The notes under the pieces were generated by a model. It saw only the letters and a list, made by a program, of their open reading frames with translations, was not told the origin of the DNA and made no database searches. The position numbers were made by a program, and so were the translations under genes. Shown here in pieces: positions 1 to 59,498 of a stretch of 59,498 bases of DNA; within the stretch, counting starts at the first letter, position 1; every line of letters starts with the position of its first letter. Source of the stretch: a virus (lineage: Duplodnaviria > Caudoviricetes); the IMG/VR virus record IMGVR_UViG_3300037071_001110, positions 1 to 59,498 of that record; one strand, 5' to 3'.

Positions 1-7
1 AGGAGGA

Positions 8-40
8 TTTTCCCCCAGTATCGTACGCGAACTGCCTGCA
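8..40 (+). repeat. 33-bp terminal direct repeat, left copy
   Basis: TTTTCCCCCAGTATCGTACGCGAACTGCCTGCA identical to 59460-59492. Confidence 0.95.
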
Positions 41-160
41 CCTGAACTATGGCACTGGATTTCACCCATGCACACGTACGCGCGAACGTTCGTACACTGG
101 ATTGCCCCCTAAATCACGAACATAGCAGTACGCGATCCCCTATTTCAGTGCCAAAACATC

Positions 161-345
161 CCTCCTACGCGCGAGGGCGGGCGGGTCACTGTCCCTGCAG
201 GACTCTATCGCGCGAGAAAACCCATCGCCACGCACACCACGCGAACGTACTCTCAAGTTTACAGTATAAAAGTTTGATATAGACTTCTCCTACGCGAGAC
301 TACCCAGCCACGTAGGCCGCCCGTCCGCGCGTAAGGGGCAACATA
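161..345 (+). repeat. Long imperfect palindromic element, copy A (homologous to 47521-47680 on -)
   Basis: Shared blocks GGGCGGGTCA, GGACTCTATCGCG..AGAA, ATAAA..TTTGATA.AGACTTCTCC.TACGCGAGACT, CCGCCCG; outer arms are complementary. Confidence 0.85.
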
Positions 346-353
346 TGCAACGC

Positions 354-382
354 TTTACTTCGCAACCTCCCCACGCTATACT
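354..382 (+). promoter_or_regulatory. SigA-like promoter, probably leaderless for ORF 389
   Basis: TTTACT-N17-TATACT, with ATG 6 nt after the -10 box. Confidence 0.7.
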
Positions 383-388
383 TACTCC

Positions 389-1159
389 ATGGCTAGGAAA
401 ACCAGGCGTGAGAAGATGATCCACAGCGACTCTATTCACATAGGGCAGCTGAAGGTGACGCATGGGAATGACTATGCACTTTGGGACTATGAGCTGAAGC
501 CCATGGCTCGTCCCAAGCCGGACATGCATACCATTACGACGGCGATTTACATGGGTGATGACGGGCTTGGGTATGCAACACTAACCGTCGCTGGGAAGAA
601 CAAGAAGCTAGAGAGGGCAGTTGTCTACACATATAGGGGCAGGCTCAAGAAGGCCGCTCTCCATCTGATCCAGCACACAGAGGGACATCCTCTGTTTTTG
701 CCGGACCCTCTTGCCACTACCCCTACCAAGCACAACGTAGTTCACGGATCTGCCCGGTTCAGTTCGCGGAGTCACACGAGACTCGCTCGTGCCCTCAAGA
801 ACAACCCGGAGAACTACATCCAGTGGCTCGACCAACAAGACGAAGCCGAGGGAGGTTGGAAGTACTGGATCGAGCGGGCTCCGACTCCTGAGCAGACAGA
901 CTTCCTGATGTACAAGGTATGGCAGCGGAAGAACCCGACCAAGAGGATCTATCAGCCCCTCCAATGGACGGCACTAAGCAGGCTTGAGGACCCGCCCTTC
1001 CCGACTGAGGACTTGTTTGGGTACCCGTCAGTCACGGGGATAACCGCTGGCAGATACGCCTACATCATGGGTCTGCTCCTCCTGCTCCGTAGCGGTCACT
1101 TGCAGGAGAAGCCAAACTACTTTGACCGATTGGACAAACTGGAGGATGCCAAGAAATGA
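389..1159 (+). CDS. Hypothetical protein
   Basis: 256-aa ORF behind a promoter, stop overlaps next start. Confidence 0.7.
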   Translation: MARKTRREKMIHSDSIHIGQLKVTHGNDYALWDYELKPMARPKPDMHTITTAIYMGDDGLGYATLTVAGKNKKLERAVVYTYRGRLKKAALHLIQHTEGHPLFLPDPLATTPTKHNVVHGSARFSSRSHTRLARALKNNPENYIQWLDQQDEAEGGWKYWIERAPTPEQTDFLMYKVWQRKNPTKRIYQPLQWTALSRLEDPPFPTEDLFGYPSVTGITAGRYAYIMGLLLLLRSGHLQEKPNYFDRLDKLEDAKK

Positions 1160-1368
1160 GAACGACGACAAATGAGATACTGGCCAACGTCCTTCGGAGC
1201 CAAGACGGCTCGCGGATGGCAGAAGTGTACCGGCTGACGTACGAGGACGGAACCATCCACTTCCAATCCCGCGCGTACGAACAAGTCCCTGAGGGGGTTG
1301 ACGAGACGGCGACCTACCACCTTGCGGTCGAGTCCGCCCGCGCTTGGATTGACAAGGTGGACAACTAG
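1156..1368 (+). CDS. Hypothetical protein
   Basis: ATGA and TAGTG overlaps with both neighbours. Confidence 0.6.
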   Translation: MRTTTNEILANVLRSQDGSRMAEVYRLTYEDGTIHFQSRAYEQVPEGVDETATYHLAVESARAWIDKVDN

Positions 1369-1985
1369 TGAGAGCGGCGATCATGAGTATTGACCCGGGT
1401 AACACAACCGGGATCACATTTTGGATCCTCGACAGCGAGAAGAAGCCGCCCTGGATCGCCCGGTCCCACCTACAGATCACGGACTACAAACCCCGCAACA
1501 AGGAGCACTTCTTAGCTCCTTACGTGCGCCAGGCCCGGACCCTCAACCGGCTGTGGCGAGCGTTCCGGGATACAGCGTTCTACGAGCACTCGATCCCTCA
1601 CCTGAACCACTACCTCGTTGTTGAGGACTACCTCCCCGGCCCCTCCTCAGGCACTGGCGGCCGAAAGGCTCTCGCTCCAATCTATATCTCCGCTGCGTTC
1701 GAGGGGATGAGGAAGGCCGAGCAAGAATGGTACGAACACCTTGGCTTCGGACCCTCTCACAGCCCTGCTATCCACTGGGCGCAACCCTCTGAGAAGTCGA
1801 TGGTTACCAACGAGCACCTGAAGCTCAGCGGGTTGTACATAATAGGGCAAGAACATGCCCGCGACGCCACACGGCACGCTGTAGTTCAGGCAAGGAAGCT
1901 TGGATTCCGAGGCATTGTTAGGAAACGTACGAGGCCCGTAAAGACAGTCGATTTGACGGCCCTCCTCCCGAAGCCGGTCGCCTAG
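1368..1985 (+). CDS. RuvC-like Holliday junction resolvase
   Basis: SIDPGNTTG, VVEDY and HARDA catalytic-type motifs. Confidence 0.7.
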   Translation: MRAAIMSIDPGNTTGITFWILDSEKKPPWIARSHLQITDYKPRNKEHFLAPYVRQARTLNRLWRAFRDTAFYEHSIPHLNHYLVVEDYLPGPSSGTGGRKALAPIYISAAFEGMRKAEQEWYEHLGFGPSHSPAIHWAQPSEKSMVTNEHLKLSGLYIIGQEHARDATRHAVVQARKLGFRGIVRKRTRPVKTVDLTALLPKPVA

Positions 1986-2014
1986 CGGGTTTTCAGTGGC
2001 CCGAAATGCGCCCC

Positions 2015-2043
2015 TTTACGCGAGGCTTGCGATAGGGTAGACT
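2015..2043 (+). promoter_or_regulatory. SigA-like promoter for the terminase operon
   Basis: TTTACG-N17-TAGACT; -10 lies inside the inverted repeat GGGTAG-ACTCC-CTACCC. Confidence 0.65.
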
Positions 2044-2051
2044 CCCTACCC

Positions 2052-2681
2052 ATCGGGTTCACGGACTACAAATCCCGCACGAAGAAGCTCTACAGGGCCA
2101 AGTGCGACGCCCCCAAAGATCGAGGGGGCAAGTGTACCCGGCCCGCAGGAGAGGGCACTAGCCATCTTGGGACGGGGTTCTGTCACCGACACGGCGGCGA
2201 GCCCCACCAGTCGCTAACCCGGGCAGGAGCGGCACTAGCGCCGATGGGGACAACCCGCCCCGTCGCTCGCCCCGACCAGCCGGTCCAGATCGAGCCGCAC
2301 AACGCGGCACTCTGGGCCATCTGGATGACAGCAGGCGAGGTCGCCTACTACAACGCGCTGATTGAGGAGACGCTGGCCGACGACGACGGCGACTCCAAGG
2401 ACATCCGCGATCTCATCAAGGAGCGGCGGGCCGCGCTCAGAGAAATGCGGCAGGCGTCCAACGAGGCGATGCGTTCAGGCTTGTCCGAGAGCCACCTCCG
2501 GATGGTCGAGCGGATGGCGGGCATTGTCGGGGATGCCATCATAGAGGTCACGGATCGCCTTCGCTTGACGGAGCGGCAGCGCGAGTCTCTGCCCCGCATT
2601 CTGGAGGAAGTGCTCGGCCGGATGGAGGTCGGCGGCGACCCTGCCGCTCAGATCCAGCACGCTGAGAACATCGCGGCATAA
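2052..2681 (+). CDS. Terminase small subunit (N-terminal Cys/HGG motif; start probably ATC 2052, first ATG at 2244)
   Basis: Frame is open from 1986 and reads KCDAPKDRGGKCTRPAGEGTSHLGTGFCHRHGG upstream of the ATG; directly precedes TerL. Confidence 0.7.
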   Translation: MGFTDYKSRTKKLYRAKCDAPKDRGGKCTRPAGEGTSHLGTGFCHRHGGEPHQSLTRAGAALAPMGTTRPVARPDQPVQIEPHNAALWAIWMTAGEVAYYNALIEETLADDDGDSKDIRDLIKERRAALREMRQASNEAMRSGLSESHLRMVERMAGIVGDAIIEVTDRLRLTERQRESLPRILEEVLGRMEVGGDPAAQIQHAENIAA

Positions 2682-4201
2682 TGGCCTACCGCAATCAGCA
2701 GAGGCAGGAGCGGGCCGCGACAGACATGGCGACCGCTCCGATTGGCGCGCTCGGCTCGGGGGTTGCCGACCACGTCATTGCTCGGATGTTCCCCAAGGAC
2801 TCTCCCTACATGGACAGTCCGATCACCTGGGTCCGTGACCGCCTCGGTGAGTTCATGTGGTCGAAGCAAAGGTCCATCAGTCGAGCCGTCAACAGGGAAC
2901 GCTATGTAGCGGTGCCCTCTTGCCATGACAGTGGTAAGAGCTACACGGCGTCCCGGCTATGTTGTTGGTGGATCGACGCCCACCCGCCAGGGCAGGCGTT
3001 CGTGGTCACGACTGCCCCAACGGCGCATCAGGTCGATGCGATCCTTTGGCGGGAAATAGGCAGGGCTCACCGCAAGGGTGGCCTCGTCGGCCGGGTCACT
3101 TTGGACGCGAAGTGGCGGCTGGGTCCTGCCTATGGGGACGAGTTGGTGGCGTACGGGCGCAAGCCTGCCGACTACGACCCGGAGGCATTCCAGGGAATCC
3201 ACCAGCTGTACGTCCTGGTCGTGATCGACGAGGCCAACGGGGTTCCCAAGATCCTGTACGACGCGGTGGACACTCTGGTGACGAACCGGAATGCAAGGAT
3301 GCTGGCGATTGGCAACCCGGACTCACCAACCAGTCACTTCGCCCAGATCTGCCGCAGGGGGTCAGGCTGGAAGGTGATTCACATCGATGGGTTGAAGACT
3401 CCCAACTTCACCAACGAGAAGGTTCCTGCGGAGCTTCACGACCTGCTGCTCTCCAAGGAGTGGGTCGAGGAGCGCAGGTTGAGGTGGGGCGAGGGATCGC
3501 CTCTTTGGCAGTCGAAGGTACGTGGCCAGTTCCCATCTATGGGCGAGGATTGCCTCATCCAGCCCGAATGGTGGGACAAGGCCGTCGAGCGCAGCCTGTC
3601 CCCCGAGGGCCACTCCGGGCAGTTTGGAGTGGATATCGCACGGTTTGGTGAGGACCGGACGATGTGCTACAGGTATCGCGCAGGCCATCTACGTCGTGCG
3701 TGGAGCATGCACCATGCCGATACGATGGAGACGGCCAACCGGGTGGCGGTTGACCTCGTGAGGCACCGTGGTCTCGTTCCTGCCGTCGTGGACGAGACAG
3801 GGGTCGGTGCTGGAGTGGTTGACCGCCTCCGGGAAATGGGTCACAGCGTGATCGGCTTCACGTCCGCGCGATCCGCGGGCAACACGCTATATGCGAATCT
3901 GCGCTCAGAGGCATACTGGCACTTCCGCGAGTTGTTCGAGTTCGGGCAAATCGACGTGGACCCGAACGACGACGAGCTCATGTCACAGCTGACGAGCATG
4001 AAGTGGCGGGTCAACCGTCGCGGGCAGATCGAGGTCGAGAGCAAAGAGGACTACATGAAGCGGCTCCGGACGCATAGCCCGGACGCTGGCGACGGAGCGA
4101 TGATGGCCGCTTGGACGGGTCTGGAGCTTGACACTAGCGTCCTAGACCACGCTGCCGACGAACCCGCGATCATGCACGATCTGCTTGAGGCGGTCTGGTG
4201 A
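2681..4201 (+). CDS. terL: Terminase large subunit
   Basis: Walker A CHDSGKS, TAPT, Walker B VVIDEA, IGNP; nuclease motifs GVDIARFGED and SPDAGD. Confidence 0.95.
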   Translation: MAYRNQQRQERAATDMATAPIGALGSGVADHVIARMFPKDSPYMDSPITWVRDRLGEFMWSKQRSISRAVNRERYVAVPSCHDSGKSYTASRLCCWWIDAHPPGQAFVVTTAPTAHQVDAILWREIGRAHRKGGLVGRVTLDAKWRLGPAYGDELVAYGRKPADYDPEAFQGIHQLYVLVVIDEANGVPKILYDAVDTLVTNRNARMLAIGNPDSPTSHFAQICRRGSGWKVIHIDGLKTPNFTNEKVPAELHDLLLSKEWVEERRLRWGEGSPLWQSKVRGQFPSMGEDCLIQPEWWDKAVERSLSPEGHSGQFGVDIARFGEDRTMCYRYRAGHLRRAWSMHHADTMETANRVAVDLVRHRGLVPAVVDETGVGAGVVDRLREMGHSVIGFTSARSAGNTLYANLRSEAYWHFRELFEFGQIDVDPNDDELMSQLTSMKWRVNRRGQIEVESKEDYMKRLRTHSPDAGDGAMMAAWTGLELDTSVLDHAADEPAIMHDLLEAVW

Positions 4202-6297
4202 GTACCAAGCCGACCACCGAGCTTGGATACGTCCACGCTGACGAGAGCGTCAACAACATCCCGGGGATCTTCAAGGTCCCTGACTGGGGTGACTGGAACA
4301 TCGACGCCGGTGAGTACGTCGCCGCGCTCAAATGGCCCCAGAGCATCAGCACCTTCACGAAGATGCGGTCTGACCCACAGGTCGAGGGGCTGCTCCGGGG
4401 CATGACATTGCCGATCCGAAGATTCACTTGGTTGCTTGAGCCGGGTGGATCCAAGATCACGAATGATGTCGCGCAGGACCTCCACTTGCCCATCAAGGGC
4501 CGGAAGCGGATGCCGAAGGACCGCCGGAACAGGTTTAACTGGGACAGGTTCCTTCAGGCTTGCATGCTCTTCTTGCCCTACGGCCACATGTTCTGGGAGA
4601 AGGATGGTGTCATCGAGGATGACGTTTGGCGCCTCGACGCGCTGAGCGAGCGGATGCCTGAGTCGATCAACTCGATCAAAATCGACCGCCAGGGGATGCT
4701 CGAATGGATCAAGCAAAATGAAGGATATGAGCCCCCAAAGATCGAGCTTGCGCGTCTCGTCCCGTTCGCCTTTGAGCGTGAGGGTGCAAACTGGTTTGGC
4801 CGTAGCTTGCTACGAAGCGCCTACCAGCCCTGGCTCCTCAAAGACCGTTTGCTTCGTGTGGATGCCATCCGACACGAGCGGAACGGGATGGGTATCCCCA
4901 TCGTTGGGCTCCCAGAGCGAGCCACCGAGGAGCAACGTCAGGCAGCTGCAAAGCTAGCCTCGCAGTACGCGGCAGGGATGGCCTCGGGAGGCGCTCTACC
5001 ATTCGGCATGTCCCTGGAACTCGTCGGCGTCACAGGAACGGTGAGCGATGTCCTTGCATCCATTCGGTATCACGACGAAGCGATGGCAAAGCTCATGCTC
5101 CAGATGTTTACCCAACTCGGGGGTGGCGGGGATACGACGGGATCAAAGGCCTTGGGTGAGGTCTTTGTTAAGTTCTTCTCGCAAGCGCAGGACGCGGTAG
5201 CCGACTTCATCGCAGACACGCTGAACGAGTTCCTGCTGATCCCGTGGACAGAATGGAACTACGGCGAGGATGAGCAGCCGCCCAAGATCATCTTCACGCG
5301 CGACGAGGACCCAGAGCTTTCTGCCCACGAACTCGCTCAGATGGTCGGGCAGAACATCATCACGGTCGACACGGAGCTTGAGAACTTCCTCCGGGACAAG
5401 TACGGCCTGATTCAGCTCAAGGGGGAGCGCCCTGACCCGCAAGACTTTGGACTCCCGCCCGCTGACGGCAGCCCCGACACGCCGCCGGAGGGGCAGCCCA
5501 ACGAGAATGTCAATCAGCCGCCCGCCACCCGTCCCGCGAGCGACAAGCAGGCATCCTCAGGCGTTCTGGATCTCAAGACTCGCTTCCGTCGCCAGATGAC
5601 GATGGTCGAGGCTGCGTCCGGCGCAGACTTCGATCGTCTCCAACGCGAGTGGGAGGAGGCTGTCAGAGTAGCCGTAGCCATCTTCGGACCAGTCCGCGCA
5701 GCGCAGATTGAAGAGTTAGCCCTGGCCGCAGGCGAAGCAAAAACGGTCGAGGGGCTGGCCAAGATTTCGGCCACTCCAGGAGGTGAAGATGACCTAGCCG
5801 AACTCCTCAGCAAGGTGGCAACGTCGGGTACGGATGCTGCCCTCGGCGAGTTGCTGGTTCAGGGGAAGCAACTACCCCGTCCAGGCGAACTCTCGATGAG
5901 AGGCCAGGCGACGGCAACCGTGGGCATCATTGCAAGGTCCCTAGGAGCGTCCGCATCGCGCGTCGCTGCGAACAGCGGAACGGGACAAACCGCGAGTGAT
6001 GCGGTACGCTCCTGGGGGAGCAAGCTCAGTGACGCCTACCTTGAGGAGACACTAGGGTCTGCTCTTACTTCGGCGCAAAACGCTGGGCGCTACGCGGTCT
6101 ATGGGCAGGACGCGGGTAGCTTCCACGTCTACGCGAGCGAGATCATGGACGCAAATACCTGCACCTTCTGCGCCCAGAATGACGGCAAGCAGTACGTCTC
6201 CATGGAGGAGGGCCTCGCTGACTATCCGACCGGGCAGTACGTCGGATGTGTCGCAGGTCCACGCTGTCGAGGGACGCTGATCTTTGTCACCCGATGA
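4198..6297 (+). CDS. Portal protein (DUF935/Mu gp29-like) with C-terminal MuF-like minor head domain
   Basis: GRSLLR..Y..W..K...ER.GMGIP portal motif; C-terminal D..TCTFC..DG..C..G.RCRGTLI. Confidence 0.85.
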   Translation: MSTKPTTELGYVHADESVNNIPGIFKVPDWGDWNIDAGEYVAALKWPQSISTFTKMRSDPQVEGLLRGMTLPIRRFTWLLEPGGSKITNDVAQDLHLPIKGRKRMPKDRRNRFNWDRFLQACMLFLPYGHMFWEKDGVIEDDVWRLDALSERMPESINSIKIDRQGMLEWIKQNEGYEPPKIELARLVPFAFEREGANWFGRSLLRSAYQPWLLKDRLLRVDAIRHERNGMGIPIVGLPERATEEQRQAAAKLASQYAAGMASGGALPFGMSLELVGVTGTVSDVLASIRYHDEAMAKLMLQMFTQLGGGGDTTGSKALGEVFVKFFSQAQDAVADFIADTLNEFLLIPWTEWNYGEDEQPPKIIFTRDEDPELSAHELAQMVGQNIITVDTELENFLRDKYGLIQLKGERPDPQDFGLPPADGSPDTPPEGQPNENVNQPPATRPASDKQASSGVLDLKTRFRRQMTMVEAASGADFDRLQREWEEAVRVAVAIFGPVRAAQIEELALAAGEAKTVEGLAKISATPGGEDDLAELLSKVATSGTDAALGELLVQGKQLPRPGELSMRGQATATVGIIARSLGASASRVAANSGTGQTASDAVRSWGSKLSDAYLEETLGSALTSAQNAGRYAVYGQDAGSFHVYASEIMDANTCTFCAQNDGKQYVSMEEGLADYPTGQYVGCVAGPRCRGTLIFVTR

Positions 6298-7048
6298 GCT
6301 CACCTTCGGATCACTATTCTCCGGAATCGGGGGCATGGACTTGGGACTCGTTATGGCCGGATGGGTTCCCAAATGGCTATGCGAGTCGGACGGATTCTGC
6401 CGCAGAATCCTTAGCGAGCGGTTTGACGCCCCCATATACAAAGACGTGGGTGAGGTTCATCAGCCCCCGCTCGTCACTCTCCTCGTACTCTCCCCACCCT
6501 GTCAGTTCGTTTCGCGTGCCCATCGTAACAACCCGCTCGGTGATGGCACAGACGATGGTTGGATGTGGATGCGGGCCATTGAAGTGGTTCGCGAGATACG
6601 ACCTCGATTCGTGCTCTTGGAGAGTGTTCCAGGGCTTCTTGACTGGCATTTTGGAGCGGTACTCGGGGCGCTGGCCGAGAGCGGGTATGATGCGGAATGG
6701 GACTGCATACCAGCGGGATACCTTGGCGCCCCTCACCAGCGTGATAGAGTCTACCTCGTGGCCTACCCCAGTGGCCTCGGATGCCATGCGCATGGGGTTC
6801 TCCGAGGCGGCTTTGAAGAAGTATTACAGCAAAAGGAAGAAACTTGGGGGAGCGGACATCGCCGAGGTACTAGCGGCAGAGTACGCAGATGGCCTCACCC
6901 CAGGGTTCTCCGAGTGGCTGATGGGGTTGCCAGCGGGATGGACCAGGACAGGGTCAAAGCGATCGGCAATGCAGTTGTACCCCGAGTCGCTCAATGGCTC
7001 GGTGAACGGATCAAGCAAACGCTCCAAGAGGAGGCGGTAGCGGCATGA
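6284..7048 (+). CDS. C5 DNA cytosine methyltransferase, alpha-like polypeptide
   Basis: Motif I SLFSGIGG, IV SPPCQ, VI LLESVPG, VIII HQRDRVY, X GNAVVP; motif IX absent. Confidence 0.85.
   Translation: MSPDELTFGSLFSGIGGMDLGLVMAGWVPKWLCESDGFCRRILSERFDAPIYKDVGEVHQPPLVTLLVLSPPCQFVSRAHRNNPLGDGTDDGWMWMRAIEVVREIRPRFVLLESVPGLLDWHFGAVLGALAESGYDAEWDCIPAGYLGAPHQRDRVYLVAYPSGLGCHAHGVLRGGFEEVLQQKEETWGSGHRRGTSGRVRRWPHPRVLRVADGVASGMDQDRVKAIGNAVVPRVAQWLGERIKQTLQEEAVAA
6294..7040 (+). CDS. Overprinted methyltransferase beta-like polypeptide (motif IX)
   Basis: Alternative frame carries WPTP.ASD and FSEWLMGLPAGWT; ATG 6294 overlaps the portal stop (ATGA). Confidence 0.65.
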   Translation: MSSPSDHYSPESGAWTWDSLWPDGFPNGYASRTDSAAESLASGLTPPYTKTWVRFISPRSSLSSYSPHPVSSFRVPIVTTRSVMAQTMVGCGCGPLKWFARYDLDSCSWRVFQGFLTGILERYSGRWPRAGMMRNGTAYQRDTLAPLTSVIESTSWPTPVASDAMRMGFSEAALKKYYSKRKKLGGADIAEVLAAEYADGLTPGFSEWLMGLPAGWTRTGSKRSAMQLYPESLNGSVNGSSKRSKRRR

Positions 7049-7329
7049 GCACCCAGACCGGAATCCCACCCCTACACACGCGCATGCCGCAGGTGGAGCC
7101 CTACGGTCCGTTCAAGGCGGGCGACCCCGTGAGCTTCATCTTCGACAGCAAGGGTGCGAACATCAGGACCAGTCTCGATGGTGGTGTCTGGTCTCCCGCC
7201 TTCGCATCCCCGTTGACGGTCAACCTCGGATCGTCCCTTGACCCCGGTCCGCACTACATCCGGGCCAAGGCCGAGAAGGGTGCCCAGTCCTCTCTGATCT
7301 CGGAGTGGAAGTTCTACATCAAGCCATGA
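7045..7329 (+). CDS. Hypothetical beta-rich (Ig-like?) protein
   Basis: GGAGG RBS, ATGA overlaps on both sides. Confidence 0.6.
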   Translation: MSTQTGIPPLHTRMPQVEPYGPFKAGDPVSFIFDSKGANIRTSLDGGVWSPAFASPLTVNLGSSLDPGPHYIRAKAEKGAQSSLISEWKFYIKP

Positions 7330-7580
7330 CCGAGAAAGCCTCCACTCCAGATTCAATCTTCTTCCCCGCTGTTCTCAAGGGTGTGGAGATTGACGGCAAT
7401 CGCGTCGTACTCATGATGTTTGTGTACGCTGCGACGCAGGAGCAGATGGATGCCCTAGGGCTAGAGTACGGGGCGATCCTTGAGCCTGGCCCGGCCCTCA
7501 ATTGCTCCATCGAGTTCCCTGAGCCTGCCGATCCCCCTCCTGGCCAAGTTCCTCCTCCCGAGGCTGAACACAAAGAATGA
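7326..7580 (+). CDS. Hypothetical protein
   Basis: ATGA coupling on both sides. Confidence 0.55.
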   Translation: MTEKASTPDSIFFPAVLKGVEIDGNRVVLMMFVYAATQEQMDALGLEYGAILEPGPALNCSIEFPEPADPPPGQVPPPEAEHKE

Positions 7581-8974
7581 CTCTCGTTACCGTCCAAAAT
7601 GTACCCATTTGCGCCACCGGGGTGGAGTACATGCTCTCGACGGGTCCTGCCACCTTCACGGAGCAGGATCTGAGGGACGCCTGTTCACTCGCCAACGACG
7701 ACCCAACTTACCGAACCCCTCGTCTAAAGTTGGGCCACGTTGCTGGTGGGTGGCAGGCGTCAGACGGTACGGACTCTGGCGAGCCCGCGTTCGGGCAGTT
7801 CTCCAATCTTCGTGTCGGCAACTACGGCCAAGAGCTATTTGCCGACATCATCAATGTTCCCGATTGGCTCGCGGGAATCCTGCCCTCTGCCTACCCGTCT
7901 CGATCAATCGAGGGGCAGCAGGGCTACAAGTCGAACGCCGGCAAGACGTACGGCCTCGCGATAGATGCGGTGGCCCTACTTGGCGTCGAAATGCCTGGAG
8001 TCGCATCACTAGACGATCTTCAGGCGATCCTCACGAACCCAGAGGTGACGGTGACGGAGGAAGGCAATTTCCAAATCGCTGCTGCCAGGGGCGTGAGGGC
8101 GCAAGTCGATGTTGACTTCGTCAGGCGGCAGGCGTACGAGCAGGTTGCCACCGGTGATCGCTACTGGTGGTGGATCCGGTCGGTGCGCATCGACCCCAAC
8201 GAGCTCATCATGGAGGACGAGGAATCCGGTGAGTTGTACCGGGTCCCGTTCACCGCAGATGGGAATGATGTGACGTTCGCGGAGGCCATCAAGGTCTACG
8301 AGCAGTTCACGGACGCCCCATCAGAAGAGCAGGAGCCGATCGCAGCAAGCTCCTGGAAGACAGCGGCCCAGAGCCGACCAAGCACGAGAGGAGGTCGAAT
8401 GACACCGAAGGAACTCCGGGCCGCAATCGGTCTGCCGGAGTCCGCCTCTGATGAAGAGGTCAAGGAGCGTCTGAAGACTCTCAAGGCTGACGACGGGACA
8501 GAGGCACCGCCTCCCCCGGCGCCAGACCCCGATGAGGAGTCCGAGGACGAGGATGAGGGTGACGACGGAGACACGGAGACGGAAACCCCGCCTGCCGAGC
8601 CCGCCGCCCCCTCAACCACGACCGTGGACGCCGCCGCCTTCCGGCAGCTTCAGGAGGATGCCCGTCTGGGTCGCGAGGCCCGCGAGCAGCAGATCACGGC
8701 AAGGCGGAAGGGGAGGGTCAAGGCGGCCATCGCGGCCGGCAAGATCCCGCCCTCGCGCCGCGAACACTACGAGAAGCTCATGTCCGCCGACGAGGAAGGC
8801 ACCGCAGCACTCCTGGACGAACTCCAGGCCGGTGTGATCCCCGTCGAGTTGGTCGGTCAGGCGACCGTCGATGCCGGCGTCTCCGGTCACGACGACTCCT
8901 ACCCGGTCAGCTGGCTCTCCCCGGATGAGCGGGCGAGGGTCAACGCGGCACGGAAGCAGGAGGTCGTGTCGTGA
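7577..8974 (+). CDS. Prohead protease/scaffold (Mu gpI-like)
   Basis: LKLGH, YPSRSIE, AVALLG..PGV protease motifs; acidic scaffold with AAIAAGKIPP. Confidence 0.8.
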   Translation: MTLVTVQNVPICATGVEYMLSTGPATFTEQDLRDACSLANDDPTYRTPRLKLGHVAGGWQASDGTDSGEPAFGQFSNLRVGNYGQELFADIINVPDWLAGILPSAYPSRSIEGQQGYKSNAGKTYGLAIDAVALLGVEMPGVASLDDLQAILTNPEVTVTEEGNFQIAAARGVRAQVDVDFVRRQAYEQVATGDRYWWWIRSVRIDPNELIMEDEESGELYRVPFTADGNDVTFAEAIKVYEQFTDAPSEEQEPIAASSWKTAAQSRPSTRGGRMTPKELRAAIGLPESASDEEVKERLKTLKADDGTEAPPPPAPDPDEESEDEDEGDDGDTETETPPAEPAAPSTTTVDAAAFRQLQEDARLGREAREQQITARRKGRVKAAIAAGKIPPSRREHYEKLMSADEEGTAALLDELQAGVIPVELVGQATVDAGVSGHDDSYPVSWLSPDERARVNAARKQEVVS

Positions 8975-9402
8975 GCAACCTGAACCAACTCGTCCCATAC
9001 TTCGAGCCCGGGGCAGAAATCACGGCGCAGGCGTCCGTGGCCCTTCTCGGGATGCGGTGTGTCGTGATCGACCCCGCCAAGACGAACTTCCAGTCTCAGG
9101 CGGACCTCAGCGGCACTTCCGACGACTCCAACGTGTGGGTCAAGAAGCCTGCCGCCGGTGCGCACATCTTCGGCGTCGCCGGGTGGGACTGCGCGATCAA
9201 CAAGTTCGTCACGATCTTCCGTGGTCCGGGCATGTGCGTTCCGATCAAGGCGGCGGCAGCCGCGGCACTCGCACCAGGCGTCGAAGTCGAGACAGACGCC
9301 AACGGTGAGGTCGTCGCGCTGACGACCGGCAAGGCGGTCGGCATGAACATGCGAAACTTCTCAGCGGGCGCGAACAACTTCGCCGCCGTGCTGCTCTACT
9401 AG
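8971..9402 (+). CDS. Capsid decoration/cement protein (DUF2190-like)
   Basis: FGVA..D, G..VETDANG.V, AVG pattern; sits between scaffold and capsid genes. Confidence 0.7.
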   Translation: MSNLNQLVPYFEPGAEITAQASVALLGMRCVVIDPAKTNFQSQADLSGTSDDSNVWVKKPAAGAHIFGVAGWDCAINKFVTIFRGPGMCVPIKAAAAAALAPGVEVETDANGEVVALTTGKAVGMNMRNFSAGANNFAAVLLY

Positions 9403-9413
9403 GAGGAGGTGAA

Positions 9414-10367
9414 ATGACTCAGATTCTTGATCGGGGAGGTCGCGTGATTCGCGCGGCAACTCCCCAGACTTCCTCCTCCGCATACCCGCTCGGGCCACCG
9501 ACCATCGGTGCCGACGGGACGATCAGCGTCGAGAACATGCTCGAACAGCCGACGCGGATCACGCGGATGATCCAGGACATGTCGCTCCAACGCTGGCTAC
9601 TGGACATCATCTTCACGTCAGCAGGCGGGGTGACGGGTGGCGCTGTCATCTACGACGTGCCGGACGAGAACGACATCTACTCGGACCGTGACGTTCAGCG
9701 GGTTCAGCCCGGCAGTGAGTACCCGATCGTTACGTCGAGCATGCCCATCCCCAAGATGGCGGAAGTCGAGAAGTGGGGTGGGAAGGTCTTCATCACGGAC
9801 GAGGCGAGGGACAGAAACTCCTCCGCCAAGTTCACGATGGAGATCAGGAAGCTGACGAACACGATCGTTCGGAAGCTCAACCAGGTGGCCGTGGTCGTCG
9901 TGAACGCCAACTTCACGAGCTACCCGACCCACGTGGTCCCCGGGAACAACTGGACGAACGTCAACATCCAGGGCACATCCCCGACTCCGCTGGCGCAGCA
10001 GCCCATCGCTGACTTCGCCAAGATCCAGCTGCTGGAGGATCAGGAGGAGTTGGGCAACAACGTCAACTACATCATCCTGAACCCGCAGGAGGCGTACCGA
10101 CTCGGGCTGATCTACGGACAGGACTGGGAAGCCGTCCTGAACCTGTACTACCCGGCCGGTCACTACGTCAGCAACCGTCAGCCCGCCGGGACGGCGCTCG
10201 TGTTCGAGGCAGGCAACGTCGGTGAGCTGCGGGTCGAGAAGCCCCTCGGCACCGAGACGTGGCGTGAGGAGAAGACAGAGCGCACCTGGGTCCAGGCGAG
10301 CGTGCGGCCGGTCATGTACGTGACCAACCCGTTCGCGACCTGGAAGCTGACCGGGCTGGCGGGGTGA
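9414..10367 (+). CDS. Major capsid protein
   Basis: 317 aa, V.PGSEYP, EKWGGK..ITDEA, C-terminal V.NP.A..KLTG; strong RBS; synteny. Confidence 0.85.
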   Translation: MTQILDRGGRVIRAATPQTSSSAYPLGPPTIGADGTISVENMLEQPTRITRMIQDMSLQRWLLDIIFTSAGGVTGGAVIYDVPDENDIYSDRDVQRVQPGSEYPIVTSSMPIPKMAEVEKWGGKVFITDEARDRNSSAKFTMEIRKLTNTIVRKLNQVAVVVVNANFTSYPTHVVPGNNWTNVNIQGTSPTPLAQQPIADFAKIQLLEDQEELGNNVNYIILNPQEAYRLGLIYGQDWEAVLNLYYPAGHYVSNRQPAGTALVFEAGNVGELRVEKPLGTETWREEKTERTWVQASVRPVMYVTNPFATWKLTGLAG

Positions 10368-10371
10368 TCGC

Positions 10372-10845
10372 ATGAGCAGCGATGCACCCAACCTGGCCAA
10401 CGAAGCACAGCCCGTGGAGGAGCCTCAGTTCTCCGAGGGTGACGAGGTTCGCGTCAAGGGCGGGATGTACACCAGGCACTTGAAGGATGAGGATGGCAAT
10501 CCGACCGTGGAGGACTTCAAGCACGGGGAGCTTCTCACGCTCACCGAGGCTGACGCAGAACGGTCCGACGCCAACCTCATCTTCGAGGACCCTGACGCTG
10601 CCGAGGCTCGGGAGGCTGAGGCAGAAGCCGCCACGGAGGGCGCGGCCACCGTCGAGGAGGAGCAGCCCGACTACGACGAGTTGGCGGCGCAGCTGGAGGG
10701 CATGACCGTCGCACAGGCGCAGGAGTACCTGAGTGACGCCACGTTCACCGACGCGACGCTGGAGGCTGCCCTGGAGGCCGAGTCGAACGGGCAGAACCGC
10801 TCGTCGCTCAAGGCCTGGATCCAGGAGCAGCTGGAGGCATCATGA
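10372..10845 (+). CDS. Acidic head-associated protein
   Basis: C-terminal LEAE..GQNRSSL..W motif typical of post-capsid genes. Confidence 0.6.
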   Translation: MSSDAPNLANEAQPVEEPQFSEGDEVRVKGGMYTRHLKDEDGNPTVEDFKHGELLTLTEADAERSDANLIFEDPDAAEAREAEAEAATEGAATVEEEQPDYDELAAQLEGMTVAQAQEYLSDATFTDATLEAALEAESNGQNRSSLKAWIQEQLEAS

Positions 10846-11492
10846 GCACAACGGTCCCAACAGCGGCACTGCGGACCCCCTTCGGGTCGGCATTTGCCAT
10901 CGAGCAGTTTGGGACCGGCTACCCTGGCTGGGTGGCGACCCCATACTCGGTCGCTACCCTGCTCAGGGCTAGGACCAAAGACTCCAACGGTCAGGAACTC
11001 GGCTACTGGAGTGACGAGACTCGGCCGACGATCAACCAGGTCTTGGAGTACATCAGGTTGGCCTGCGGGGAGCTACTGCTCTGCACTGGGGCGTGGCTCC
11101 CGCCGCAGCTATGGATGCTCAGTGAGCACGTCATTGCACTGAAGACGGCGCTGCTCATTGAGCTTGCCTACTGGCCCGAGCAGATCATGACGGACCAGTC
11201 GTCATACCTGGAACTCAAAAAGCTCTTTGATGCCGACTCACGCGTACTTTGCGAAGCGGCAAGCCAGTTCCGGCCTGAGGACTTGCCGGACCCGAATGTT
11301 GGACTTGGGGACACGTCGGTCCCCTTGTATTATTTCGGGGATGGGTCTGCGTGTTGTCAGGCGCCTCGGATCGTGTACGATCCAACGACCGAGCGCACGA
11401 TGGTCTGGGGAGGCCGCGTTAGCGAGCTACCCTTGGCCTACTACACGACCGACGATCACCTGCGTCCCATCGTGGTGAACAAGATCAGCTGA
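10842..11492 (+). CDS. Putative head-tail adaptor
   Basis: Synteny; TRPT..QV..YI helical pattern. Confidence 0.55.
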   Translation: MSTTVPTAALRTPFGSAFAIEQFGTGYPGWVATPYSVATLLRARTKDSNGQELGYWSDETRPTINQVLEYIRLACGELLLCTGAWLPPQLWMLSEHVIALKTALLIELAYWPEQIMTDQSSYLELKKLFDADSRVLCEAASQFRPEDLPDPNVGLGDTSVPLYYFGDGSACCQAPRIVYDPTTERTMVWGGRVSELPLAYYTTDDHLRPIVVNKIS

Positions 11493-11581
11493 TGCGAATC
11501 GACACCGCCCTAATCTCAATCTTGATGGCCCTGATGATCTTAGCTATGGTCATCGCGGCCGCATGGGCGGGTTCTCTCTGA
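11492..11581 (+). CDS. 29-aa single-TM miniprotein (not in ORF track)
   Basis: MRIDTALISILMALMILAMVIAAAWAGSL with TGATG overlaps at both ends. Confidence 0.55.
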   Translation: MRIDTALISILMALMILAMVIAAAWAGSL

Positions 11582-12075
11582 TGACCGCTTCCTACCACAT
11601 CGGCATCATGAACCAGGCGGATGTTGGCAAGACCTACGAGCGCATCATCAATCGTGGGCGGAACCTGCGGCCGTACTTCTTGGCGGTCACTCGTGACTTC
11701 CGGCAGATGATGGTCCTCCAGTTCAGCTCAGAGGGGGTCTTTCTGCTAGGGCATCGGTGGCGTCAGCTGTCCGAGAGGACGATCAAAAACAAGGCCAAGC
11801 TTGGGCAAGACCCTCGTATCCTCCACGCCACCCGTCGGATGCGCAAGAGCTTCACGACAGGTGTTGAGGGATACCGAGTGGTCACGAGGGATAGCCTCAC
11901 CATCGACTCCGAGGTTCCATACGCGGGTCTACACCAGACCGGCTATCGGAGTCGATCAGGGTCCTTGGTCCCGAAGCGCCAGATCGTTAGGATCAGGCAG
12001 AAGGATGCGACGCGGTGGGGCAGGATGTACGTCGCATGGATGGTTCACGGGCGGATCATTAGGGAGCAGCTATGA
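11581..12075 (+). CDS. Virion morphogenesis/neck protein (Mu gpG-like)
   Basis: W..LSERT..K..IL..T.RMR.S, VPYA..HQ.G, VPKR. Confidence 0.75.
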   Translation: MTASYHIGIMNQADVGKTYERIINRGRNLRPYFLAVTRDFRQMMVLQFSSEGVFLLGHRWRQLSERTIKNKAKLGQDPRILHATRRMRKSFTTGVEGYRVVTRDSLTIDSEVPYAGLHQTGYRSRSGSLVPKRQIVRIRQKDATRWGRMYVAWMVHGRIIREQL

Positions 12076-12716
12076 GGGAGTTCACCCCTCATACTCTCCC
12101 TACCGTCATCACCGGCATCGATGTCGAGCAGGCGGTCTATGAAACTCTGAAGCCACGGCTCGACTACTACATGCCACAGCTTGGCTATCCGCCGATCAGG
12201 GCGTGGGTGTTCACCGCTGAGTTTGACAAGTTTCCCGAGGATCAGGTCCCTGTGATGAACATCCAGGTTCCTAACCTCTTTGACGAGCCCACTAAGCTCC
12301 AGATGATGTACATCGCCCGGTGGGCGGTGATCTGTGAGGCGTACGTCTCGGCCAAGACCGAGGCGGACACTCGCAAGATGGCGCGTGACATTGGCGCGCT
12401 AGTGCGAGCAACGCTCGTACAAGAACCGGGGCTCCACGGCTTCGCAAGAGCCGTCGATTGGGTAGGCGAGAACTACACACAGTTGCCTCCAATCGAGCGT
12501 CGGAGCAAGGCCACTGCTGAGATCAGCTTCGTCGTTGAGGTTGGTGAAGCAGTATCCACCTATGAGCTTCCATACATGCCTGAGGGGCCGCCGCCAACAC
12601 CGGGGCCGCTTGCGCAGGAGGCGGAAGCTGAGGTGGACGTTACGCCCAAACCAGTAGTCTGGACACAAAAGGGGCGTCCGGGTGTGCTGGTGAATACAGA
12701 GGGAGGTGATGAGTGA
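12072..12716 (+). CDS. Putative tail terminator
   Basis: Position immediately before the sheath gene. Confidence 0.5.
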   Translation: MREFTPHTLPTVITGIDVEQAVYETLKPRLDYYMPQLGYPPIRAWVFTAEFDKFPEDQVPVMNIQVPNLFDEPTKLQMMYIARWAVICEAYVSAKTEADTRKMARDIGALVRATLVQEPGLHGFARAVDWVGENYTQLPPIERRSKATAEISFVVEVGEAVSTYELPYMPEGPPPTPGPLAQEAEAEVDVTPKPVVWTQKGRPGVLVNTEGGDE

Positions 12717-14143
12717 GACCAGGAGTGGAAGTCACGGTTCAGGACGCAGTTCCTGCCCGTTCAGCCCCCACAGATGTTGACACCTGGTTCGCAGTCGGCG
12801 TCACAGAGAAGGGCGGTGCTGAGCCCAATCTGGTTCGGTCGATGGCAGACTTCGAGCGCATCTACGGATCGCGTGCGTCGTACGCCACGACCTTCTGGGA
12901 CAGCATGGACGCCTACTTCCGTGAGGGAGGCGGCAAGGCGTGGGTGGCTCGGGTTCTGGATGCGACGGCCGTAGAGGCCAGTCTCACGATCGGAACCTGG
13001 ACCAAGGTGACGGCGAACGGCGCTGGTACTTGGGGCAACGCTCTCAAGGTTGGCACCGTTGCGGGCGTCGGGGCAGGCTCGGTCCAGGTGGTCGTTCAGG
13101 ACGCGGCGAGTGCTCTGCTCGAAATGTCGCCGGAGTTCACGACCAAGCCCGACCTCCTTGCGTGGGAGGGGCAGTACGTCCACATTGTGGACACGACCCC
13201 CGCAGACGTGACGATGCCGCCGGTAACGGCGCCAGCGTCGATGACCGGCGGTGTGTTCACCTCAGCCAGCGTGGTCGAAGCCGACTACATCAAGGCCCTA
13301 AGCACGTTGGGCCTCAATCTCGGGCCGGGCCAGGTCAGCATCCCTGGGATCACAACCTCCACGGGGCACAAGGCGATCCTTGCGCACGCGGCACAGAAGA
13401 ACCGCGTGGCGATCCTCGATGCTCCGGACAACTCGACCGCCGCCGGGCTGATCTCGGCCGTGACGGCGATCCGTCAGGATGTCAACGCACGCTACGGTGC
13501 GATGTTCGCCCCTCGGGTGATCATCCCTGGCGTCGTGCCGAACACCGTGCGGGAGATTCCGTACAGCCCCATCCAGGCTGGCCTGATCTCTCGGTCCTTC
13601 GAGCAACTACAGCCCGCCGCTGGCGTCAACGGCATCAGCCGGATCGGGCTCGCGGTCAAGTACGAGTGGACCGACGTGGAGAGGCAGCAGCTGAACGAGG
13701 GCGGTGTGGACATCGTCCGCAACATGGACAACACGATCCGCACCTATGGCTACCGGACCCTCGTGGACCCGGTCAAGCTTCCGGCGTGGGTGCAGCTGAA
13801 CACGACGCGGATCGTCATGGCCGTGAAGGCCCAGGCCGAGGTCGCTGCGGAGAGTCACGTGTTCCGCAACATCGACGGCAAGGGCATTGAGATCGCCTCG
13901 CTCCACGGCGACCTCGTGGCCATCTGTGTCCAGTTCTACAACCAGAACGCGCTCTACGGTTCCAAGCCGGACGAGGCATTCGCTGTGGACACGGGCTCGG
14001 CGGTCAACACGCCGGAGTCCATCGCCAGGGGTGAGCTTCGCGCAAACGTCATGCTCAGGACCTCCCCGTTCAGCGAGTTGGTCGTCATCAACATCATCAA
14101 GGTGCCACTGCCCTCGACGGGCGTGGACGCCAGCCTGGTCTGA
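12713..14143 (+). CDS. Tail sheath protein
   Basis: MRPGVEV, G.TEKG, YF.EGG, GTWGN, R.AILD.P, YG.RTL, sheath C-terminal pattern. Confidence 0.92.
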   Translation: MRPGVEVTVQDAVPARSAPTDVDTWFAVGVTEKGGAEPNLVRSMADFERIYGSRASYATTFWDSMDAYFREGGGKAWVARVLDATAVEASLTIGTWTKVTANGAGTWGNALKVGTVAGVGAGSVQVVVQDAASALLEMSPEFTTKPDLLAWEGQYVHIVDTTPADVTMPPVTAPASMTGGVFTSASVVEADYIKALSTLGLNLGPGQVSIPGITTSTGHKAILAHAAQKNRVAILDAPDNSTAAGLISAVTAIRQDVNARYGAMFAPRVIIPGVVPNTVREIPYSPIQAGLISRSFEQLQPAAGVNGISRIGLAVKYEWTDVERQQLNEGGVDIVRNMDNTIRTYGYRTLVDPVKLPAWVQLNTTRIVMAVKAQAEVAAESHVFRNIDGKGIEIASLHGDLVAICVQFYNQNALYGSKPDEAFAVDTGSAVNTPESIARGELRANVMLRTSPFSELVVINIIKVPLPSTGVDASLV

Positions 14144-14146
14144 CCT

Positions 14147-14644
14147 ATGGCGTTCGCAACCTACCCCGAACTGCTTGCCGCTCTCCCGGACAACAACGTC
14201 GGGCTGATCGATGCGAGCGACGTACGCGCAATAGCAGAAATGCTCGTCCCTTCGTGGGTCATGGTTCGGGGGCAGGATGTCACGCTCAATCTGGAGCAGG
14301 GCGTTGAGCTGGACTTCCCGGCAATCCCGATCCATGCGGCCTCGGAGGATGACTGGAGCCCAGACACCCTGGTGACCTACGAGTCTGCCGTTCACCGGAT
14401 TGCCGAGTTCCGTGCTCTGATCAGAGGAGACGCGGATGTGTCATACCGCCTCAACTCTCTGGCTGGAGTTCTATGCGAGGCATCTGGTACGGAGGTCAGC
14501 ATGTCGGCGCTGACCCCCATTCTACCCGGAGACGCACTTTGGTTCTCCGTGTTACAAGACTCACAGCCGACGATGACCCTGAACATCGATCAAGTCCAGT
14601 TGGACGGCGTGGCGTTCTTGCTCAAGCCCGCCGCAACTCCCTGA
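14147..14644 (+). CDS. Hypothetical virion protein
   Basis: ORF between sheath and tube; LPDNN.G.I.A.DVR motif. Confidence 0.6.
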   Translation: MAFATYPELLAALPDNNVGLIDASDVRAIAEMLVPSWVMVRGQDVTLNLEQGVELDFPAIPIHAASEDDWSPDTLVTYESAVHRIAEFRALIRGDADVSYRLNSLAGVLCEASGTEVSMSALTPILPGDALWFSVLQDSQPTMTLNIDQVQLDGVAFLLKPAATP

Positions 14645-14656
14645 GGAGGTTAGCGC

Positions 14657-15073
14657 ATGAGCCGCGCAGACCAGTACGCTGTCCTCGTCACCATTGATGG
14701 CGTGGACACCGGGATCTGGGACAAGCTCAGCGGCGGAGAAGTTGACTCCGAGGAACTGAAGTACAAGCCGGGTGGTATGGCTCGTCAGATCAGTCTCGGC
14801 GGTTCCGTCAACGTGGGCAACGTCACAGTCTCCCGACTCTATGACCTCGCCCGTGATCACATGCGCCTCGGCACGTGGATCGCAGGAGTGGGCAGGTCGC
14901 GAGTCATCATCAAGAAGCAGCCGCTGGATCTCAACGCCGTTGCCTTCGGGCCTCCGGTCACCTACACGGGGATTCTCAAGATGGTCACCCCGCCTGAGGT
15001 GGACTCGGAAGCCACGGACGCCGCGCTCGTTGAGCTGGAAGTGACCACGGACGGCGAAGTGACGGTGATCTGA
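14657..15073 (+). CDS. Tail tube protein
   Basis: 138 aa after the sheath; GGE.DSE..KYKPGGM, NVTVSR. Confidence 0.8.
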   Translation: MSRADQYAVLVTIDGVDTGIWDKLSGGEVDSEELKYKPGGMARQISLGGSVNVGNVTVSRLYDLARDHMRLGTWIAGVGRSRVIIKKQPLDLNAVAFGPPVTYTGILKMVTPPEVDSEATDAALVELEVTTDGEVTVI

Positions 15074-15591
15074 TGGAGGACTTCGACCAGGGGGCCGAGG
15101 CCACCAAGCAGCCGGTCTCAAATGAGATCGAGCGCCTGCGTGAACTCCGTCGAGGCATCACCGAGAACAGAACTGTCGACATCGAGGTTCCCGGATACCA
15201 CAATCTGCTGGTGGCCCGTTACCGCCTGCTGGATTGGAAGACAGTCCGGGGAATCGTCAAGCGGTTGGAGGGGCGGAACAATCAGTCTGAGTCGGAAATG
15301 CTCGCTCAGATGGACACCATCGCGTCCGCGTGCGTCGAGCTACTCCTCCGCAAAGACGACGGCTCCTTGGTCGGAATGGACGATGACTACGGTCCCGTCC
15401 GCTACGACAGGCAGCTGTGCAAGATCCTTGAGCTACCCGAGCCTGCGACGGCGCGAGAGGCAATCGTCTCTCTGTTCGTGAGCGACATGGCCATCGTCGG
15501 ACACCACGCGAAGCTCATCACGTGGATGCAGGGCGAGCAGGAAGAAGTGGATGAGGAGTTCCTGGGGGAATCTCTGGGGCAGCTTCCATAG
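15073..15591 (+). CDS. Tail assembly chaperone (gpG-like)
   Basis: Between tube and tape measure; slippery G-GGG-GAA at 15564-15570. Confidence 0.8.
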   Translation: MEDFDQGAEATKQPVSNEIERLRELRRGITENRTVDIEVPGYHNLLVARYRLLDWKTVRGIVKRLEGRNNQSESEMLAQMDTIASACVELLLRKDDGSLVGMDDDYGPVRYDRQLCKILELPEPATAREAIVSLFVSDMAIVGHHAKLITWMQGEQEEVDEEFLGESLGQLP

Positions 15592-15779
15592 AGAATGCTG
15601 CCCGAGCCGCTATCCTTGGACTCGATCCGTTCAGGGTTTTGAGGGCTAGCCCGGATGATGCTCTAGTCGTCCGGGCAATGCTCTCTAAGGCAGACGAGAT
15701 CCACCTTGCCTACCAGAAGCGTCAAGCAGTTCTGATCGGTAACGAAATCGCAAGAATCTTGAAGAGGATGTTTGGTTAG
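15073..15779 (+). CDS. Tail assembly chaperone, -1 frameshift product (gpGT-like)
   Basis: -1 frame from 15564 stays open (ISGAASIENAARAAILGLDPF...KRMFG) to TAG 15777-15779, overlapping the tape-measure GTG. Confidence 0.75.
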
Positions 15780-18040
15780 TGGCCACGACTGAACAAATCT
15801 TAATCACCGAGAAGATTCTTGGTCACAACAAGATGCTGACTCAGCTGGGTCAGTCTCGCGCCGCTCTGCGAAAGACTGCTGCCGCTGCGACGGCCACCGG
15901 CACTGCTGCGGATAGCGCGGCCAAGAAGGGCCGCAAGTCGATGGGCATGATGAGTCGCGTCATGCTCGGCCTCCGCTCGATCTGGCTGACCGCCTCGGTG
16001 ACGGCAGCCTTCGCTCTTGCTCGATCTGCAGCATCAGCCATCGGCTTTGAGAAGACACTGCGCGAGGCAGCCTCTGTCGCGAGCAAGCACGGGGTTGTGA
16101 TCCAGAAGGATTACGAGGCGATGGCGGATGCAGCTTTCAATGCCGCTGAGAGGACAAAGTTCAGCAATGCTGAGGCGGCGTCGGCGCTCGGTGAGCTAGC
16201 AGCCTCCGGGTTCAACACCAAGGAGTCCATCGACTCCCTGCAGGGCACTTTGTATCTCGCGCAGGCAACTAACACGGACTTGACTGAGTCTGCCAAGTAC
16301 CAGGCCGCGACCATCAACCAGTTCGGACTAGAGGCTAAGGATGCTGGACGAGTGGCCGATGTGTTCACTCAGGCGATCAACAAGTCCGCTCTCAAGATGG
16401 ATGACCTCGGCTACTCCATGAAGTACGTCGGCCCTGTCGCCAAGGGTCTTGGTAGTAGCCTGACGGATACGGTCGGCACTCTTGCCGCTCTAAGCAACGT
16501 TGGTATCAAGGGCAGCCAGGCCGGCACCTCACTACGCGCGGGTATGTTGCGCCTCGCGGCCCCGACCAAGATGGTCAGGAGGGGCCTCGACAAGATGAAC
16601 GCTTCGGCCAAGGACTTCTATGGGCCGAAGGGCTTGCTCCCGCTACCCAAGTTGATCGACAAGATGAGGGAGAAGACAAAGGGCCTCTCCGTCATCAACA
16701 AGAAGGCCGCCATTGCTCAGATCGTCGGTCGTGAGGCTTCATCGGCGTGGATCGCCCTCCTCGACATGGCGCCAGGCAAGATCGAAAAGATGGTCAAGGC
16801 GGTCGACAAGTCCAGAGGCATGGCGAAGAAGGTTGCGCAGGACCAGCAGAAGACAGTCGGGGCGCAGCTGGAGCGGATCCAAGGTATCTTCGAGTCCCTC
16901 ATCGGTCGTTGGCTTCTAGCGAACTCTGGACAGCTTCAAGAGTGGCTGTCGTCCTTCGCCGATGGACTGAAGTCTCTTGCCGACCCTGCCTCAAATGCCG
17001 GGAAGTTCATCCGCACTTTTGGAGAGACTCTAAAGCAGATTCTCCGGATTGGTGGCAAGCTAGTCCAAGGCTTTGCGGGGCCGTTGGCAATAGCCTTTGT
17101 CGGGATCTACTACGCCTTGAAGGTGCTGAACCCAGTCCTTGAGTTCTTGGGCGATCACATGGATGTCATCGCTCCTATCCTTCTGGGCTTCATCGGCGGA
17201 TTTGCGGCTTGGAAGTTGATCTCGAAGGGGACAACGGCAATCAAGGGAATGAGCACAGCGGTCAAGGGCCTCGGGACTGCATTCAAGACTTCGATGAAGG
17301 GCACGATCATTGGGATCATCGTTGCCCTCGTCTACTTGTTCATCGAACTGTATCAGAACAACGAGACGTTCCGCAAAGCGGTACAAGCGACCATGGCTTG
17401 GATCATCATGGCCGGTCAGAAGGTTGTTTCCGCCTTCGTTTGGATTAAGGACACGGCTGTGATAGTGTGGGACTGGATCAAGGCTCACTGGCCGCTTCTG
17501 CTCGCGATCCTCTTTGGCCCATTCGGTCTTGCGACGTTGAAGATCATCGAAAACTGGGGCAAGATCAAGAACTTCTTCATCAACCTGCCAGGCAAGATCG
17601 GCGGGTGGCTCGCCAGCTTGCCCGGGCTCCTCTATGAGTGGGGCAAGAGAGCCGGGACGGCACTGATCAATGCTATCGCGAGCGCGATCAGGGCGGCCCC
17701 TGGCGCGATCTTCGATGCCGTCAAGTCGGCAGTTGAAGGGATTAGCATCGGCGGCTTTGATGTCGGTAGCGATCTCATGAGCTTGGCCGACCGCGCGACA
17801 CCGGGTGCCTCTGGTGGATTGGTCAATACGAGCGGTAGGTTCTTGGTCGGAGAGCAGGGGCCTGAACTCATCAACTTGCCGACCGGGTCACGGATAGTGC
17901 CGAATGAAGCCATAGCTGCCTCTGTCGGCAATTGGAGTAGTGGTGGTGGGCTAAACATCACTGTTCCGCTCATCGTAGATGGTAGGCAAATCGCGGAAGC
18001 GAATCACAAGGCCAGTCTCCAGAGAGCCGCGAGGCGATAG
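15779..18040 (+). CDS. Tape measure protein (TP901-like)
   Basis: T.FS..EAA.A..LA..G, GIKGSQAGT.LR, Trp-periodic helices, C-terminal VGEQGPEL. Confidence 0.93.
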   Translation: MATTEQILITEKILGHNKMLTQLGQSRAALRKTAAAATATGTAADSAAKKGRKSMGMMSRVMLGLRSIWLTASVTAAFALARSAASAIGFEKTLREAASVASKHGVVIQKDYEAMADAAFNAAERTKFSNAEAASALGELAASGFNTKESIDSLQGTLYLAQATNTDLTESAKYQAATINQFGLEAKDAGRVADVFTQAINKSALKMDDLGYSMKYVGPVAKGLGSSLTDTVGTLAALSNVGIKGSQAGTSLRAGMLRLAAPTKMVRRGLDKMNASAKDFYGPKGLLPLPKLIDKMREKTKGLSVINKKAAIAQIVGREASSAWIALLDMAPGKIEKMVKAVDKSRGMAKKVAQDQQKTVGAQLERIQGIFESLIGRWLLANSGQLQEWLSSFADGLKSLADPASNAGKFIRTFGETLKQILRIGGKLVQGFAGPLAIAFVGIYYALKVLNPVLEFLGDHMDVIAPILLGFIGGFAAWKLISKGTTAIKGMSTAVKGLGTAFKTSMKGTIIGIIVALVYLFIELYQNNETFRKAVQATMAWIIMAGQKVVSAFVWIKDTAVIVWDWIKAHWPLLLAILFGPFGLATLKIIENWGKIKNFFINLPGKIGGWLASLPGLLYEWGKRAGTALINAIASAIRAAPGAIFDAVKSAVEGISIGGFDVGSDLMSLADRATPGASGGLVNTSGRFLVGEQGPELINLPTGSRIVPNEAIAASVGNWSSGGGLNITVPLIVDGRQIAEANHKASLQRAARR

Positions 18041-18790
18041 ATGCCAGCCAGACAGCCCAAACCGCGTCCGGTCCCGATGCGTCGGCCCGCGCCACCGCCG
18101 ACCTTCAAATCTATCGACACGAGCCCGCGTTGGAAGAACTACCCATTCTCCGGCGGCGATCCGTCCCAACAGGGCAGGATTGTGATTCAGTCCGCCTTTG
18201 GAGTCGCGGTCGAGTGCTGGCTTGACGAGTCGATGCCGACAATCTCCGGTGGCGAGGGGATCTACGACGAGATTGAGCGCCCGAAGCGCAAGGCTGCGAT
18301 CCACTGGAATGGATCAAACCTCCTCCGTATGACGGTTGGCTGCATTCTCGACCGATTCACCACCAACCAATCCATCGAGCCGGAGATTGCTAAGGTTGAG
18401 ATGCTGCCCAAGTCGCGCGGGCCTATTGGGACGCCGCCTCCTCCCGTGAGGATTGCCGGTCCGGTTCCGCACCAGCACACAATCTGGTTCGTGGAGTCCA
18501 TCGAGTGGGGCGACTCGATTTGGGATGGGGTCGTAAGGCAGCGTCAGCAGTTCACTTTGAACTTGGTCGAGAGGATGGAACTCAACGTCGCGCTGAAGAG
18601 GCAGGTCAAGCCGGTGACCGGCAAGTACGGGACCTACCATCTCAAGAAGGGCGAGACGCTCAAAGAGGTCGCCAAGAAGAAGCTTGGCAGTGCATCAAAG
18701 TGGACCCTTTTGAGGAACAAGAACGGCAAGAGGTTCTTGAAGAATGAGGGCCACGCGGTCGGTACGATTGTGAAGTACCCGACCTCATGA
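18041..18790 (+). CDS. LysM-containing tail tube initiator/baseplate protein
   Basis: C-terminal Y.LKKGETL..VA.K.LG...W..L..N. Confidence 0.75.
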   Translation: MPARQPKPRPVPMRRPAPPPTFKSIDTSPRWKNYPFSGGDPSQQGRIVIQSAFGVAVECWLDESMPTISGGEGIYDEIERPKRKAAIHWNGSNLLRMTVGCILDRFTTNQSIEPEIAKVEMLPKSRGPIGTPPPPVRIAGPVPHQHTIWFVESIEWGDSIWDGVVRQRQQFTLNLVERMELNVALKRQVKPVTGKYGTYHLKKGETLKEVAKKKLGSASKWTLLRNKNGKRFLKNEGHAVGTIVKYPTS

Positions 18791-20769
18791 GCCCGCAGTC
18801 AGTTGAGAAGGACCTCCGTTATGACACGCTCCTAGAGAGTGTTTGGATCGGTGGCACAAAGAAGTTCTCTGTCGACTTGATCCATGCCGTGACGGAGGCG
18901 ACGGTTGAGTACAGCATAGAGGCTGCCTCGACCCTCAACTTGACGATCTTCGATCCCAAGCGTGAGCTGCTCAAGAGCGGCGAGCTTCAGCCGGGGCTCC
19001 GCGCTCGGATTGTAATGCAGCAGACGACGAAGTATGACGTGTTCGCCCTCACTGCGATTGGGAAGTCCGGTGACACCCTCTCGCTCACCTTTGAAGATGA
19101 GGTTGTCTTCCGGCTAAGGCAGATGAAGGGGTTCAAGAAGGCAGCACGGTCGAAAGTCACACGCGCGATGTTCATCAAGTCGCTCGTGGACGAACTTCGC
19201 CCGGCAGTGCGGTTCTTCAGTCCTGAGCTAAAGCAGACGCAGCCGATATACACCGGGGCCGAGGGCGGTTCGCTCCAAGATACGGCCCCGGCAGGGACGG
19301 CAGGCTCCGGCTTTGACGAGATAATCAAGATCAAGGGTAAGGCTGCGAGCGCAGAACAGAAGAAGAACCTCGCCACGATCATCGATGTCGGGACGAACAT
19401 CAGCGCGACGGTGCCGTGCATTGAGGCTTGTATCTGTGCCTGCATCGAGGAGTCCTCATGCGTCAATCTTGGGCCTCACACTGACACAGACGGCCTGACC
19501 GTCAGCGGTATCCTTCAACAGAAGAATGATTGGCCGGGAGACGCTCGCAATGTCGCGAACGCGGCCAACAACTTCTACCAGAATGCGCCGAACGCGGGCG
19601 GGGCCATCAAGGTCCACACTGTCTATCCGGAGCGACCGCCATACTGGATCGCGTGCGAGGTTCAGCGCAATCACTCTTGGCGGTCAAGTCGTCCCTCCAC
19701 TATGGGGGATGACTCATACGGTCGGTGGTCAACGGAGGCACGTCGGATTTGGGAAGCGTACCTCGGTAAGCCCGACAGGTACCGGGGCAGTAATAAGATC
19801 AACGGTGACGGTACCGTCAACCGGGCGCGAGGAGCAAGCTCCTCCGGTGCCTACGAGTTCAGTCGTGGTGGTACGACTGCCGGTGGCGATCAAGACGAGG
19901 ATAGCTGGACGGCAATCCAGCGTCTCGCGGGCGAGGTCGGTTGGCGAGCTTTTGTGTACCGAGGCATCGTCACCTACGTTTCCGACAACTGGCTTATGGG
20001 CCGTGAATCCTTCGCCATGCTTGACGAGCTACACCCGGCCGTCAACACGATTGACTTCAACATTGAGGCGAACACGATCGACGGGCTCAACATTAGCGAT
20101 GTGAGTCTAAGCGTGTTCGCTGATACATTTGAGGCTCGGCCCGGTCGCGTGATTCTCATCACAGGCCTCGGTGTTGTCATGCGAAACATCCGTTGGCTAG
20201 TCTCCAACTTCAACCGGAGCTTCTTCAGCCCGGTCGGGTCAATGACTCTGGTCGCTCCGACTCTCAAGCTCTACGAGCCATCGACATCTGGTAAGTCAGG
20301 GGTCGGTGGCAACCAGCCTCTCCTCGGTGCCAATACACGCAGGGGTCGTATTGTTGAGCTTGCTCGGCGCGAGGCCAAGCGTGGGCCCAATGTTTACACC
20401 TACGGCGGCAATCGTCCGGTCCCGTCGAGCTTCAATCATGACAAGATTATCGCCGACTGCTCATCGTGGGTTGAGATGCTCTATCACGAAGCGGGTTGCC
20501 CGTCTCCCTCGGGCGGCAACTTCACCGGCTCCGGGAACACGGACACGCAGATCGCGAAGGGCAAGAAGGTTGGGAACCCGGCTCCTGGCGACCTTATCTT
20601 CTACGGCAGTGGCGGTGACCCGAGCCACGTTGAGGTAGTCCTCGACAACAACGACTGTGCCGGGTTCGGTAGTCAAGGTGGTCCGTGGATTCATAAGGGC
20701 GGTACCAAGAACTACCGCTCCAGCGAGCGGATTGGCTACTACACCTACAGCTTCTTGGATCAGTCATGA
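18787..20769 (+). CDS. Baseplate hub with an inserted lysozyme-like domain and C-terminal NlpC/P60 peptidase
   Basis: Y.YGG, DCSSWV, PGDLIFY, SHVE; internal ACIEESS..LQQ..W segment. Confidence 0.75.
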   Translation: MSPQSVEKDLRYDTLLESVWIGGTKKFSVDLIHAVTEATVEYSIEAASTLNLTIFDPKRELLKSGELQPGLRARIVMQQTTKYDVFALTAIGKSGDTLSLTFEDEVVFRLRQMKGFKKAARSKVTRAMFIKSLVDELRPAVRFFSPELKQTQPIYTGAEGGSLQDTAPAGTAGSGFDEIIKIKGKAASAEQKKNLATIIDVGTNISATVPCIEACICACIEESSCVNLGPHTDTDGLTVSGILQQKNDWPGDARNVANAANNFYQNAPNAGGAIKVHTVYPERPPYWIACEVQRNHSWRSSRPSTMGDDSYGRWSTEARRIWEAYLGKPDRYRGSNKINGDGTVNRARGASSSGAYEFSRGGTTAGGDQDEDSWTAIQRLAGEVGWRAFVYRGIVTYVSDNWLMGRESFAMLDELHPAVNTIDFNIEANTIDGLNISDVSLSVFADTFEARPGRVILITGLGVVMRNIRWLVSNFNRSFFSPVGSMTLVAPTLKLYEPSTSGKSGVGGNQPLLGANTRRGRIVELARREAKRGPNVYTYGGNRPVPSSFNHDKIIADCSSWVEMLYHEAGCPSPSGGNFTGSGNTDTQIAKGKKVGNPAPGDLIFYGSGGDPSHVEVVLDNNDCAGFGSQGGPWIHKGGTKNYRSSERIGYYTYSFLDQS

Positions 20770-22115
20770 GTACGCTCGCAGACTACGGCCACAAGAAGCC
20801 GCACCCGTATCACCAGATGGATCGTCCGGTGGACATCGTGATTCGGAAATTGGTCACAACCAACACCTACACCTTCACGATCCCGACCATCGACGGCGGC
20901 AAGAACGAGTTTGGTCCGGGGATCGGCCCGCCCGGGTTGGCAGCTAAGCATAAGGCGGCAGCGGTCCAGACTCTTGAGGGCGAGTGGTGGATCATCGAGC
21001 CGCGAGTTGCCGGTGGCGGTGGTACTGCTGGCCCTCCCGGTCCTCCTGGTCCTACGGGTCCACAAGGTCCTGCTGGTCCAACCGGCTCGACTGGTCCGCA
21101 AGGTCCGACCGGCGCCACCGGTGCGACTGGTCCTCCCGGAGCTACCGGCGCTGCCGGGGCGGCGGGTGATCAGTGGTATAGCGGCACAGGCGCTCCGACC
21201 TCCGGTGTGGGGATTGACGGAGATTGGTACATCGACTCTACCACTGGCAACTACTATGAGAAGGTCGGCGGATCTTGGGTCCTTCGCGGGAGTCTCAAAG
21301 GTCCGGCCGGTGCTCAAGGTCCAGCCGGTCCCACGGGGGCGACTGGCCCAACAGGTCCTCCTGGAACGGTCTATGACTCTGATCAGGTCGGTACCGTGAA
21401 GGCTTGGACCAGCACGACGATCCCGACAAACTGGATGCTCTCTGATGGGCGACAGTTGGACAAGACGCTCTACCCGCAGTTGCTCGCCGTTCTTGGCGAG
21501 TCCCCGGTTGGCAAGGTCACCCTACCGGATCTGACCAACAAGTTCCTCTACGGTGCGAACGCTGCCATGTCGGACCTAAAGACAGCTGGTGGTACAGCAA
21601 CAGAGACGTTGGCTCTAACACAGATCCCCGCGCACGATCACGGGGCCGTCGGTGATCACAGCCACACCGCAGGGACCGGGAATGCAGGTGGTCACGCCCA
21701 CAACCAGAATGTGATGATCTCGGGAAGGGCGACCGGAGCACTCGGTGGCGAGGGTCACATGTTTGACACGGACCAATTTGCTCCGAACGGTGTACGTGCT
21801 AATATTGTGGGCGTTGGCGATCACGCGCACACCGTGACCGTCAACAACGGTGGTGCTCACACGCACACTTCGGTCGGTGGCGGACTCTCGCACAACAACC
21901 TTCCGCCGTACGTCAAGCTCGCTTGGATCATCAAGGTGGAGGGGCCGATGATCGACGCGGGCGGCGCTCTTGTTGGACCTCCCGGCCCCACAGGCCCGAC
22001 TGGTCCTACCGGCGCTACTGGTCCCACTGGTGCCACTGGTCCACAGGGGCCGCAAGGAGTATCCGGGGCAGGCGCCGGTGGTTGGCCTAGAATCATGACG
22101 ACGATGGGGGCATAG
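20766..22115 (+). CDS. Spike/fibre protein with collagen G-X-Y repeats and tail-collar domain
   Basis: GPxGPx runs; VGTV..W....PTNW...DG...YPQL...LPDL; HNNLPPY. Confidence 0.75.
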
Positions 22116-22450
22116 TGGCTGACGCCTGCAAAATCCTCGGGTTGGGGAGTCCGATCACACCCGGCCAGGTTCTTGATGGCTACGTTTGCCCGTCTGCCAA
22201 GTACGCGGTAGTCTCATCGATCCTTGTGTGCAACAGAAACGTGACAACGGCGACCTTCCGCATCGCAGTGGTCAAGGGCGGGATTGCTACGGCTCCCGAT
22301 CACTACATCTACTACGATCTGCCGATCCTCGGGAATGACACCTTTGTTGCAACAATCGGGATCACACTCGCCACTGGCGATGTGGTTCGTTGGAGCACCG
22401 GGGCTGCTGGTCTGAACTTCCACCTTTACGGTGTGGAGTCCGACGTATGA
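22115..22450 (+). CDS. Small virion structural protein
   Basis: SSI.VCNR...TFRIA...Y.YYD...NDT...GITL pattern. Confidence 0.6.
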   Translation: MADACKILGLGSPITPGQVLDGYVCPSAKYAVVSSILVCNRNVTTATFRIAVVKGGIATAPDHYIYYDLPILGNDTFVATIGITLATGDVVRWSTGAAGLNFHLYGVESDV

Positions 22451-22995
22451 GTCAAGGGCCTATCCTGCGACGAGGGTTTACCAATCCTCCGCTTGTCGCG
22501 ACTCTGCCGACTAACCCGGCAGACGGCGACGAGTGCTACTACTTGGCAGATGCAACGAATGGTGTTATCTGGCACTTGCGTTACCGCTCGGGCGCGAGCA
22601 TCTACAAGTGGGAAGTCCTCGGCGGATCACCGTTGCGGGGATCGGCTGCGATGTCTCTTGCGATTACGACAACGTACTCCGGCACCGCGCCGGTCTTGAC
22701 TCTACCGCTGGCCGGGGACTACGACTTGACTTCAGGCGGGGCTGGTGCTGGAGGCGGTGCCTCGATCTACATGGGGATCGGATTCGCGCTCGGGGCAGCA
22801 GCAGTAGACGGTAACTACGCAACCTCCATTGCTCCGCCCGCTAGCGGGCTTGGCCTCAGCTTCCCCGATTTGACGAGGCGCAAGACTGGCATCACGGCCG
22901 GTACAGTGATGACCGGCAAGGCGGCGATCCTCGTCTCCGGTACAGGGACTATCAACAATATCTCTCTTGCTGCTATGCCTGTGAGGGTGGGATGA
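22447..22995 (+). CDS. Tail-associated protein, paralog 1
   Basis: LPTNPADGDECYY...GVIWHLRY...YKWEVLGGSP module. Confidence 0.65.
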   Translation: MSQGPILRRGFTNPPLVATLPTNPADGDECYYLADATNGVIWHLRYRSGASIYKWEVLGGSPLRGSAAMSLAITTTYSGTAPVLTLPLAGDYDLTSGGAGAGGGASIYMGIGFALGAAAVDGNYATSIAPPASGLGLSFPDLTRRKTGITAGTVMTGKAAILVSGTGTINNISLAAMPVRVG

Positions 22996-23549
22996 GCCAG
23001 GGAGGAACATCAGCAGCGGCTCTTTGGACACCACCGCCACTGGTCACGAGTTTGCCCGCGAACCCGGTTGACGGGCGGGAAGTGTACTATGTTGCGGATG
23101 CTGCGAACGGGATCATCTGGCATCTGCGTTATCGGGCGGCCAACCCGTCTGCGTACAAGTGGGAGTATATCGGTGGACCGCCGATGGAAACTACGGCCAG
23201 CGCAAGGTTCACCACATCATCGACGGCGCCCGTGCTCGTCACGGGTGGCCCTACGATCACATTCCCGCTTAGTGGTATTTGGGACATGACGATCCTAACG
23301 TGGGCGGCGTCGAATATCGGCAACGGCGGGATCTACTTTGAGCTCGTCAACCCGGCCATCACGGTCGCGGCCGTTGGCTATTGGTATCACACGATCACGA
23401 ATGTCCACACCCATACTCTAGGGGAGACTCAACGTAACTCGCTTGGCGCGGTGGCTGGCCAAGCATGGGCGCTGCGAATGTGTGTCGATCAGTCCTCGGC
23501 TTTTGTTGATCTTCGCTACTTGCGAATTGTCCCGGTGGCAGTCGGATGA
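22992..23549 (+). CDS. Tail-associated protein, paralog 2
   Basis: LPANPVDGREVYY...GIIWHLRY...YKWEYIGGPP module. Confidence 0.65.
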   Translation: MSQGGTSAAALWTPPPLVTSLPANPVDGREVYYVADAANGIIWHLRYRAANPSAYKWEYIGGPPMETTASARFTTSSTAPVLVTGGPTITFPLSGIWDMTILTWAASNIGNGGIYFELVNPAITVAAVGYWYHTITNVHTHTLGETQRNSLGAVAGQAWALRMCVDQSSAFVDLRYLRIVPVAVG

Positions 23550-24496
23550 CTCAGACTTACGCCATTCCAGATACTCTGTACGCGCTGGCGACAGCGGGCC
23601 TCGACCCAGCCCGCGTGAAGGTGTTGTGGACCGACGCGCAGGGGCCACTTCCCCTCTCGCAGAGTGTCAACATCGAGCGTCCGAATCAATTATGGTTGCT
23701 CGCGGGGTCAGGGTTCCGTGGGGCGGCAGGTGAAGCAGGCGTCCAGCTGAACTTCGACGGTGTGCCGACTCTCACATCCAGGCTGTTCTTCAACAATGCA
23801 AACGTCCACCAGGCGTTTGTGCCCGCTGTGATCAAGACGGCACTCGGCATTGGGAATCATACTATTGCGTTGACGGCTTATAGTTCACTGACGACCGGGA
23901 CTGACGATAAGTTCACGGTACTCCTCATCGAGTTGGATACGATCCAGCAGCTTGTTCCGATGCTGACCATGCCGCCTGTTGTGTCGGTCTTGCCGACGAG
24001 CCCTGTTGACGGGCAGGAGTGCTACTTCCAGAACGCCGCGATGCTCGCAGACGGGATCAAGTGGCACCTGAAGTACAACGCCTCATCTTCGTCGCCGTAC
24101 AAGTGGGAGTTCTTGGGTGGCTCTCCTATTCACAAGGTTGACATAGGTGCGGTCAACGCCACGCCCGTCAACACATGGACGACCTATGTGCCTTCCATCG
24201 TGGCGCCACTCGCCGGTGAGTACCGAGTGGGGTTTGCCGGTTGGTGGGTGCACACGACGACGCAGGGCCTCTCGTACACCTGGGTGGGCTTCAATGGTGC
24301 AAACGGCCCGGCTGAATGCTACTCGCCCGTCTTGTGTGAGACTTGGGCGGTGGGTCAAGCAAGGTCCAGCTATGGCGAGACGAGGGGCGTCATCACGGCT
24401 GCTGGTCAAACTATCGCGTGGATGTTCTACGTCAACCAGGGCAACATGAGCACTCAGCATCGTGCGCTTACCGTGTGGCCGATAAGATGCGGTTAG
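23546..24496 (+). CDS. Tail-associated protein, paralog 3
   Basis: Internal LPTSPVDGQECYF...GIKWHLKY...YKWEFLGGSP module. Confidence 0.65.
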   Translation: MTQTYAIPDTLYALATAGLDPARVKVLWTDAQGPLPLSQSVNIERPNQLWLLAGSGFRGAAGEAGVQLNFDGVPTLTSRLFFNNANVHQAFVPAVIKTALGIGNHTIALTAYSSLTTGTDDKFTVLLIELDTIQQLVPMLTMPPVVSVLPTSPVDGQECYFQNAAMLADGIKWHLKYNASSSSPYKWEFLGGSPIHKVDIGAVNATPVNTWTTYVPSIVAPLAGEYRVGFAGWWVHTTTQGLSYTWVGFNGANGPAECYSPVLCETWAVGQARSSYGETRGVITAAGQTIAWMFYVNQGNMSTQHRALTVWPIRCG

Positions 24497-24503
24497 GAGA
24501 GGC

Positions 24504-24833
24504 ATGAAAGACATCCCACATTTCGATCTGCCCTTTGCCTTCACAGGACCTGGCGGACACGTGAACTGCATCGAGCAGGACACGGTGAACGACGTGGCCG
24601 TTTGCGTCGAGGCGATCTGTCGTACGCGCCCGATGATGCGGCTAGAGATAGACGACTTCGGCATCCCTGACCCGACCTTCCTTGCCGGTGGTGCTGAGCC
24701 TGATGTCCTCCTCCGGTTGATCCAGGAGCAGGAGCCTCGCGTGACGGCTCTCATCGAGGAGGACTGGGACTTCCTGACCTACACGCAGGAGCTAGCCCTG
24801 AACATATCGCAGGAGGACCCGTATGGCGATTAA
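24504..24833 (+). CDS. Baseplate wedge protein (gp25/GpW-like)
   Basis: T.P..R....DFG, EQEPRV. Confidence 0.8.
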   Translation: MKDIPHFDLPFAFTGPGGHVNCIEQDTVNDVAVCVEAICRTRPMMRLEIDDFGIPDPTFLAGGAEPDVLLRLIQEQEPRVTALIEEDWDFLTYTQELALNISQEDPYGD

Positions 24834-26061
24834 CGTCAACACTGGTTTTGACCCGGTCGATCTGGCGGCAGCCGGTCGGTACATCCGTGTTCCCATCGAG
24901 ACGGACCCACAGGCTCTCCTCGACCAGATGTACACGTACATCCAGGACCGTGTTCCTGGGTGGGCACCGGCGGACGGGAACTTGGACGTCTGGATCATGC
25001 AGGCGCTCGCGGATGTAGCGGCAGATCTGACCCTCTACGCCTCTGATGTCCCGGATGACATCTTCAGATACTTCGGCGAGTACATCGTCGGGGTCCAGAT
25101 GAAGCTCGCGACCTACTCAACCTTCACAGCGGCGTGGACTGCCGAGGACGCGCTGGGCCACACGATCCCGGCCGGGACGCAGGTTGCTGTGCGTCGCCCG
25201 GACGGAGAGTTGGAGGGCTTTGCGACAGTAGTGGATGCCGATATCCCGATTGGCTCAACAGTCGCAAACAACGTACTTGCCACCGCGATTGAGCCGGGTG
25301 CATCGGCTGACGCCCTTAGCATCGAGGCGGGGCAGATCACGGTGATCGACGCTCTCCCGTGGGTTGTCTCGATCGTGGGAGTCGGGACGACTCAGGGCGG
25401 ATCTGATGGGGAAACAGAAGAGGAGTACATGGACCGACTTGTGGCGGAAATCCGCCTCATGTCACCGCGTCCGATCCTCCCCGTTGACTTCGGCGTCATG
25501 GCTCAGAAGGTAGAGGGCGTGGATCGCGCGTGGCCCGTCAATCTCTGGAGTCTGCCCCTCGGGACCGGCAACCACGAGAAGTGCATCACTGTGACGGTGG
25601 CCAATGCGAACGGTGACCCGGTGAGTGGGGCAGTGTTGACAGATGTTGACACCTACCTCCAGAGTCTCCGGGAAGTCAACTTCCTTGTCTACGTCACGAA
25701 CCCGACCTACCAGAACGTGAACGTCACCTATGCCGTGACCTCCTATCCCAATCGGAGCGCGGCCGAGGTTCAGGCCGAGGTCGAGGCGGCGGTGCGGGCC
25801 TACATTAGTCCGAAGGATTGGGGCTCGGTGAGGATCGCATCGACTGACGTGCCAGCGGTCTACCGTCAGCAGAACGTCGTGCGATACAACGATGTGATCG
25901 CGGTGATCGACAACGTGCTCAGCGTGGACTTCATCACGGACCTGAAGCTCAACGGAGCGGCGGCGGATGTCACCCTGACCTTCGCGGGGGCAGGGACCAG
26001 CCCGGTCGTTCTGCCGAAGATCGGCACGATCAGCGGCGTGGCTACGGTGCCGCCGGCATGA
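24823..26061 (+). CDS. Baseplate J-like protein
   Basis: TIPAGT, A.EPG, GG.DGET.EEY..RL, V.GV.RA. Confidence 0.88.
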   Translation: MAINVNTGFDPVDLAAAGRYIRVPIETDPQALLDQMYTYIQDRVPGWAPADGNLDVWIMQALADVAADLTLYASDVPDDIFRYFGEYIVGVQMKLATYSTFTAAWTAEDALGHTIPAGTQVAVRRPDGELEGFATVVDADIPIGSTVANNVLATAIEPGASADALSIEAGQITVIDALPWVVSIVGVGTTQGGSDGETEEEYMDRLVAEIRLMSPRPILPVDFGVMAQKVEGVDRAWPVNLWSLPLGTGNHEKCITVTVANANGDPVSGAVLTDVDTYLQSLREVNFLVYVTNPTYQNVNVTYAVTSYPNRSAAEVQAEVEAAVRAYISPKDWGSVRIASTDVPAVYRQQNVVRYNDVIAVIDNVLSVDFITDLKLNGAAADVTLTFAGAGTSPVVLPKIGTISGVATVPPA

Positions 26062-26627
26062 GCGTCTCCGACCGACTCAAGTTCTCGACCAGGCCGCTCC
26101 AGACGCTGGACCTCGACACATTTGAAGAGGCTCTTGGCGAGTCAATGCAGGAAGTCTGGGACCTTGTGGCGACGGGGAGCAACGGTGAGGTCGGTTGGTC
26201 AGTTCTCCTCGACCCCAAGCGGTGCCCGGACAAGTATCTGCCCTGGCTCGCTCAGGTCGCCGGAGTCCTCACCACCCGACCTGGTGAGACATTTGAGCAC
26301 CTACGGGCGCGGATCATCGACGCCGAGCGATGGGGCAGGGGCACTCCTGACCAACTCTACCACGAGGCGATCCGGCTGGGCTTGACGAGATTCCTACTCC
26401 AAGAACGGACTCCCGGTGGCAACGCTTGGAGCGTGAGGTTCCTCTTTACCATCGATGAGTACGGGGTGGAGAAAGAGGCTGTCTTGGCGGGATACCTTCC
26501 GGCTGGTATCGTTCATGATGTTGGGTATTGGGAGGGAGTCCTCTACCAAGACAGCATTAACCTGGATCAAACGTACAGTGAGCGGCTTACCAGGTGGCCG
26601 ACATACTCCGACGTCAACGTTCCCTGA
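26058..26627 (+). CDS. Baseplate/tail protein (P2 I-like)
   Basis: LLDP.RCP..YLPWLAQ..GV, RGT, PAGI. Confidence 0.8.
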   Translation: MSVSDRLKFSTRPLQTLDLDTFEEALGESMQEVWDLVATGSNGEVGWSVLLDPKRCPDKYLPWLAQVAGVLTTRPGETFEHLRARIIDAERWGRGTPDQLYHEAIRLGLTRFLLQERTPGGNAWSVRFLFTIDEYGVEKEAVLAGYLPAGIVHDVGYWEGVLYQDSINLDQTYSERLTRWPTYSDVNVP

Positions 26628-26635
26628 GGAGTCTC

Positions 26636-27355
26636 ATGGGCCTAACTACACCGAAGCTAGGTTTGCCGTATCCGGAAACAACTGATCCGGACAACGTCCC
26701 TGCGGACATCAAGGCTCTAGCCGAGAGGCTGGACACCCTTTCCAACGCCGGAACACTTACAATGCCGACCGGAATGATCACTCCGTTCGGTGGACCAATC
26801 GACAAGATTCCGCTCGGATGGATCTTGTGTGACGGGCGAACTGCGGATAGGCTAGGCCAGTCAGCGCTGTTTGCTGTCATCGGGACGCTTTGGGGTGGCG
26901 GTGACGGTACCACGACCTTCAACGTTCCTGACCTCCGGGGCAAGTTCCCGGCAGGAGCATTCGATGTACGGCCGGTTGGTGAGAAGGGAGGGGCCTGGGA
27001 CCACAGTCACGGGGCAGGCTCGTTCGTCTCGCCAGACCACCTTCACTCGATGGCCCACTCCCACTGGATGCAGCACTCGCACGGAGTCTCTATCACGACA
27101 GCGGGTATCCCGGCGGTTGCTGGGTACAACTACAACGCTGCCGTCGTCTCGGGCGGTGGCGGCAACGTCCAGCAGGCGGGTCACCCGCACCCTGCGACTT
27201 CGGGCTCCGGTGGGACGGACACCGGGAACCGGAACAGCACTGACGGTCCGAGCAATCCCAACACCGGGGCTGCGGATCGCGGGCTCGGTGTGACCGGCAC
27301 TTCCGGTACGGCCAACCCTCCGTACGCACTCGTCTCGTACATCATCAAGGCTTAG
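26636..27355 (+). CDS. Tail fibre with tail-collar domain
   Basis: PTGMI.PF...P.GW..CDG...LFAVIGT.WG.GDG.TTFNVPDLRG; ends YIIKA. Confidence 0.8.
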   Translation: MGLTTPKLGLPYPETTDPDNVPADIKALAERLDTLSNAGTLTMPTGMITPFGGPIDKIPLGWILCDGRTADRLGQSALFAVIGTLWGGGDGTTTFNVPDLRGKFPAGAFDVRPVGEKGGAWDHSHGAGSFVSPDHLHSMAHSHWMQHSHGVSITTAGIPAVAGYNYNAAVVSGGGGNVQQAGHPHPATSGSGGTDTGNRNSTDGPSNPNTGAADRGLGVTGTSGTANPPYALVSYIIKA

Positions 27356-27362
27356 GAGCGAT

Positions 27363-27539
27363 ATGCGATCCTACTACTTGAGCGTCTCGGCACCAGTAGG
27401 TGAACCGATCTTGACTCACGCTGAGTATGAGACGCAGCTGCGGTCAGCCTTTGAGATCCCTATGGAGGATTTCGTCACGGTCGCGATCATGACAACCATG
27501 CCACTTCCTGACGCTCCAGTCGTGCTCAACGAAGAATGA
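27363..27539 (+). CDS. 58-aa hypothetical protein (not in ORF track)
   Basis: AGGAG RBS, ATG 27363, TGA overlaps next ATG. Confidence 0.5.
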   Translation: MRSYYLSVSAPVGEPILTHAEYETQLRSAFEIPMEDFVTVAIMTTMPLPDAPVVLNEE

Positions 27540-27769
27540 GCGAGGAAGGGGACATCCGTGAGCTTCAAGTGGAGGTCAACTACCTGAAGCGTGACCGCGA
27601 TGTCCTCATGGACTTCAAAGAGCAGATCGGTGGACTGATTGTCGAGTACGAAGCTCACGAGCAAAGAAGGGAAACACGAGGGGCACGTCTCCTCCGGTCC
27701 GTAACAATCACAGGTGGAGTAATAGGGATTCTCAGTGCAGTTGGCGTCATCTTTAGCCAAAGCCTTTGA
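27536..27769 (+). CDS. Holin-like membrane protein
   Basis: Coiled coil followed by a C-terminal TM segment; in the lysis region. Confidence 0.5.
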
Positions 27770-28439
27770 TGGCTTCTACGCATGGCTTGCAGAACCGAGA
27801 CGTCACCTTGTCGTCACGTCAATCACCGCGTTCCTTTTGGGCATTGGACTCGTCGTGCTAGTTGAACAGATCAACACCAATAAGGACCAAGCGGCGGCGG
27901 ACGTCAAGATTGTGAGCGGGGCCACAGCATTGACCGTCGAGTCGCGTCGGGTCCAATGCGAGCGCGACAACTTCCAGGACCGGACCACCGTTGCGATCTT
28001 GCGGGAGCTTCACGTTGACGTGACGTACGTCCCTGCAGATTGCGATGTATATGCTGAGGAAGGGCGCATCACTTACCCGAGCATCAACATCACAGGTACC
28101 CCAAACAAGCAAGGTCTTCCAGGTACACCCGGATCACCTGGTCTGCCCGGCCCCTCGGGCGAACCAGGTCTACCTGGAGCAGCAGGGGCAGTTGGGCCTC
28201 CGGGGCCGCCAGGTCCCACAGGTCCCGCCGGACCACCCGGCGAATCAATCACGGGTCCGCAAGGACCTCCAGGAGAGACAGGCCCACAGGGTGCGAAGGG
28301 TGAGCAAGGCTCGCCCGGATCATCTGGTGCCGACTCAACTGTCCCTGGTCCGCCAGGGCCTCCCGGTCCGACAGGACCGGCCGGACCACAAGGACCGCAG
28401 GGCATACCGGGATTCGTCCCGCCCGTTGCGGTTCCCTGA
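27735..28439 (+). CDS. Membrane-anchored collagen-like protein
   Basis: N-terminal TM segment, long G-X-Y repeat. Confidence 0.7.
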
Positions 28440-28465
28440 TCAAACAACACCCTCAGGGGGTATCA

Positions 28466-29002
28466 GTGAAGCGATTGCTCGTCGGACTAGTAGCGGCAGG
28501 CTCGCTGCTTGGGTTCGGAATCTCCCAAGCATCAGCAGCCGCGCCCAGCCTCACCACGGAGACGAACACCACCACGGTGAACTTCTTCTCCACCAACGTC
28601 ATCACGGCGAACTGCCCACCCGGCAGCCTCGCGGTCGGTGGCGGATGGTCCGTGTCCCAGCTACCGCTCGCGCAGCCGTTCATCCAGGAGTCCCGCCCGT
28701 CTGCGGGGAACCAGGGGTGGACCGTGCGCTCGCGCAACGTGGGCATCTTCGCATACGACCTCACGGCGTACGCGCAGTGCCTCTCCATCGACGTGACGCA
28801 GGGTCCGCCCGGCCCGCAGGGTCCGGCAGGGCCTCCCGGTCCGTCCAACGGTCTGCCCGGTCCGGCTGGCCCGCAGGGTCCGATCGGTCCCGCAGGTCCG
28901 AAGGGTGACACCGGTGCCCAGGGCATCCAGGGCATCCAGGGCCTCCGTGGCCCGCGCGGCTTCAGGGGCCTCCGTGGCCTCCGAGTGCTAGTTCGTAGGT
29001 AG
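28466..29002 (+). CDS. Secreted collagen-like protein
   Basis: Signal peptide MKRLL...ASAA, Cys-bounded beta domain (CP.G..AVGGG...AYAQC), G-X-Y tail. Confidence 0.7.
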
Positions 29003-29009
29003 TCCAATC

Positions 29010-29050
29010 GGGATCGGTAGGGTCAGGATTCGGCCTGGCCCTACCATCCC
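29010..29050 (+). terminator. Intergenic stem-loop
   Basis: GGGAT-C-GGTAGGGTCAGG loop CCTGGCCCTACC-ATCCC; no U-tract. Confidence 0.5.
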
Positions 29051-29066
29051 ACTTCAGGGGGTTCAA

Positions 29067-29831
29067 ATGAAAGTGTTCGCAGTCACCGTCCTTTTGGCGC
29101 TGATAGGCGCCGGGGCGGCATTAGCGGGACCGCCACCTGATCACGGTGGCACGCCGTGCGCAAACGGCAACCCGACCGACCTCTGTGACAACAACAAGGT
29201 GGTCGTGACCCAAGAGCCGCCCGGCGAGAACTGTGTCGCCGGTGGCCTCAAGGTCGTCGTCATTCACGGCAAGGTTGACCCTGTCCCTGTCCTTCACGAC
29301 ACAGTGGCGTTCCCCGACGCTGCCCCGCCTCCGACGGGCAGTAAGCCCACGCCTCCCGAGGACCAGCCGGATGAGACGTTCTTCGTCTGCAACGGCATCC
29401 CGGGTCCGCCTGGGCCTGCGGGGCCTCCCGGTCCGCAAGGACCTCCCGGGCCTGCCGGTCCTCCTGGGACAGCAGGTGCCCCGGGTACGCCCTCCAACCC
29501 GATCGTGACCCCGCCGGTCTGCCACTCCTCGACGCGCATTGGCGTTCGCATGTTCCTGCCTCGACGCCTCGGGCTCTTCAACGTCGTCAACCTTCGCATC
29601 CAGAAGAGCAACAGCCCGGTTGTTCGGTTCAACGGGCCTCTGCGGGTCCGCGACACCCGGCCGAGCAGCAAGGTCCAGGGGCGGTTCATCTTCGTCCCGC
29701 TCCGTGACCGCAACTGCGGTTCCTACCTCCTCACAGTCAGCCACGGACCGGCAGCGCAGGTCGAGCCGCTGATCCAGATCTGGCAGATCACGGGCCGGTT
29801 CGGCCTCAAGCGGACGACAATCACAGGGTAG
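29067..29831 (+). CDS. Secreted collagen-like protein
   Basis: Signal peptide MKVFA...ALA, EPPGENC..GG and VCNG motifs, G-X-Y run, basic beta C-terminus. Confidence 0.7.
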
Positions 29832-29836
29832 GTGAT

Positions 29837-30613
29837 ATGAGTACCTACGCCCAGAAGGCTTGTGACATCGCCGAAGGACAAATCGGCATTCACGAGTCGC
29901 CGTGGGGAAGCAACAAGGGTGGCTGCGAGAAGTACCAGAAGCCCTGGGGCTCGTGGATGATCGGCGAGCCCTGGTGCGGAGCGTTCGTTGCCTGGGTTTG
30001 GGAGCAGGCGGATATGGATGGGATGGGTCTTGCCGACCCCTCGACGGCGACAATGTGTAACATCGCCAACAAGGGTCACAAGTGCTCGGCTCGCCCGATG
30101 GCCGCGTTCGTCAATTGCGGCACGCATACCGGCCTGCTCCACACGAACCTCGGGAACAACGTTTGGAAGTGCATCGAGGGGAACTCCAACGATCAGGTTC
30201 GGTGGGTCCAGCGGAACATCGGTGGCTTGACGATCTACGCGCCGCCAGAGATCAAGAACAACAAGCCAATGGAGCCTCCCACCCAGACCTGGTACTACGT
30301 CGAGGATGTCCACCAGCACGGAGTGCGCGAGTTCGGTGGCTGGTCCTCAGCGAAGGGCAGGGATGAGAAGCTCGCGGGCATGGACGACCCGGGGCATTAC
30401 CGGAAGTTCAAGCGCGAGTACCCCTCCAAGAAGTCGCCGTACTTCTTTGAGGACCCCAGCAAGTCCGAGAGGTACTACGGTGGGTGGACTTCCAAGAAGG
30501 GCCGAGACGACTCGCTCAAGGCTCTGGAGGAGCAGTACGACCGAACCATGCGCCCGTTCTCCGTCAACAAGAAGGTGAGCAGCGGCGGTGGCGAACCCGG
30601 CAAGGAAACCTGA
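29837..30613 (+). CDS. Endolysin, CHAP domain with duplicated C-terminal motif
   Basis: PWCGAFV, HTG, IEGN catalytic set; two GGW.S.KGRD repeats. Confidence 0.85.
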   Translation: MSTYAQKACDIAEGQIGIHESPWGSNKGGCEKYQKPWGSWMIGEPWCGAFVAWVWEQADMDGMGLADPSTATMCNIANKGHKCSARPMAAFVNCGTHTGLLHTNLGNNVWKCIEGNSNDQVRWVQRNIGGLTIYAPPEIKNNKPMEPPTQTWYYVEDVHQHGVREFGGWSSAKGRDEKLAGMDDPGHYRKFKREYPSKKSPYFFEDPSKSERYYGGWTSKKGRDDSLKALEEQYDRTMRPFSVNKKVSSGGGEPGKET

Positions 30614-30625
30614 GAGGAGAGCCCT

Positions 30626-30790
30626 ATGGGCGAGGAAGTTGTTGAGGCAGAGAATCCGCAACTCGCGTTCGCAATCATCGATGAGACCGGACAGCCAGTT
30701 GCCGAACCCCTCCCCACCAAGCCCCTCGACATCAGCCCCGAGAGGATGGAGGCACTACAGAAGGAAGCTCAGGAGGCTGAGGAGCGATAG
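30626..30790 (+). CDS. 54-aa acidic hypothetical protein (not in ORF track)
   Basis: GAGGAG RBS, MGEEVVEAENP...EAEER. Confidence 0.5.
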   Translation: MGEEVVEAENPQLAFAIIDETGQPVAEPLPTKPLDISPERMEALQKEAQEAEER

Positions 30791-30937
30791 GCTAGACAAG
30801 GCCCTTCTCTTCATGATCCTGATCGCGGTGACCGGGGTAGCAATCTCCGAAGTTGATGGTCTACGATCTGCCCTGGTGTTCCTATCCATCGCCGGCCTCA
30901 TCTGGGGCGCCTGGCTAGTCATTCCGTAGGAGGAGCA

Positions 30938-31093
30938 GTGGCGGAGAAGGACAAGGAAACGACTGAGGAGTCCACCCGGCTCAGCAAGGCCGAGAAGGAC
31001 GCCCAGCAGGAGAACCTGGACGACGATCAGAAGGAAGCTCTGAAGGCGTACAACGAACGGCAGAAGCAGCTGAAGGAAATCGGCGCCATCTGA
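30938..31093 (+). CDS. 51-aa hypothetical protein (not in ORF track)
   Basis: GGAGGAG RBS, GTG start, TGATG overlap with the HNH gene. Confidence 0.5.
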   Translation: MAEKDKETTEESTRLSKAEKDAQQENLDDDQKEALKAYNERQKQLKEIGAI

Positions 31094-31527
31094 TGACGTT
31101 CGAGCAGCGACTGTGGCGGCGGGTTGGACGAGGAGGAGAGAATGACTGCTGGCCGGTTACGACAGGCCGAGCCGTCATCATGCTCGACGGGAAGAACAGG
31201 AAGATGTCCCACTTCGTCTGCCAGTGGTTCCATGGGGACCCGCCGTCACAATCCTGCATCGTTCTTCATTCGTGCGATAACACCGTCTGCCTAAACTGGC
31301 GTCACCTCTCGTGGGGGACTCACGCGATGAACATGCGAGAGGCGAGCGACCGGGGCAGACTCATCACGAAGCGCCCGATCAGACGGAGACTGACCGCCGA
31401 AGATGTCAAGTTAATCCGCGAGCTATTGGCGGGCGGAACGAGCGGCAGAAGCATAGCCGCTCATTTTGATATCTCGGACAGGATGGTCCGGAAGATCAAA
31501 AACCGAGAGGCCTGGGCACAGGTCTGA
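31093..31527 (+). CDS. HNH endonuclease with C-terminal HTH
   Basis: CW, VLHSCDN..C.N..HL..GT...N; LT..DV..IR HTH. Confidence 0.85.
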   Translation: MTFEQRLWRRVGRGGENDCWPVTTGRAVIMLDGKNRKMSHFVCQWFHGDPPSQSCIVLHSCDNTVCLNWRHLSWGTHAMNMREASDRGRLITKRPIRRRLTAEDVKLIRELLAGGTSGRSIAAHFDISDRMVRKIKNREAWAQV

Positions 31528-31561
31528 CGCAAGGGGCTGATACGGGACAGCCCTGGACAAT

Positions 31562-31599
31562 GAGCGGTCGGGATTCTGAGCCCCCTTGCCCGGCCGCTC
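31562..31599. terminator. Stem-loop at the convergence of the two arms
   Basis: GAGCGGTCGGG...CCCGGCCGCTC. Confidence 0.5.
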
Positions 31600-31706
31600 C
31601 GTCCACTTGCCACCCCAGCAAGCTGCGAAAAAGCCGCTCGTAGCGGACAGGCAGGTCCCCCTAGGGTCGCCGGTGGGCGCCGGATTCCGTTATCAAGCCG
31701 TTTAAC

Positions 31707-31800
31707 CCCCGCCGTAGCGGCCTAGACGGCTGTCCCGGTCCCGGGAGGGCTAGAGCCCCTACCCCTAACTGGAAATCGGTTCTAGGCCGATACGGCGGGG
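31707..31800. repeat. Palindromic element, 20-bp arms with one mismatch
   Basis: CCCCGCCGTAGCGGCCTAGA...TCTAGGCCGATACGGCGGGG. Confidence 0.85.
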
Positions 31801-31804
31801 TCCA

Positions 31805-32146
31805 TCAAGCGGCCTTCCCGCGCTTCAACTTCTTGATCCCGGCCCTTTTGCGGTCGCTCTCGACGTGTTCCCAGATTGTTCGGTGATTCCTGGCCTTATC
31901 GGCAGGGGGTCCCCCGCCGTCACTGGAGAGCTTGCAGTACCCCTCGTATGTCCGGACCTGGAGGTTGTCGACCTCCTCCGGGTCCAAGTGTTGGTAGGGA
32001 TCTCGTTGGGTGTGAGCGGCGAAGGACATCTCATCCTCCTCCCCTGTTGAGGGTCCCTCTACGAAACACAGGTCGCATTGGACGCAGTGCGACCCGCAGT
32101 AGTTGGCGGGGATCTGTCGATCGTCGTACAGGTCCTCACGCGGCAT
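31805..32146 (-). CDS. Cys-rich hypothetical protein
   Basis: MPREDL start after GGAGG; CGSHCVQCDLC. Confidence 0.55.
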   Translation of the reverse strand: MPREDLYDDRQIPANYCGSHCVQCDLCFVEGPSTGEEDEMSFAAHTQRDPYQHLDPEEVDNLQVRTYEGYCKLSSDGGGPPADKARNHRTIWEHVESDRKRAGIKKLKRGKAA

Positions 32147-32384
32147 CGGGGCCGTCCTCCTTGATGGGGTTATCCTCCTTGAACTTTTCTGCCGCATCTT
32201 GGTGCCGTCTGAAGCAGTGGGTGAGGCGGCTCCGAGTCTCTGTCAGGGATGCATTGAGACCGGGGCAACTGAACACTGCCCCGAGTGCCTCAGACCGGAC
32301 CTTGTCGATAGCCGCGATGCATTCAATCAGTGGCGCGATCTGCTTCTCCATCCCTTCGATGGTAGCTCGGATGTCTTCGTTCAT
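32136..32384 (-). CDS. Hypothetical protein
   Basis: MNEDIR start after GAAAGGGA. Confidence 0.55.
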   Translation of the reverse strand: MNEDIRATIEGMEKQIAPLIECIAAIDKVRSEALGAVFSCPGLNASLTETRSRLTHCFRRHQDAAEKFKEDNPIKEDGPDAA

Positions 32385-32531
32385 TTTGTCCCTTTCATGA
32401 GAAAGGCCGAGCCTGGGAGCCTCAGGTGGAAGGGAAAGGGCATAACCCTCCAGCAACTGATAGCTTTAACCCAGGCCCGGCCGACCACGAGGCGGTGGTA
32501 CCCCCGTGGACCTGTACCCGCCTCGCTCCGG

Positions 32532-32560
32532 ACGATACCGGAGTTCAACGGGAAAGTCTA
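32532..32560 (-). promoter_or_regulatory. SigA-like promoter
   Basis: TAGACT-N17-TATCGT on -. Confidence 0.7.
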
Positions 32561-33499
32561 GTCCTTCATTTCCTCACGAGGGGGCCAATTCCACTCTGGG
32601 TCCCTCTCGCGGAACTTCTTGTTGATCGCCTCCTCTAGCTCCATGTCGGCGATGCGGTGATTGAGACGAATGATCTTCTGCTGTTGACTTCTGACGAGGT
32701 ACCAAAGGTACCCGAGAGCGCCAATCACGAGGATCGAGAGAATGAACGCGGTTGTAGTCAATGCGTATGCTTGAACTCCATGATGTCTTTGACGGCCTCA
32801 TTCGCGATCGACCATGCCGCGTACGAGGAGTTGCACCCCTTGTGATTGCAACTCTCGAAGTTCAGGCAGACCTTGCCCTCGTGTTCATCAATTGAGGAGA
32901 GGGCAGCCATCATCCGGTTGTTCTCCCAGATGAGGGCGCGGACGTACGGGACCCACGGTTCGTGCTGCCGCTCCTCTAGGATCTTCATGAGGGCGGTCGT
33001 TGGCAACTCCTCAGGCTGGGCATCCTTGCCCAACCGCTGGATCTTGCGAGAACTCACTTGGAGGGCTTCTCTCCGTACAACGCCACCCGCTCAGCCTGGA
33101 GTCGTCCGACCGCTCGCCTCGCGGCAGCCTTCTGGTGCGACGTCAGAAGCGGAAATGGCTTCTCCTCGATGATCAGTACAGCGAGCGTCTCGCGCTCAAA
33201 GTCTGAGAGGGTGTACGGACCCTCGACCACCCATCTGGTAGTCATGACCGAGGCGATGGCTCGTCGCCGTACATGACGTCGTCCAGGTGGGTAAACACCG
33301 GCCGCTCAACGTAGTCGTTGAGGTGGCGACGGATGTTCGTTCCCAGGTGGGTGGCCTCGCGGCGCTCCTGTCCGTCGCCGAAGGCGGCCAGCGCGTCCAC
33401 GATCATCCTCCAGGCTCCCACCGTCAAAGGCGGGTGCATGAGAACGAGGCGCGGGTCCTCATACTCGTCCGGAGCCTTATCGAACATGTTGGAAGGCAA
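32558..33499 (-). CDS. Four coupled small hypothetical genes (33242-33499, 33054-33245, 32758-33057, 32558-32761 with a TM segment)
   Basis: Consecutive 4-nt start/stop overlaps. Confidence 0.6.
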
Positions 33500-33645
33500 T
33501 TGTCCTCCTAGCCCTTTTTCAGATAGTTGTCGGAGCGAGGAGGGTCAGCGTTCGGTTCAACCCACTGGTGGGAAAGAAAGCACCGGCGGGCCGACACCTG
33601 CCTTTCGGTACAGATGACGCTCCCGTCCCCCGCTCCGACCTACCT

Positions 33646-33674
33646 ATCTTAGCGAACCGCAATACGAGAGTCTA
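33646..33674 (-). promoter_or_regulatory. SigA-like promoter
   Basis: TAGACT-N17-TAAGAT on -. Confidence 0.7.
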
Positions 33675-33917
33675 GGACTGCGGCCTAAGTCTATCCCATC
33701 TGCCTTTCAGGTGGTGCCGAGCGTGACAACTATTGTGAGATGACGCGAGGTTCTCCTCGCTGTTGTCGAAGTGATTGTGATTGCGGTGATGGATAGTTAG
33801 GCCGTCCAACTTCTTCGTAGTCCACCAAATCTCCCCTCCACAGAACTCGCAGATCCATGGAGGGGAGGGGTGGAAGCCGAAGAACGCTATGCGGTGTTCA
33901 AGTTGTCTTTTTGCCAA
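33672..33917 (-). CDS. Small HNH protein
   Basis: CEFCG, IHHRNHNHFDN..ENL...H.SCH..HH. Confidence 0.75.
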   Translation of the reverse strand: MAKRQLEHRIAFFGFHPSPPWICEFCGGEIWWTTKKLDGLTIHHRNHNHFDNSEENLASSHNSCHARHHLKGRWDRLRPQS

Positions 33918-34803
33918 TCTCGTGATGCTCCGAGCGGAAGGTTCGGTTGTCCTCTCGCGCCCACCTGAACGGGCAGAACCCCTCGACCTTTTCCCATCCC
34001 TGGAAGGTGCACTTGTGCCCGCCGTACTCCTCGGGGCCAGAGGTCGTCTCGCAGGAAATCTTGATGTACCGCTCTAGCCAGGGGTACTGCTCGGACAGGA
34101 TCGTTCCCATCCGTCGGAACACGTCTCTGATCTCCCACTGGAAGAGCGAGCAGGCGCGGTAGGCGTAGACAGCTAGGAACTCCCGCACCGGGTACTCGCA
34201 CATGATGAAGGTCGTAGTGCCTTCCGGCAGAATGAACCGCGCGTCCTGGTACGCGATGTCCTCCTCGACCGCCATCTGGTAGGCGCGGTGGCACTGGTAG
34301 ATGGCCTCGAACCACTGGCGCCGGAGATTTGGCGTTCCCCGGTAGACGGACTCTGGCATCCGGCACTCGGGCCAACTGCCCATATCCGAGGCTCGCTGGC
34401 TCTGCTGGTGGAAGGCGGCGCGTCGGCTCCGGACCAGCTGGTGAGTACAGGTCCGGCTAACGCCAGATACGGCGAACACTACCACCTGGGTCTCTAGGGC
34501 AGTCTGTAGACCGCCCTTGAGCATTTCCTCCCAGTCGTCGCCGTAGTCGGGCAGTCCGTCGCTGAGATCGACGCCCTTGGTCGCGCGGACCGCCATTGAG
34601 AGCGTCCGCTTGAAGGCTTCCTCGTCAATCCCTTGGACTAGCTCGATCAACACGCCGTCGTTCCCGACCTGGACCATATTGTTGTCCAGAGGGGACTTGT
34701 GATCGTGAAGTTGGAACGACCGCTTGTTGAACGGCCCGTCCCCGAGCAGCGGGTCGTAGAACCCGCCCATCTCAAAGGCGTCCCTGCTAGTTGGCTGTTC
34801 CAT
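33898..34803 (-). CDS. thyX: Flavin-dependent thymidylate synthase (ThyX)-like protein, divergent motif
   Basis: GVSR..THQLVRSR-x7-SQR, DARFILP, QWEIR. Confidence 0.8.
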   Translation of the reverse strand: MEQPTSRDAFEMGGFYDPLLGDGPFNKRSFQLHDHKSPLDNNMVQVGNDGVLIELVQGIDEEAFKRTLSMAVRATKGVDLSDGLPDYGDDWEEMLKGGLQTALETQVVVFAVSGVSRTCTHQLVRSRRAAFHQQSQRASDMGSWPECRMPESVYRGTPNLRRQWFEAIYQCHRAYQMAVEEDIAYQDARFILPEGTTTFIMCEYPVREFLAVYAYRACSLFQWEIRDVFRRMGTILSEQYPWLERYIKISCETTSGPEEYGGHKCTFQGWEKVEGFCPFRWAREDNRTFRSEHHEIGKKTT

Positions 34804-34998
34804 TCACAACCTTCTTTCGTATCCGCATCGTCGACACGTTTTGCCAGTTCCGTCCTTCCGGATCCACCACCCCTGATCGTGAGGACAGGCCCAGGCTATG
34901 ATCTTGCCGGTTCCGTCGCACATCTCACAGTCCCATTGGTAGGCTTCGTCTTCCATCTGTCCGGTACCCCGGCAATTGTGACAGTCGATTCTCTTCAT
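34804..34998 (-). CDS. Small CxxCxGxG zinc-finger protein
   Basis: CHNCRGTG...CEMCDGTG. Confidence 0.6.
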   Translation of the reverse strand: MKRIDCHNCRGTGQMEDEAYQWDCEMCDGTGKIIAWACPHDQGWWIRKDGTGKTCRRCGYERRL

Positions 34999-37900
34999 CA
35001 GTCCTCTAGGTCCAGGACCCAGAAGCGGTGGACATTGACTGCCCGCGCGTTTCTGTAGCCCGGCTTCGTCCCCATGATGAGGATAGGGTCGGTCCCGAGT
35101 TCAAGTCCCCATAGAGCATCCTTCATTCGGGGGTAGGACCAACGGTTGATATAGAAGCTCACTATCTCGCTGCCATCCGTTCCCGTAAGAATCATCCACT
35201 CATTTAGGTGAGGGTCCTTTACCTGTTCAGGGTCAAGCTCTACCCCTGTACGGGCGCGGTTGATCTCGTAGATGTCCCTAAGGTTGCGGTGCAGCCCGAT
35301 CCCAAGCCACACAACCTTAGTGTTCTCCCCGCGTTCATAGGGAACCTGTTCGGACGTGTGGGTGGGATAGGGTAGGGCTAGTCTACGGATCGCGGTTTTG
35401 GAAGTCGAGAGGAGCAGATCGAGAGTGTCCAGTCCGAACGGATCATCGCTCGTCGCAAACTCCTCAATCTTCTCATAGGTCTTTGGACCGATCCCCTTAA
35501 TGCCCATCAGTTGGCTCCAGCGGGTGAACCCTGCCGCGTCTCGGGCAGTGACGATCTGATTCGCCATCTTGTCCCCGATCCCGGGAACTTGGCTGAAGCC
35601 AGCCCTAATCCTCCCAGGCTTCCCCCTCTCCCATGTCACTCCAGAGCGTTTGATAGAAGGTGGTTGAATCTGGATATCGCGGAGCCTCGCGTCGCGCATC
35701 AGGTTTGTGTGACGATCGACCTTGATCTTTCCGCCCATCCCGGAGGTCTGCCCGCGAGGCATCTTTGCGAGAGCGGCGGCGTAGAATGCTTCCGGCTGAT
35801 GAACCCTGAACCACTGCGACCAGTACCCAAGCATCGAGTAGCTCACGCAATGTGCGTAGTTGAAGGCGTAGGACCCTGATGTAATGCACAGGCCCCAGAC
35901 GGCTTTGGCCTCCTCCTCGCTCATTCCGTGGGACTTTGCGCCTTCCCAGAAGGTGGTCCACTGCCTGTTGAACTCGGCGTCTCCGAGTTTGCGGCTGATG
36001 ATACGGCGGATGTATGCTGCGTGGGTCCACGAGAACTTTCCAATCTCTCGGACGATTCTGAGGATCTGCTCCTGGTAGATCACTTGGTACTTCGTGTGAT
36101 GTGTGATCCCCTCTAGGAGCGGGTGCTGAACCTCGGGCTTCTTCAACCCCCGTTTAATGTCGATGTACTCGGAGGAGGCTCCGTTGTGGAGAGGCCCGGG
36201 GCGGCTAAGAGCATTGACATCACAAAGTTCATTGAAGTCGTCGGGTCGAAGGGCACCGTTAACGGATCGCATCGAACGTCCCTCGAACTGGAAGATCCCT
36301 GTGACCTCGTTTTTGCGAAACGCGTCAATAACGAGGGGGTCATCCAAGGGGATGTCGTATAGATCGCTAACTGCCATATCCACCTGGCGACATGCCTCTG
36401 CGAGCATCGTGACGGTTGAAAGACCCAAGAAGTCCAGCTTGAGTAGACCTTGCCGTTCGGCATCGTATTTGTCCATCGATACCACAGTCCGACGTTCTCC
36501 ATTGATCTCCCTCTCCAGCACGGCAGTAACGTCGGTGATCGGTCCGTTCGACACGACCAGTCCGGCAGCGTGTACGCCAAACCCCTTGACGTTACCCTCT
36601 AGCTCCATCGCCTTGGCGAGCGACGGGTACTCCTCAAAGACCTCGCGGGCGTTGGGGAAATACTCGACGGTGTCCATGATGGTCGCGCTCGCTCGCAGGT
36701 CGCCGGAGGACCGCTCAATGAGCATGTCCTTGATCTCCTCGACCTTGAACTTCGGGATCTTGTGAACCCGAGCGATGTCGTCTAGCGCGAGCTTCGCTTT
36801 GTAGGTGGTGAAGGTCCCGATGTTGTTGACGCATTCTGCCCCATACTTCGATACAAGGTAGTCGCGGACCTCACCGCGTCTCTCGCTATCAAAGTCGAGG
36901 TCAATGTCCGGGAGGTCTTCACGCGTGACGTCAATGAAACGCTCAAAGACCAGGTTCGGGAACAGAAGCGGATTGACTTCCGTGATGCGTAGTAGGTAAC
37001 ATATAAGAGAGGCCGCTGCTGAACCTCTAGCCGGTCCAACCGCGATTTGATGATTCTTAGCCCATCTGACAGCGTCGGACACGACGAGGAAGTAGTCAAC
37101 GAAGTCCTTGGTGGTGATGATTCGTCGTTCCTTCTTGAGCTGTCGTCTGGCCTCTCGCTTCTGCTCGGAGGAGAGTCTGTCGAATCCACGGTAATGCCAC
37201 CCCCTTTCGATCCATTGGTCGAATAGTGCTTCGGAGTCTTTGGTCGGGTACCTGATCTGCGGCAGCTTCGGGAGCGCCACTGTACAATCTTGTGCTATCG
37301 CCTCAGTGTTAAGAATCGCTTCAACAGCTTGGCGATGAGTAAGACCAGTCCGACGTAGGCGACGATAGATAGCACGATCACTAGCAGGAGGAGCCAGAGC
37401 GGCATGGTATCCCCAGTCGCGTGCCTGATCCTCCAACGACTGCTTTCCGCCGCCTCGGACATTGTGAAGGATTTGCTGCATTTCACGTTCACTAACATCG
37501 GTGTAGTGAACGTCTAAAGTGGCCACGAGTGGGATGCCAAGTTCTCTGGCGATCCTCGCAAGCTGAGGATTAGCTCGACACGTCGCTTCAAGTTCTGGGA
37601 ATGCTTGGACCTCAATGAAGTACGAACCATTAAGGCTGTCCCGGAATCGTCTAGCAACTGACTTTGCGCGAGTGTAACTTGCATCTGCGGGTGCAATGTT
37701 TTTGCCGCCCATAAGCGAAGTGAATAGGAGCGACCCTTGGCATCCGCTGAGAACGACCAACCCCTGGTGGTGGTCAGCAAGCATCCGGCCACTTGCAGTC
37801 GGCTCATAATAGAATCCTTCTGAGTATGTCCGGGATACAAGCTGGAGTAGATTTCTGTACCCTCGTTGATCCCTAGCCAGGATAGTGAGATGGTTCTTCC

Positions 37901-38273
37901 TCTGAGTACGCCTTTCCTCATCAACGTCTCCTGTGTAGAGTTCCACCCCATAGATAGGCTTCACCCCGTGCTTCTCTGCTGCCTTCTCTAGCCTGACGTG
38001 TGAGGCTACGTTCCCATGCTCCGTAAGCGCGAGCGCCGACATGTTCAGTTCTTCGATCTTCGTCACGTGCGCTTCGGGTAGCTGGAACCCGTCAAGATAG
38101 GAAAATGTGCTGTGGTGATGCAATGAAACGAAATGTTGCCGTGTCCGGTTATGCTTCCGTGATCTGTGCCGAACAACCAGGGGTACGTCCGCATGTTTGA
38201 ACGTCCGGAATGACGAGTCATCCAGATTATGGGCGCTCAGTGCGCGCTTATGCGGAAGTCCCGCCGGACTCAT
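34998..38273 (-). CDS. dnaE: DNA polymerase III alpha subunit (DnaE-type)
   Basis: PHP motif HHHSTFSYLDG, GPARGSAAAS, FERF, PDIDLDFD, HAAG, KLDFLGL, YAFN.AH. Confidence 0.95.
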   Translation of the reverse strand: MSPAGLPHKRALSAHNLDDSSFRTFKHADVPLVVRHRSRKHNRTRQHFVSLHHHSTFSYLDGFQLPEAHVTKIEELNMSALALTEHGNVASHVRLEKAAEKHGVKPIYGVELYTGDVDEERRTQRKNHLTILARDQRGYRNLLQLVSRTYSEGFYYEPTASGRMLADHHQGLVVLSGCQGSLLFTSLMGGKNIAPADASYTRAKSVARRFRDSLNGSYFIEVQAFPELEATCRANPQLARIARELGIPLVATLDVHYTDVSEREMQQILHNVRGGGKQSLEDQARDWGYHAALAPPASDRAIYRRLRRTGLTHRQAVEAILNTEAIAQDCTVALPKLPQIRYPTKDSEALFDQWIERGWHYRGFDRLSSEQKREARRQLKKERRIITTKDFVDYFLVVSDAVRWAKNHQIAVGPARGSAAASLICYLLRITEVNPLLFPNLVFERFIDVTREDLPDIDLDFDSERRGEVRDYLVSKYGAECVNNIGTFTTYKAKLALDDIARVHKIPKFKVEEIKDMLIERSSGDLRASATIMDTVEYFPNAREVFEEYPSLAKAMELEGNVKGFGVHAAGLVVSNGPITDVTAVLEREINGERRTVVSMDKYDAERQGLLKLDFLGLSTVTMLAEACRQVDMAVSDLYDIPLDDPLVIDAFRKNEVTGIFQFEGRSMRSVNGALRPDDFNELCDVNALSRPGPLHNGASSEYIDIKRGLKKPEVQHPLLEGITHHTKYQVIYQEQILRIVREIGKFSWTHAAYIRRIISRKLGDAEFNRQWTTFWEGAKSHGMSEEEAKAVWGLCITSGSYAFNYAHCVSYSMLGYWSQWFRVHQPEAFYAAALAKMPRGQTSGMGGKIKVDRHTNLMRDARLRDIQIQPPSIKRSGVTWERGKPGRIRAGFSQVPGIGDKMANQIVTARDAAGFTRWSQLMGIKGIGPKTYEKIEEFATSDDPFGLDTLDLLLSTSKTAIRRLALPYPTHTSEQVPYERGENTKVVWLGIGLHRNLRDIYEINRARTGVELDPEQVKDPHLNEWMILTGTDGSEIVSFYINRWSYPRMKDALWGLELGTDPILIMGTKPGYRNARAVNVHRFWVLDLED

Positions 38274-38569
38274 TCCATGGCCTCCAACCGGCGGACCAGG
38301 AACGCCGAGTAGTTGATCAAGTCGAGCGCGTTGTCGATCGCGGCCTCCGTGTTCCCGGTCTCAGCGGCAGCCTTGACCCTTGCTGCCTTCGATGTGATAT
38401 GGAGAAGTGCATCCTCCAAGGGATACTCTGCCCACGCGTCTCCGTAGGTGTTGTACCTCTCCAGGTAAATCCCCCAAGCCTTATCGAACACGTCGCTGTG
38501 AGTATCGAGGGCAGCGACCTTGCGCATTTCCGCTAGCTGGTCCTCGCTATACTGTGGCGTATCGGGCAC
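38270..38569 (-). CDS. Nmad1/DUF1599-like all-alpha (MazG-like) protein
   Basis: R...YGDAW...K..R...D..LDLINYS. Confidence 0.7.
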   Translation of the reverse strand: MPDTPQYSEDQLAEMRKVAALDTHSDVFDKAWGIYLERYNTYGDAWAEYPLEDALLHITSKAARVKAAAETGNTEAAIDNALDLINYSAFLVRRLEAME

Positions 38570-39212
38570 GCCAGACCTCCGCTCGCTCGGTGAGGATATC
38601 CGTCGCTGCGTACAGACTTGGGATCGCCGGTCGGTCAACGTCTCGATTCCAAACGTTCCGGATCAACACGGGCACCTTGACTCCGAACTCTTGCACCGCG
38701 AGGTCATACATCTCATAGAGGTCATCTATGACCATAATGACTCGCTCGCGGTCTACCCGGTCTGCCAATTGGGCATACTTGTCATCATCGTAGAGCAGAC
38801 CTCGGTATCCGTTCAAACCGTTGTGCTCCAGCCAGAAGCGGGTATCCGGGTCAATGTTGTCGAGTCGCTGGTACGGTCGCGTTGTGCACAGCCAGACCTC
38901 GACACCCAACTTTTTCGCCGTTCGCAGTAAGGCTGGCGCTCCTGCCCGAATAGGCTGGGAACGCTTCTGAGCGCCTTGGCGGTAAGCAAGCTTGATATCC
39001 CGCCAAGTATACTCGCTGATCCCGAGCTTGCTACAGACAAACTCTCGGAACGAGTAGGTGCCGGTGTAGTCCTTGGGGAACAAGACACTCTCACCAGAGC
39101 CAACGTAGGCTTCCGCAAACCGGGCAAAGTGGCCGTGATAATCAGCCAGCGTACCGTCAATGTCGAGGGCGAGGATCGGATGAACAGTATGGCTACAGTT
39201 TGAGCACCTCAT
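38547..39212 (-). CDS. HAD-superfamily phosphatase (deoxyribonucleotidase-like)
   Basis: LDIDGTL, TTRP, K and IDD motifs. Confidence 0.8.
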   Translation of the reverse strand: MRCSNCSHTVHPILALDIDGTLADYHGHFARFAEAYVGSGESVLFPKDYTGTYSFREFVCSKLGISEYTWRDIKLAYRQGAQKRSQPIRAGAPALLRTAKKLGVEVWLCTTRPYQRLDNIDPDTRFWLEHNGLNGYRGLLYDDDKYAQLADRVDRERVIMVIDDLYEMYDLAVQEFGVKVPVLIRNVWNRDVDRPAIPSLYAATDILTERAEVWRARYATV

Positions 39213-39958
39213 ACTGTGAAGTACCTCAACGTCTCGATGTAAGCCTCGTGCGAAAGTACGTCCCTCTGCCACTTGCCGTTCCTTCCCGCCGGCATGACGT
39301 TCGTCCGCCAGCAGTCGCAGTTGTTCGCTTGGGGTTTGGCGAACGGGTGCCCGTAGCTCCGCTCTGATCCTTGGACGTACTCTCTGTGAGCGATCCCTTG
39401 GATGTTCGACGCTCTGTGCCAGGGGTAGTTGGGCAGCCCGTTATAGATGATCGTGTTCTTCGGAACGATCTGACCGTCCACCTGCTCAATCTCAACCATG
39501 CGGGTCGTGAAGTCGTGCCGACCCTTACAGATTGCCATCTTGGGCAGGGTATTGATCACCAGGTCGAACTTATCCAAGAGGCGATCAACGGTCGGAACTC
39601 CGATGTCATTGACGTGGTTTATCTTCTGGATGTACATGTGCCAGAGAAGATCGTATGTTTCCTTCAGATCCCATGCTGGGCGGGTTTCCTCTTCCCATCT
39701 GCTCCAGGAGGATGGATGGTGCTCGTTTCCGTAGACCTTCCTAGTATACTCCTCGCCGGTGCCCCATTTCTCGAATCTGATTCGGAAATCTGGCTCGTCG
39801 GCCGTCAGCCCTTCAATTGGGATATGAAGGTACTGTGCACCCGCTATGATGCTCTTCTTCACGCGCGAGAAGATCATATAGTTTTGCCTCGTCCGGTCCA
39901 GAGCGTAGGCTGCGAGGAGCCCCGCCGGTCCGCAACCGAGCACTGCTACTCTAGCCAC
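39209..39958 (-). CDS. FAD-dependent oxidoreductase
   Basis: Rossmann motif VAVLGCGPAGLLAA, GAQYLH, C-terminal GRNGKW. Confidence 0.8.
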   Translation of the reverse strand: MARVAVLGCGPAGLLAAYALDRTRQNYMIFSRVKKSIIAGAQYLHIPIEGLTADEPDFRIRFEKWGTGEEYTRKVYGNEHHPSSWSRWEEETRPAWDLKETYDLLWHMYIQKINHVNDIGVPTVDRLLDKFDLVINTLPKMAICKGRHDFTTRMVEIEQVDGQIVPKNTIIYNGLPNYPWHRASNIQGIAHREYVQGSERSYGHPFAKPQANNCDCWRTNVMPAGRNGKWQRDVLSHEAYIETLRYFTV

Positions 39959-42704
39959 CCATTTCCTTTCTGTGAGTCTCCATAATGATCTCTCGGAAAG
40001 CCGGATTGATGATGTGGTTACCTCCAGTTGATCGGATCGCTGACAATCCGTTAAGTTGGCTGATCTTTTCGTTTGTGGCCCCGTAGTCCCCGATTGCCGA
40101 TTCTAGCTCCCTGGTTGTAAACATTCCACCCGGGATATCAATCAGGAAGTTGAGCAAGTTCCTAGTCCCAAGCAAGATTTCTACGAGGACATCAGCAGAG
40201 TCTCTAGTCCGTTGCTCTTCGTGATGCGTCTTGTCACCCATCATCTTGAAGCCGAAGTTTGGAGCGCCGTAGACGATATCAATAATCTTCTCGGCCGTCA
40301 AGACGTGCTCGCGCTTTACGATCAGCTGATCTCCATCATCAGTTGAGAAGAGTCGAGCAGCTACCGATACTGACATTCGCGCGATCTTGACCCAAGAGTC
40401 ATTGCTGATCAAGAGAGGTGGATTATCCGGGTAGACATCGCTGAACCTACTTTGGACTTCACGCACTGTCCGTTCGGCCCCGTCGTCCCAGATCACTTGC
40501 GACTCTTTCCTTGTCCACGCCCACTGTACCAAGTCTGAGCAATCTTGACTGTCGTGCTTAGGTTCGCCAGAGATAGGCTTTTTGCTAGTTCTCTCCAACG
40601 GCACGTCGTCGGACCTAAGCGTAGTTGCCATGTCGAATCTTGCGATGTCCTCTCGCGTTCCGATCAGCTCAGCGATAGCCCTGGCGCCATAAAGGAAGTT
40701 CGACATGTCAGTATGTTCGGCCCGAGGGTTCCCCATCCAGATCATCCGAACTCTTGCTAGCGTCTCGTCTCCAGCGATCTTTTGGACTGAGGCGATTCCA
40801 GATGATCGCGCGTTCGACATCTGAGCAATGTGATCCTTACTCAGATGGCTGACCTCATCCAGAACTACGAGACGAGCATCATTAGCAGGAATAACTCCCC
40901 ATGTGATATTCCAATCGCCCTTTACTTGCTGGGCTCCTCCATATAGCCCCGCGAAGGATGCCCCTTCACAGACTGCTATCTCCCCTGCCTGATAGTGGCC
41001 CTTTAGCCTATTGGCGATATTGGACTTGCCAGTCCGGGTATCTCCAATGACGAGAAGTTCCATCCACCCCCGCGTCACAAGTTGCCCTTCAAAATTGAAC
41101 TTCAAGACTGAGTGCCACACCATGTCCATCAGGATGTGAAGGTTCGGACGCTCATAGATCCGCGTCACGTGATGCGACATATCCCGAGCAATCTCACGAA
41201 GCTTGGCATACGGAGTTTGCCCCTTCCTCGGTTGGAAGGTACGCTTGAGGGCATCGACCCGCTCCCTCGGCAGTTGCATTCCCCAATCTACCTTCCGTAC
41301 CTCTTGGAACCCGGATGCCAAGAACTCCGTCTCTTGGGTACGCGGGTTCGGGTGTGGAGCCCCGGTCATCTGGGCAGTAGCGTTGCTCGGTAGATTGGAG
41401 TGTCCTATTACCGTCAACGCTACGAAGTTCATGTTGGGCGAGTGACCGTTAAGGTTCGACAACTCTGGCTTAACAAAGACTGTCTCAATGCTGTGATATT
41501 CGGCAATCGTGGGCTTAACGTCGCATTTGGCCGGAACCCCGGCAATCCTTCTCAACATCTTGATAACTTCATCGTCTCTAGCATTCATCAATTTGAAGCT
41601 AACAGGATCGTTAGCCTCAATCTCAATCTCTCCGCCCTTGTGGTCGAACGGGCAATGTGGGCATATAGATTCAGGGGAGCATTCAAACTTGACCCTACGC
41701 GGGATGAAGTATTTCTTGTCGGACTTTCCGCGCACGCTGCCGGTAAACCGCAACATCTGCCCTACATTGGCAGCGCGGATCACTTCCGTAATGTCGGCGT
41801 TTTCTCTGACCGCTTTTGGAGGCTCGCGATTGACGAGCGGGAGCGCCCGTCGCATCAGCCCCTTCATCTTGCCGCGCTTGCCAGGGTGGTCGTTCCAGAA
41901 GTCAGTTAGGTCCTTGCCATTCTTATCCGTCAGCGGGTACGGGAGAACCAGTTCAAGAACCTTCTCAGCAATCTCTTTAAGGTGAGAAGCCACAATGGCA
42001 TTTCCGCGCTCTCCTGCCTCGTCGCGATCGTGACAGACGTAGACAGCCTTGCCTTCAAAGTAACGGTTCCATCCGTCCTTCCATTCACGGGCGGACCCGG
42101 TGCGCGTGATAGCCGGGAACCCGTTTTGGATCGAGGCGAGTGCGTCGAGTTCACCTTCGCAAATGATGATCTCATATGGCATATTGTCTACAATTGCCGC
42201 CGGATAGAGCACGGCCATAGCGTGCCCTTTGACGGACCAAATCTTGCGGCCCGTCTTTGCGCCTGGGTTATAGGTCCGGACGTTGATGAGAACGCCCTCG
42301 CGGTTGTAGACCGGGATCTTGTAGTACCGGCCATCGAACCCGAGATTGTACTCTGCTATCGTATCCCGGTTGAGTCCGCGGAGACTTGTGAACCTTTCCA
42401 GGGCTCGCTCGTCTGTGAGCAACCGAACATTCCATTGGGAGATTAGGTCCTCATGAGGCAGCCTATCAGCCTCGCGGCTCGGGTCCAAAGCGGGACCTCC
42501 TACCCATTCATCCTTCCTTCTCAGAAGTTGACGCAGGGAGAGGCCGCCGCAACGGAAGCAGTTGAAGACCTCCTTCTTGACGTTAAGCGACGCACTTCGC
42601 TTTTCGTCTGGATGGAGCGGGCAGTGCAGCGCCCATTCGCCGTCACTTCCAGGCTCGTCGCCTATGAGATAGGGACGCAAGGGCGCAAGTCGGGGGTACC
42701 TCAT
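39951..42704 (-). CDS. Primase (Zn finger + TOPRIM) fused to an MCM-like AAA+ helicase
   Basis: CPLH..C..C, CEGELD, HDRD, KDLTD; GDTRTGKS, VVLDE, ARFD. Confidence 0.8.
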   Translation of the reverse strand: MRYPRLAPLRPYLIGDEPGSDGEWALHCPLHPDEKRSASLNVKKEVFNCFRCGGLSLRQLLRRKDEWVGGPALDPSREADRLPHEDLISQWNVRLLTDERALERFTSLRGLNRDTIAEYNLGFDGRYYKIPVYNREGVLINVRTYNPGAKTGRKIWSVKGHAMAVLYPAAIVDNMPYEIIICEGELDALASIQNGFPAITRTGSAREWKDGWNRYFEGKAVYVCHDRDEAGERGNAIVASHLKEIAEKVLELVLPYPLTDKNGKDLTDFWNDHPGKRGKMKGLMRRALPLVNREPPKAVRENADITEVIRAANVGQMLRFTGSVRGKSDKKYFIPRRVKFECSPESICPHCPFDHKGGEIEIEANDPVSFKLMNARDDEVIKMLRRIAGVPAKCDVKPTIAEYHSIETVFVKPELSNLNGHSPNMNFVALTVIGHSNLPSNATAQMTGAPHPNPRTQETEFLASGFQEVRKVDWGMQLPRERVDALKRTFQPRKGQTPYAKLREIARDMSHHVTRIYERPNLHILMDMVWHSVLKFNFEGQLVTRGWMELLVIGDTRTGKSNIANRLKGHYQAGEIAVCEGASFAGLYGGAQQVKGDWNITWGVIPANDARLVVLDEVSHLSKDHIAQMSNARSSGIASVQKIAGDETLARVRMIWMGNPRAEHTDMSNFLYGARAIAELIGTREDIARFDMATTLRSDDVPLERTSKKPISGEPKHDSQDCSDLVQWAWTRKESQVIWDDGAERTVREVQSRFSDVYPDNPPLLISNDSWVKIARMSVSVAARLFSTDDGDQLIVKREHVLTAEKIIDIVYGAPNFGFKMMGDKTHHEEQRTRDSADVLVEILLGTRNLLNFLIDIPGGMFTTRELESAIGDYGATNEKISQLNGLSAIRSTGGNHIINPAFREIIMETHRKEMGG

Positions 42705-42771
42705 GACTTGCTCCTAAGAGAGTGGGCTGGGAGCGGGACTGGGTGTTGCCCCGCCCCCTGCCCCTAGCGGA

Positions 42772-43500
42772 TCAGAACGGGTCTTCAGCCGAAGTGTCGT
42801 CCTTCTCCAGCCTCTTGATGAGGAGCTTCTTGCTGCCCTTGGTCGGGAGGCCGCGCGACTCCAACTCCTCCTTGAGCTCGTTCAGAGCCCACTCGTTGTA
42901 GTCCTCAGCCTCGTCGTCCTCATCTTCGTCCTCATCCTCCTCGTCCTCGTCCTCATCTTCGTCCTCGTCCTCATCCTCCTCGTCCTCGTCATCCTCGTCG
43001 TCGTCCTTGGCCTTGGCCTTGGGCGAGATTGCCTTCCCCTTCTTGGCCTTCGCCTTGGGAGTCTCCTCCTCCTCATCCTCGTCGTCGTCGTCCTCGATGT
43101 CCTCCTCGTCCTCGTCCAACTCCTCCTCGTCCAGCGCATCCAGGTTCAGGAAGCGGTTGATCCGCGCCCTGTACGCGCCCTCCCAGGAGTCGCCGACGAC
43201 GACGATGCCCAGCTCCTTGCCGGCGAGCTTGTCGGTGTCGAGCGTGCCCTTTGCCCGCAGCCCAAGCGCGTCGGTGAACTCGCGAAACTTCCACTTGCTC
43301 GCCTCGCCCATGTGGACGTAGGCCCAGACCCTGCCGCCGCCGAACCGCTTGTGGTCGATGACCTCGGCCGTGACTTCGATGTCGTTCTTGCCATCGGTGT
43401 CGCGACGGTTTGCCGAGACGATGCGGGCCTTGTAGATCCCGGGCTGAGGCTGTTCGCCCCCGGCCTCGACATCGCTCACGTCATAACGTACCTTTGCCAC
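42772..43500 (-). CDS. ssDNA-binding protein (DUF669-like) with acidic linker and C-terminal SAP domain
   Basis: PG.Y.A.I N-terminus; D/E tracts; ELKEELESRGL.TKG.K..LIKRL. Confidence 0.7.
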   Translation of the reverse strand: MAKVRYDVSDVEAGGEQPQPGIYKARIVSANRRDTDGKNDIEVTAEVIDHKRFGGGRVWAYVHMGEASKWKFREFTDALGLRAKGTLDTDKLAGKELGIVVVGDSWEGAYRARINRFLNLDALDEEELDEDEEDIEDDDDEDEEEETPKAKAKKGKAISPKAKAKDDDEDDEDEEDEDEDEDEDEDEEDEDEDEDDEAEDYNEWALNELKEELESRGLPTKGSKKLLIKRLEKDDTSAEDPF

Positions 43501-43508
43501 TGAACCCC

Positions 43509-44267
43509 CTACTGGTTGTCCCCATAGATGAGATCGAGCATTTTGGGGATGGTCGGATAGTTCATCTTTCCGCCCGGCAAGGCTCCGAACTGGTCCTTGC
43601 CGTACGCTCTGTCACCCTCGTCTGTGTAGATCGTCCGGATCATCTTGCCAGACTTCTTGTTCTTCCGAACGTCCATATAGGCGACGATGTTCATATAGCC
43701 GCAGATCTTCGGGGACATGTTCCTCCCCTGGATGTACGGCATCAGCATGTTGAACCCGCCGTCGTCAAAGGGATCATCCACATCGGTGGGGTGAGCTGTT
43801 ATCCCGAAGTGGAAGGCTTCCATCCCTACAATGTGACGGACCCACTGCCCGAGACGGAACATGTTGACCCCGTACTCGGCGCGGTCCAGGCCGTACTCTT
43901 TGCGTGATGGTTTCTTCTCAATGACCCCGGCCCAGATGTCATCGAGACCAGTGTCCTGGAATAGCGAGATTGAGTCTAGCCAGACCCAATCCCAATCTCT
44001 GCCCTGAGTCTCGCGGAGATACTCCAGAGCCTCGAACATCTTGGTCCAGTCGCGGACGACCCACTCCTTGACCCCCGTCTCTCTGATGGAGTCGGTATGG
44101 TCAATCGGCGGGCGGATGATGAGAGTCCGCTCTGGATCAGGGGCAGTCCCGATGAAGCGAGTCTTGCCTACTCCGGGGTTCCCGTAGAGCATGATGTTGA
44201 TCTTCCCGGAGGAGCCCACCGTTTGGATATCGGAGGGCAGTGGAGACTTCTTGCGACGGACGGCCAT
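43509..44267 (-). CDS. AAA_24/Sak4-like ATPase
   Basis: YGNPGVGKT, LDSIS, TAH, KDQF. Confidence 0.8.
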   Translation of the reverse strand: MAVRRKKSPLPSDIQTVGSSGKINIMLYGNPGVGKTRFIGTAPDPERTLIIRPPIDHTDSIRETGVKEWVVRDWTKMFEALEYLRETQGRDWDWVWLDSISLFQDTGLDDIWAGVIEKKPSRKEYGLDRAEYGVNMFRLGQWVRHIVGMEAFHFGITAHPTDVDDPFDDGGFNMLMPYIQGRNMSPKICGYMNIVAYMDVRKNKKSGKMIRTIYTDEGDRAYGKDQFGALPGGKMNYPTIPKMLDLIYGDNQ

Positions 44268-44380
44268 AGACTATACAGCTTTCTAACGGTTGCGGATTCG
44301 GGGTAGGCTCTAGGGTACTCCCGCGCGTTACGCAAGTCTCCTAGGGCCGGATAGGGCTTGTAGACGGATTGATCTTCCGG

Positions 44381-45343
44381 CTATTTACCCTCGTGGAGAA
44401 TCTCATATGGGCTATACTGATCCACGACATCGAACGCGGCGCGGAGCAGTAGCTCATAGTCTCCGCCCGTTTCGTGGAGTTCGCAGGGATCGGAGAACGG
44501 GCAGGTCGCACAGTTGAAGTTCGACGGAGACTTGTAGATGGGACGCTCGCCCTTCCGCAACTCCTCCATCTCATGGTACTGGGCGACGATCCGCCGCCGG
44601 ATGTTCATGCGGTCCTTCCGGTCTCTGTAGACTGGGACGCGCTTGAAGAGAGGGTTCGGTTGCCGTTTGGAAACCGTCCCGTCCTTGTTGAGCGCGAGCC
44701 CCTCCTCGTTGGTCCGCCGGTCGTCTGGCATACCTTTGCGGAGGAAGGTGTAGAGGATTCCCCGGAGTTGGTCGTTCTCCCCGAGGAGCCCGTTCATCCT
44801 CAGCCACACCGGCGCAAACGCCCAGTAGCTACCGGCCTGCTCGTCTAGCGGCAGATGCCGATCCCAGAACTGTGCGGCCGTCTTCCATTCCTTCAGAAGC
44901 AGCTGCCCGGTTAGCCGGTCCCGCCAAACCCCGTCGAACGTACCAACGTACGTGAGCCCTTTGATTACCCGTACTGCGAAAGTCTGCTCGCTCGTTATGA
45001 CCTCGAACTGATCATCCTCCCCGAACTCCTCAACAAAGGCCGTCAGGAGGGCAGTGCCTAGCTCTCCCGCCTCTTGCCATTTCCCGTCCTCATCGCGGAA
45101 GCCTATCGACTCCTGCTCTCTGAGTTCGGCGGCATAGAGGAACTGGAAGGATTCCGCCGGATGCGGTCCTCGCTTCTTGCCGGGCGGGTAGCGTAGCTCC
45201 AGCGCCTTGTGAACGAGGCTCCCGAAGCGCAGATGGGGAGACTCTTGCTTCGGTCGGAGGTTTCTGTTATACGCCCAATGCCACTTTTGCTTACATGTGG
45301 TGAAGGTCGTCCGCTCGGAGGTACGCAGTGTGGTCGGCATCAC
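44381..45343 (-). CDS. PD-(D/E)XK (Cas4/RecB-like) exonuclease
   Basis: FGS.VH.ALE, GTFD, EWKT, Q..SY, C..CPF...C. Confidence 0.85.
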   Translation of the reverse strand: MMPTTLRTSERTTFTTCKQKWHWAYNRNLRPKQESPHLRFGSLVHKALELRYPPGKKRGPHPAESFQFLYAAELREQESIGFRDEDGKWQEAGELGTALLTAFVEEFGEDDQFEVITSEQTFAVRVIKGLTYVGTFDGVWRDRLTGQLLLKEWKTAAQFWDRHLPLDEQAGSYWAFAPVWLRMNGLLGENDQLRGILYTFLRKGMPDDRRTNEEGLALNKDGTVSKRQPNPLFKRVPVYRDRKDRMNIRRRIVAQYHEMEELRKGERPIYKSPSNFNCATCPFSDPCELHETGGDYELLLRAAFDVVDQYSPYEILHEGK

Positions 45344-45388
45344 CCTTTGCCTAGCCCTTTTTTGGTCACGGTGGGAGTCGAGAGGGGT

Positions 45389-45417
45389 ACTCTACCCTAG
45401 ATCAAGTCTCCCGTAAA
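45389..45417 (-). promoter_or_regulatory. SigA-like promoter
   Basis: TTTACG-N17-TAGAGT on -. Confidence 0.65.
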
Positions 45418-45422
45418 GGCCC

Positions 45423-45608
45423 TCAATGATCCGGATTTTCCGGAAACTCCGTTTGGAGAAACTCCTCAACCTTCTTTTCAGCTTCAGCCTTTGATCTGCT
45501 TCTTTGCTTCTTAGTAGGCGGCAGACACTCAACATGGCACTCGCGGCCGTACCGATCCTCGGCAGCTTCCTCGAAGTCAAGTTCAAAGTCGCAATAGGGA
45601 CACACCAA
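45423..45608 (-). CDS. Small Cys/His protein
   Basis: CPYC...CHVEC. Confidence 0.5.
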   Translation of the reverse strand: MVCPYCDFELDFEEAAEDRYGRECHVECLPPTKKQRSRSKAEAEKKVEEFLQTEFPENPDH

Positions 45609-45714
45609 AAGATGGTCCGACGGGCGCGGCTTGCGGTCCTTGCGGAAGTTGCGCTTTGGCCTCCCCGGCGCAAGGCGGGGCTTCTTGGAGTGCTTCCCGT
45701 AATGTGAGCTTCGG

Positions 45715-47442
45715 TCAGCCGTGGATGATTCCCTTCCTCCGTAGCTCCAAGATGTTGCGGTTAATCATCGCCTTGTCGAAGTTCACTCCGGCGATATACT
45801 GCTCGATCGAGTTGTTGCTCCGGTACTTGTAGACCGTAACGTTGTGGACGCGAGAGACGCGATGGATCCGATCCTCTAGTTGCTCCTGATCGTCGGGTGT
45901 CCAGGTTTCGTCCAAGATGTGAATCGAGTCAGCCTGGTCAAGCGTGATTGCGACGCCGCCCGCCGTTGTGACGATCACCATAACTCTGGGACCGTCCTTC
46001 TCTTGGAAGCTACGGACGATCTCAGTGCGGTCCTTCGGCTTGACGTCGCCCGAGATCAACACTACGGGTATCCCGCACTCCTCCAGGTACCGAGCGACCA
46101 TATTCGCGACGCTCTTGAACTGTGAGGCGACGACCGCTTGCGCGTCGCCGGTTGGGTCGTCGGGGTCAATCCCGCGTTCCGCCAGCCGGTCGAGGAGCGC
46201 CGGCAGCTTCCCACTATCCGTCGTCGGCGCAACGTTCCCAGCGATGATGTCGCACCTGGCGTCCGCGAACTGCTTTAGCCGAGTATACAGAGCGAGGATG
46301 TTCGTCGCACTGAGGTGCTCCTCGTCTATTTGAATCTCGTAGCGGGTCGCCATAGCGTCGTAGAACTTGGCCTGCTTCTTCGTCATATCGCACCAAACGT
46401 CAACGTACGTCTTTGGCGGGAGGTCAGGAGCGACCTCATCCTTCGTACGCCGTACCATATACGGTCGGAGCGTTTGATAGAAGGCGTCCTCCTTGCCCTC
46501 CTGAATCCCTCGGATATCCCAACCGAACCCGTTGTTGGAGGTAACGAGCCATTCCTTGGCCCAGTTCCACTTATTCGAGAACGAGTGAGGATCGAGGAAG
46601 TGAAGTGCCGACCACAGCTTGATGGGCTTACCGCCCACTGGTGTTCCGCTTAGGCAGTAGCGTCGCTTCGCCTTGAGCTTGAACGCTCTGGTCGAGAACT
46701 TCGTCTTGCTGTTGGAGAGTCCCGCCTTGTGGAACTCGTCGATGGTAACCGAGGTCCAATCGACCTCAGTGAGCCACTCGCCGTCCTTGCCTCGAAGGGT
46801 ATCGAAGTTGGTGACGAGCCAGAACGGGATTCCGTTCTTGTACGAATCCGCCGCGATGCGGAGACTCGTATGACGATCCGCGCCTCCCGCGACCAGCACT
46901 ACATGAGGCTGGAAGCGTCGAAGCTCGTAGCTCCACACTGTGTCCAGTGAGGTGAGCGGAGCGATGACCAGATGGGGGCCGTCTAGCATACCGGCCTCGA
47001 TGATGCCTCCGAGCGTCTCGACTGTTTTGCCGAGGCCCGGTTGATTCGCGTTCAACGCGCTGGTCTGCGCGAGGAAGCTGATGTCCGCTCGTTGGTACGT
47101 CCTCGTTGAGACGAGGCCGAACAAATCCGGAGCGAGCGTTGGGAGACGCTCTAGCTGGGCGTCGTCAGCGCCCGCGACCGAGAGCAACTTCTCCTCGGCG
47201 TTGCGCGCGTTCCTTCCCCAAGCCTTCGCTTCATCGGTTAGACGAAGTTGCTCTCCGAAGATGTCTCGTAGCCGACGAGCGTTCCGCATATTCGCGGGTA
47301 TCGTCCAGTGGGGACCGCCTCGGTCCTTGGGGACGAACTTGCGCCCGCTAATCTGCTTTATGGCATCGATCGCAATCGGGTTGTACCCGAACTCGACTTT
47401 GAGCCGAGGGCCGTCGATGTCAACCGTCGCTACCATTTCCAC
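45715..47442 (-). CDS. SNF2-family helicase
   Basis: PGLGKT, DEFH, LSGTP, MVRRTK, SGK, Q.EDRIHR. Confidence 0.92.
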   Translation of the reverse strand: MEMVATVDIDGPRLKVEFGYNPIAIDAIKQISGRKFVPKDRGGPHWTIPANMRNARRLRDIFGEQLRLTDEAKAWGRNARNAEEKLLSVAGADDAQLERLPTLAPDLFGLVSTRTYQRADISFLAQTSALNANQPGLGKTVETLGGIIEAGMLDGPHLVIAPLTSLDTVWSYELRRFQPHVVLVAGGADRHTSLRIAADSYKNGIPFWLVTNFDTLRGKDGEWLTEVDWTSVTIDEFHKAGLSNSKTKFSTRAFKLKAKRRYCLSGTPVGGKPIKLWSALHFLDPHSFSNKWNWAKEWLVTSNNGFGWDIRGIQEGKEDAFYQTLRPYMVRRTKDEVAPDLPPKTYVDVWCDMTKKQAKFYDAMATRYEIQIDEEHLSATNILALYTRLKQFADARCDIIAGNVAPTTDSGKLPALLDRLAERGIDPDDPTGDAQAVVASQFKSVANMVARYLEECGIPVVLISGDVKPKDRTEIVRSFQEKDGPRVMVIVTTAGGVAITLDQADSIHILDETWTPDDQEQLEDRIHRVSRVHNVTVYKYRSNNSIEQYIAGVNFDKAMINRNILELRRKGIIHG

Positions 47443-47483
47443 CTTTCGTAGCCCTTTTGGGTCGGGGGTCCCGACCTACCTAG

Positions 47484-47512
47484 AGCGTACTCTCTTTCAA
47501 CACGTCCGTCTA
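47484..47512 (-). promoter_or_regulatory. SigA-like promoter
   Basis: TAGACG-N17-TACGCT on -. Confidence 0.75.
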
Positions 47513-47520
47513 GTATTGTT

Positions 47521-47680
47521 ATGGTTCCCTCGCGGGCGGGCGGGCGGGCATCCGTGGGTGGAAGTCTCGCGTACGGAGAAGTCTTATCAAAATCTTTATC
47601 ACCAGGTAGTGACGTGATTTCAGGTTCTCGCGATAGAGTCCCACTCGGGTGATGACCCGCCCGGCCGCGCCCGCGCGAGG
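47521..47680 (-). repeat. Long imperfect palindromic element, copy B
   Basis: Reverse complement aligns to 161-345; GC-rich arms around an AT-rich core. Confidence 0.85.
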
Positions 47681-48157
47681 CTACTTGGCCTTGGGAACCC
47701 GGATCTCATTCTCCCGTCCCTCTGCCCGGAGTGTCCGCTCCTGGCGCTTTCGCTCGATGGCGACGAGCCTGTAGGACTTCGGCCGATTGGTCCCGGGGAC
47801 CCACTCGATGAATCCCTTGTTCACGAGTCGCTGGATGTCCGAGTTCGCGGCGTTGTTGTCGCTCCCTCGCCACCCGGCGTACAGCTGGACAGTGAAGCGC
47901 CGCACCTTGTACATCCACTCGCGCTTCCGCTCCCAGGTGATGGCCGCCTGTGGCGTCCCCTTCATCCCTAGGCTGCGAACGTCGGGCCGCACGTGATCGC
48001 GCTCGATCCTCAGGAGTTCAATGTCGCTGAGCTTCTCGCGAATGTCGTTCTCCAACTCGCGGATCTGCTCATCGATCTCAAACGCCTTGGTGTAGGCGTC
48101 TACCTCCTCGATGACGGGCTGTCGGCGCTTCTTCTTGCGCCTCGTTTCTACTGCCAT
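47681..48157 (-). CDS. Coiled-coil plus winged-HTH protein
   Basis: A.SDIQRLV.KGFIE wing pattern. Confidence 0.55.
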   Translation of the reverse strand: MAVETRRKKKRRQPVIEEVDAYTKAFEIDEQIRELENDIREKLSDIELLRIERDHVRPDVRSLGMKGTPQAAITWERKREWMYKVRRFTVQLYAGWRGSDNNAANSDIQRLVNKGFIEWVPGTNRPKSYRLVAIERKRQERTLRAEGRENEIRVPKAK

Positions 48158-48167
48158 GTGAGCTCCC

Positions 48168-48638
48168 TTACCAGGAGCGGCTGGGAGTCCAGTGGGCAGA
48201 CGCCCCACAGACTGACCCGTACCGTTCCTTGGCGTATGCCTTGAACCAGACCATCTGAGTCAAGGGATTTGTGTATGCGTCCTTCCCGTATGCTAACATC
48301 TTGCTACGGGGTAGTGCTTGCCCCAGGCCGTATGCGCCGGACCCGTCGTAGTTCCAGATCCGGTGGTCCCAGGTACCGGCCGTCTCGCCGTTGATGATCT
48401 CGGCGGCGCAACTGAACGACGTTCCGAAGAATGCTCGGGCGAGGTTCTTGTTGCCTTCGGGGGTGGGTTTGAGAATCGGCTTCGCGATCTTGCGTAGGGT
48501 TCGCAACTCCTGTCGTTCCTTCTTGAGTTGCGCTCTGAGCGCTGCGTTTTGCTCGACCACGGTGGGTTGTTCGGTCGAGTAGCTCGCGCCAACGGCCAGA
48601 CCGGCCATAATGGCGAGAACCGCGATCCACTTTGCCAT
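48168..48638 (-). CDS. Exported lytic transglycosylase-like protein
   Basis: Signal/TM segment; GAYGLGQALP..KM, TNP.TQ..W...Y...RYGS.C.A..HW. Confidence 0.75.
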   Translation of the reverse strand: MAKWIAVLAIMAGLAVGASYSTEQPTVVEQNAALRAQLKKERQELRTLRKIAKPILKPTPEGNKNLARAFFGTSFSCAAEIINGETAGTWDHRIWNYDGSGAYGLGQALPRSKMLAYGKDAYTNPLTQMVWFKAYAKERYGSVCGASAHWTPSRSW

Positions 48639-48663
48639 GATTCCTTTCGTTGTTTATGGGACA

Positions 48664-48735
48664 TGGGACGGACGGGACTTGAACCCGTGACGCGACTCGT
48701 TGCCGGAGCCCGCTCTACCACTGAGCTACCGTCCC
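48664..48735 (-). tRNA. Atypical tRNA, anticodon GCA (Cys-reading), G33, A73, no encoded CCA
   Basis: GGGACGG/CCGTCCC acceptor stem, GCTC-AGTGGTA-GAGC D arm, GGCTC-CGGCAAC-GAGTC anticodon arm, TTCAAGT T loop. Confidence 0.85.
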
Positions 48736-48740
48736 TCACT

Positions 48741-48965
48741 TCAGTATGTCTTGTTGATTAGTAGGCACTCGCAGAATGAGAGGCCGTCCTCAACACGGCG
48801 CCCTCGGAAGTTGTAGTCGCGACGCAAGACCTGGAGCGGCGTCGGGATGCCCTTCCTGATCCCGAGGTCTTGGAGCTTTCTACCCCGCTGCTGCCAGAGC
48901 AGCGCGTAGTAGACGCAACGGATCTTGAACTCTCTGATCTGCATAGGTGTATCGTAGACCGTCAA
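48741..48965 (-). CDS. Hypothetical protein
   Basis: 4-nt overlap with the upstream gene. Confidence 0.5.
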   Translation of the reverse strand: MTVYDTPMQIREFKIRCVYYALLWQQRGRKLQDLGIRKGIPTPLQVLRRDYNFRGRRVEDGLSFCECLLINKTY

Positions 48966-49435
48966 TGTCCGCCTACTCCTTTGATCTTTCCCCGACGCTT
49001 CATGAGCTTCGGGTTCTTCTTGCCCGTCTTAGGGACGCCTGCCGAGACTAACTTGAGGGGCCGCAGTTGCTTACTTACTGATCGTGTAGACCCGCGTTGC
49101 GGTTTCGCGATCTTGTAATGGACCCTGCCCTTACGCTTGATACGGATCAGCGTCCCCGCTTCATAGAGCGGCTTTAACTTGTACGCGAGCGTCGAGGGCG
49201 AGCAACCGAGTGCCTCGGCTATCTCGGCCGATGTTGGCTCGCCGAGTTTGCGTACGGTATCTCGTACCTGCTCGTTGGAGATCCAGGTGTACCGGCGCTT
49301 TGCGCCCGGCTCGGGCTCCGGGGGCAGGTTTTTGATCTCGTCATCGAGCCAAGCGAGCGTACCGACCATCTCATCGATGTCCTTCATCAAGTCGTTACGC
49401 ATGGCGAGGAGTTCCTCGCGACTGTGTTCACTCAC
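48962..49435 (-). CDS. Coiled-coil plus winged-HTH DNA-binding protein
   Basis: TSAEIAEALGCS.STL...L..L...G. Confidence 0.7.
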   Translation of the reverse strand: MSEHSREELLAMRNDLMKDIDEMVGTLAWLDDEIKNLPPEPEPGAKRRYTWISNEQVRDTVRKLGEPTSAEIAEALGCSPSTLAYKLKPLYEAGTLIRIKRKGRVHYKIAKPQRGSTRSVSKQLRPLKLVSAGVPKTGKKNPKLMKRRGKIKGVGGH

Positions 49436-49892
49436 TCGGGTACTCCGTCCACTTCCGCGTCTGGTCGAGCGTAGTAATGACGATACCCTTGTTCGCTTTG
49501 CGAGCCCGCCGGATAGTTGCCCAAGTGCCCGACCCGATGCCGAGTTCCTTGGGGGAGCGCGGGAACGCGAGCAACACGTCGCAGAAAGCAACGAGTGCGT
49601 CGTTCCGCTTCATGTAGGTCGGGCAGGCGACGTACTCCGTGAACTCTACCTCTAGGTCCAAGAGCCCGGTATTCCAAGGGTCATTATCCGGGAAGCAGAT
49701 GCGGTGGTGGGCGCTCGGGATAACCTCAAAGCCGACGATCGCAGCGATCGTATCAATCCCATGAGCGCCGCCGGTCGAGAACTCACTGATCTCAGAGGTA
49801 GAGTGTCGTAGGCTCATCGTGATCATTTGCCGAGCGTACTCGGACTCCAAGGGAGTCGGATCAGATATGCCAGTGACGGAGATTCTCAACAT
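49428..49892 (-). CDS. SLOG-family (YspA/DprA-like) protein
   Basis: VTG, TGGA.GID, RN..LV...D.LLAF, SGTW.TIR.A. Confidence 0.75.
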   Translation of the reverse strand: MLRISVTGISDPTPLESEYARQMITMSLRHSTSEISEFSTGGAHGIDTIAAIVGFEVIPSAHHRICFPDNDPWNTGLLDLEVEFTEYVACPTYMKRNDALVAFCDVLLAFPRSPKELGIGSGTWATIRRARKANKGIVITTLDQTRKWTEYPSE

Positions 49893-49910
49893 TGGATTCG
49901 TCCTACCCGT

Positions 49911-49939
49911 AGACTACCGAACCGCAATTCGCGAGTCTA
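49911..49939 (-). promoter_or_regulatory. SigA-like promoter
   Basis: TAGACT-N17-TAGTCT on -. Confidence 0.7.
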
Positions 49940-50212
49940 GTATTGCGGCCGAACTTTCTTCAGTATGCGACCTGGGAGCCACGCACCGACCTTCCCAGGG
50001 GGAGGGTTGATCCAGACTACCCAAAAGAGGCGCTCCCCTCGCAAGTGGTCCATCATGACGAGCTTCGTGGTGCGAGCGTGATACCCGACCAATGACACAT
50101 TGCCAAGAGAACTCGTCACTGATCGGGTCGGCTCAACAACGGTACCCGGCGGCAATCGCTTGCTCCGGATCCATTTCGCCCGGCGTCTCGGAGGGGCCAC
50201 TCGCTTAGACAA
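49937..50212 (-). CDS. Basic hypothetical protein
   Basis: ORF whose TAG stop forms the downstream -35 box. Confidence 0.5.
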   Translation of the reverse strand: MSKRVAPPRRRAKWIRSKRLPPGTVVEPTRSVTSSLGNVSLVGYHARTTKLVMMDHLRGERLFWVVWINPPPGKVGAWLPGRILKKVRPQY

Positions 50213-50225
50213 TCTTTTCTCCCCC

Positions 50226-50311
50226 GCCGTAGCGGATTCTAACGGTTGCGGAGGGCGGGGTAGGGGTTAGGACCCTACCTACCCCCGCAAGCCCTTAGAA
50301 TCCGGTACGGC
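50226..50311. repeat. ~86-bp palindromic element
   Basis: GCCGTAGCGGATTCTAA...TTAGAATCCGGTACGGC; shares exact 15-mer and 16-mer with 31706 and 44281. Confidence 0.8.
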
Positions 50312-51295
50312 TTACCCCTCAATCTCCCCACCGCCGCCGCGGTTGACCCGCTGCCCGGCCGGTCCGACGATCTCAGCGTCAGTGCCGGCGACCGTACCCT
50401 TGTCGTAGGCCGTCCAGTCGAGGCTGTATTCTTTCGGCTTGGCGACCTTCTTGCCGGGCTTCTTGCGCTCCTCCCGGATCTGGTGGAGGTCGGGGAAGAT
50501 CATGTTGACCTCCGCCTTGACCGCGTCGTAGATGTCCCGGAGAACGATGGCGTACGGGTTGCCGCCTCCCGAGGTCTTTGACTCGTTCCGGTCGTCCATT
50601 TCCCGGAGTCGGGCAGCCACTGTGCTAACGAAGCCAGCGGCGAACGAACGGCGGTGCTTCTGCCAGTTCGGGTACGGCCTTGTGCGGCCGTTCTCGGCTG
50701 CCCAGCCCCGGTAGTCCCGGGTCATCTTGTGCTCGATCTGCTTCGAGTTCTTGCCCCCGGCGTAGCCAGGCCAGAAGATGTTCGCGTCGATCATCCTCCG
50801 CGCGATCTCAGGCCAGGTGATCCCTGCCTGGTGCATCGCCTCAAGGTTCTCGTAGTAGTTGAGTTCCGAGGTTGGCTTCGGGTTCGTCGCCCGCGCCAGC
50901 TGTAGCAGCAGGCTGGTGAAGAGCAGGTCGGCGTAGTCAGCGTCGGCAGGGAAGCCGACGATCGGCATACCCTTGTTCGCGAACTCTGTGTACTTGTCCG
51001 GCACGATGGCTACCCGGCAGTGCTGGTAGACATAGTGCATCAGGTTGTACATCGAGGAACGTACGGCAGGCTCCTGCTCGTAGTCCCAGAACCATGCGAA
51101 GTCGACAAAGCCGAGGAGCGGCTTGACGTCGGCGTCCGCGTGATGAAGCTCGAACTCCTCAATGGCGTACTCCGCCATGAGTTCGTCGGCCTTGTTGCGG
51201 AAGGCATCCGCTTCCTCGGGCGTCACTGCCCGATCGTTCGCCTTCATCAGCAAGGCCCGGACCTTCCGCAGAAGGTCCTCCCTCTTGGTGGTCAT
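50312..51295 (-). CDS. DUF2786-domain protein
   Basis: L.KVRALL.KA....TPEEA..F..KA.ELMA.Y.I; RRSF..GF...V..RL. Confidence 0.75.
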   Translation of the reverse strand: MTTKREDLLRKVRALLMKANDRAVTPEEADAFRNKADELMAEYAIEEFELHHADADVKPLLGFVDFAWFWDYEQEPAVRSSMYNLMHYVYQHCRVAIVPDKYTEFANKGMPIVGFPADADYADLLFTSLLLQLARATNPKPTSELNYYENLEAMHQAGITWPEIARRMIDANIFWPGYAGGKNSKQIEHKMTRDYRGWAAENGRTRPYPNWQKHRRSFAAGFVSTVAARLREMDDRNESKTSGGGNPYAIVLRDIYDAVKAEVNMIFPDLHQIREERKKPGKKVAKPKEYSLDWTAYDKGTVAGTDAEIVGPAGQRVNRGGGGEIEG

Positions 51296-51374
51296 CTTTG
51301 CCCTTTCCCTTTTTGAACGTGGTGGGGAGAGGACCAGGTGAACCCCTTCAACCGTGGCCCTCTCCCCTAGGGGT

Positions 51375-51404
51375 ACTCTAGCGTACCCTCAACACGTCCG
51401 TCTA
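51375..51404 (-). promoter_or_regulatory. SigA-like promoter
   Basis: TAGACG-N18-TAGAGT on -. Confidence 0.55.
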
Positions 51405-51552
51405 GCCTTGCGACGAATCCGAATCAAACCCTTGCGTCCGTGAGGGTAAGATGCGTTTGGTACGAACGGCTGGCATCTGTAGCAGTAGTTCTTCCTGTTC
51501 CAACCACTGTGTACAAATGCCTGCCGTCCGCAGTTAGCGCAAGGTGAGAGAA

Positions 51553-52143
51553 CTACTTGCGGCGTGCCTTGCCGCGAGGGCGGGACTTGACGGCGACGGG
51601 GGCCTCGTCCTCATCGTCCTCGTCGTCCTCATCCTCGTCCTCGTCCTCCAGGTCCTCGTCATCCTCGTCCTCGTCCTCATCGTCCGGACCGGACTCAGCG
51701 AGGGCCTTCTTGGCCTTCTTGCCCTTCTTGGCCTTCTCAGCCGCCTCCTCAGCGGAGAGCGCGTTGGCCTTGCGGCTGATGACGGCGTCCGGGTCGTCAC
51801 CCTCCAACTCCGCTCCCTCACGGATGAGGTCCATCACGTCCTTCTTGGTGAGGCCGGTGCGCGCGACGAGGCGCTCCCAGCGCACCTTGTTGACGGTCCG
51901 CTCGCGGTACAGCTTCTTGGCGAGACGCTCGCGCGGACCCTTGGTGCTGATCTCCAGGTCCGGGTTGTGCATGACCTCCTGCGCCCACAGGAGTCGGTGC
52001 CCCTTCGCGATGCCGACATCCGCGGCCTCACAGGCCTGGATGATCGACATCTCACGCTCGTTGACCAGCGTGTAGATGTCGGGATCGCCGTTCTCATCCT
52101 TTGGGATGGACGAGCCCTTCTTGCGCTTGCTGGCGACTGCCAT
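51553..52143 (-). CDS. Tandem HTH-like protein with long acidic tail; paralog of 58812-59351
   Basis: RLLWAQE and RWERLVARTGL...V.DL motifs. Confidence 0.65.
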   Translation of the reverse strand: MAVASKRKKGSSIPKDENGDPDIYTLVNEREMSIIQACEAADVGIAKGHRLLWAQEVMHNPDLEISTKGPRERLAKKLYRERTVNKVRWERLVARTGLTKKDVMDLIREGAELEGDDPDAVISRKANALSAEEAAEKAKKGKKAKKALAESGPDDEDEDEDDEDLEDEDEDEDDEDDEDEAPVAVKSRPRGKARRK

Positions 52144-52181
52144 GGAACCCCCTCGGGTTTCGGTGTTCGTGTTCGTTAGGT

Positions 52182-52210
52182 ACCCTAGTCCACCGAAACT
52201 GAAAAGTAAA
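52182..52210 (-). promoter_or_regulatory. SigA-like promoter
   Basis: TTTACT-N17-TAGGGT on -. Confidence 0.65.
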
Positions 52211-52254
52211 GGGGTCAAGCTTCTCCCTGGTAATCGCCAGGTTAGCCTCAGTAG

Positions 52255-55200
52255 CTAAATGTCGAAGGTGTCCCACAACTTCGCGCGGTCAACCTTACGG
52301 ACCTCCGCCATGTGGTACATAATCTGCCTCGATCCCGCTGCGACCTCGGCGTACATCAAAATGCCGTCGGCGTCCTTCGCCTCAATGGACTCGGCCAAGG
52401 TCACGTTACTCGCCAACTTGGCAATCTCGGCGAGCTTGTTGAGAAGCTCCATGTCTCTGTCTGTGAAGCTCATTGGCGCTTCTCTCCCACTTTGATCCAC
52501 CCGCCGCCGCGTCGCCGCAGGTCGGGCAGGTTGACGGTCGTCTCGCCGTCCCCCTCGCCAAACATGCCGCGCAGCACGGCACACAGCTCGGGATACTCCG
52601 CTCGACTCACTTCACTGCCATCGGTCAGCTTCCACTCACCGCCGTCGTTTGGCGGTGAAGCCGGGGAGTCCCAGATTGTCCCGATGGGTAAGTCGAAGCT
52701 CACAGGCGCTTCTCCTTGGCTGGTGTCAGTTCATGCACGTAGTCCCGCGATTTGCCGCCACAGTAGGGGCAGGTGAGGGTTACGAGTGCATCCTCCATCC
52801 CCTCGGGGAGCTTGTGCGGCAACGGCACTTCTGACCCGCAGTGAGAGCAGGTGAGGAAATGTTTAGGTTCCTTCACGCTGGGTCCTCGATGCCGTCCCAC
52901 CCCAGACAGTCACAGTCAGACTCGACACACGCTCCGTAGCCGATGTCCGTGGGGGCGTGGATGTTCATGTTGTGTCCGCAGACCTCGCACTCAAGCGACA
53001 CGATCATGTCGTCGGTCCCTCACCCTCGAAGTTGCCCTCGTCGTTCGGGTACTGCGTGTGTCCGCAGCGAACGCAGGTTCGGTAGGTGTAGAACTTCGAC
53101 CAGCGCCAGCCATCCTTGTGCATGCAAGGGTCAAACGGTATCTTGCCCGTGCCCTCGCAGTACTTACAGTCGTAGTTGTTCGCTGCGTCGGCGTCGTCGT
53201 CTGTGACGATGTAGCCCTGCCCGCCGCAGACGTAGCAGTCACGGAGAGGTCTGCTCCCCACTAGTCCACCATCCAGTCGTCATCGAGGATCGCGTCGAAG
53301 TCTGTGTATGTCTTCTGGGGGAGGGGGCCGAGGATCTCTTTGAGGGTGCCCGACTCCAGTGCGATCATGTTCACGAAGAACACCGTGAAGCGGTGGTCAT
53401 CCCAGGCTGCCATGATGGCGTGCGACCAGGTGTTGGGGTCGCTCTCGCTTTGCGCGGAGGCGTAGCGGGACGGACGCTTGATGGGGAGGATCGGCCAGTG
53501 CGGCCAGTCCCCCGGAGAGGTCATGAAGTCCAGTTGCTTGTTTCGGTCGGCGGCGTTCATCAGTTCCGAATCTCCGCGTCCCACCCAAGCTCGTACATGA
53601 TCGCGTCCCACCAGTAGTCGCCCGGGTCAACCTGGAACGCCCACAGCGCCATGGCCCGAGTGTGGAGGTCGATGTACTCGCCCTTCTCCCACCACTGTTC
53701 GCGCCGCGTCTCCTTGGCAGTGAACTTCGTCTCGCACCACGGCGAGCAGAACTCGTCGTTGTAGTGAAGCTCGTAGTTGTCATCCTCGGAGTACGCGCCG
53801 TTGGGGCGAGAGCACTCTCGGCAGAAGTCGAAGTCAGGCGAGCCGACTATCTGTGGCTCGTTGCCGGTGACCCCGGGAGGGTAGTTTGAACGTCCCATAT
53901 GAGGCCCTTTCATCGTTGGTCGGGAACTACCCTTAGAGTAGTCTACGGCAAAACGATTCGCGAGGATTGCTAGGTCAGACCAGCTGGTCGGAAGCGGTTG
54001 ATCCACTCGTCCTCGCGGTTGAGCTTCACCACCTCGTTGAGAAGATTCTTGTCATACCACCCCGCCTCGATCTGCTCGGCAGCATAGCGATCCGCGCGAG
54101 GGATGTAGTGATCCGGATTCGTGAACTTAGTGAGCATTATGAGCCTCCTGTGGATGATCTCATATGCTATTTGTCCGGAATTGTCGAGTCTGGTTGCGTG
54201 TGGAATCGGATGGTTTCCGGATGTATGTAGACGTGACGGCCTGGGCTAATGCGCCACAATCCCTCATCCTCGTCATGGAGGCACGCATAGGCCGGGACCT
54301 CAATGTGCTGATCCTTACTCATGCTTCGCCTGACCGTAACCCAGAGTCTGCCGCTCGCGTCTCTGCGCGACTGAGTGACCTCAAAGTTAGGCGCTGGCAT
54401 TTGTGCGAATCGCTCCCGCACCGCTACACTCCAGGCAGTTGAGACCGTCGATGTCGAGCCCGTCGCCCGCGCAATCTGGGCAGACCACCGTGTCAGGGAA
54501 CCTGAGGATGTCGGCGGACTTCTCAGATCTGGCTCTCACCTGGTTGACGATGTAGACCGATCCGTTGACCTCGACTACTGCGTTCTGTAGCTCAATCGCG
54601 TTGGCGATATCGAACGGGCGCTGTTGAGGCCCCGAGTCGAGCCTCAGTTCGATGTTGAATAGCACGTTGTCTTAGCCTCTCTCGCGGTTGCGTAGCGGGG
54701 TAGGGCTACGGGTAGCCTACCGTACCGCAATCCGCTAGGGGGTTGTCTAGGATTGCGAGGATATTGAATCCCCCGCTCCTAGCGCGATCCGCCCTCCGCG
54801 ATGAGCCGTTGCCCCCGGCCGATCCCCAATTGGCAATTGTACTGATTGAAGTGCTCTTGGCAAACGTATGCCCAAGGGCCAGTAGGCAATCTGGCATCGG
54901 CATAAGCTGCCCTGTCCCGCTGGAACGAGAGGCAGATGTCGCAACTGGGGATAACTGCGACGACGACCTCAGTGTGGGGCTCGGCCATTGCTAGAAGCCC
55001 TTGATGAAGAACCCGAGCGTCAACACAATGAGGGCGAGAAGGATCAACACGCAGATCCCGTAGAGGATCACTTCCATCGTCGTGTTGAAGATCGTCGCCG
55101 CTCTTGTGAACCTGTCGATCGGCTCGGGGGTGACGAAGGATACTGCGAAATTGCCGGGGCTGTCCCCGTTTGTGTAGGTCCGCACTTGGCTACCTGCCTT

Positions 55201-55608
55201 CCCTTATCTCCAGGGTGTTCAACTCGTCCGCCTTGAAGGCGTCAAACTCTGCTTGCGCCTCCTCCAGAGTTTTGTAGTAGACGTTTTGTTGTCCGTACTC
55301 GTCCTCAAAGTTCAGACGGATCGTTCCGTTGAAGTCGCTGTCGTCCGGGTTGTACCACCGCACTCGGCGAGTGAAGCCGGGGCGACGGTTTTGCCAGCTT
55401 TTGTGGATCGACCTCATCACTCGTCGTCCTCGGCCTCGTCATCGGCCTCATCGGTTGGCGGGTGGGGCTCGACGGAGACGAGGCAGGGCGGGTTGATCAA
55501 ACCCATCGCGTCAACGACGTAGTATGCCGCGTCGGCGTCCTCAGTGAAGACGACGACTGTCTTGGTCGTTCCCTTGCTCTCGATGGTGACGGCGAACTCG
55601 GGCACTAC
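52255..55608 (-). CDS. Cluster of small early hypothetical genes, many with CxxC pairs (e.g. 52700-52876, 52873-53007, 53004-53261, 53560-53898, 53970-54137, 54387-54665, 54779-54988, 55190-55420)
   Basis: Tightly coupled short ORFs on - with RBS; individual boundaries less certain. Confidence 0.55.
52470..52703 (-). CDS. Stand-alone phage tail-collar domain protein
   Basis: LPIGTI....P...W...DG..VSR.EYPEL..VL...FG.GDG.TT.NLPDLR. Confidence 0.75.
   Translation of the reverse strand: MSFDLPIGTIWDSPASPPNDGGEWKLTDGSEVSRAEYPELCAVLRGMFGEGDGETTVNLPDLRRRGGGWIKVGEKRQ
53935..53963 (-). promoter_or_regulatory. SigA-like promoter
   Basis: TCGCGA-N17-TACTCT on -. Confidence 0.55.
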
Positions 55609-56207
55609 CAGCCCCACTTCCCCGCGCAGATCGGGCCGATGCCCCGGGCGCGGCTCTCGTCGTTGGTCAGGGTCCGTCCGCAGATGCCACACTTCCCGAT
55701 GTGGAGGCCGAAGTTCTCAGCCGCTGTCTTCGGGTCCTTGGCGATCTTGTCGAGGGCCGCGACGGGGTTTGCCGCCGGGTACTCACTGTCGGAGGCCAGA
55801 ACGTAGAGCTTCCAACCGCCCCGCTCACCGATCCAGAGCTTGAAGAACGTCAGATCGTTGATCCGCGAGGGCTCGTCCTCGGTGTTGATCGCGTAGCTGC
55901 CTCGGGGGATCTTGACCGTCGGGTTCGTCCCTTGGGTAAGGTAGCCGATGCGAGTCGGCTCCTGCCCAGCGCGCTGCTCCTCGACGTACTGAACGCGGTA
56001 CCCGTTGAAGCGCGGGTTCGGGCTCTGTGAGCCGTTTTGCGTTTGCCGGCGGGGGAGCGACTTGAGGCGGTCGATCCAGCGACCGGCTTGCTCCTTGGTG
56101 AGGTGGGGGAGCCGGGCGAGAGCCTCAGCCTTTTGCTCCTCGCTCACCTCGTGAATGTCGAGGAGGTCCTTGATGTAGGACTCCTGACCTGAGGTAATCG
56201 GGTACAT
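55605..56207 (-). CDS. DUF6011-type zinc-finger protein
   Basis: CGICGRTLT..ESRARGIGPICA. Confidence 0.75.
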   Translation of the reverse strand: MYPITSGQESYIKDLLDIHEVSEEQKAEALARLPHLTKEQAGRWIDRLKSLPRRQTQNGSQSPNPRFNGYRVQYVEEQRAGQEPTRIGYLTQGTNPTVKIPRGSYAINTEDEPSRINDLTFFKLWIGERGGWKLYVLASDSEYPAANPVAALDKIAKDPKTAAENFGLHIGKCGICGRTLTNDESRARGIGPICAGKWGW

Positions 56208-56262
56208 TCCTTTGCCCTTTCCGTTCGTTGCGTTTCGCGCGGTCCGTTCCGCGCGTACCCTT

Positions 56263-56291
56263 AGAGTAGCCTACCGCAACTGTGCAGTCTA
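56263..56291 (-). promoter_or_regulatory. SigA-like promoter
   Basis: TAGACT-N17-TACTCT on -. Confidence 0.75.
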
Positions 56292-56713
56292 GTCTTGCTC
56301 CGGAGTTGCTTCTGTGTTCTCGTAGTGGACGGTGTCGCCCTTGCAGATGATCCACGGGCTGTGGCCGAGTACCAACTCGACATCCCGGTGGGAGCGAGCG
56401 ATAATCTTGTCCGTGTTGTGGTTGTCCTGGATGAGTAGGAGCTTGTAGTTCGGGTATGGCTCGATGTGTATGACGATCCCGCTTGGCATGTTGTCCTTTA
56501 GGGGAGGGTGGGGAGCTTGTGGTCCTCGCGCAACAGCTTGCGGAGGTCGTTCGTGATGTCGCCGATGGCCTCGCTCACGATGACGCTGTCCTCGATGTAG
56601 CCGTCGGGGTCCTTCGTGATGAACTCGGCCTCGACCTTGTCGATGACCGCCTGGACATCGTAGGTCTTCACAAGGCAGCTGTCGTTCTCAAACACCATGA
56701 TCGCCGTGATCAT
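56289..56713 (-). CDS. Two small hypothetical genes (56498-56713, 56289-56489)
   Basis: RBS-preceded ORFs between two promoters. Confidence 0.55.
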
Positions 56714-56749
56714 ATCTTCGCCCTTTCATTTGTGACTCGGCCTACCTAG

Positions 56750-56778
56750 AGCGTACCGGAAAACAATTGTGCAGTCTA
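56750..56778 (-). promoter_or_regulatory. SigA-like promoter
   Basis: TAGACT-N17-TACGCT on -. Confidence 0.75.
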
Positions 56779-56918
56779 GTACTGTTTGATCTCATATAGT
56801 GCTATGTCCGTAAATGGGAGGGTGGAATGATTCTGAGTGAGGACGTGGCTTTTGCTTAATTGCGTTGCTTAATTGAAGCGGGAGGAGCGCGCGATCGCAA
56901 ATCGCGCTAGTTGTTAGA

Positions 56919-57452
56919 CTACTTGCTACCCTCGTTGTCGAGGATGACGTCGATCAGATCGACCTTGGGCTCGTCGGGCTCGTTGGGCTCGAAGGTCGGC
57001 TGGTGCTGACGGTAGTAGTTGGCCTCGGCCTCCTCAGTCGCGACCCAAGAGTCGTCGATGTACTCGACCAGTCCGAAGGTCTGAAGCTGGTAGAGCTTCC
57101 CCGGAGTGATCCACGCAGGGATCTGGAAGCTCGACTCCCAGACCGTGATGATCTCGCCCTTGCGAGCGAGGAAGTCAACTCGGTCGTTGATTATGTTGGA
57201 GAGCGCCCAGTAGAGCGCGTTGTACGCCTCGTTGTCCGGGTCGTTGTACGGGTTCCTCGGGCCTCTGACCGACTTGGGCAGATCCGGGTAGACCGCGTCA
57301 ATGAGACTCTCGGAGTTGAGATTGTACGCCTCGCCGCTCGCTGCGCGGATGATCCGCTCGTCTATGCGAGCGTCGCCGACGCCGAGTGCGTTGACGGAGG
57401 CGTCCTCCATCCCCGCCTTCTTGAACATATCGTACTTCTTGTAGTCCTCCAC
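56919..57452 (-). CDS. Acidic hypothetical early protein
   Basis: GGAGG RBS, own promoter. Confidence 0.65.
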   Translation of the reverse strand: MEDYKKYDMFKKAGMEDASVNALGVGDARIDERIIRAASGEAYNLNSESLIDAVYPDLPKSVRGPRNPYNDPDNEAYNALYWALSNIINDRVDFLARKGEIITVWESSFQIPAWITPGKLYQLQTFGLVEYIDDSWVATEEAEANYYRQHQPTFEPNEPDEPKVDLIDVILDNEGSK

Positions 57453-57494
57453 TGTTCCTCCGTTCGGGTTGCGGTCGGAGTTCGACCTACCTAG

Positions 57495-57523
57495 AGGGTA
57501 GCGGTTCGCAATCGTGCAGTCTA
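57495..57523 (-). promoter_or_regulatory. SigA-like promoter
   Basis: TAGACT-N17-TACCCT on -. Confidence 0.75.
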
Positions 57524-57698
57524 GTTTTGCTTATTGCTTCGGATTGATTTGTTTGTTTGTTTTGTGAATGATCTCATATTGCTAGTGTCCGTAAATGGGG
57601 TAGTGCATTGCCGTGATTGTTTTGGGTAAATGGGTTGCGTAATTGAATAGGGAGAGTTGGAAGGAACTTTGTTAGTCCCTTCGTTGTTCGTTAGGTTG

Positions 57699-58070
57699 CT
57701 AGACGCGCCAGGCGGTCCAGCTACCGTCCTCAAAGAGCCGTACTGCGTAGCGGGGGTTCCAGGACGCGGTACTGAATCGGACGCAGAGAACGTTGCCGTC
57801 CGGAATCGCGATCTGCCGCGGAACGCAGCGCCAGAACGGGTCGATGGAGTGGCGGGTAGCGTTGGCGACGGAGCGTTGGAGCTTTCGGAGCCAAGCGGCG
57901 TTGTTGAGGCTCTCGGGGAATGGCCCCGGGGTCGGTGCGATCTTGCCCCGGAGGTAGGTCTGGTAGTTTGGGTTGGGTCCGGGTACTGGGCTGTGGTAGT
58001 ACGGGAGGGCAGTCGTCGCCGTTGAGGCGAGGAGCGCCGCTCCCGTCAGTGTGATGGCGAGAGGCTTCAT
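57699..58070 (-). CDS. Exported hypothetical protein
   Basis: Signal peptide MKPLAITLTGAALLASTATTA. Confidence 0.55.
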   Translation of the reverse strand: MKPLAITLTGAALLASTATTALPYYHSPVPGPNPNYQTYLRGKIAPTPGPFPESLNNAAWLRKLQRSVANATRHSIDPFWRCVPRQIAIPDGNVLCVRFSTASWNPRYAVRLFEDGSWTAWRV

Positions 58071-58264
58071 CAGCTAGCGACCTGGTGGCCGCATTCGAGG
58101 CGGTAGAGGATGGAGAGGATGGTCCGCTTGTGCTCGTTGTGCCGGACGGTGTTGAGGAGCCCGTTCGACTCCGTGATGAGGCGCTGCGGCCCCTCGGCGA
58201 GCGGACCGCCGGGCTCGCCATTCTCGTAGTAGCAGCACCGACATTCGATCGTAGTTCCGAGCAT
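58070..58264 (-). CDS. Small hypothetical protein
   Basis: TGATG coupling; LECGH motif. Confidence 0.5.
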   Translation of the reverse strand: MLGTTIECRCCYYENGEPGGPLAEGPQRLITESNGLLNTVRHNEHKRTILSILYRLECGHQVAS

Positions 58265-58366
58265 TTTTCTCTCCGTTCTATGGGGTGGAGGGGAACCGTT
58301 CCCCGCCGAACCCCTAGCGTAGCGCGTTTCAACACGGTTCGGGTACTGCTTTGATTTGAGTTATTT

Positions 58367-58521
58367 TGTAAATGATCTCATGGCTAAGTGTCTGCTATTG
58401 AGGGTTCTGTAGTGAGGTGAATGATCTCATGACCTGGTGTCGCCAATTGGGGGTTTTGTTTTCTTTGGTTTTATTGGTTTTGGGTGAATGATCTCATGGC
58501 TTGGTGTCGCGAATTGAGGGT
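58367..58521. repeat. Three degenerate ~37-bp repeats (GT[GA]AATGATCTCAT-N7-TGTC-N5-TTG[AG]GGGT)
   Basis: Cores at 58372, 58421, 58488; further copies at 57568, 56786, 54154, 42166. Confidence 0.85.
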
Positions 58522-58691
58522 CTTGGGTTGCGCGAGGTTCGGGCGACCTAAGTGCGAAGGTTAGGGGTCCCGTACGAGCTCCGTTCGGGCCGGCGAACGT
58601 CGCCGGCGAGGTCGCCCGAAGTTCGGAAGTTCGGCCGACCGAAGTTCGTACGTTAGGAGCTCCGAACGCCGGCGAGTAGGGACCCCTAAGT

Positions 58692-58720
58692 TCGCGAACC
58701 GTTCGGCTTAACCGTACGCT
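58692..58720 (+). promoter_or_regulatory. SigA-like promoter for ORF 58812
   Basis: TCGCGA-N17-TACGCT, same -35 variant as 53958-53963. Confidence 0.5.
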
Positions 58721-58811
58721 AACCTACGGGCGGTAAAGAGGAGTAGACTTCGGGACGAAGGAAAAAGAGGTCGCGAATCGGTCGCGACCCTACGAACGGA
58801 AGGAAGGTCCT

Positions 58812-59351
58812 ATGTCCGAGAAGATTCCCGCCGCGAAGGTTCGGAAGGCGGTCGCGAACTACGTCGCCGGAGCGAAGCTCGGAGAGGTCGCGAAGCTCCT
58901 CGGGATCGCTCCCGAGAAGGCGGAGCGGGTCCTATGGCGGGCGGAGCCGATCTACGCGGACGGGGCGAAGGTTTCGCCGCTTCCGTTCGACCTCTCTACG
59001 CGGGAGGGTCGCGCGGTCGCCGCGTCGGTCGTTTTCGCGCTTCGCGAGGGTCGGCCGCTTCCCGACGGCTACGTCGGCGGGCGGATCGCGTCGGACGCGA
59101 TCGCGCTCCGATACGAGCGGATCGCGTACCGTACGGGTATCGCGCTCGGGACGGTTCGCGACCTCTACGCGATCGCGCGGGACGGCGGCGCGGAGTCGGA
59201 CGAGAAGGCCGGGAAGCCCCGTCCGGAAGCGGTCGCGTACCGGAGCGACTCGTACGTCGGTCGCGGGAGGCGAGGCGAGACGACGCGCGACCTCCGCGCG
59301 ATTCGCGAGGAGGAGGAGGCGAGCGCAGGGGACGAGGAGGCGACCGCGTAG
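58812..59351 (+). CDS. Tandem HTH-like protein encoded in CpA/TpG-free DNA
   Basis: GGAAGGAAGG RBS; LGEVAKLLGIAPEKA and RYERIAYRTGIALGTVRDL HTH-like segments; acidic tail. Confidence 0.75.
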   Translation: MSEKIPAAKVRKAVANYVAGAKLGEVAKLLGIAPEKAERVLWRAEPIYADGAKVSPLPFDLSTREGRAVAASVVFALREGRPLPDGYVGGRIASDAIALRYERIAYRTGIALGTVRDLYAIARDGGAESDEKAGKPRPEAVAYRSDSYVGRGRRGETTRDLRAIREEEEASAGDEEATA

Positions 59352-59373
59352 CGTTCGCGAACTAGTCGGCCCG

Positions 59374-59402
59374 CGCGGGAGGGTACGGATACCCTTCCCG
59401 CG
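59374..59402 (+). terminator. Stem-loop after ORF 58812
   Basis: CGCGGGA-GGGTA-CGGA-TACCC-T-TCCCGCG; no U-tract. Confidence 0.55.
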
Positions 59403-59459
59403 TAGGGTCCGGCGACCTGTGCCGGCCCGGTAGGAGCGCCTAGGGGACCCGGGTAACGC

Positions 59460-59492
59460 TTTTCCCCCAGTATCGTACGCGAACTGCCTGCA
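59460..59492 (+). repeat. 33-bp terminal direct repeat, right copy
   Basis: Identical to 8-40. Confidence 0.95.
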
Positions 59493-59498
59493 TCTCTC

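What the first reader, a model, noticed from the sequence alone, without database searches (positions are those of the whole stretch)
58554..59418. An 865-bp CpA/TpG desert holding a complete expression unit at the genome end
Seen: reading line by line, only three CA/TG dinucleotides occur in 58554-59418: the ATG start (58813), the single Trp codon (58935) and one GCA (59326). Uniform dinucleotide usage would give on the order of 100. The block covers a promoter, RBS, a 179-aa gene and a hairpin, and it starts abruptly next to a TG-rich region (58345-58530). The protein therefore has no Gln, His, Cys or internal Met, and Leu/Val avoid CTG/GTG, whereas its paralog at 51553-52143 uses Q, H, C and M freely. 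The constraint thus acts on the DNA, not the protein. Inference, two options: (a) virion DNA is modified in the TpG/CpA context and this first-expressed gene must stay unmodified for host RNA polymerase; (b) this is first-entering DNA purged of CA/TG-containing restriction targets so an anti-defence protein can be made before the rest enters, by analogy with T7 0.3/Ocr or the T5 first-step region.
Basis: partly seen in the sequence, partly recalled or inferred. Interest (0 to 1): 0.92.

Follow-up and report, generated by a model that had tools for sequence, protein, structure and literature searches.

The report
Phage gene cassette lacking CA/TG dinucleotides
One small gene and its control regions in a soil phage have almost none of the DNA letter pairs CA and TG, which even bars four amino acids from the protein; this suggests that something in the infected cell reads this letter pair and that this gene must stay invisible to it.

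Summary
Window 58554-59418 (865 bp) holds 3 CA/TG against about 93 expected, and no other part of the genome comes close. The ban holds in the 325 non-coding bases and at codon junctions (0 against 19.4±3.3), so it acts on nucleotides.

The block is natural. Contigs of other sequencing runs bridge its border without a difference. A 94.5%-identical relative from another habitat has 14 substitutions, and none creates CA/TG (chance about 0.004-0.008).

"Genome end" is not shown: the window ends share a 33-bp repeat and a contig reads across them.

The block is bracketed by a significant 42-bp inverted repeat. It carries one gene for a two-HTH protein. That protein is homologous to the C-terminal domain of GmrSD-type Type IV restriction nucleases, and to a CA/TG-normal paralog in the same phage.

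The block is not poor in restriction sites in general: it has 30 six-bp palindromes against 8 per 865 bp elsewhere. No modification enzyme was recognised.

Best reading (0.4): purifying selection keeps this transcription unit free of a dinucleotide that some nucleic-acid-directed activity reads. The agent is unknown. Rivals are biased mismatch repair, an RNA-level cause and imported composition.

The parts
58554..59418 (.). CA/TG-free block (3 CA/TG in 865 bp; GC 68.2% against 59.7% for the window)
58565..58606 (.). left arm of the 42-nt imperfect inverted repeat (79% complementary) that brackets the block
   Evidence: Score 19.5 against 12.0±1.5 in Markov-1 simulations; 0 of 60 reach it
59409..59450 (.). 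right arm of the bracketing inverted repeat; it runs past the last CA/TG-free base
58561..58689 (+). large branched hairpin or cruciform upstream of the gene (outer stem TTAGGGGTCCC / GGGACCCCTAA, 11 of 11 paired)
   Evidence: 273-nt fold -74.1 kcal/mol, z -4.4, 0 of 200 shuffles as stable
58798..58807 (+). Shine-Dalgarno-like GGAAGGAAGG, 4 nt before the ATG
   Evidence: read from the sequence
58812..59351 (+). gene 85, 179 aa: two HTH-like units, a YVGRGRR motif and an acidic tail. It is a stand-alone homolog of the C-terminal domain of GmrSD-type nucleases.
   Evidence: GC by codon position 0.73/0.53/0.87. Family HMM built without it gives E=1.3e-27. AF2 model pLDDT 71.8. In the relative, 7 synonymous against 4 amino-acid-changing codon changes.
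59368..59409 (+). strong stem-loop after the stop codon, with no U-tract
   Evidence: -43.4 kcal/mol for 81 nt, z -2.5
58367..58525 (+). three 43-bp direct repeats, TG-rich, with core ATGA-TC-TCAT. They lie between the block and the leftward early operon and are operator- or promoter-like. A fourth core copy lies at 57566.
51553..52218 (-). distant paralog (gene 67) with normal CA/TG and a long poly-acidic tail

Best explanation
The block is an 886-bp cassette (58565-59450) bracketed by 42-bp imperfect inverted repeats. It lies between the start of the leftward early/replication operon and the region that precedes the rightward structural genes. It carries one RBS-led gene for a two-HTH DNA-binding protein. 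The same protein family supplies the extra C-terminal domain of about 790-aa GmrSD-type (DUF262-DUF1524) Type IV restriction nucleases of soil bacteria. Shown: the cassette is kept free of the CA:TG base-pair step by a force that acts on the nucleotide sequence of both strands, in coding DNA, non-coding DNA and codon junctions. This costs the protein Gln, His, Cys and internal Met, and the ban persists in a diverged relative. Inferred: 5'-CA-3', read on either strand, is the minimal recognition element of a nucleic-acid-directed activity in the infected cell. That activity could be a host defence enzyme that marks or cuts DNA, or the phage's own modification or shut-off enzyme. This one transcription unit must stay unmarked, uncut and transcribable while other DNA is hit, so it is a 'target-free' cassette for a regulator or counter-defence protein. 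The agent itself is not identified.
For: 1. The depletion is extreme and unique in the genome: 3 against about 93, with no other 500-bp window below 25 outside the block's edge. 2. It acts at nucleotide level: 0 junction CA/TG against 19.4±3.3, and 0 in 325 non-coding bp. 3. It is symmetric (1 CA, 2 TG), so one single-strand specificity read on both strands suffices. 4. Two of the three exceptions are the start codon and the family-invariant Trp. 5. It needs active upkeep: 46% of all possible transitions in the block would create CA/TG. A relative from a different habitat (254 nt, 94.5% identical) has 14 substitutions and none creates CA/TG (P=0.008 for random changes; 0.004 given its 4 transitions and 10 transversions). 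6. Replacements are conservative, as selection would choose, and not the Arg expected from TG>CG drift: LRWERIA becomes LRYERIA. 7. It is not a property of the protein family: gene 67 and 5 of 5 cellular loci are normal. 8. It is real DNA: contigs of runs X3 and X4 bridge 58553 with 0 differences. 9. CA/TG-based words are special genome-wide: TGCA (86 against 171) and CATG (180 against 244) are the two most under-represented of all 136 tetranucleotides. 10. The product is linked to defence nucleases. 11. There is a precedent for a dinucleotide-reading defence enzyme: CmdT reads GA in ssRNA (passages read).
Against: 1. No enzyme with CA or TG specificity is known to me, and none was identified here. 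2. The rest of the genome has CA/TG at odds 1.0, so the phage as a whole tolerates the supposed agent. It is unclear how sparing one gene would rescue an infection. 3. There are no expression data and no RNA run. Promoter and timing are unknown. 4. The defence link is indirect. The same domain also occurs as a stand-alone 137-aa gene among housekeeping genes (L004). gp85 has no significant structural match beyond generic HTH folds. 5. Only one relative fragment (254 nt) could be examined at DNA level. 6. TCGA is also depleted inside the block (1 against about 11), and this reading does not explain that.
Confidence: 0.4

Rival explanations
1. Biased mismatch repair or gene conversion. The cassette recombines often between diverged copies, either because it is mobile and flanked by inverted repeats or because it lies in a terminal repeat. 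T:G mismatches in the resulting heteroduplex are repaired to C:G by a Vsr/TDG-like activity. TG/CA are thereby driven to CG except where selection forbids it.
For: The missing steps are replaced mostly by CG (+62 to +86) and only a little by TA (+9 to +17), and GC rises to 68%. The borders are abrupt and the flanking inverted repeat is significant. Contig depth in X3 rises from 204 to 507 along the block, as if its 3' part were shared by more genomes or were terminally redundant. That VSP repair depletes CTAG in E. coli is recalled, not tested here.
Against: A 97% purge that also forces amino-acid usage is far beyond known repair-driven biases. Substitutions at family-conserved positions are conservative (W>Y, M>L), not the transition products (W>R, M>T). 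The relative's changes are 10 transversions and 4 transitions, with no sign of a T>C drive. TCGA depletion is not predicted.
Confidence: 0.15
2. RNA-level cause. The block equals one transcript, whose 5' and 3' ends pair through the 42-nt inverted repeat. The mRNA is built to survive RNA-directed enzymes (RNase, toxin or ADP-ribosyltransferase) that read CA and/or UG.
For: The block begins just after a -10-like TAAGTG (58549-58554, read) and ends just after the terminal hairpin, so it could match a transcription unit. The end-to-end inverted repeat could form a panhandle. CmdT shows that dinucleotide-specific attack on mRNA exists. ACA-less mRNAs resistant to MazF are recalled.
Against: This needs two independent specificities (CA and UG) on one strand, whereas a DNA-level cause needs one. 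The transcription start is unknown, so up to 190 bp of the block may not be transcribed. No RNA data exist.
Confidence: 0.12
3. Imported composition. The cassette is a recently acquired moron or mobile element whose odd composition evolved in another genome, and it is not maintained by anything in this phage.
For: Its GC and dinucleotide make-up are distinct. It is flanked by inverted repeats. It carries palindromes (GCCGGC, GAGCTC, 9x TCGCGA) that the host phage otherwise avoids or holds at ordinary levels. In the mine-metagenome run only the gene fragment, not the flanks, was found (depth only 2.7).
Against: This only moves the question to the donor, and no genome with such composition is known to me. 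The relative keeps the ban through 14 substitutions. Identical sequence, in phage context, occurs in several runs. No transposase or target duplication was seen (read; Pfam).
Confidence: 0.08
4. One reading: the first-entering end of the genome, purged of restriction sites in general so that an Ocr-like protein can be made first.
For: The gene sits next to the probable packaging region and upstream of the structural genes, so it could be packaged last and ejected first if packaging runs rightward from there (inference from the gene map). The rest of the genome shows strong restriction-site avoidance.
Against: The block holds 30 six-bp palindromes against 8.0 per 865 bp elsewhere. Physical ends are not shown. 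There is no similarity to Ocr/ArdA-type mimics.
Confidence: 0.05
5. Assembly chimera, synthetic spike-in or sequencing artefact.
For: The block sits near a contig end and its composition is odd.
Against: Twelve further runs besides the two possible sources hold 22-94% of its words. X3 and X4 contigs cross both the left border and the gene with 0 differences. A 94.5% variant shows a synonymous-rich substitution pattern.
Confidence: 0.01

Closest known systems
Restriction-site (palindrome) avoidance in phage genomes, and early anti-restriction regions (T7 0.3/Ocr, T5 first-step-transfer DNA); recalled, not tested
   Same: Sequence words are removed from phage DNA by selection because something in the host reads them. 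A small early gene is possibly linked to defence.
   Different: The missing word is a dinucleotide, not a 4-8 bp site. The removal is total but confined to 865 bp. The block is enriched, not depleted, in ordinary 6-bp palindromes. No DNA-mimic protein was found and no terminus was shown.
[quoted passage not shown]
   Same: It shows that an immune enzyme can use a dinucleotide as its whole recognition site. Its authors argue that phages cannot escape by mutating sites genome-wide, which would make purging one essential transcript the only sequence-based escape.
   Different: It reads a different dinucleotide (GA, which is abundant in this block: 86). It targets RNA. Here both CA and TG are missing, which fits a DNA-level reading better. 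No CmdT-like gene was examined here.
CpG/UpA suppression in vertebrate RNA viruses (ZAP, RNase L) and APOBEC footprints; recalled (ZAP-CpG is also stated in the abstract of PMC10191365, listing)
   Same: Dinucleotide-level avoidance driven by a nucleic-acid sensor or editor.
   Different: Those cases are genome-wide and partial. This one is local, near-total and in a bacteriophage, and CpG is maximised rather than suppressed.
GmrSD / BrxU / SspE family of DUF262-DUF1524 Type IV (modification-dependent) nucleases
   Same: gp85 is homologous to the extra C-terminal domain of a subfamily of these enzymes. The enzyme cores match PADLOC 'Orf5', 'mREase_IV', 'HEC-06' and, more weakly, SspE.
   Different: gp85 has neither the DUF262 nor the DUF1524 domain, so it is not a nuclease. 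The domain also occurs alone in a housekeeping context (L004). Its function is unknown.
Fungal repeat-induced point mutation (RIP; CpA>TpA); recalled
   Same: A process that empties DNA of CpA/TpG.
   Different: RIP gives a TpA excess and wrecks genes. Here CG takes the place of CA/TG, TA rises only slightly, and the ORF is intact and under purifying selection.
Morons and ultra-small mobile elements of actinobacteriophages (MPME); recalled
   Same: A small self-contained unit with its own composition, flanked by inverted repeats, sitting between phage operons.
   Different: No transposase, target duplication or second copy was found. Dinucleotide exclusion is not, to my knowledge, a feature of those elements.

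Membership tests
GmrSD-C-terminal-domain-like HTH family (unnamed) | Sequence homology over the whole domain, including the motifs ERxLWxxEP, LRW/YxRIAxRxG and YxGRGRR | tested here: met
   phmmer against representatives found 5 relatives at E<=9e-4. A family HMM built without gp85 hits it at E=1.3e-27. The motifs are visible in the alignments.
GmrSD-type Type IV restriction nuclease | DUF262 (PF03235) NTPase and DUF1524 (PF07510) HNH nuclease domains | tested here: not met
   gp85 has no Pfam hit below E=0.09 and 0 PADLOC hits. Only its cellular relatives P0007-P0012 carry these domains.
First-entering anti-restriction region (T7 0.3/Ocr, T5 FST) | Position at the physical end of virion DNA that enters first | tested here: inconclusive
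   The window ends share a 33-bp repeat, and a contig of another run reads across it. Only contigs, not raw reads, were available.
First-entering anti-restriction region (T7 0.3/Ocr, T5 FST) | General paucity of restriction sites; product is a DNA mimic or other known anti-restriction protein | tested here: not met
   30 six-bp palindromes against 8.0 per 865 bp elsewhere. No Ocr/ArdA-like hit.
Context-specific phage DNA modification (Mom, DpdA/7-deazaguanine, 5hmdU derivatives, GpC methylase-TET) | A modification enzyme encoded in the genome | tested here: not met
   0 of 85 predicted proteins hit a methyltransferase, transglycosylase, TET/JBP, kinase or glycosyltransferase family in Pfam. 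Only ThyX and a phage-specific flavoprotein-like protein might touch nucleotides. Many proteins have no family, and only 25 of the 112 PHROG families were shown.
Context-specific phage DNA modification | Modified base present in virion DNA in the CA/TG context | not testable with these tools
   Needs native long-read kinetics or LC-MS. The indirect signal is mixed.
Moron / small mobile cassette | Own composition and flanking inverted repeats | tested here: met
Moron / small mobile cassette | Own promoter and terminator; transposase or target-site duplication; copies in other contexts | tested here: inconclusive
   An RBS and a hairpin are present, but no promoter was shown. No transposase family and no duplication were seen. 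The depth pattern and the isolated fragments in X16 and X17 are suggestive only.
RIP-like / deaminase hypermutation | TpA excess matching the CpA/TpG deficit, and degraded coding capacity | tested here: not met
   TA is about 9-17 above expectation, against a deficit of about 90. CG takes the rest. The ORF is intact, with a synonymous-rich divergence.

The most novel reading that the evidence does not exclude
5'-CA-3' on either strand is the whole recognition site of a so far undescribed DNA-directed immune or take-over activity in soil Actinomycetota. This could be a nickase, an ADP-ribosyl- or other transferase acting on single-stranded DNA, or a phage-made base modification that Type IV GmrSD-like nucleases then read. 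Phages answer with 'immune-privileged' cassettes from which the dinucleotide has been purged, here at the price of a protein built without Gln, His, Cys and internal Met. If so, k-mer deserts would be a sequence-only way to find counter-defence genes and to read off the specificity of unknown defence or modification systems.
Probability: 0.25. Interest if true: 0.95.

Novelty: new variant of a known kind. Interest (0 to 1): 0.85.

Why it matters
Motif avoidance is a familiar footprint of host-virus conflict. A complete, local ban on a dinucleotide that reshapes a protein's amino-acid alphabet is, as far as my six literature searches and my own knowledge go, undescribed in phages. It implies a strong agent, still unknown, that reads a two-base word. 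It offers a simple computational screen: look for windows devoid of one dinucleotide pair, to find similar cassettes and the genes they protect. It also links an orphan phage protein to an unannotated accessory domain of GmrSD-type restriction nucleases, which makes both experimentally approachable.

Tried and rejected
Searches for relatives that found nothing.
- blastn of 58300-59498 against the phage collection: no match.
- megablast of 40000-58000: only 1% cover.
- tblastn of gp85 against phages: only a chance hit, E=0.5.
- The search for related loci in viral contigs with gp85, genes 82, 1 and 5, alignment A2 and P0002: none.
- The search for related loci in genome contigs with P0002: none.
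- The word-index protein search found only the protein itself, on 4 contigs, the longest 59,509 bp.

Family and structure searches that gave nothing decisive.
- Rfam: 0 matches in 57500-59498.
- Promoter scan: 0.
- Pfam/PHROG/NCBIfam/PADLOC for gp85: nothing significant.
- Foldseek against PDB and BFVD: no hit at E<=0.001. The best was a GcrA-like regulator at E=0.049.
- ESM Atlas: generic HTH leads only, all scores below 0.85.
- PDB sequence searches of genes 54, 1, 3 and 82: nothing.

Other tools.
- Complex prediction of the GmrSD core (P0008 residues 1-600) with its own C-terminal domain (670-792): no verdict, score 0.00.
- The look-up of sequencing runs: no RNA holder listed.

Literature. 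Six searches listed no paper that describes a CA/TG-free or other dinucleotide-free phage region. I read only listings and abstracts, plus passages of PMC11543638 (E. coli C7 DarT1 has no consensus motif) and of the CmdTAC preprint. Supplements were not consulted.

Ideas considered and dropped.
- tRNA- or codon-level causes: junctions and non-coding DNA obey the ban.
- An oxidation-proof protein: same reason.
- A zone free of start codons or promoters: this would not need the CA half on the sense strand.
- PAM or Chi avoidance: no known two-base form.
- An invertible segment: no recombinase found.
- An IS200/605-like element: gp85 has no His, hence no HUH motif.

DNA of the closest relatives (P0002, P0003, and the diverged 857-nt contig in X3) could not be obtained, so their CA/TG content is inferred only from amino-acid composition. 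P0002 has 0 Q/H/C/internal M in 118 aa, and P0003 has 1 Q in 131 aa.
Full report
THE OBSERVATION. The block's own base composition predicts 92.6. At the genome's rate of 12.1 per 100 bp about 105 would be expected. Sliding 500-bp windows over the whole 59,498 bp hold 60.0±9.5 CA/TG, and only windows that reach into this block fall below 35 (minimum 2). The four longest CA/TG-free gaps of the window (391, 260, 122 and 92 bp) are all here. The next longest is 48 bp. Two unrelated actinophages taken as controls (50 kb each) have longest gaps of 115 and 55 bp.

The missing steps are replaced by CG (166, odds ratio 1.68, against 1.05 elsewhere) and a little by TA (31, odds 1.43 against 0.64). The number of pyrimidine-purine steps stays about constant, 200 against about 207 per 865 bp.

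THE CONSTRAINT IS ON NUCLEOTIDES. The 258 bp upstream and the 67 bp downstream of the ORF have no CA/TG. Inside the ORF no codon junction makes one, whereas shuffling the gene's own codons gives 19.4±3.3 (minimum 8 of 5000). The protein has no Gln, His or Cys, no internal Met and one Trp. The other 84 predicted proteins hold 8.8% Q+H+C+M, so P is about 7e-8 for none in 178 residues. Two of the three exceptions are the start codon and a Trp that is invariant in the protein family.

IT IS REAL DNA AND IT IS MAINTAINED. The stretch is held by 18 listed runs. Leaving out the two that may be its source, 12 more soil runs hold 22-94% of its sampled words. These are possibly one campaign. I laid 4 of the 18.
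- In X3 a 583-nt contig covers 58351-58933 with 0 differences.
- In X4, contigs cover 58391-58645 and 58636-59267 with 0 differences. The abrupt left border is therefore not a chimeric joint.
- An air-metagenome run holds 145 identical bases (59301-59445).
- A mine-metagenome run of another year holds a 254-nt relative (58872-59125) with 14 differences.

None of those 14 creates a CA or TG. They change 7 codons synonymously and 4 codons non-synonymously. Random sets of 14 changes avoid creating CA/TG in 0.8% of trials. Given the observed 4 transitions and 10 transversions the chance is 0.4%. The scarcity of transitions is itself telling, since 46% of all possible transitions in the block would create CA/TG. 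So the gene is under purifying selection as a protein, and the ban is under purifying selection, or constant correction, as DNA.

WHAT DOES NOT HOLD. The 'genome end' is not established. Window 8-40 is identical to 59460-59492 (33 nt). An X3 contig that ends at 59492 continues with the 12 bases of window 41-52. The record thus behaves as a circle, a concatemer or a short terminal repeat, and only raw reads could tell which. No promoter was shown.

ANATOMY AND SETTING. My gene map has 85 ORFs.
- Structural genes lie on the + strand from 389 to 31527. They include terminase, a Mu-like portal and protease, sheath, baseplate J, tape measure and tail fibres.
- Early and replication genes lie on the - strand from 58264 down to 31805. 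They include ThyX, DnaE-type polymerase, a primase-MCM-like helicase, an SNF2 helicase, a PD-(D/E)XK nuclease and an AAA_24 protein.

Gene 85 (58812-59351, +) therefore sits alone between the head of the leftward operon and the non-coding region that precedes the structural genes. Between it and the leftward operon lie three TG-rich 43-bp direct repeats (58367-58525) with an ATGA-TC-TCAT core. A fourth core copy lies at 57566.

The block is bracketed by a 42-nt imperfect inverted repeat (58565-58606 and 59409-59450, 79% complementary). It scores 19.5 against 12.0±1.5 in 60 Markov simulations, and none reaches it. Upstream of the gene lies a large branched hairpin (58561-58689; z -4.4). After the stop codon lies a strong stem-loop (59368-59409). 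A good Shine-Dalgarno sequence lies 4 nt before the ATG.

THE PROTEIN. gp85 is an orphan in the word-index search. The exhaustive HMMER search found five relatives (57% to 37% identity, E 1.6e-25 to 9e-4).
- The two closest, P0002 and P0003, are again almost free of Q, H, C and M (0 in 118 aa and 1 in 131 aa).
- P0006 is not.

DNA could be obtained only for the distant branch. There the domain is the C-terminal part of an open frame whose upstream part is a GmrSD_C (DUF1524) nuclease domain (L003). A search for longer proteins returned four proteins of 786-800 aa, and a 384-aa one carrying PF07510 alone. The four have PF03235 plus PF07510 followed by a Pro/Ala-rich linker and this domain. PADLOC models ('Orf5', 'mREase_IV Type IV methyl-directed restriction enzyme', 'HEC-06', and SspE more weakly) cover residues 1 to about 595 only, so the domain is an unannotated extra.

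Genome contigs gave three more loci, all titled as MAGs of the Thermoleophilia lineage. Two have an 800-aa fused frame. One is a stand-alone 137-aa gene among housekeeping genes.

A family HMM built without gp85 hits gp85 at E=1.3e-27 and gene 67 (51553-52218, -) at E=4.9e-7. The next best of the 85 proteins scores 0.096.

The AF2 model (pLDDT 71.8, pTM 0.64) shows two helix-turn-helix-like units. There is no significant structural neighbour. All five cellular loci and gene 67 have ordinary CA/TG (8.3-10.8 per 100 bp, against 0.56 in gene 85). At the family's conserved LRWERIA motif, the CA/TG-poor clade has Y (gp85, P0002) or L (P0003) instead of W. That is a conservative choice, not the Arg that a TG>CG drift would give.

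Option (b). The block is not poor in restriction sites. It has 30 six-bp palindromes against 8.0 per 865 bp in the rest: TCGCGA x9, CGTACG x5, CGCGCG x5, GCCGGC x3, GAGCTC x2 and others. The rest of the genome avoids palindromes strongly: CTCGAG 0 against 27 expected, GTCGAC 7 against 33, GCCGGC 11 against 30. Excluding CA/TG can remove only 16 of the 64 six-bp palindromes.

Option (a). 0 of 85 proteins match a known DNA-modifying family in Pfam. Strong palindrome avoidance argues that the DNA is not blanket-protected.

Two genome-wide signals do single out CA/TG words.
- TGCA (86 against 171) and CATG (180 against 244) are the two most under-represented of all 136 tetranucleotides.
- Six-bp palindromes that contain CA/TG are avoided less than the others (median O/E 0.65 against 0.33, Mann-Whitney p=0.013). 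The controls give p=0.056 and 0.60.

These signals fit either nucleases that read CA/TG-based words or a CA/TG-context modification. They do not decide between the two. Inside the block TCGA is also nearly absent (1 against about 11 expected from dinucleotides), which I cannot explain.

HOW IT MOST LIKELY WORKS. Shown: a nucleotide-level, strand-symmetric, maintained ban on one base-pair step, over what looks like one expression unit for a DNA-binding protein related to a defence-nuclease domain. Inferred: 5'-CA-3', read on either strand, is what some nucleic-acid-directed activity recognises, and this unit must escape it. A single single-strand specificity explains the symmetry. Dinucleotide-specific immune enzymes exist: CmdT reads GA in ssRNA, and its authors note that phages could not escape by mutating sites genome-wide. 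Purging one essential unit is the form of escape that remains.

I give this 0.4. The main weakness is that the rest of the genome carries CA/TG at normal frequency, so it is unclear how sparing one gene saves the phage. It would make sense if timing (entry or expression before the rest) or cooperation between infections matters.

Rivals:
- biased T:G>C:G repair in a recombination-prone cassette (0.15);
- an RNA-level cause, with the inverted repeat forming a 5'-3' panhandle (0.12);
- imported composition (0.08);
- the general restriction-purge model (0.05);
- artefact (0.01).

NOVELTY. Six full-text searches listed nothing on a dinucleotide-free region in a phage. I read listings and abstracts only, apart from the passages cited. 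I file the finding as a new variant of motif avoidance. If a CA-reading activity is found, it would be a new kind of system.

Noticed in passing
window 8-40 and 59460-59492: An identical 33-nt direct repeat lies near both window ends, with 7 and 6 unmatched bases outside it. A contig of another run reads from 59492 into window 41-52. This could be circular assembly overlap, a concatemer junction or a very short terminal repeat.
   Followed up: partly
window 59476 through the junction to 333: Seven copies of TACGCG(CG)A-type motifs (starts 59476, 24, 77, 129, 166, 291, 328) lie in the non-coding region before the first structural-side gene. Counting 7 more inside the block, 14 of the genome's 39 TACGCG lie in about 1.35 kb. 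This is a candidate packaging or origin site, or a binding array.
   Followed up: partly
window 58367-58525 and 57566-57580: Three 43-bp direct repeats (74-100% alike) carry the palindromic core ATGA-TC-TCAT, and a fourth core copy lies in the next intergenic gap. These are probably operators or promoters of the leftward early operon, directly abutting the CA/TG-free block.
   Followed up: no
whole window except the block: Avoidance of 6-bp palindromes is very strong (CTCGAG 0 against 27-34 expected, GGGCCC 1 against 14-27, GAATTC 0 against 13). TGCA and CATG are the two most under-represented of all tetranucleotides.
   Followed up: partly
window 58554-59418: TCGA occurs once although about 11 are expected from the block's dinucleotides (z -4.2). 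TCG is never followed by A in the non-coding part. Unexplained.
   Followed up: no
window 39209-39958 (-) and 33898-34803 (-): Gene 54, between the DnaE polymerase and the primase-helicase, belongs to a phage-specific flavoprotein-like family (Atlas feature score 0.95; TM 0.83-0.86 to viral clusters; about 0.7 to UDP-galactopyranose mutase-like folds). The ThyX homolog has an N-terminal extension of about 90 aa. These are the only candidates seen for unusual nucleotide chemistry.
   Followed up: partly
window 51553-52218 (-): The paralog gene 67 ends in a run of about 40 residues that is almost all Asp/Glu, followed by a basic tip. gp85 has a shorter acidic tail.
   Followed up: no
window 48664-48735 (-): The genome's single tRNA gene is tRNA-Cys(GCA). 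Cys is one of the residues absent from gp85.
   Followed up: no
L003 8-979; L005 1964-4363; L006 352-2751; L004 3962-4375: An unannotated domain of about 125 aa (two HTH units plus a YxGRGRR tail) sits after a Pro/Ala-rich linker at the C-terminus of about 790-800-aa GmrSD-type nucleases, in MAGs titled Thermoleophilia, Solirubrobacterales and Dehalococcoidia. It occurs as a stand-alone gene next to an HtrA-like protease gene in a Miltoncostaeaceae MAG.
   Followed up: partly
window 58351-59489, run X3: Contig word depth rises stepwise along the block (204, 325, 387, 507), against 250-267 in the flanking early genes. An 857-nt contig of depth 18 matches only pieces of the region at about 88% identity. 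The sample holds several related versions, or part of the block is terminally redundant.
   Followed up: no
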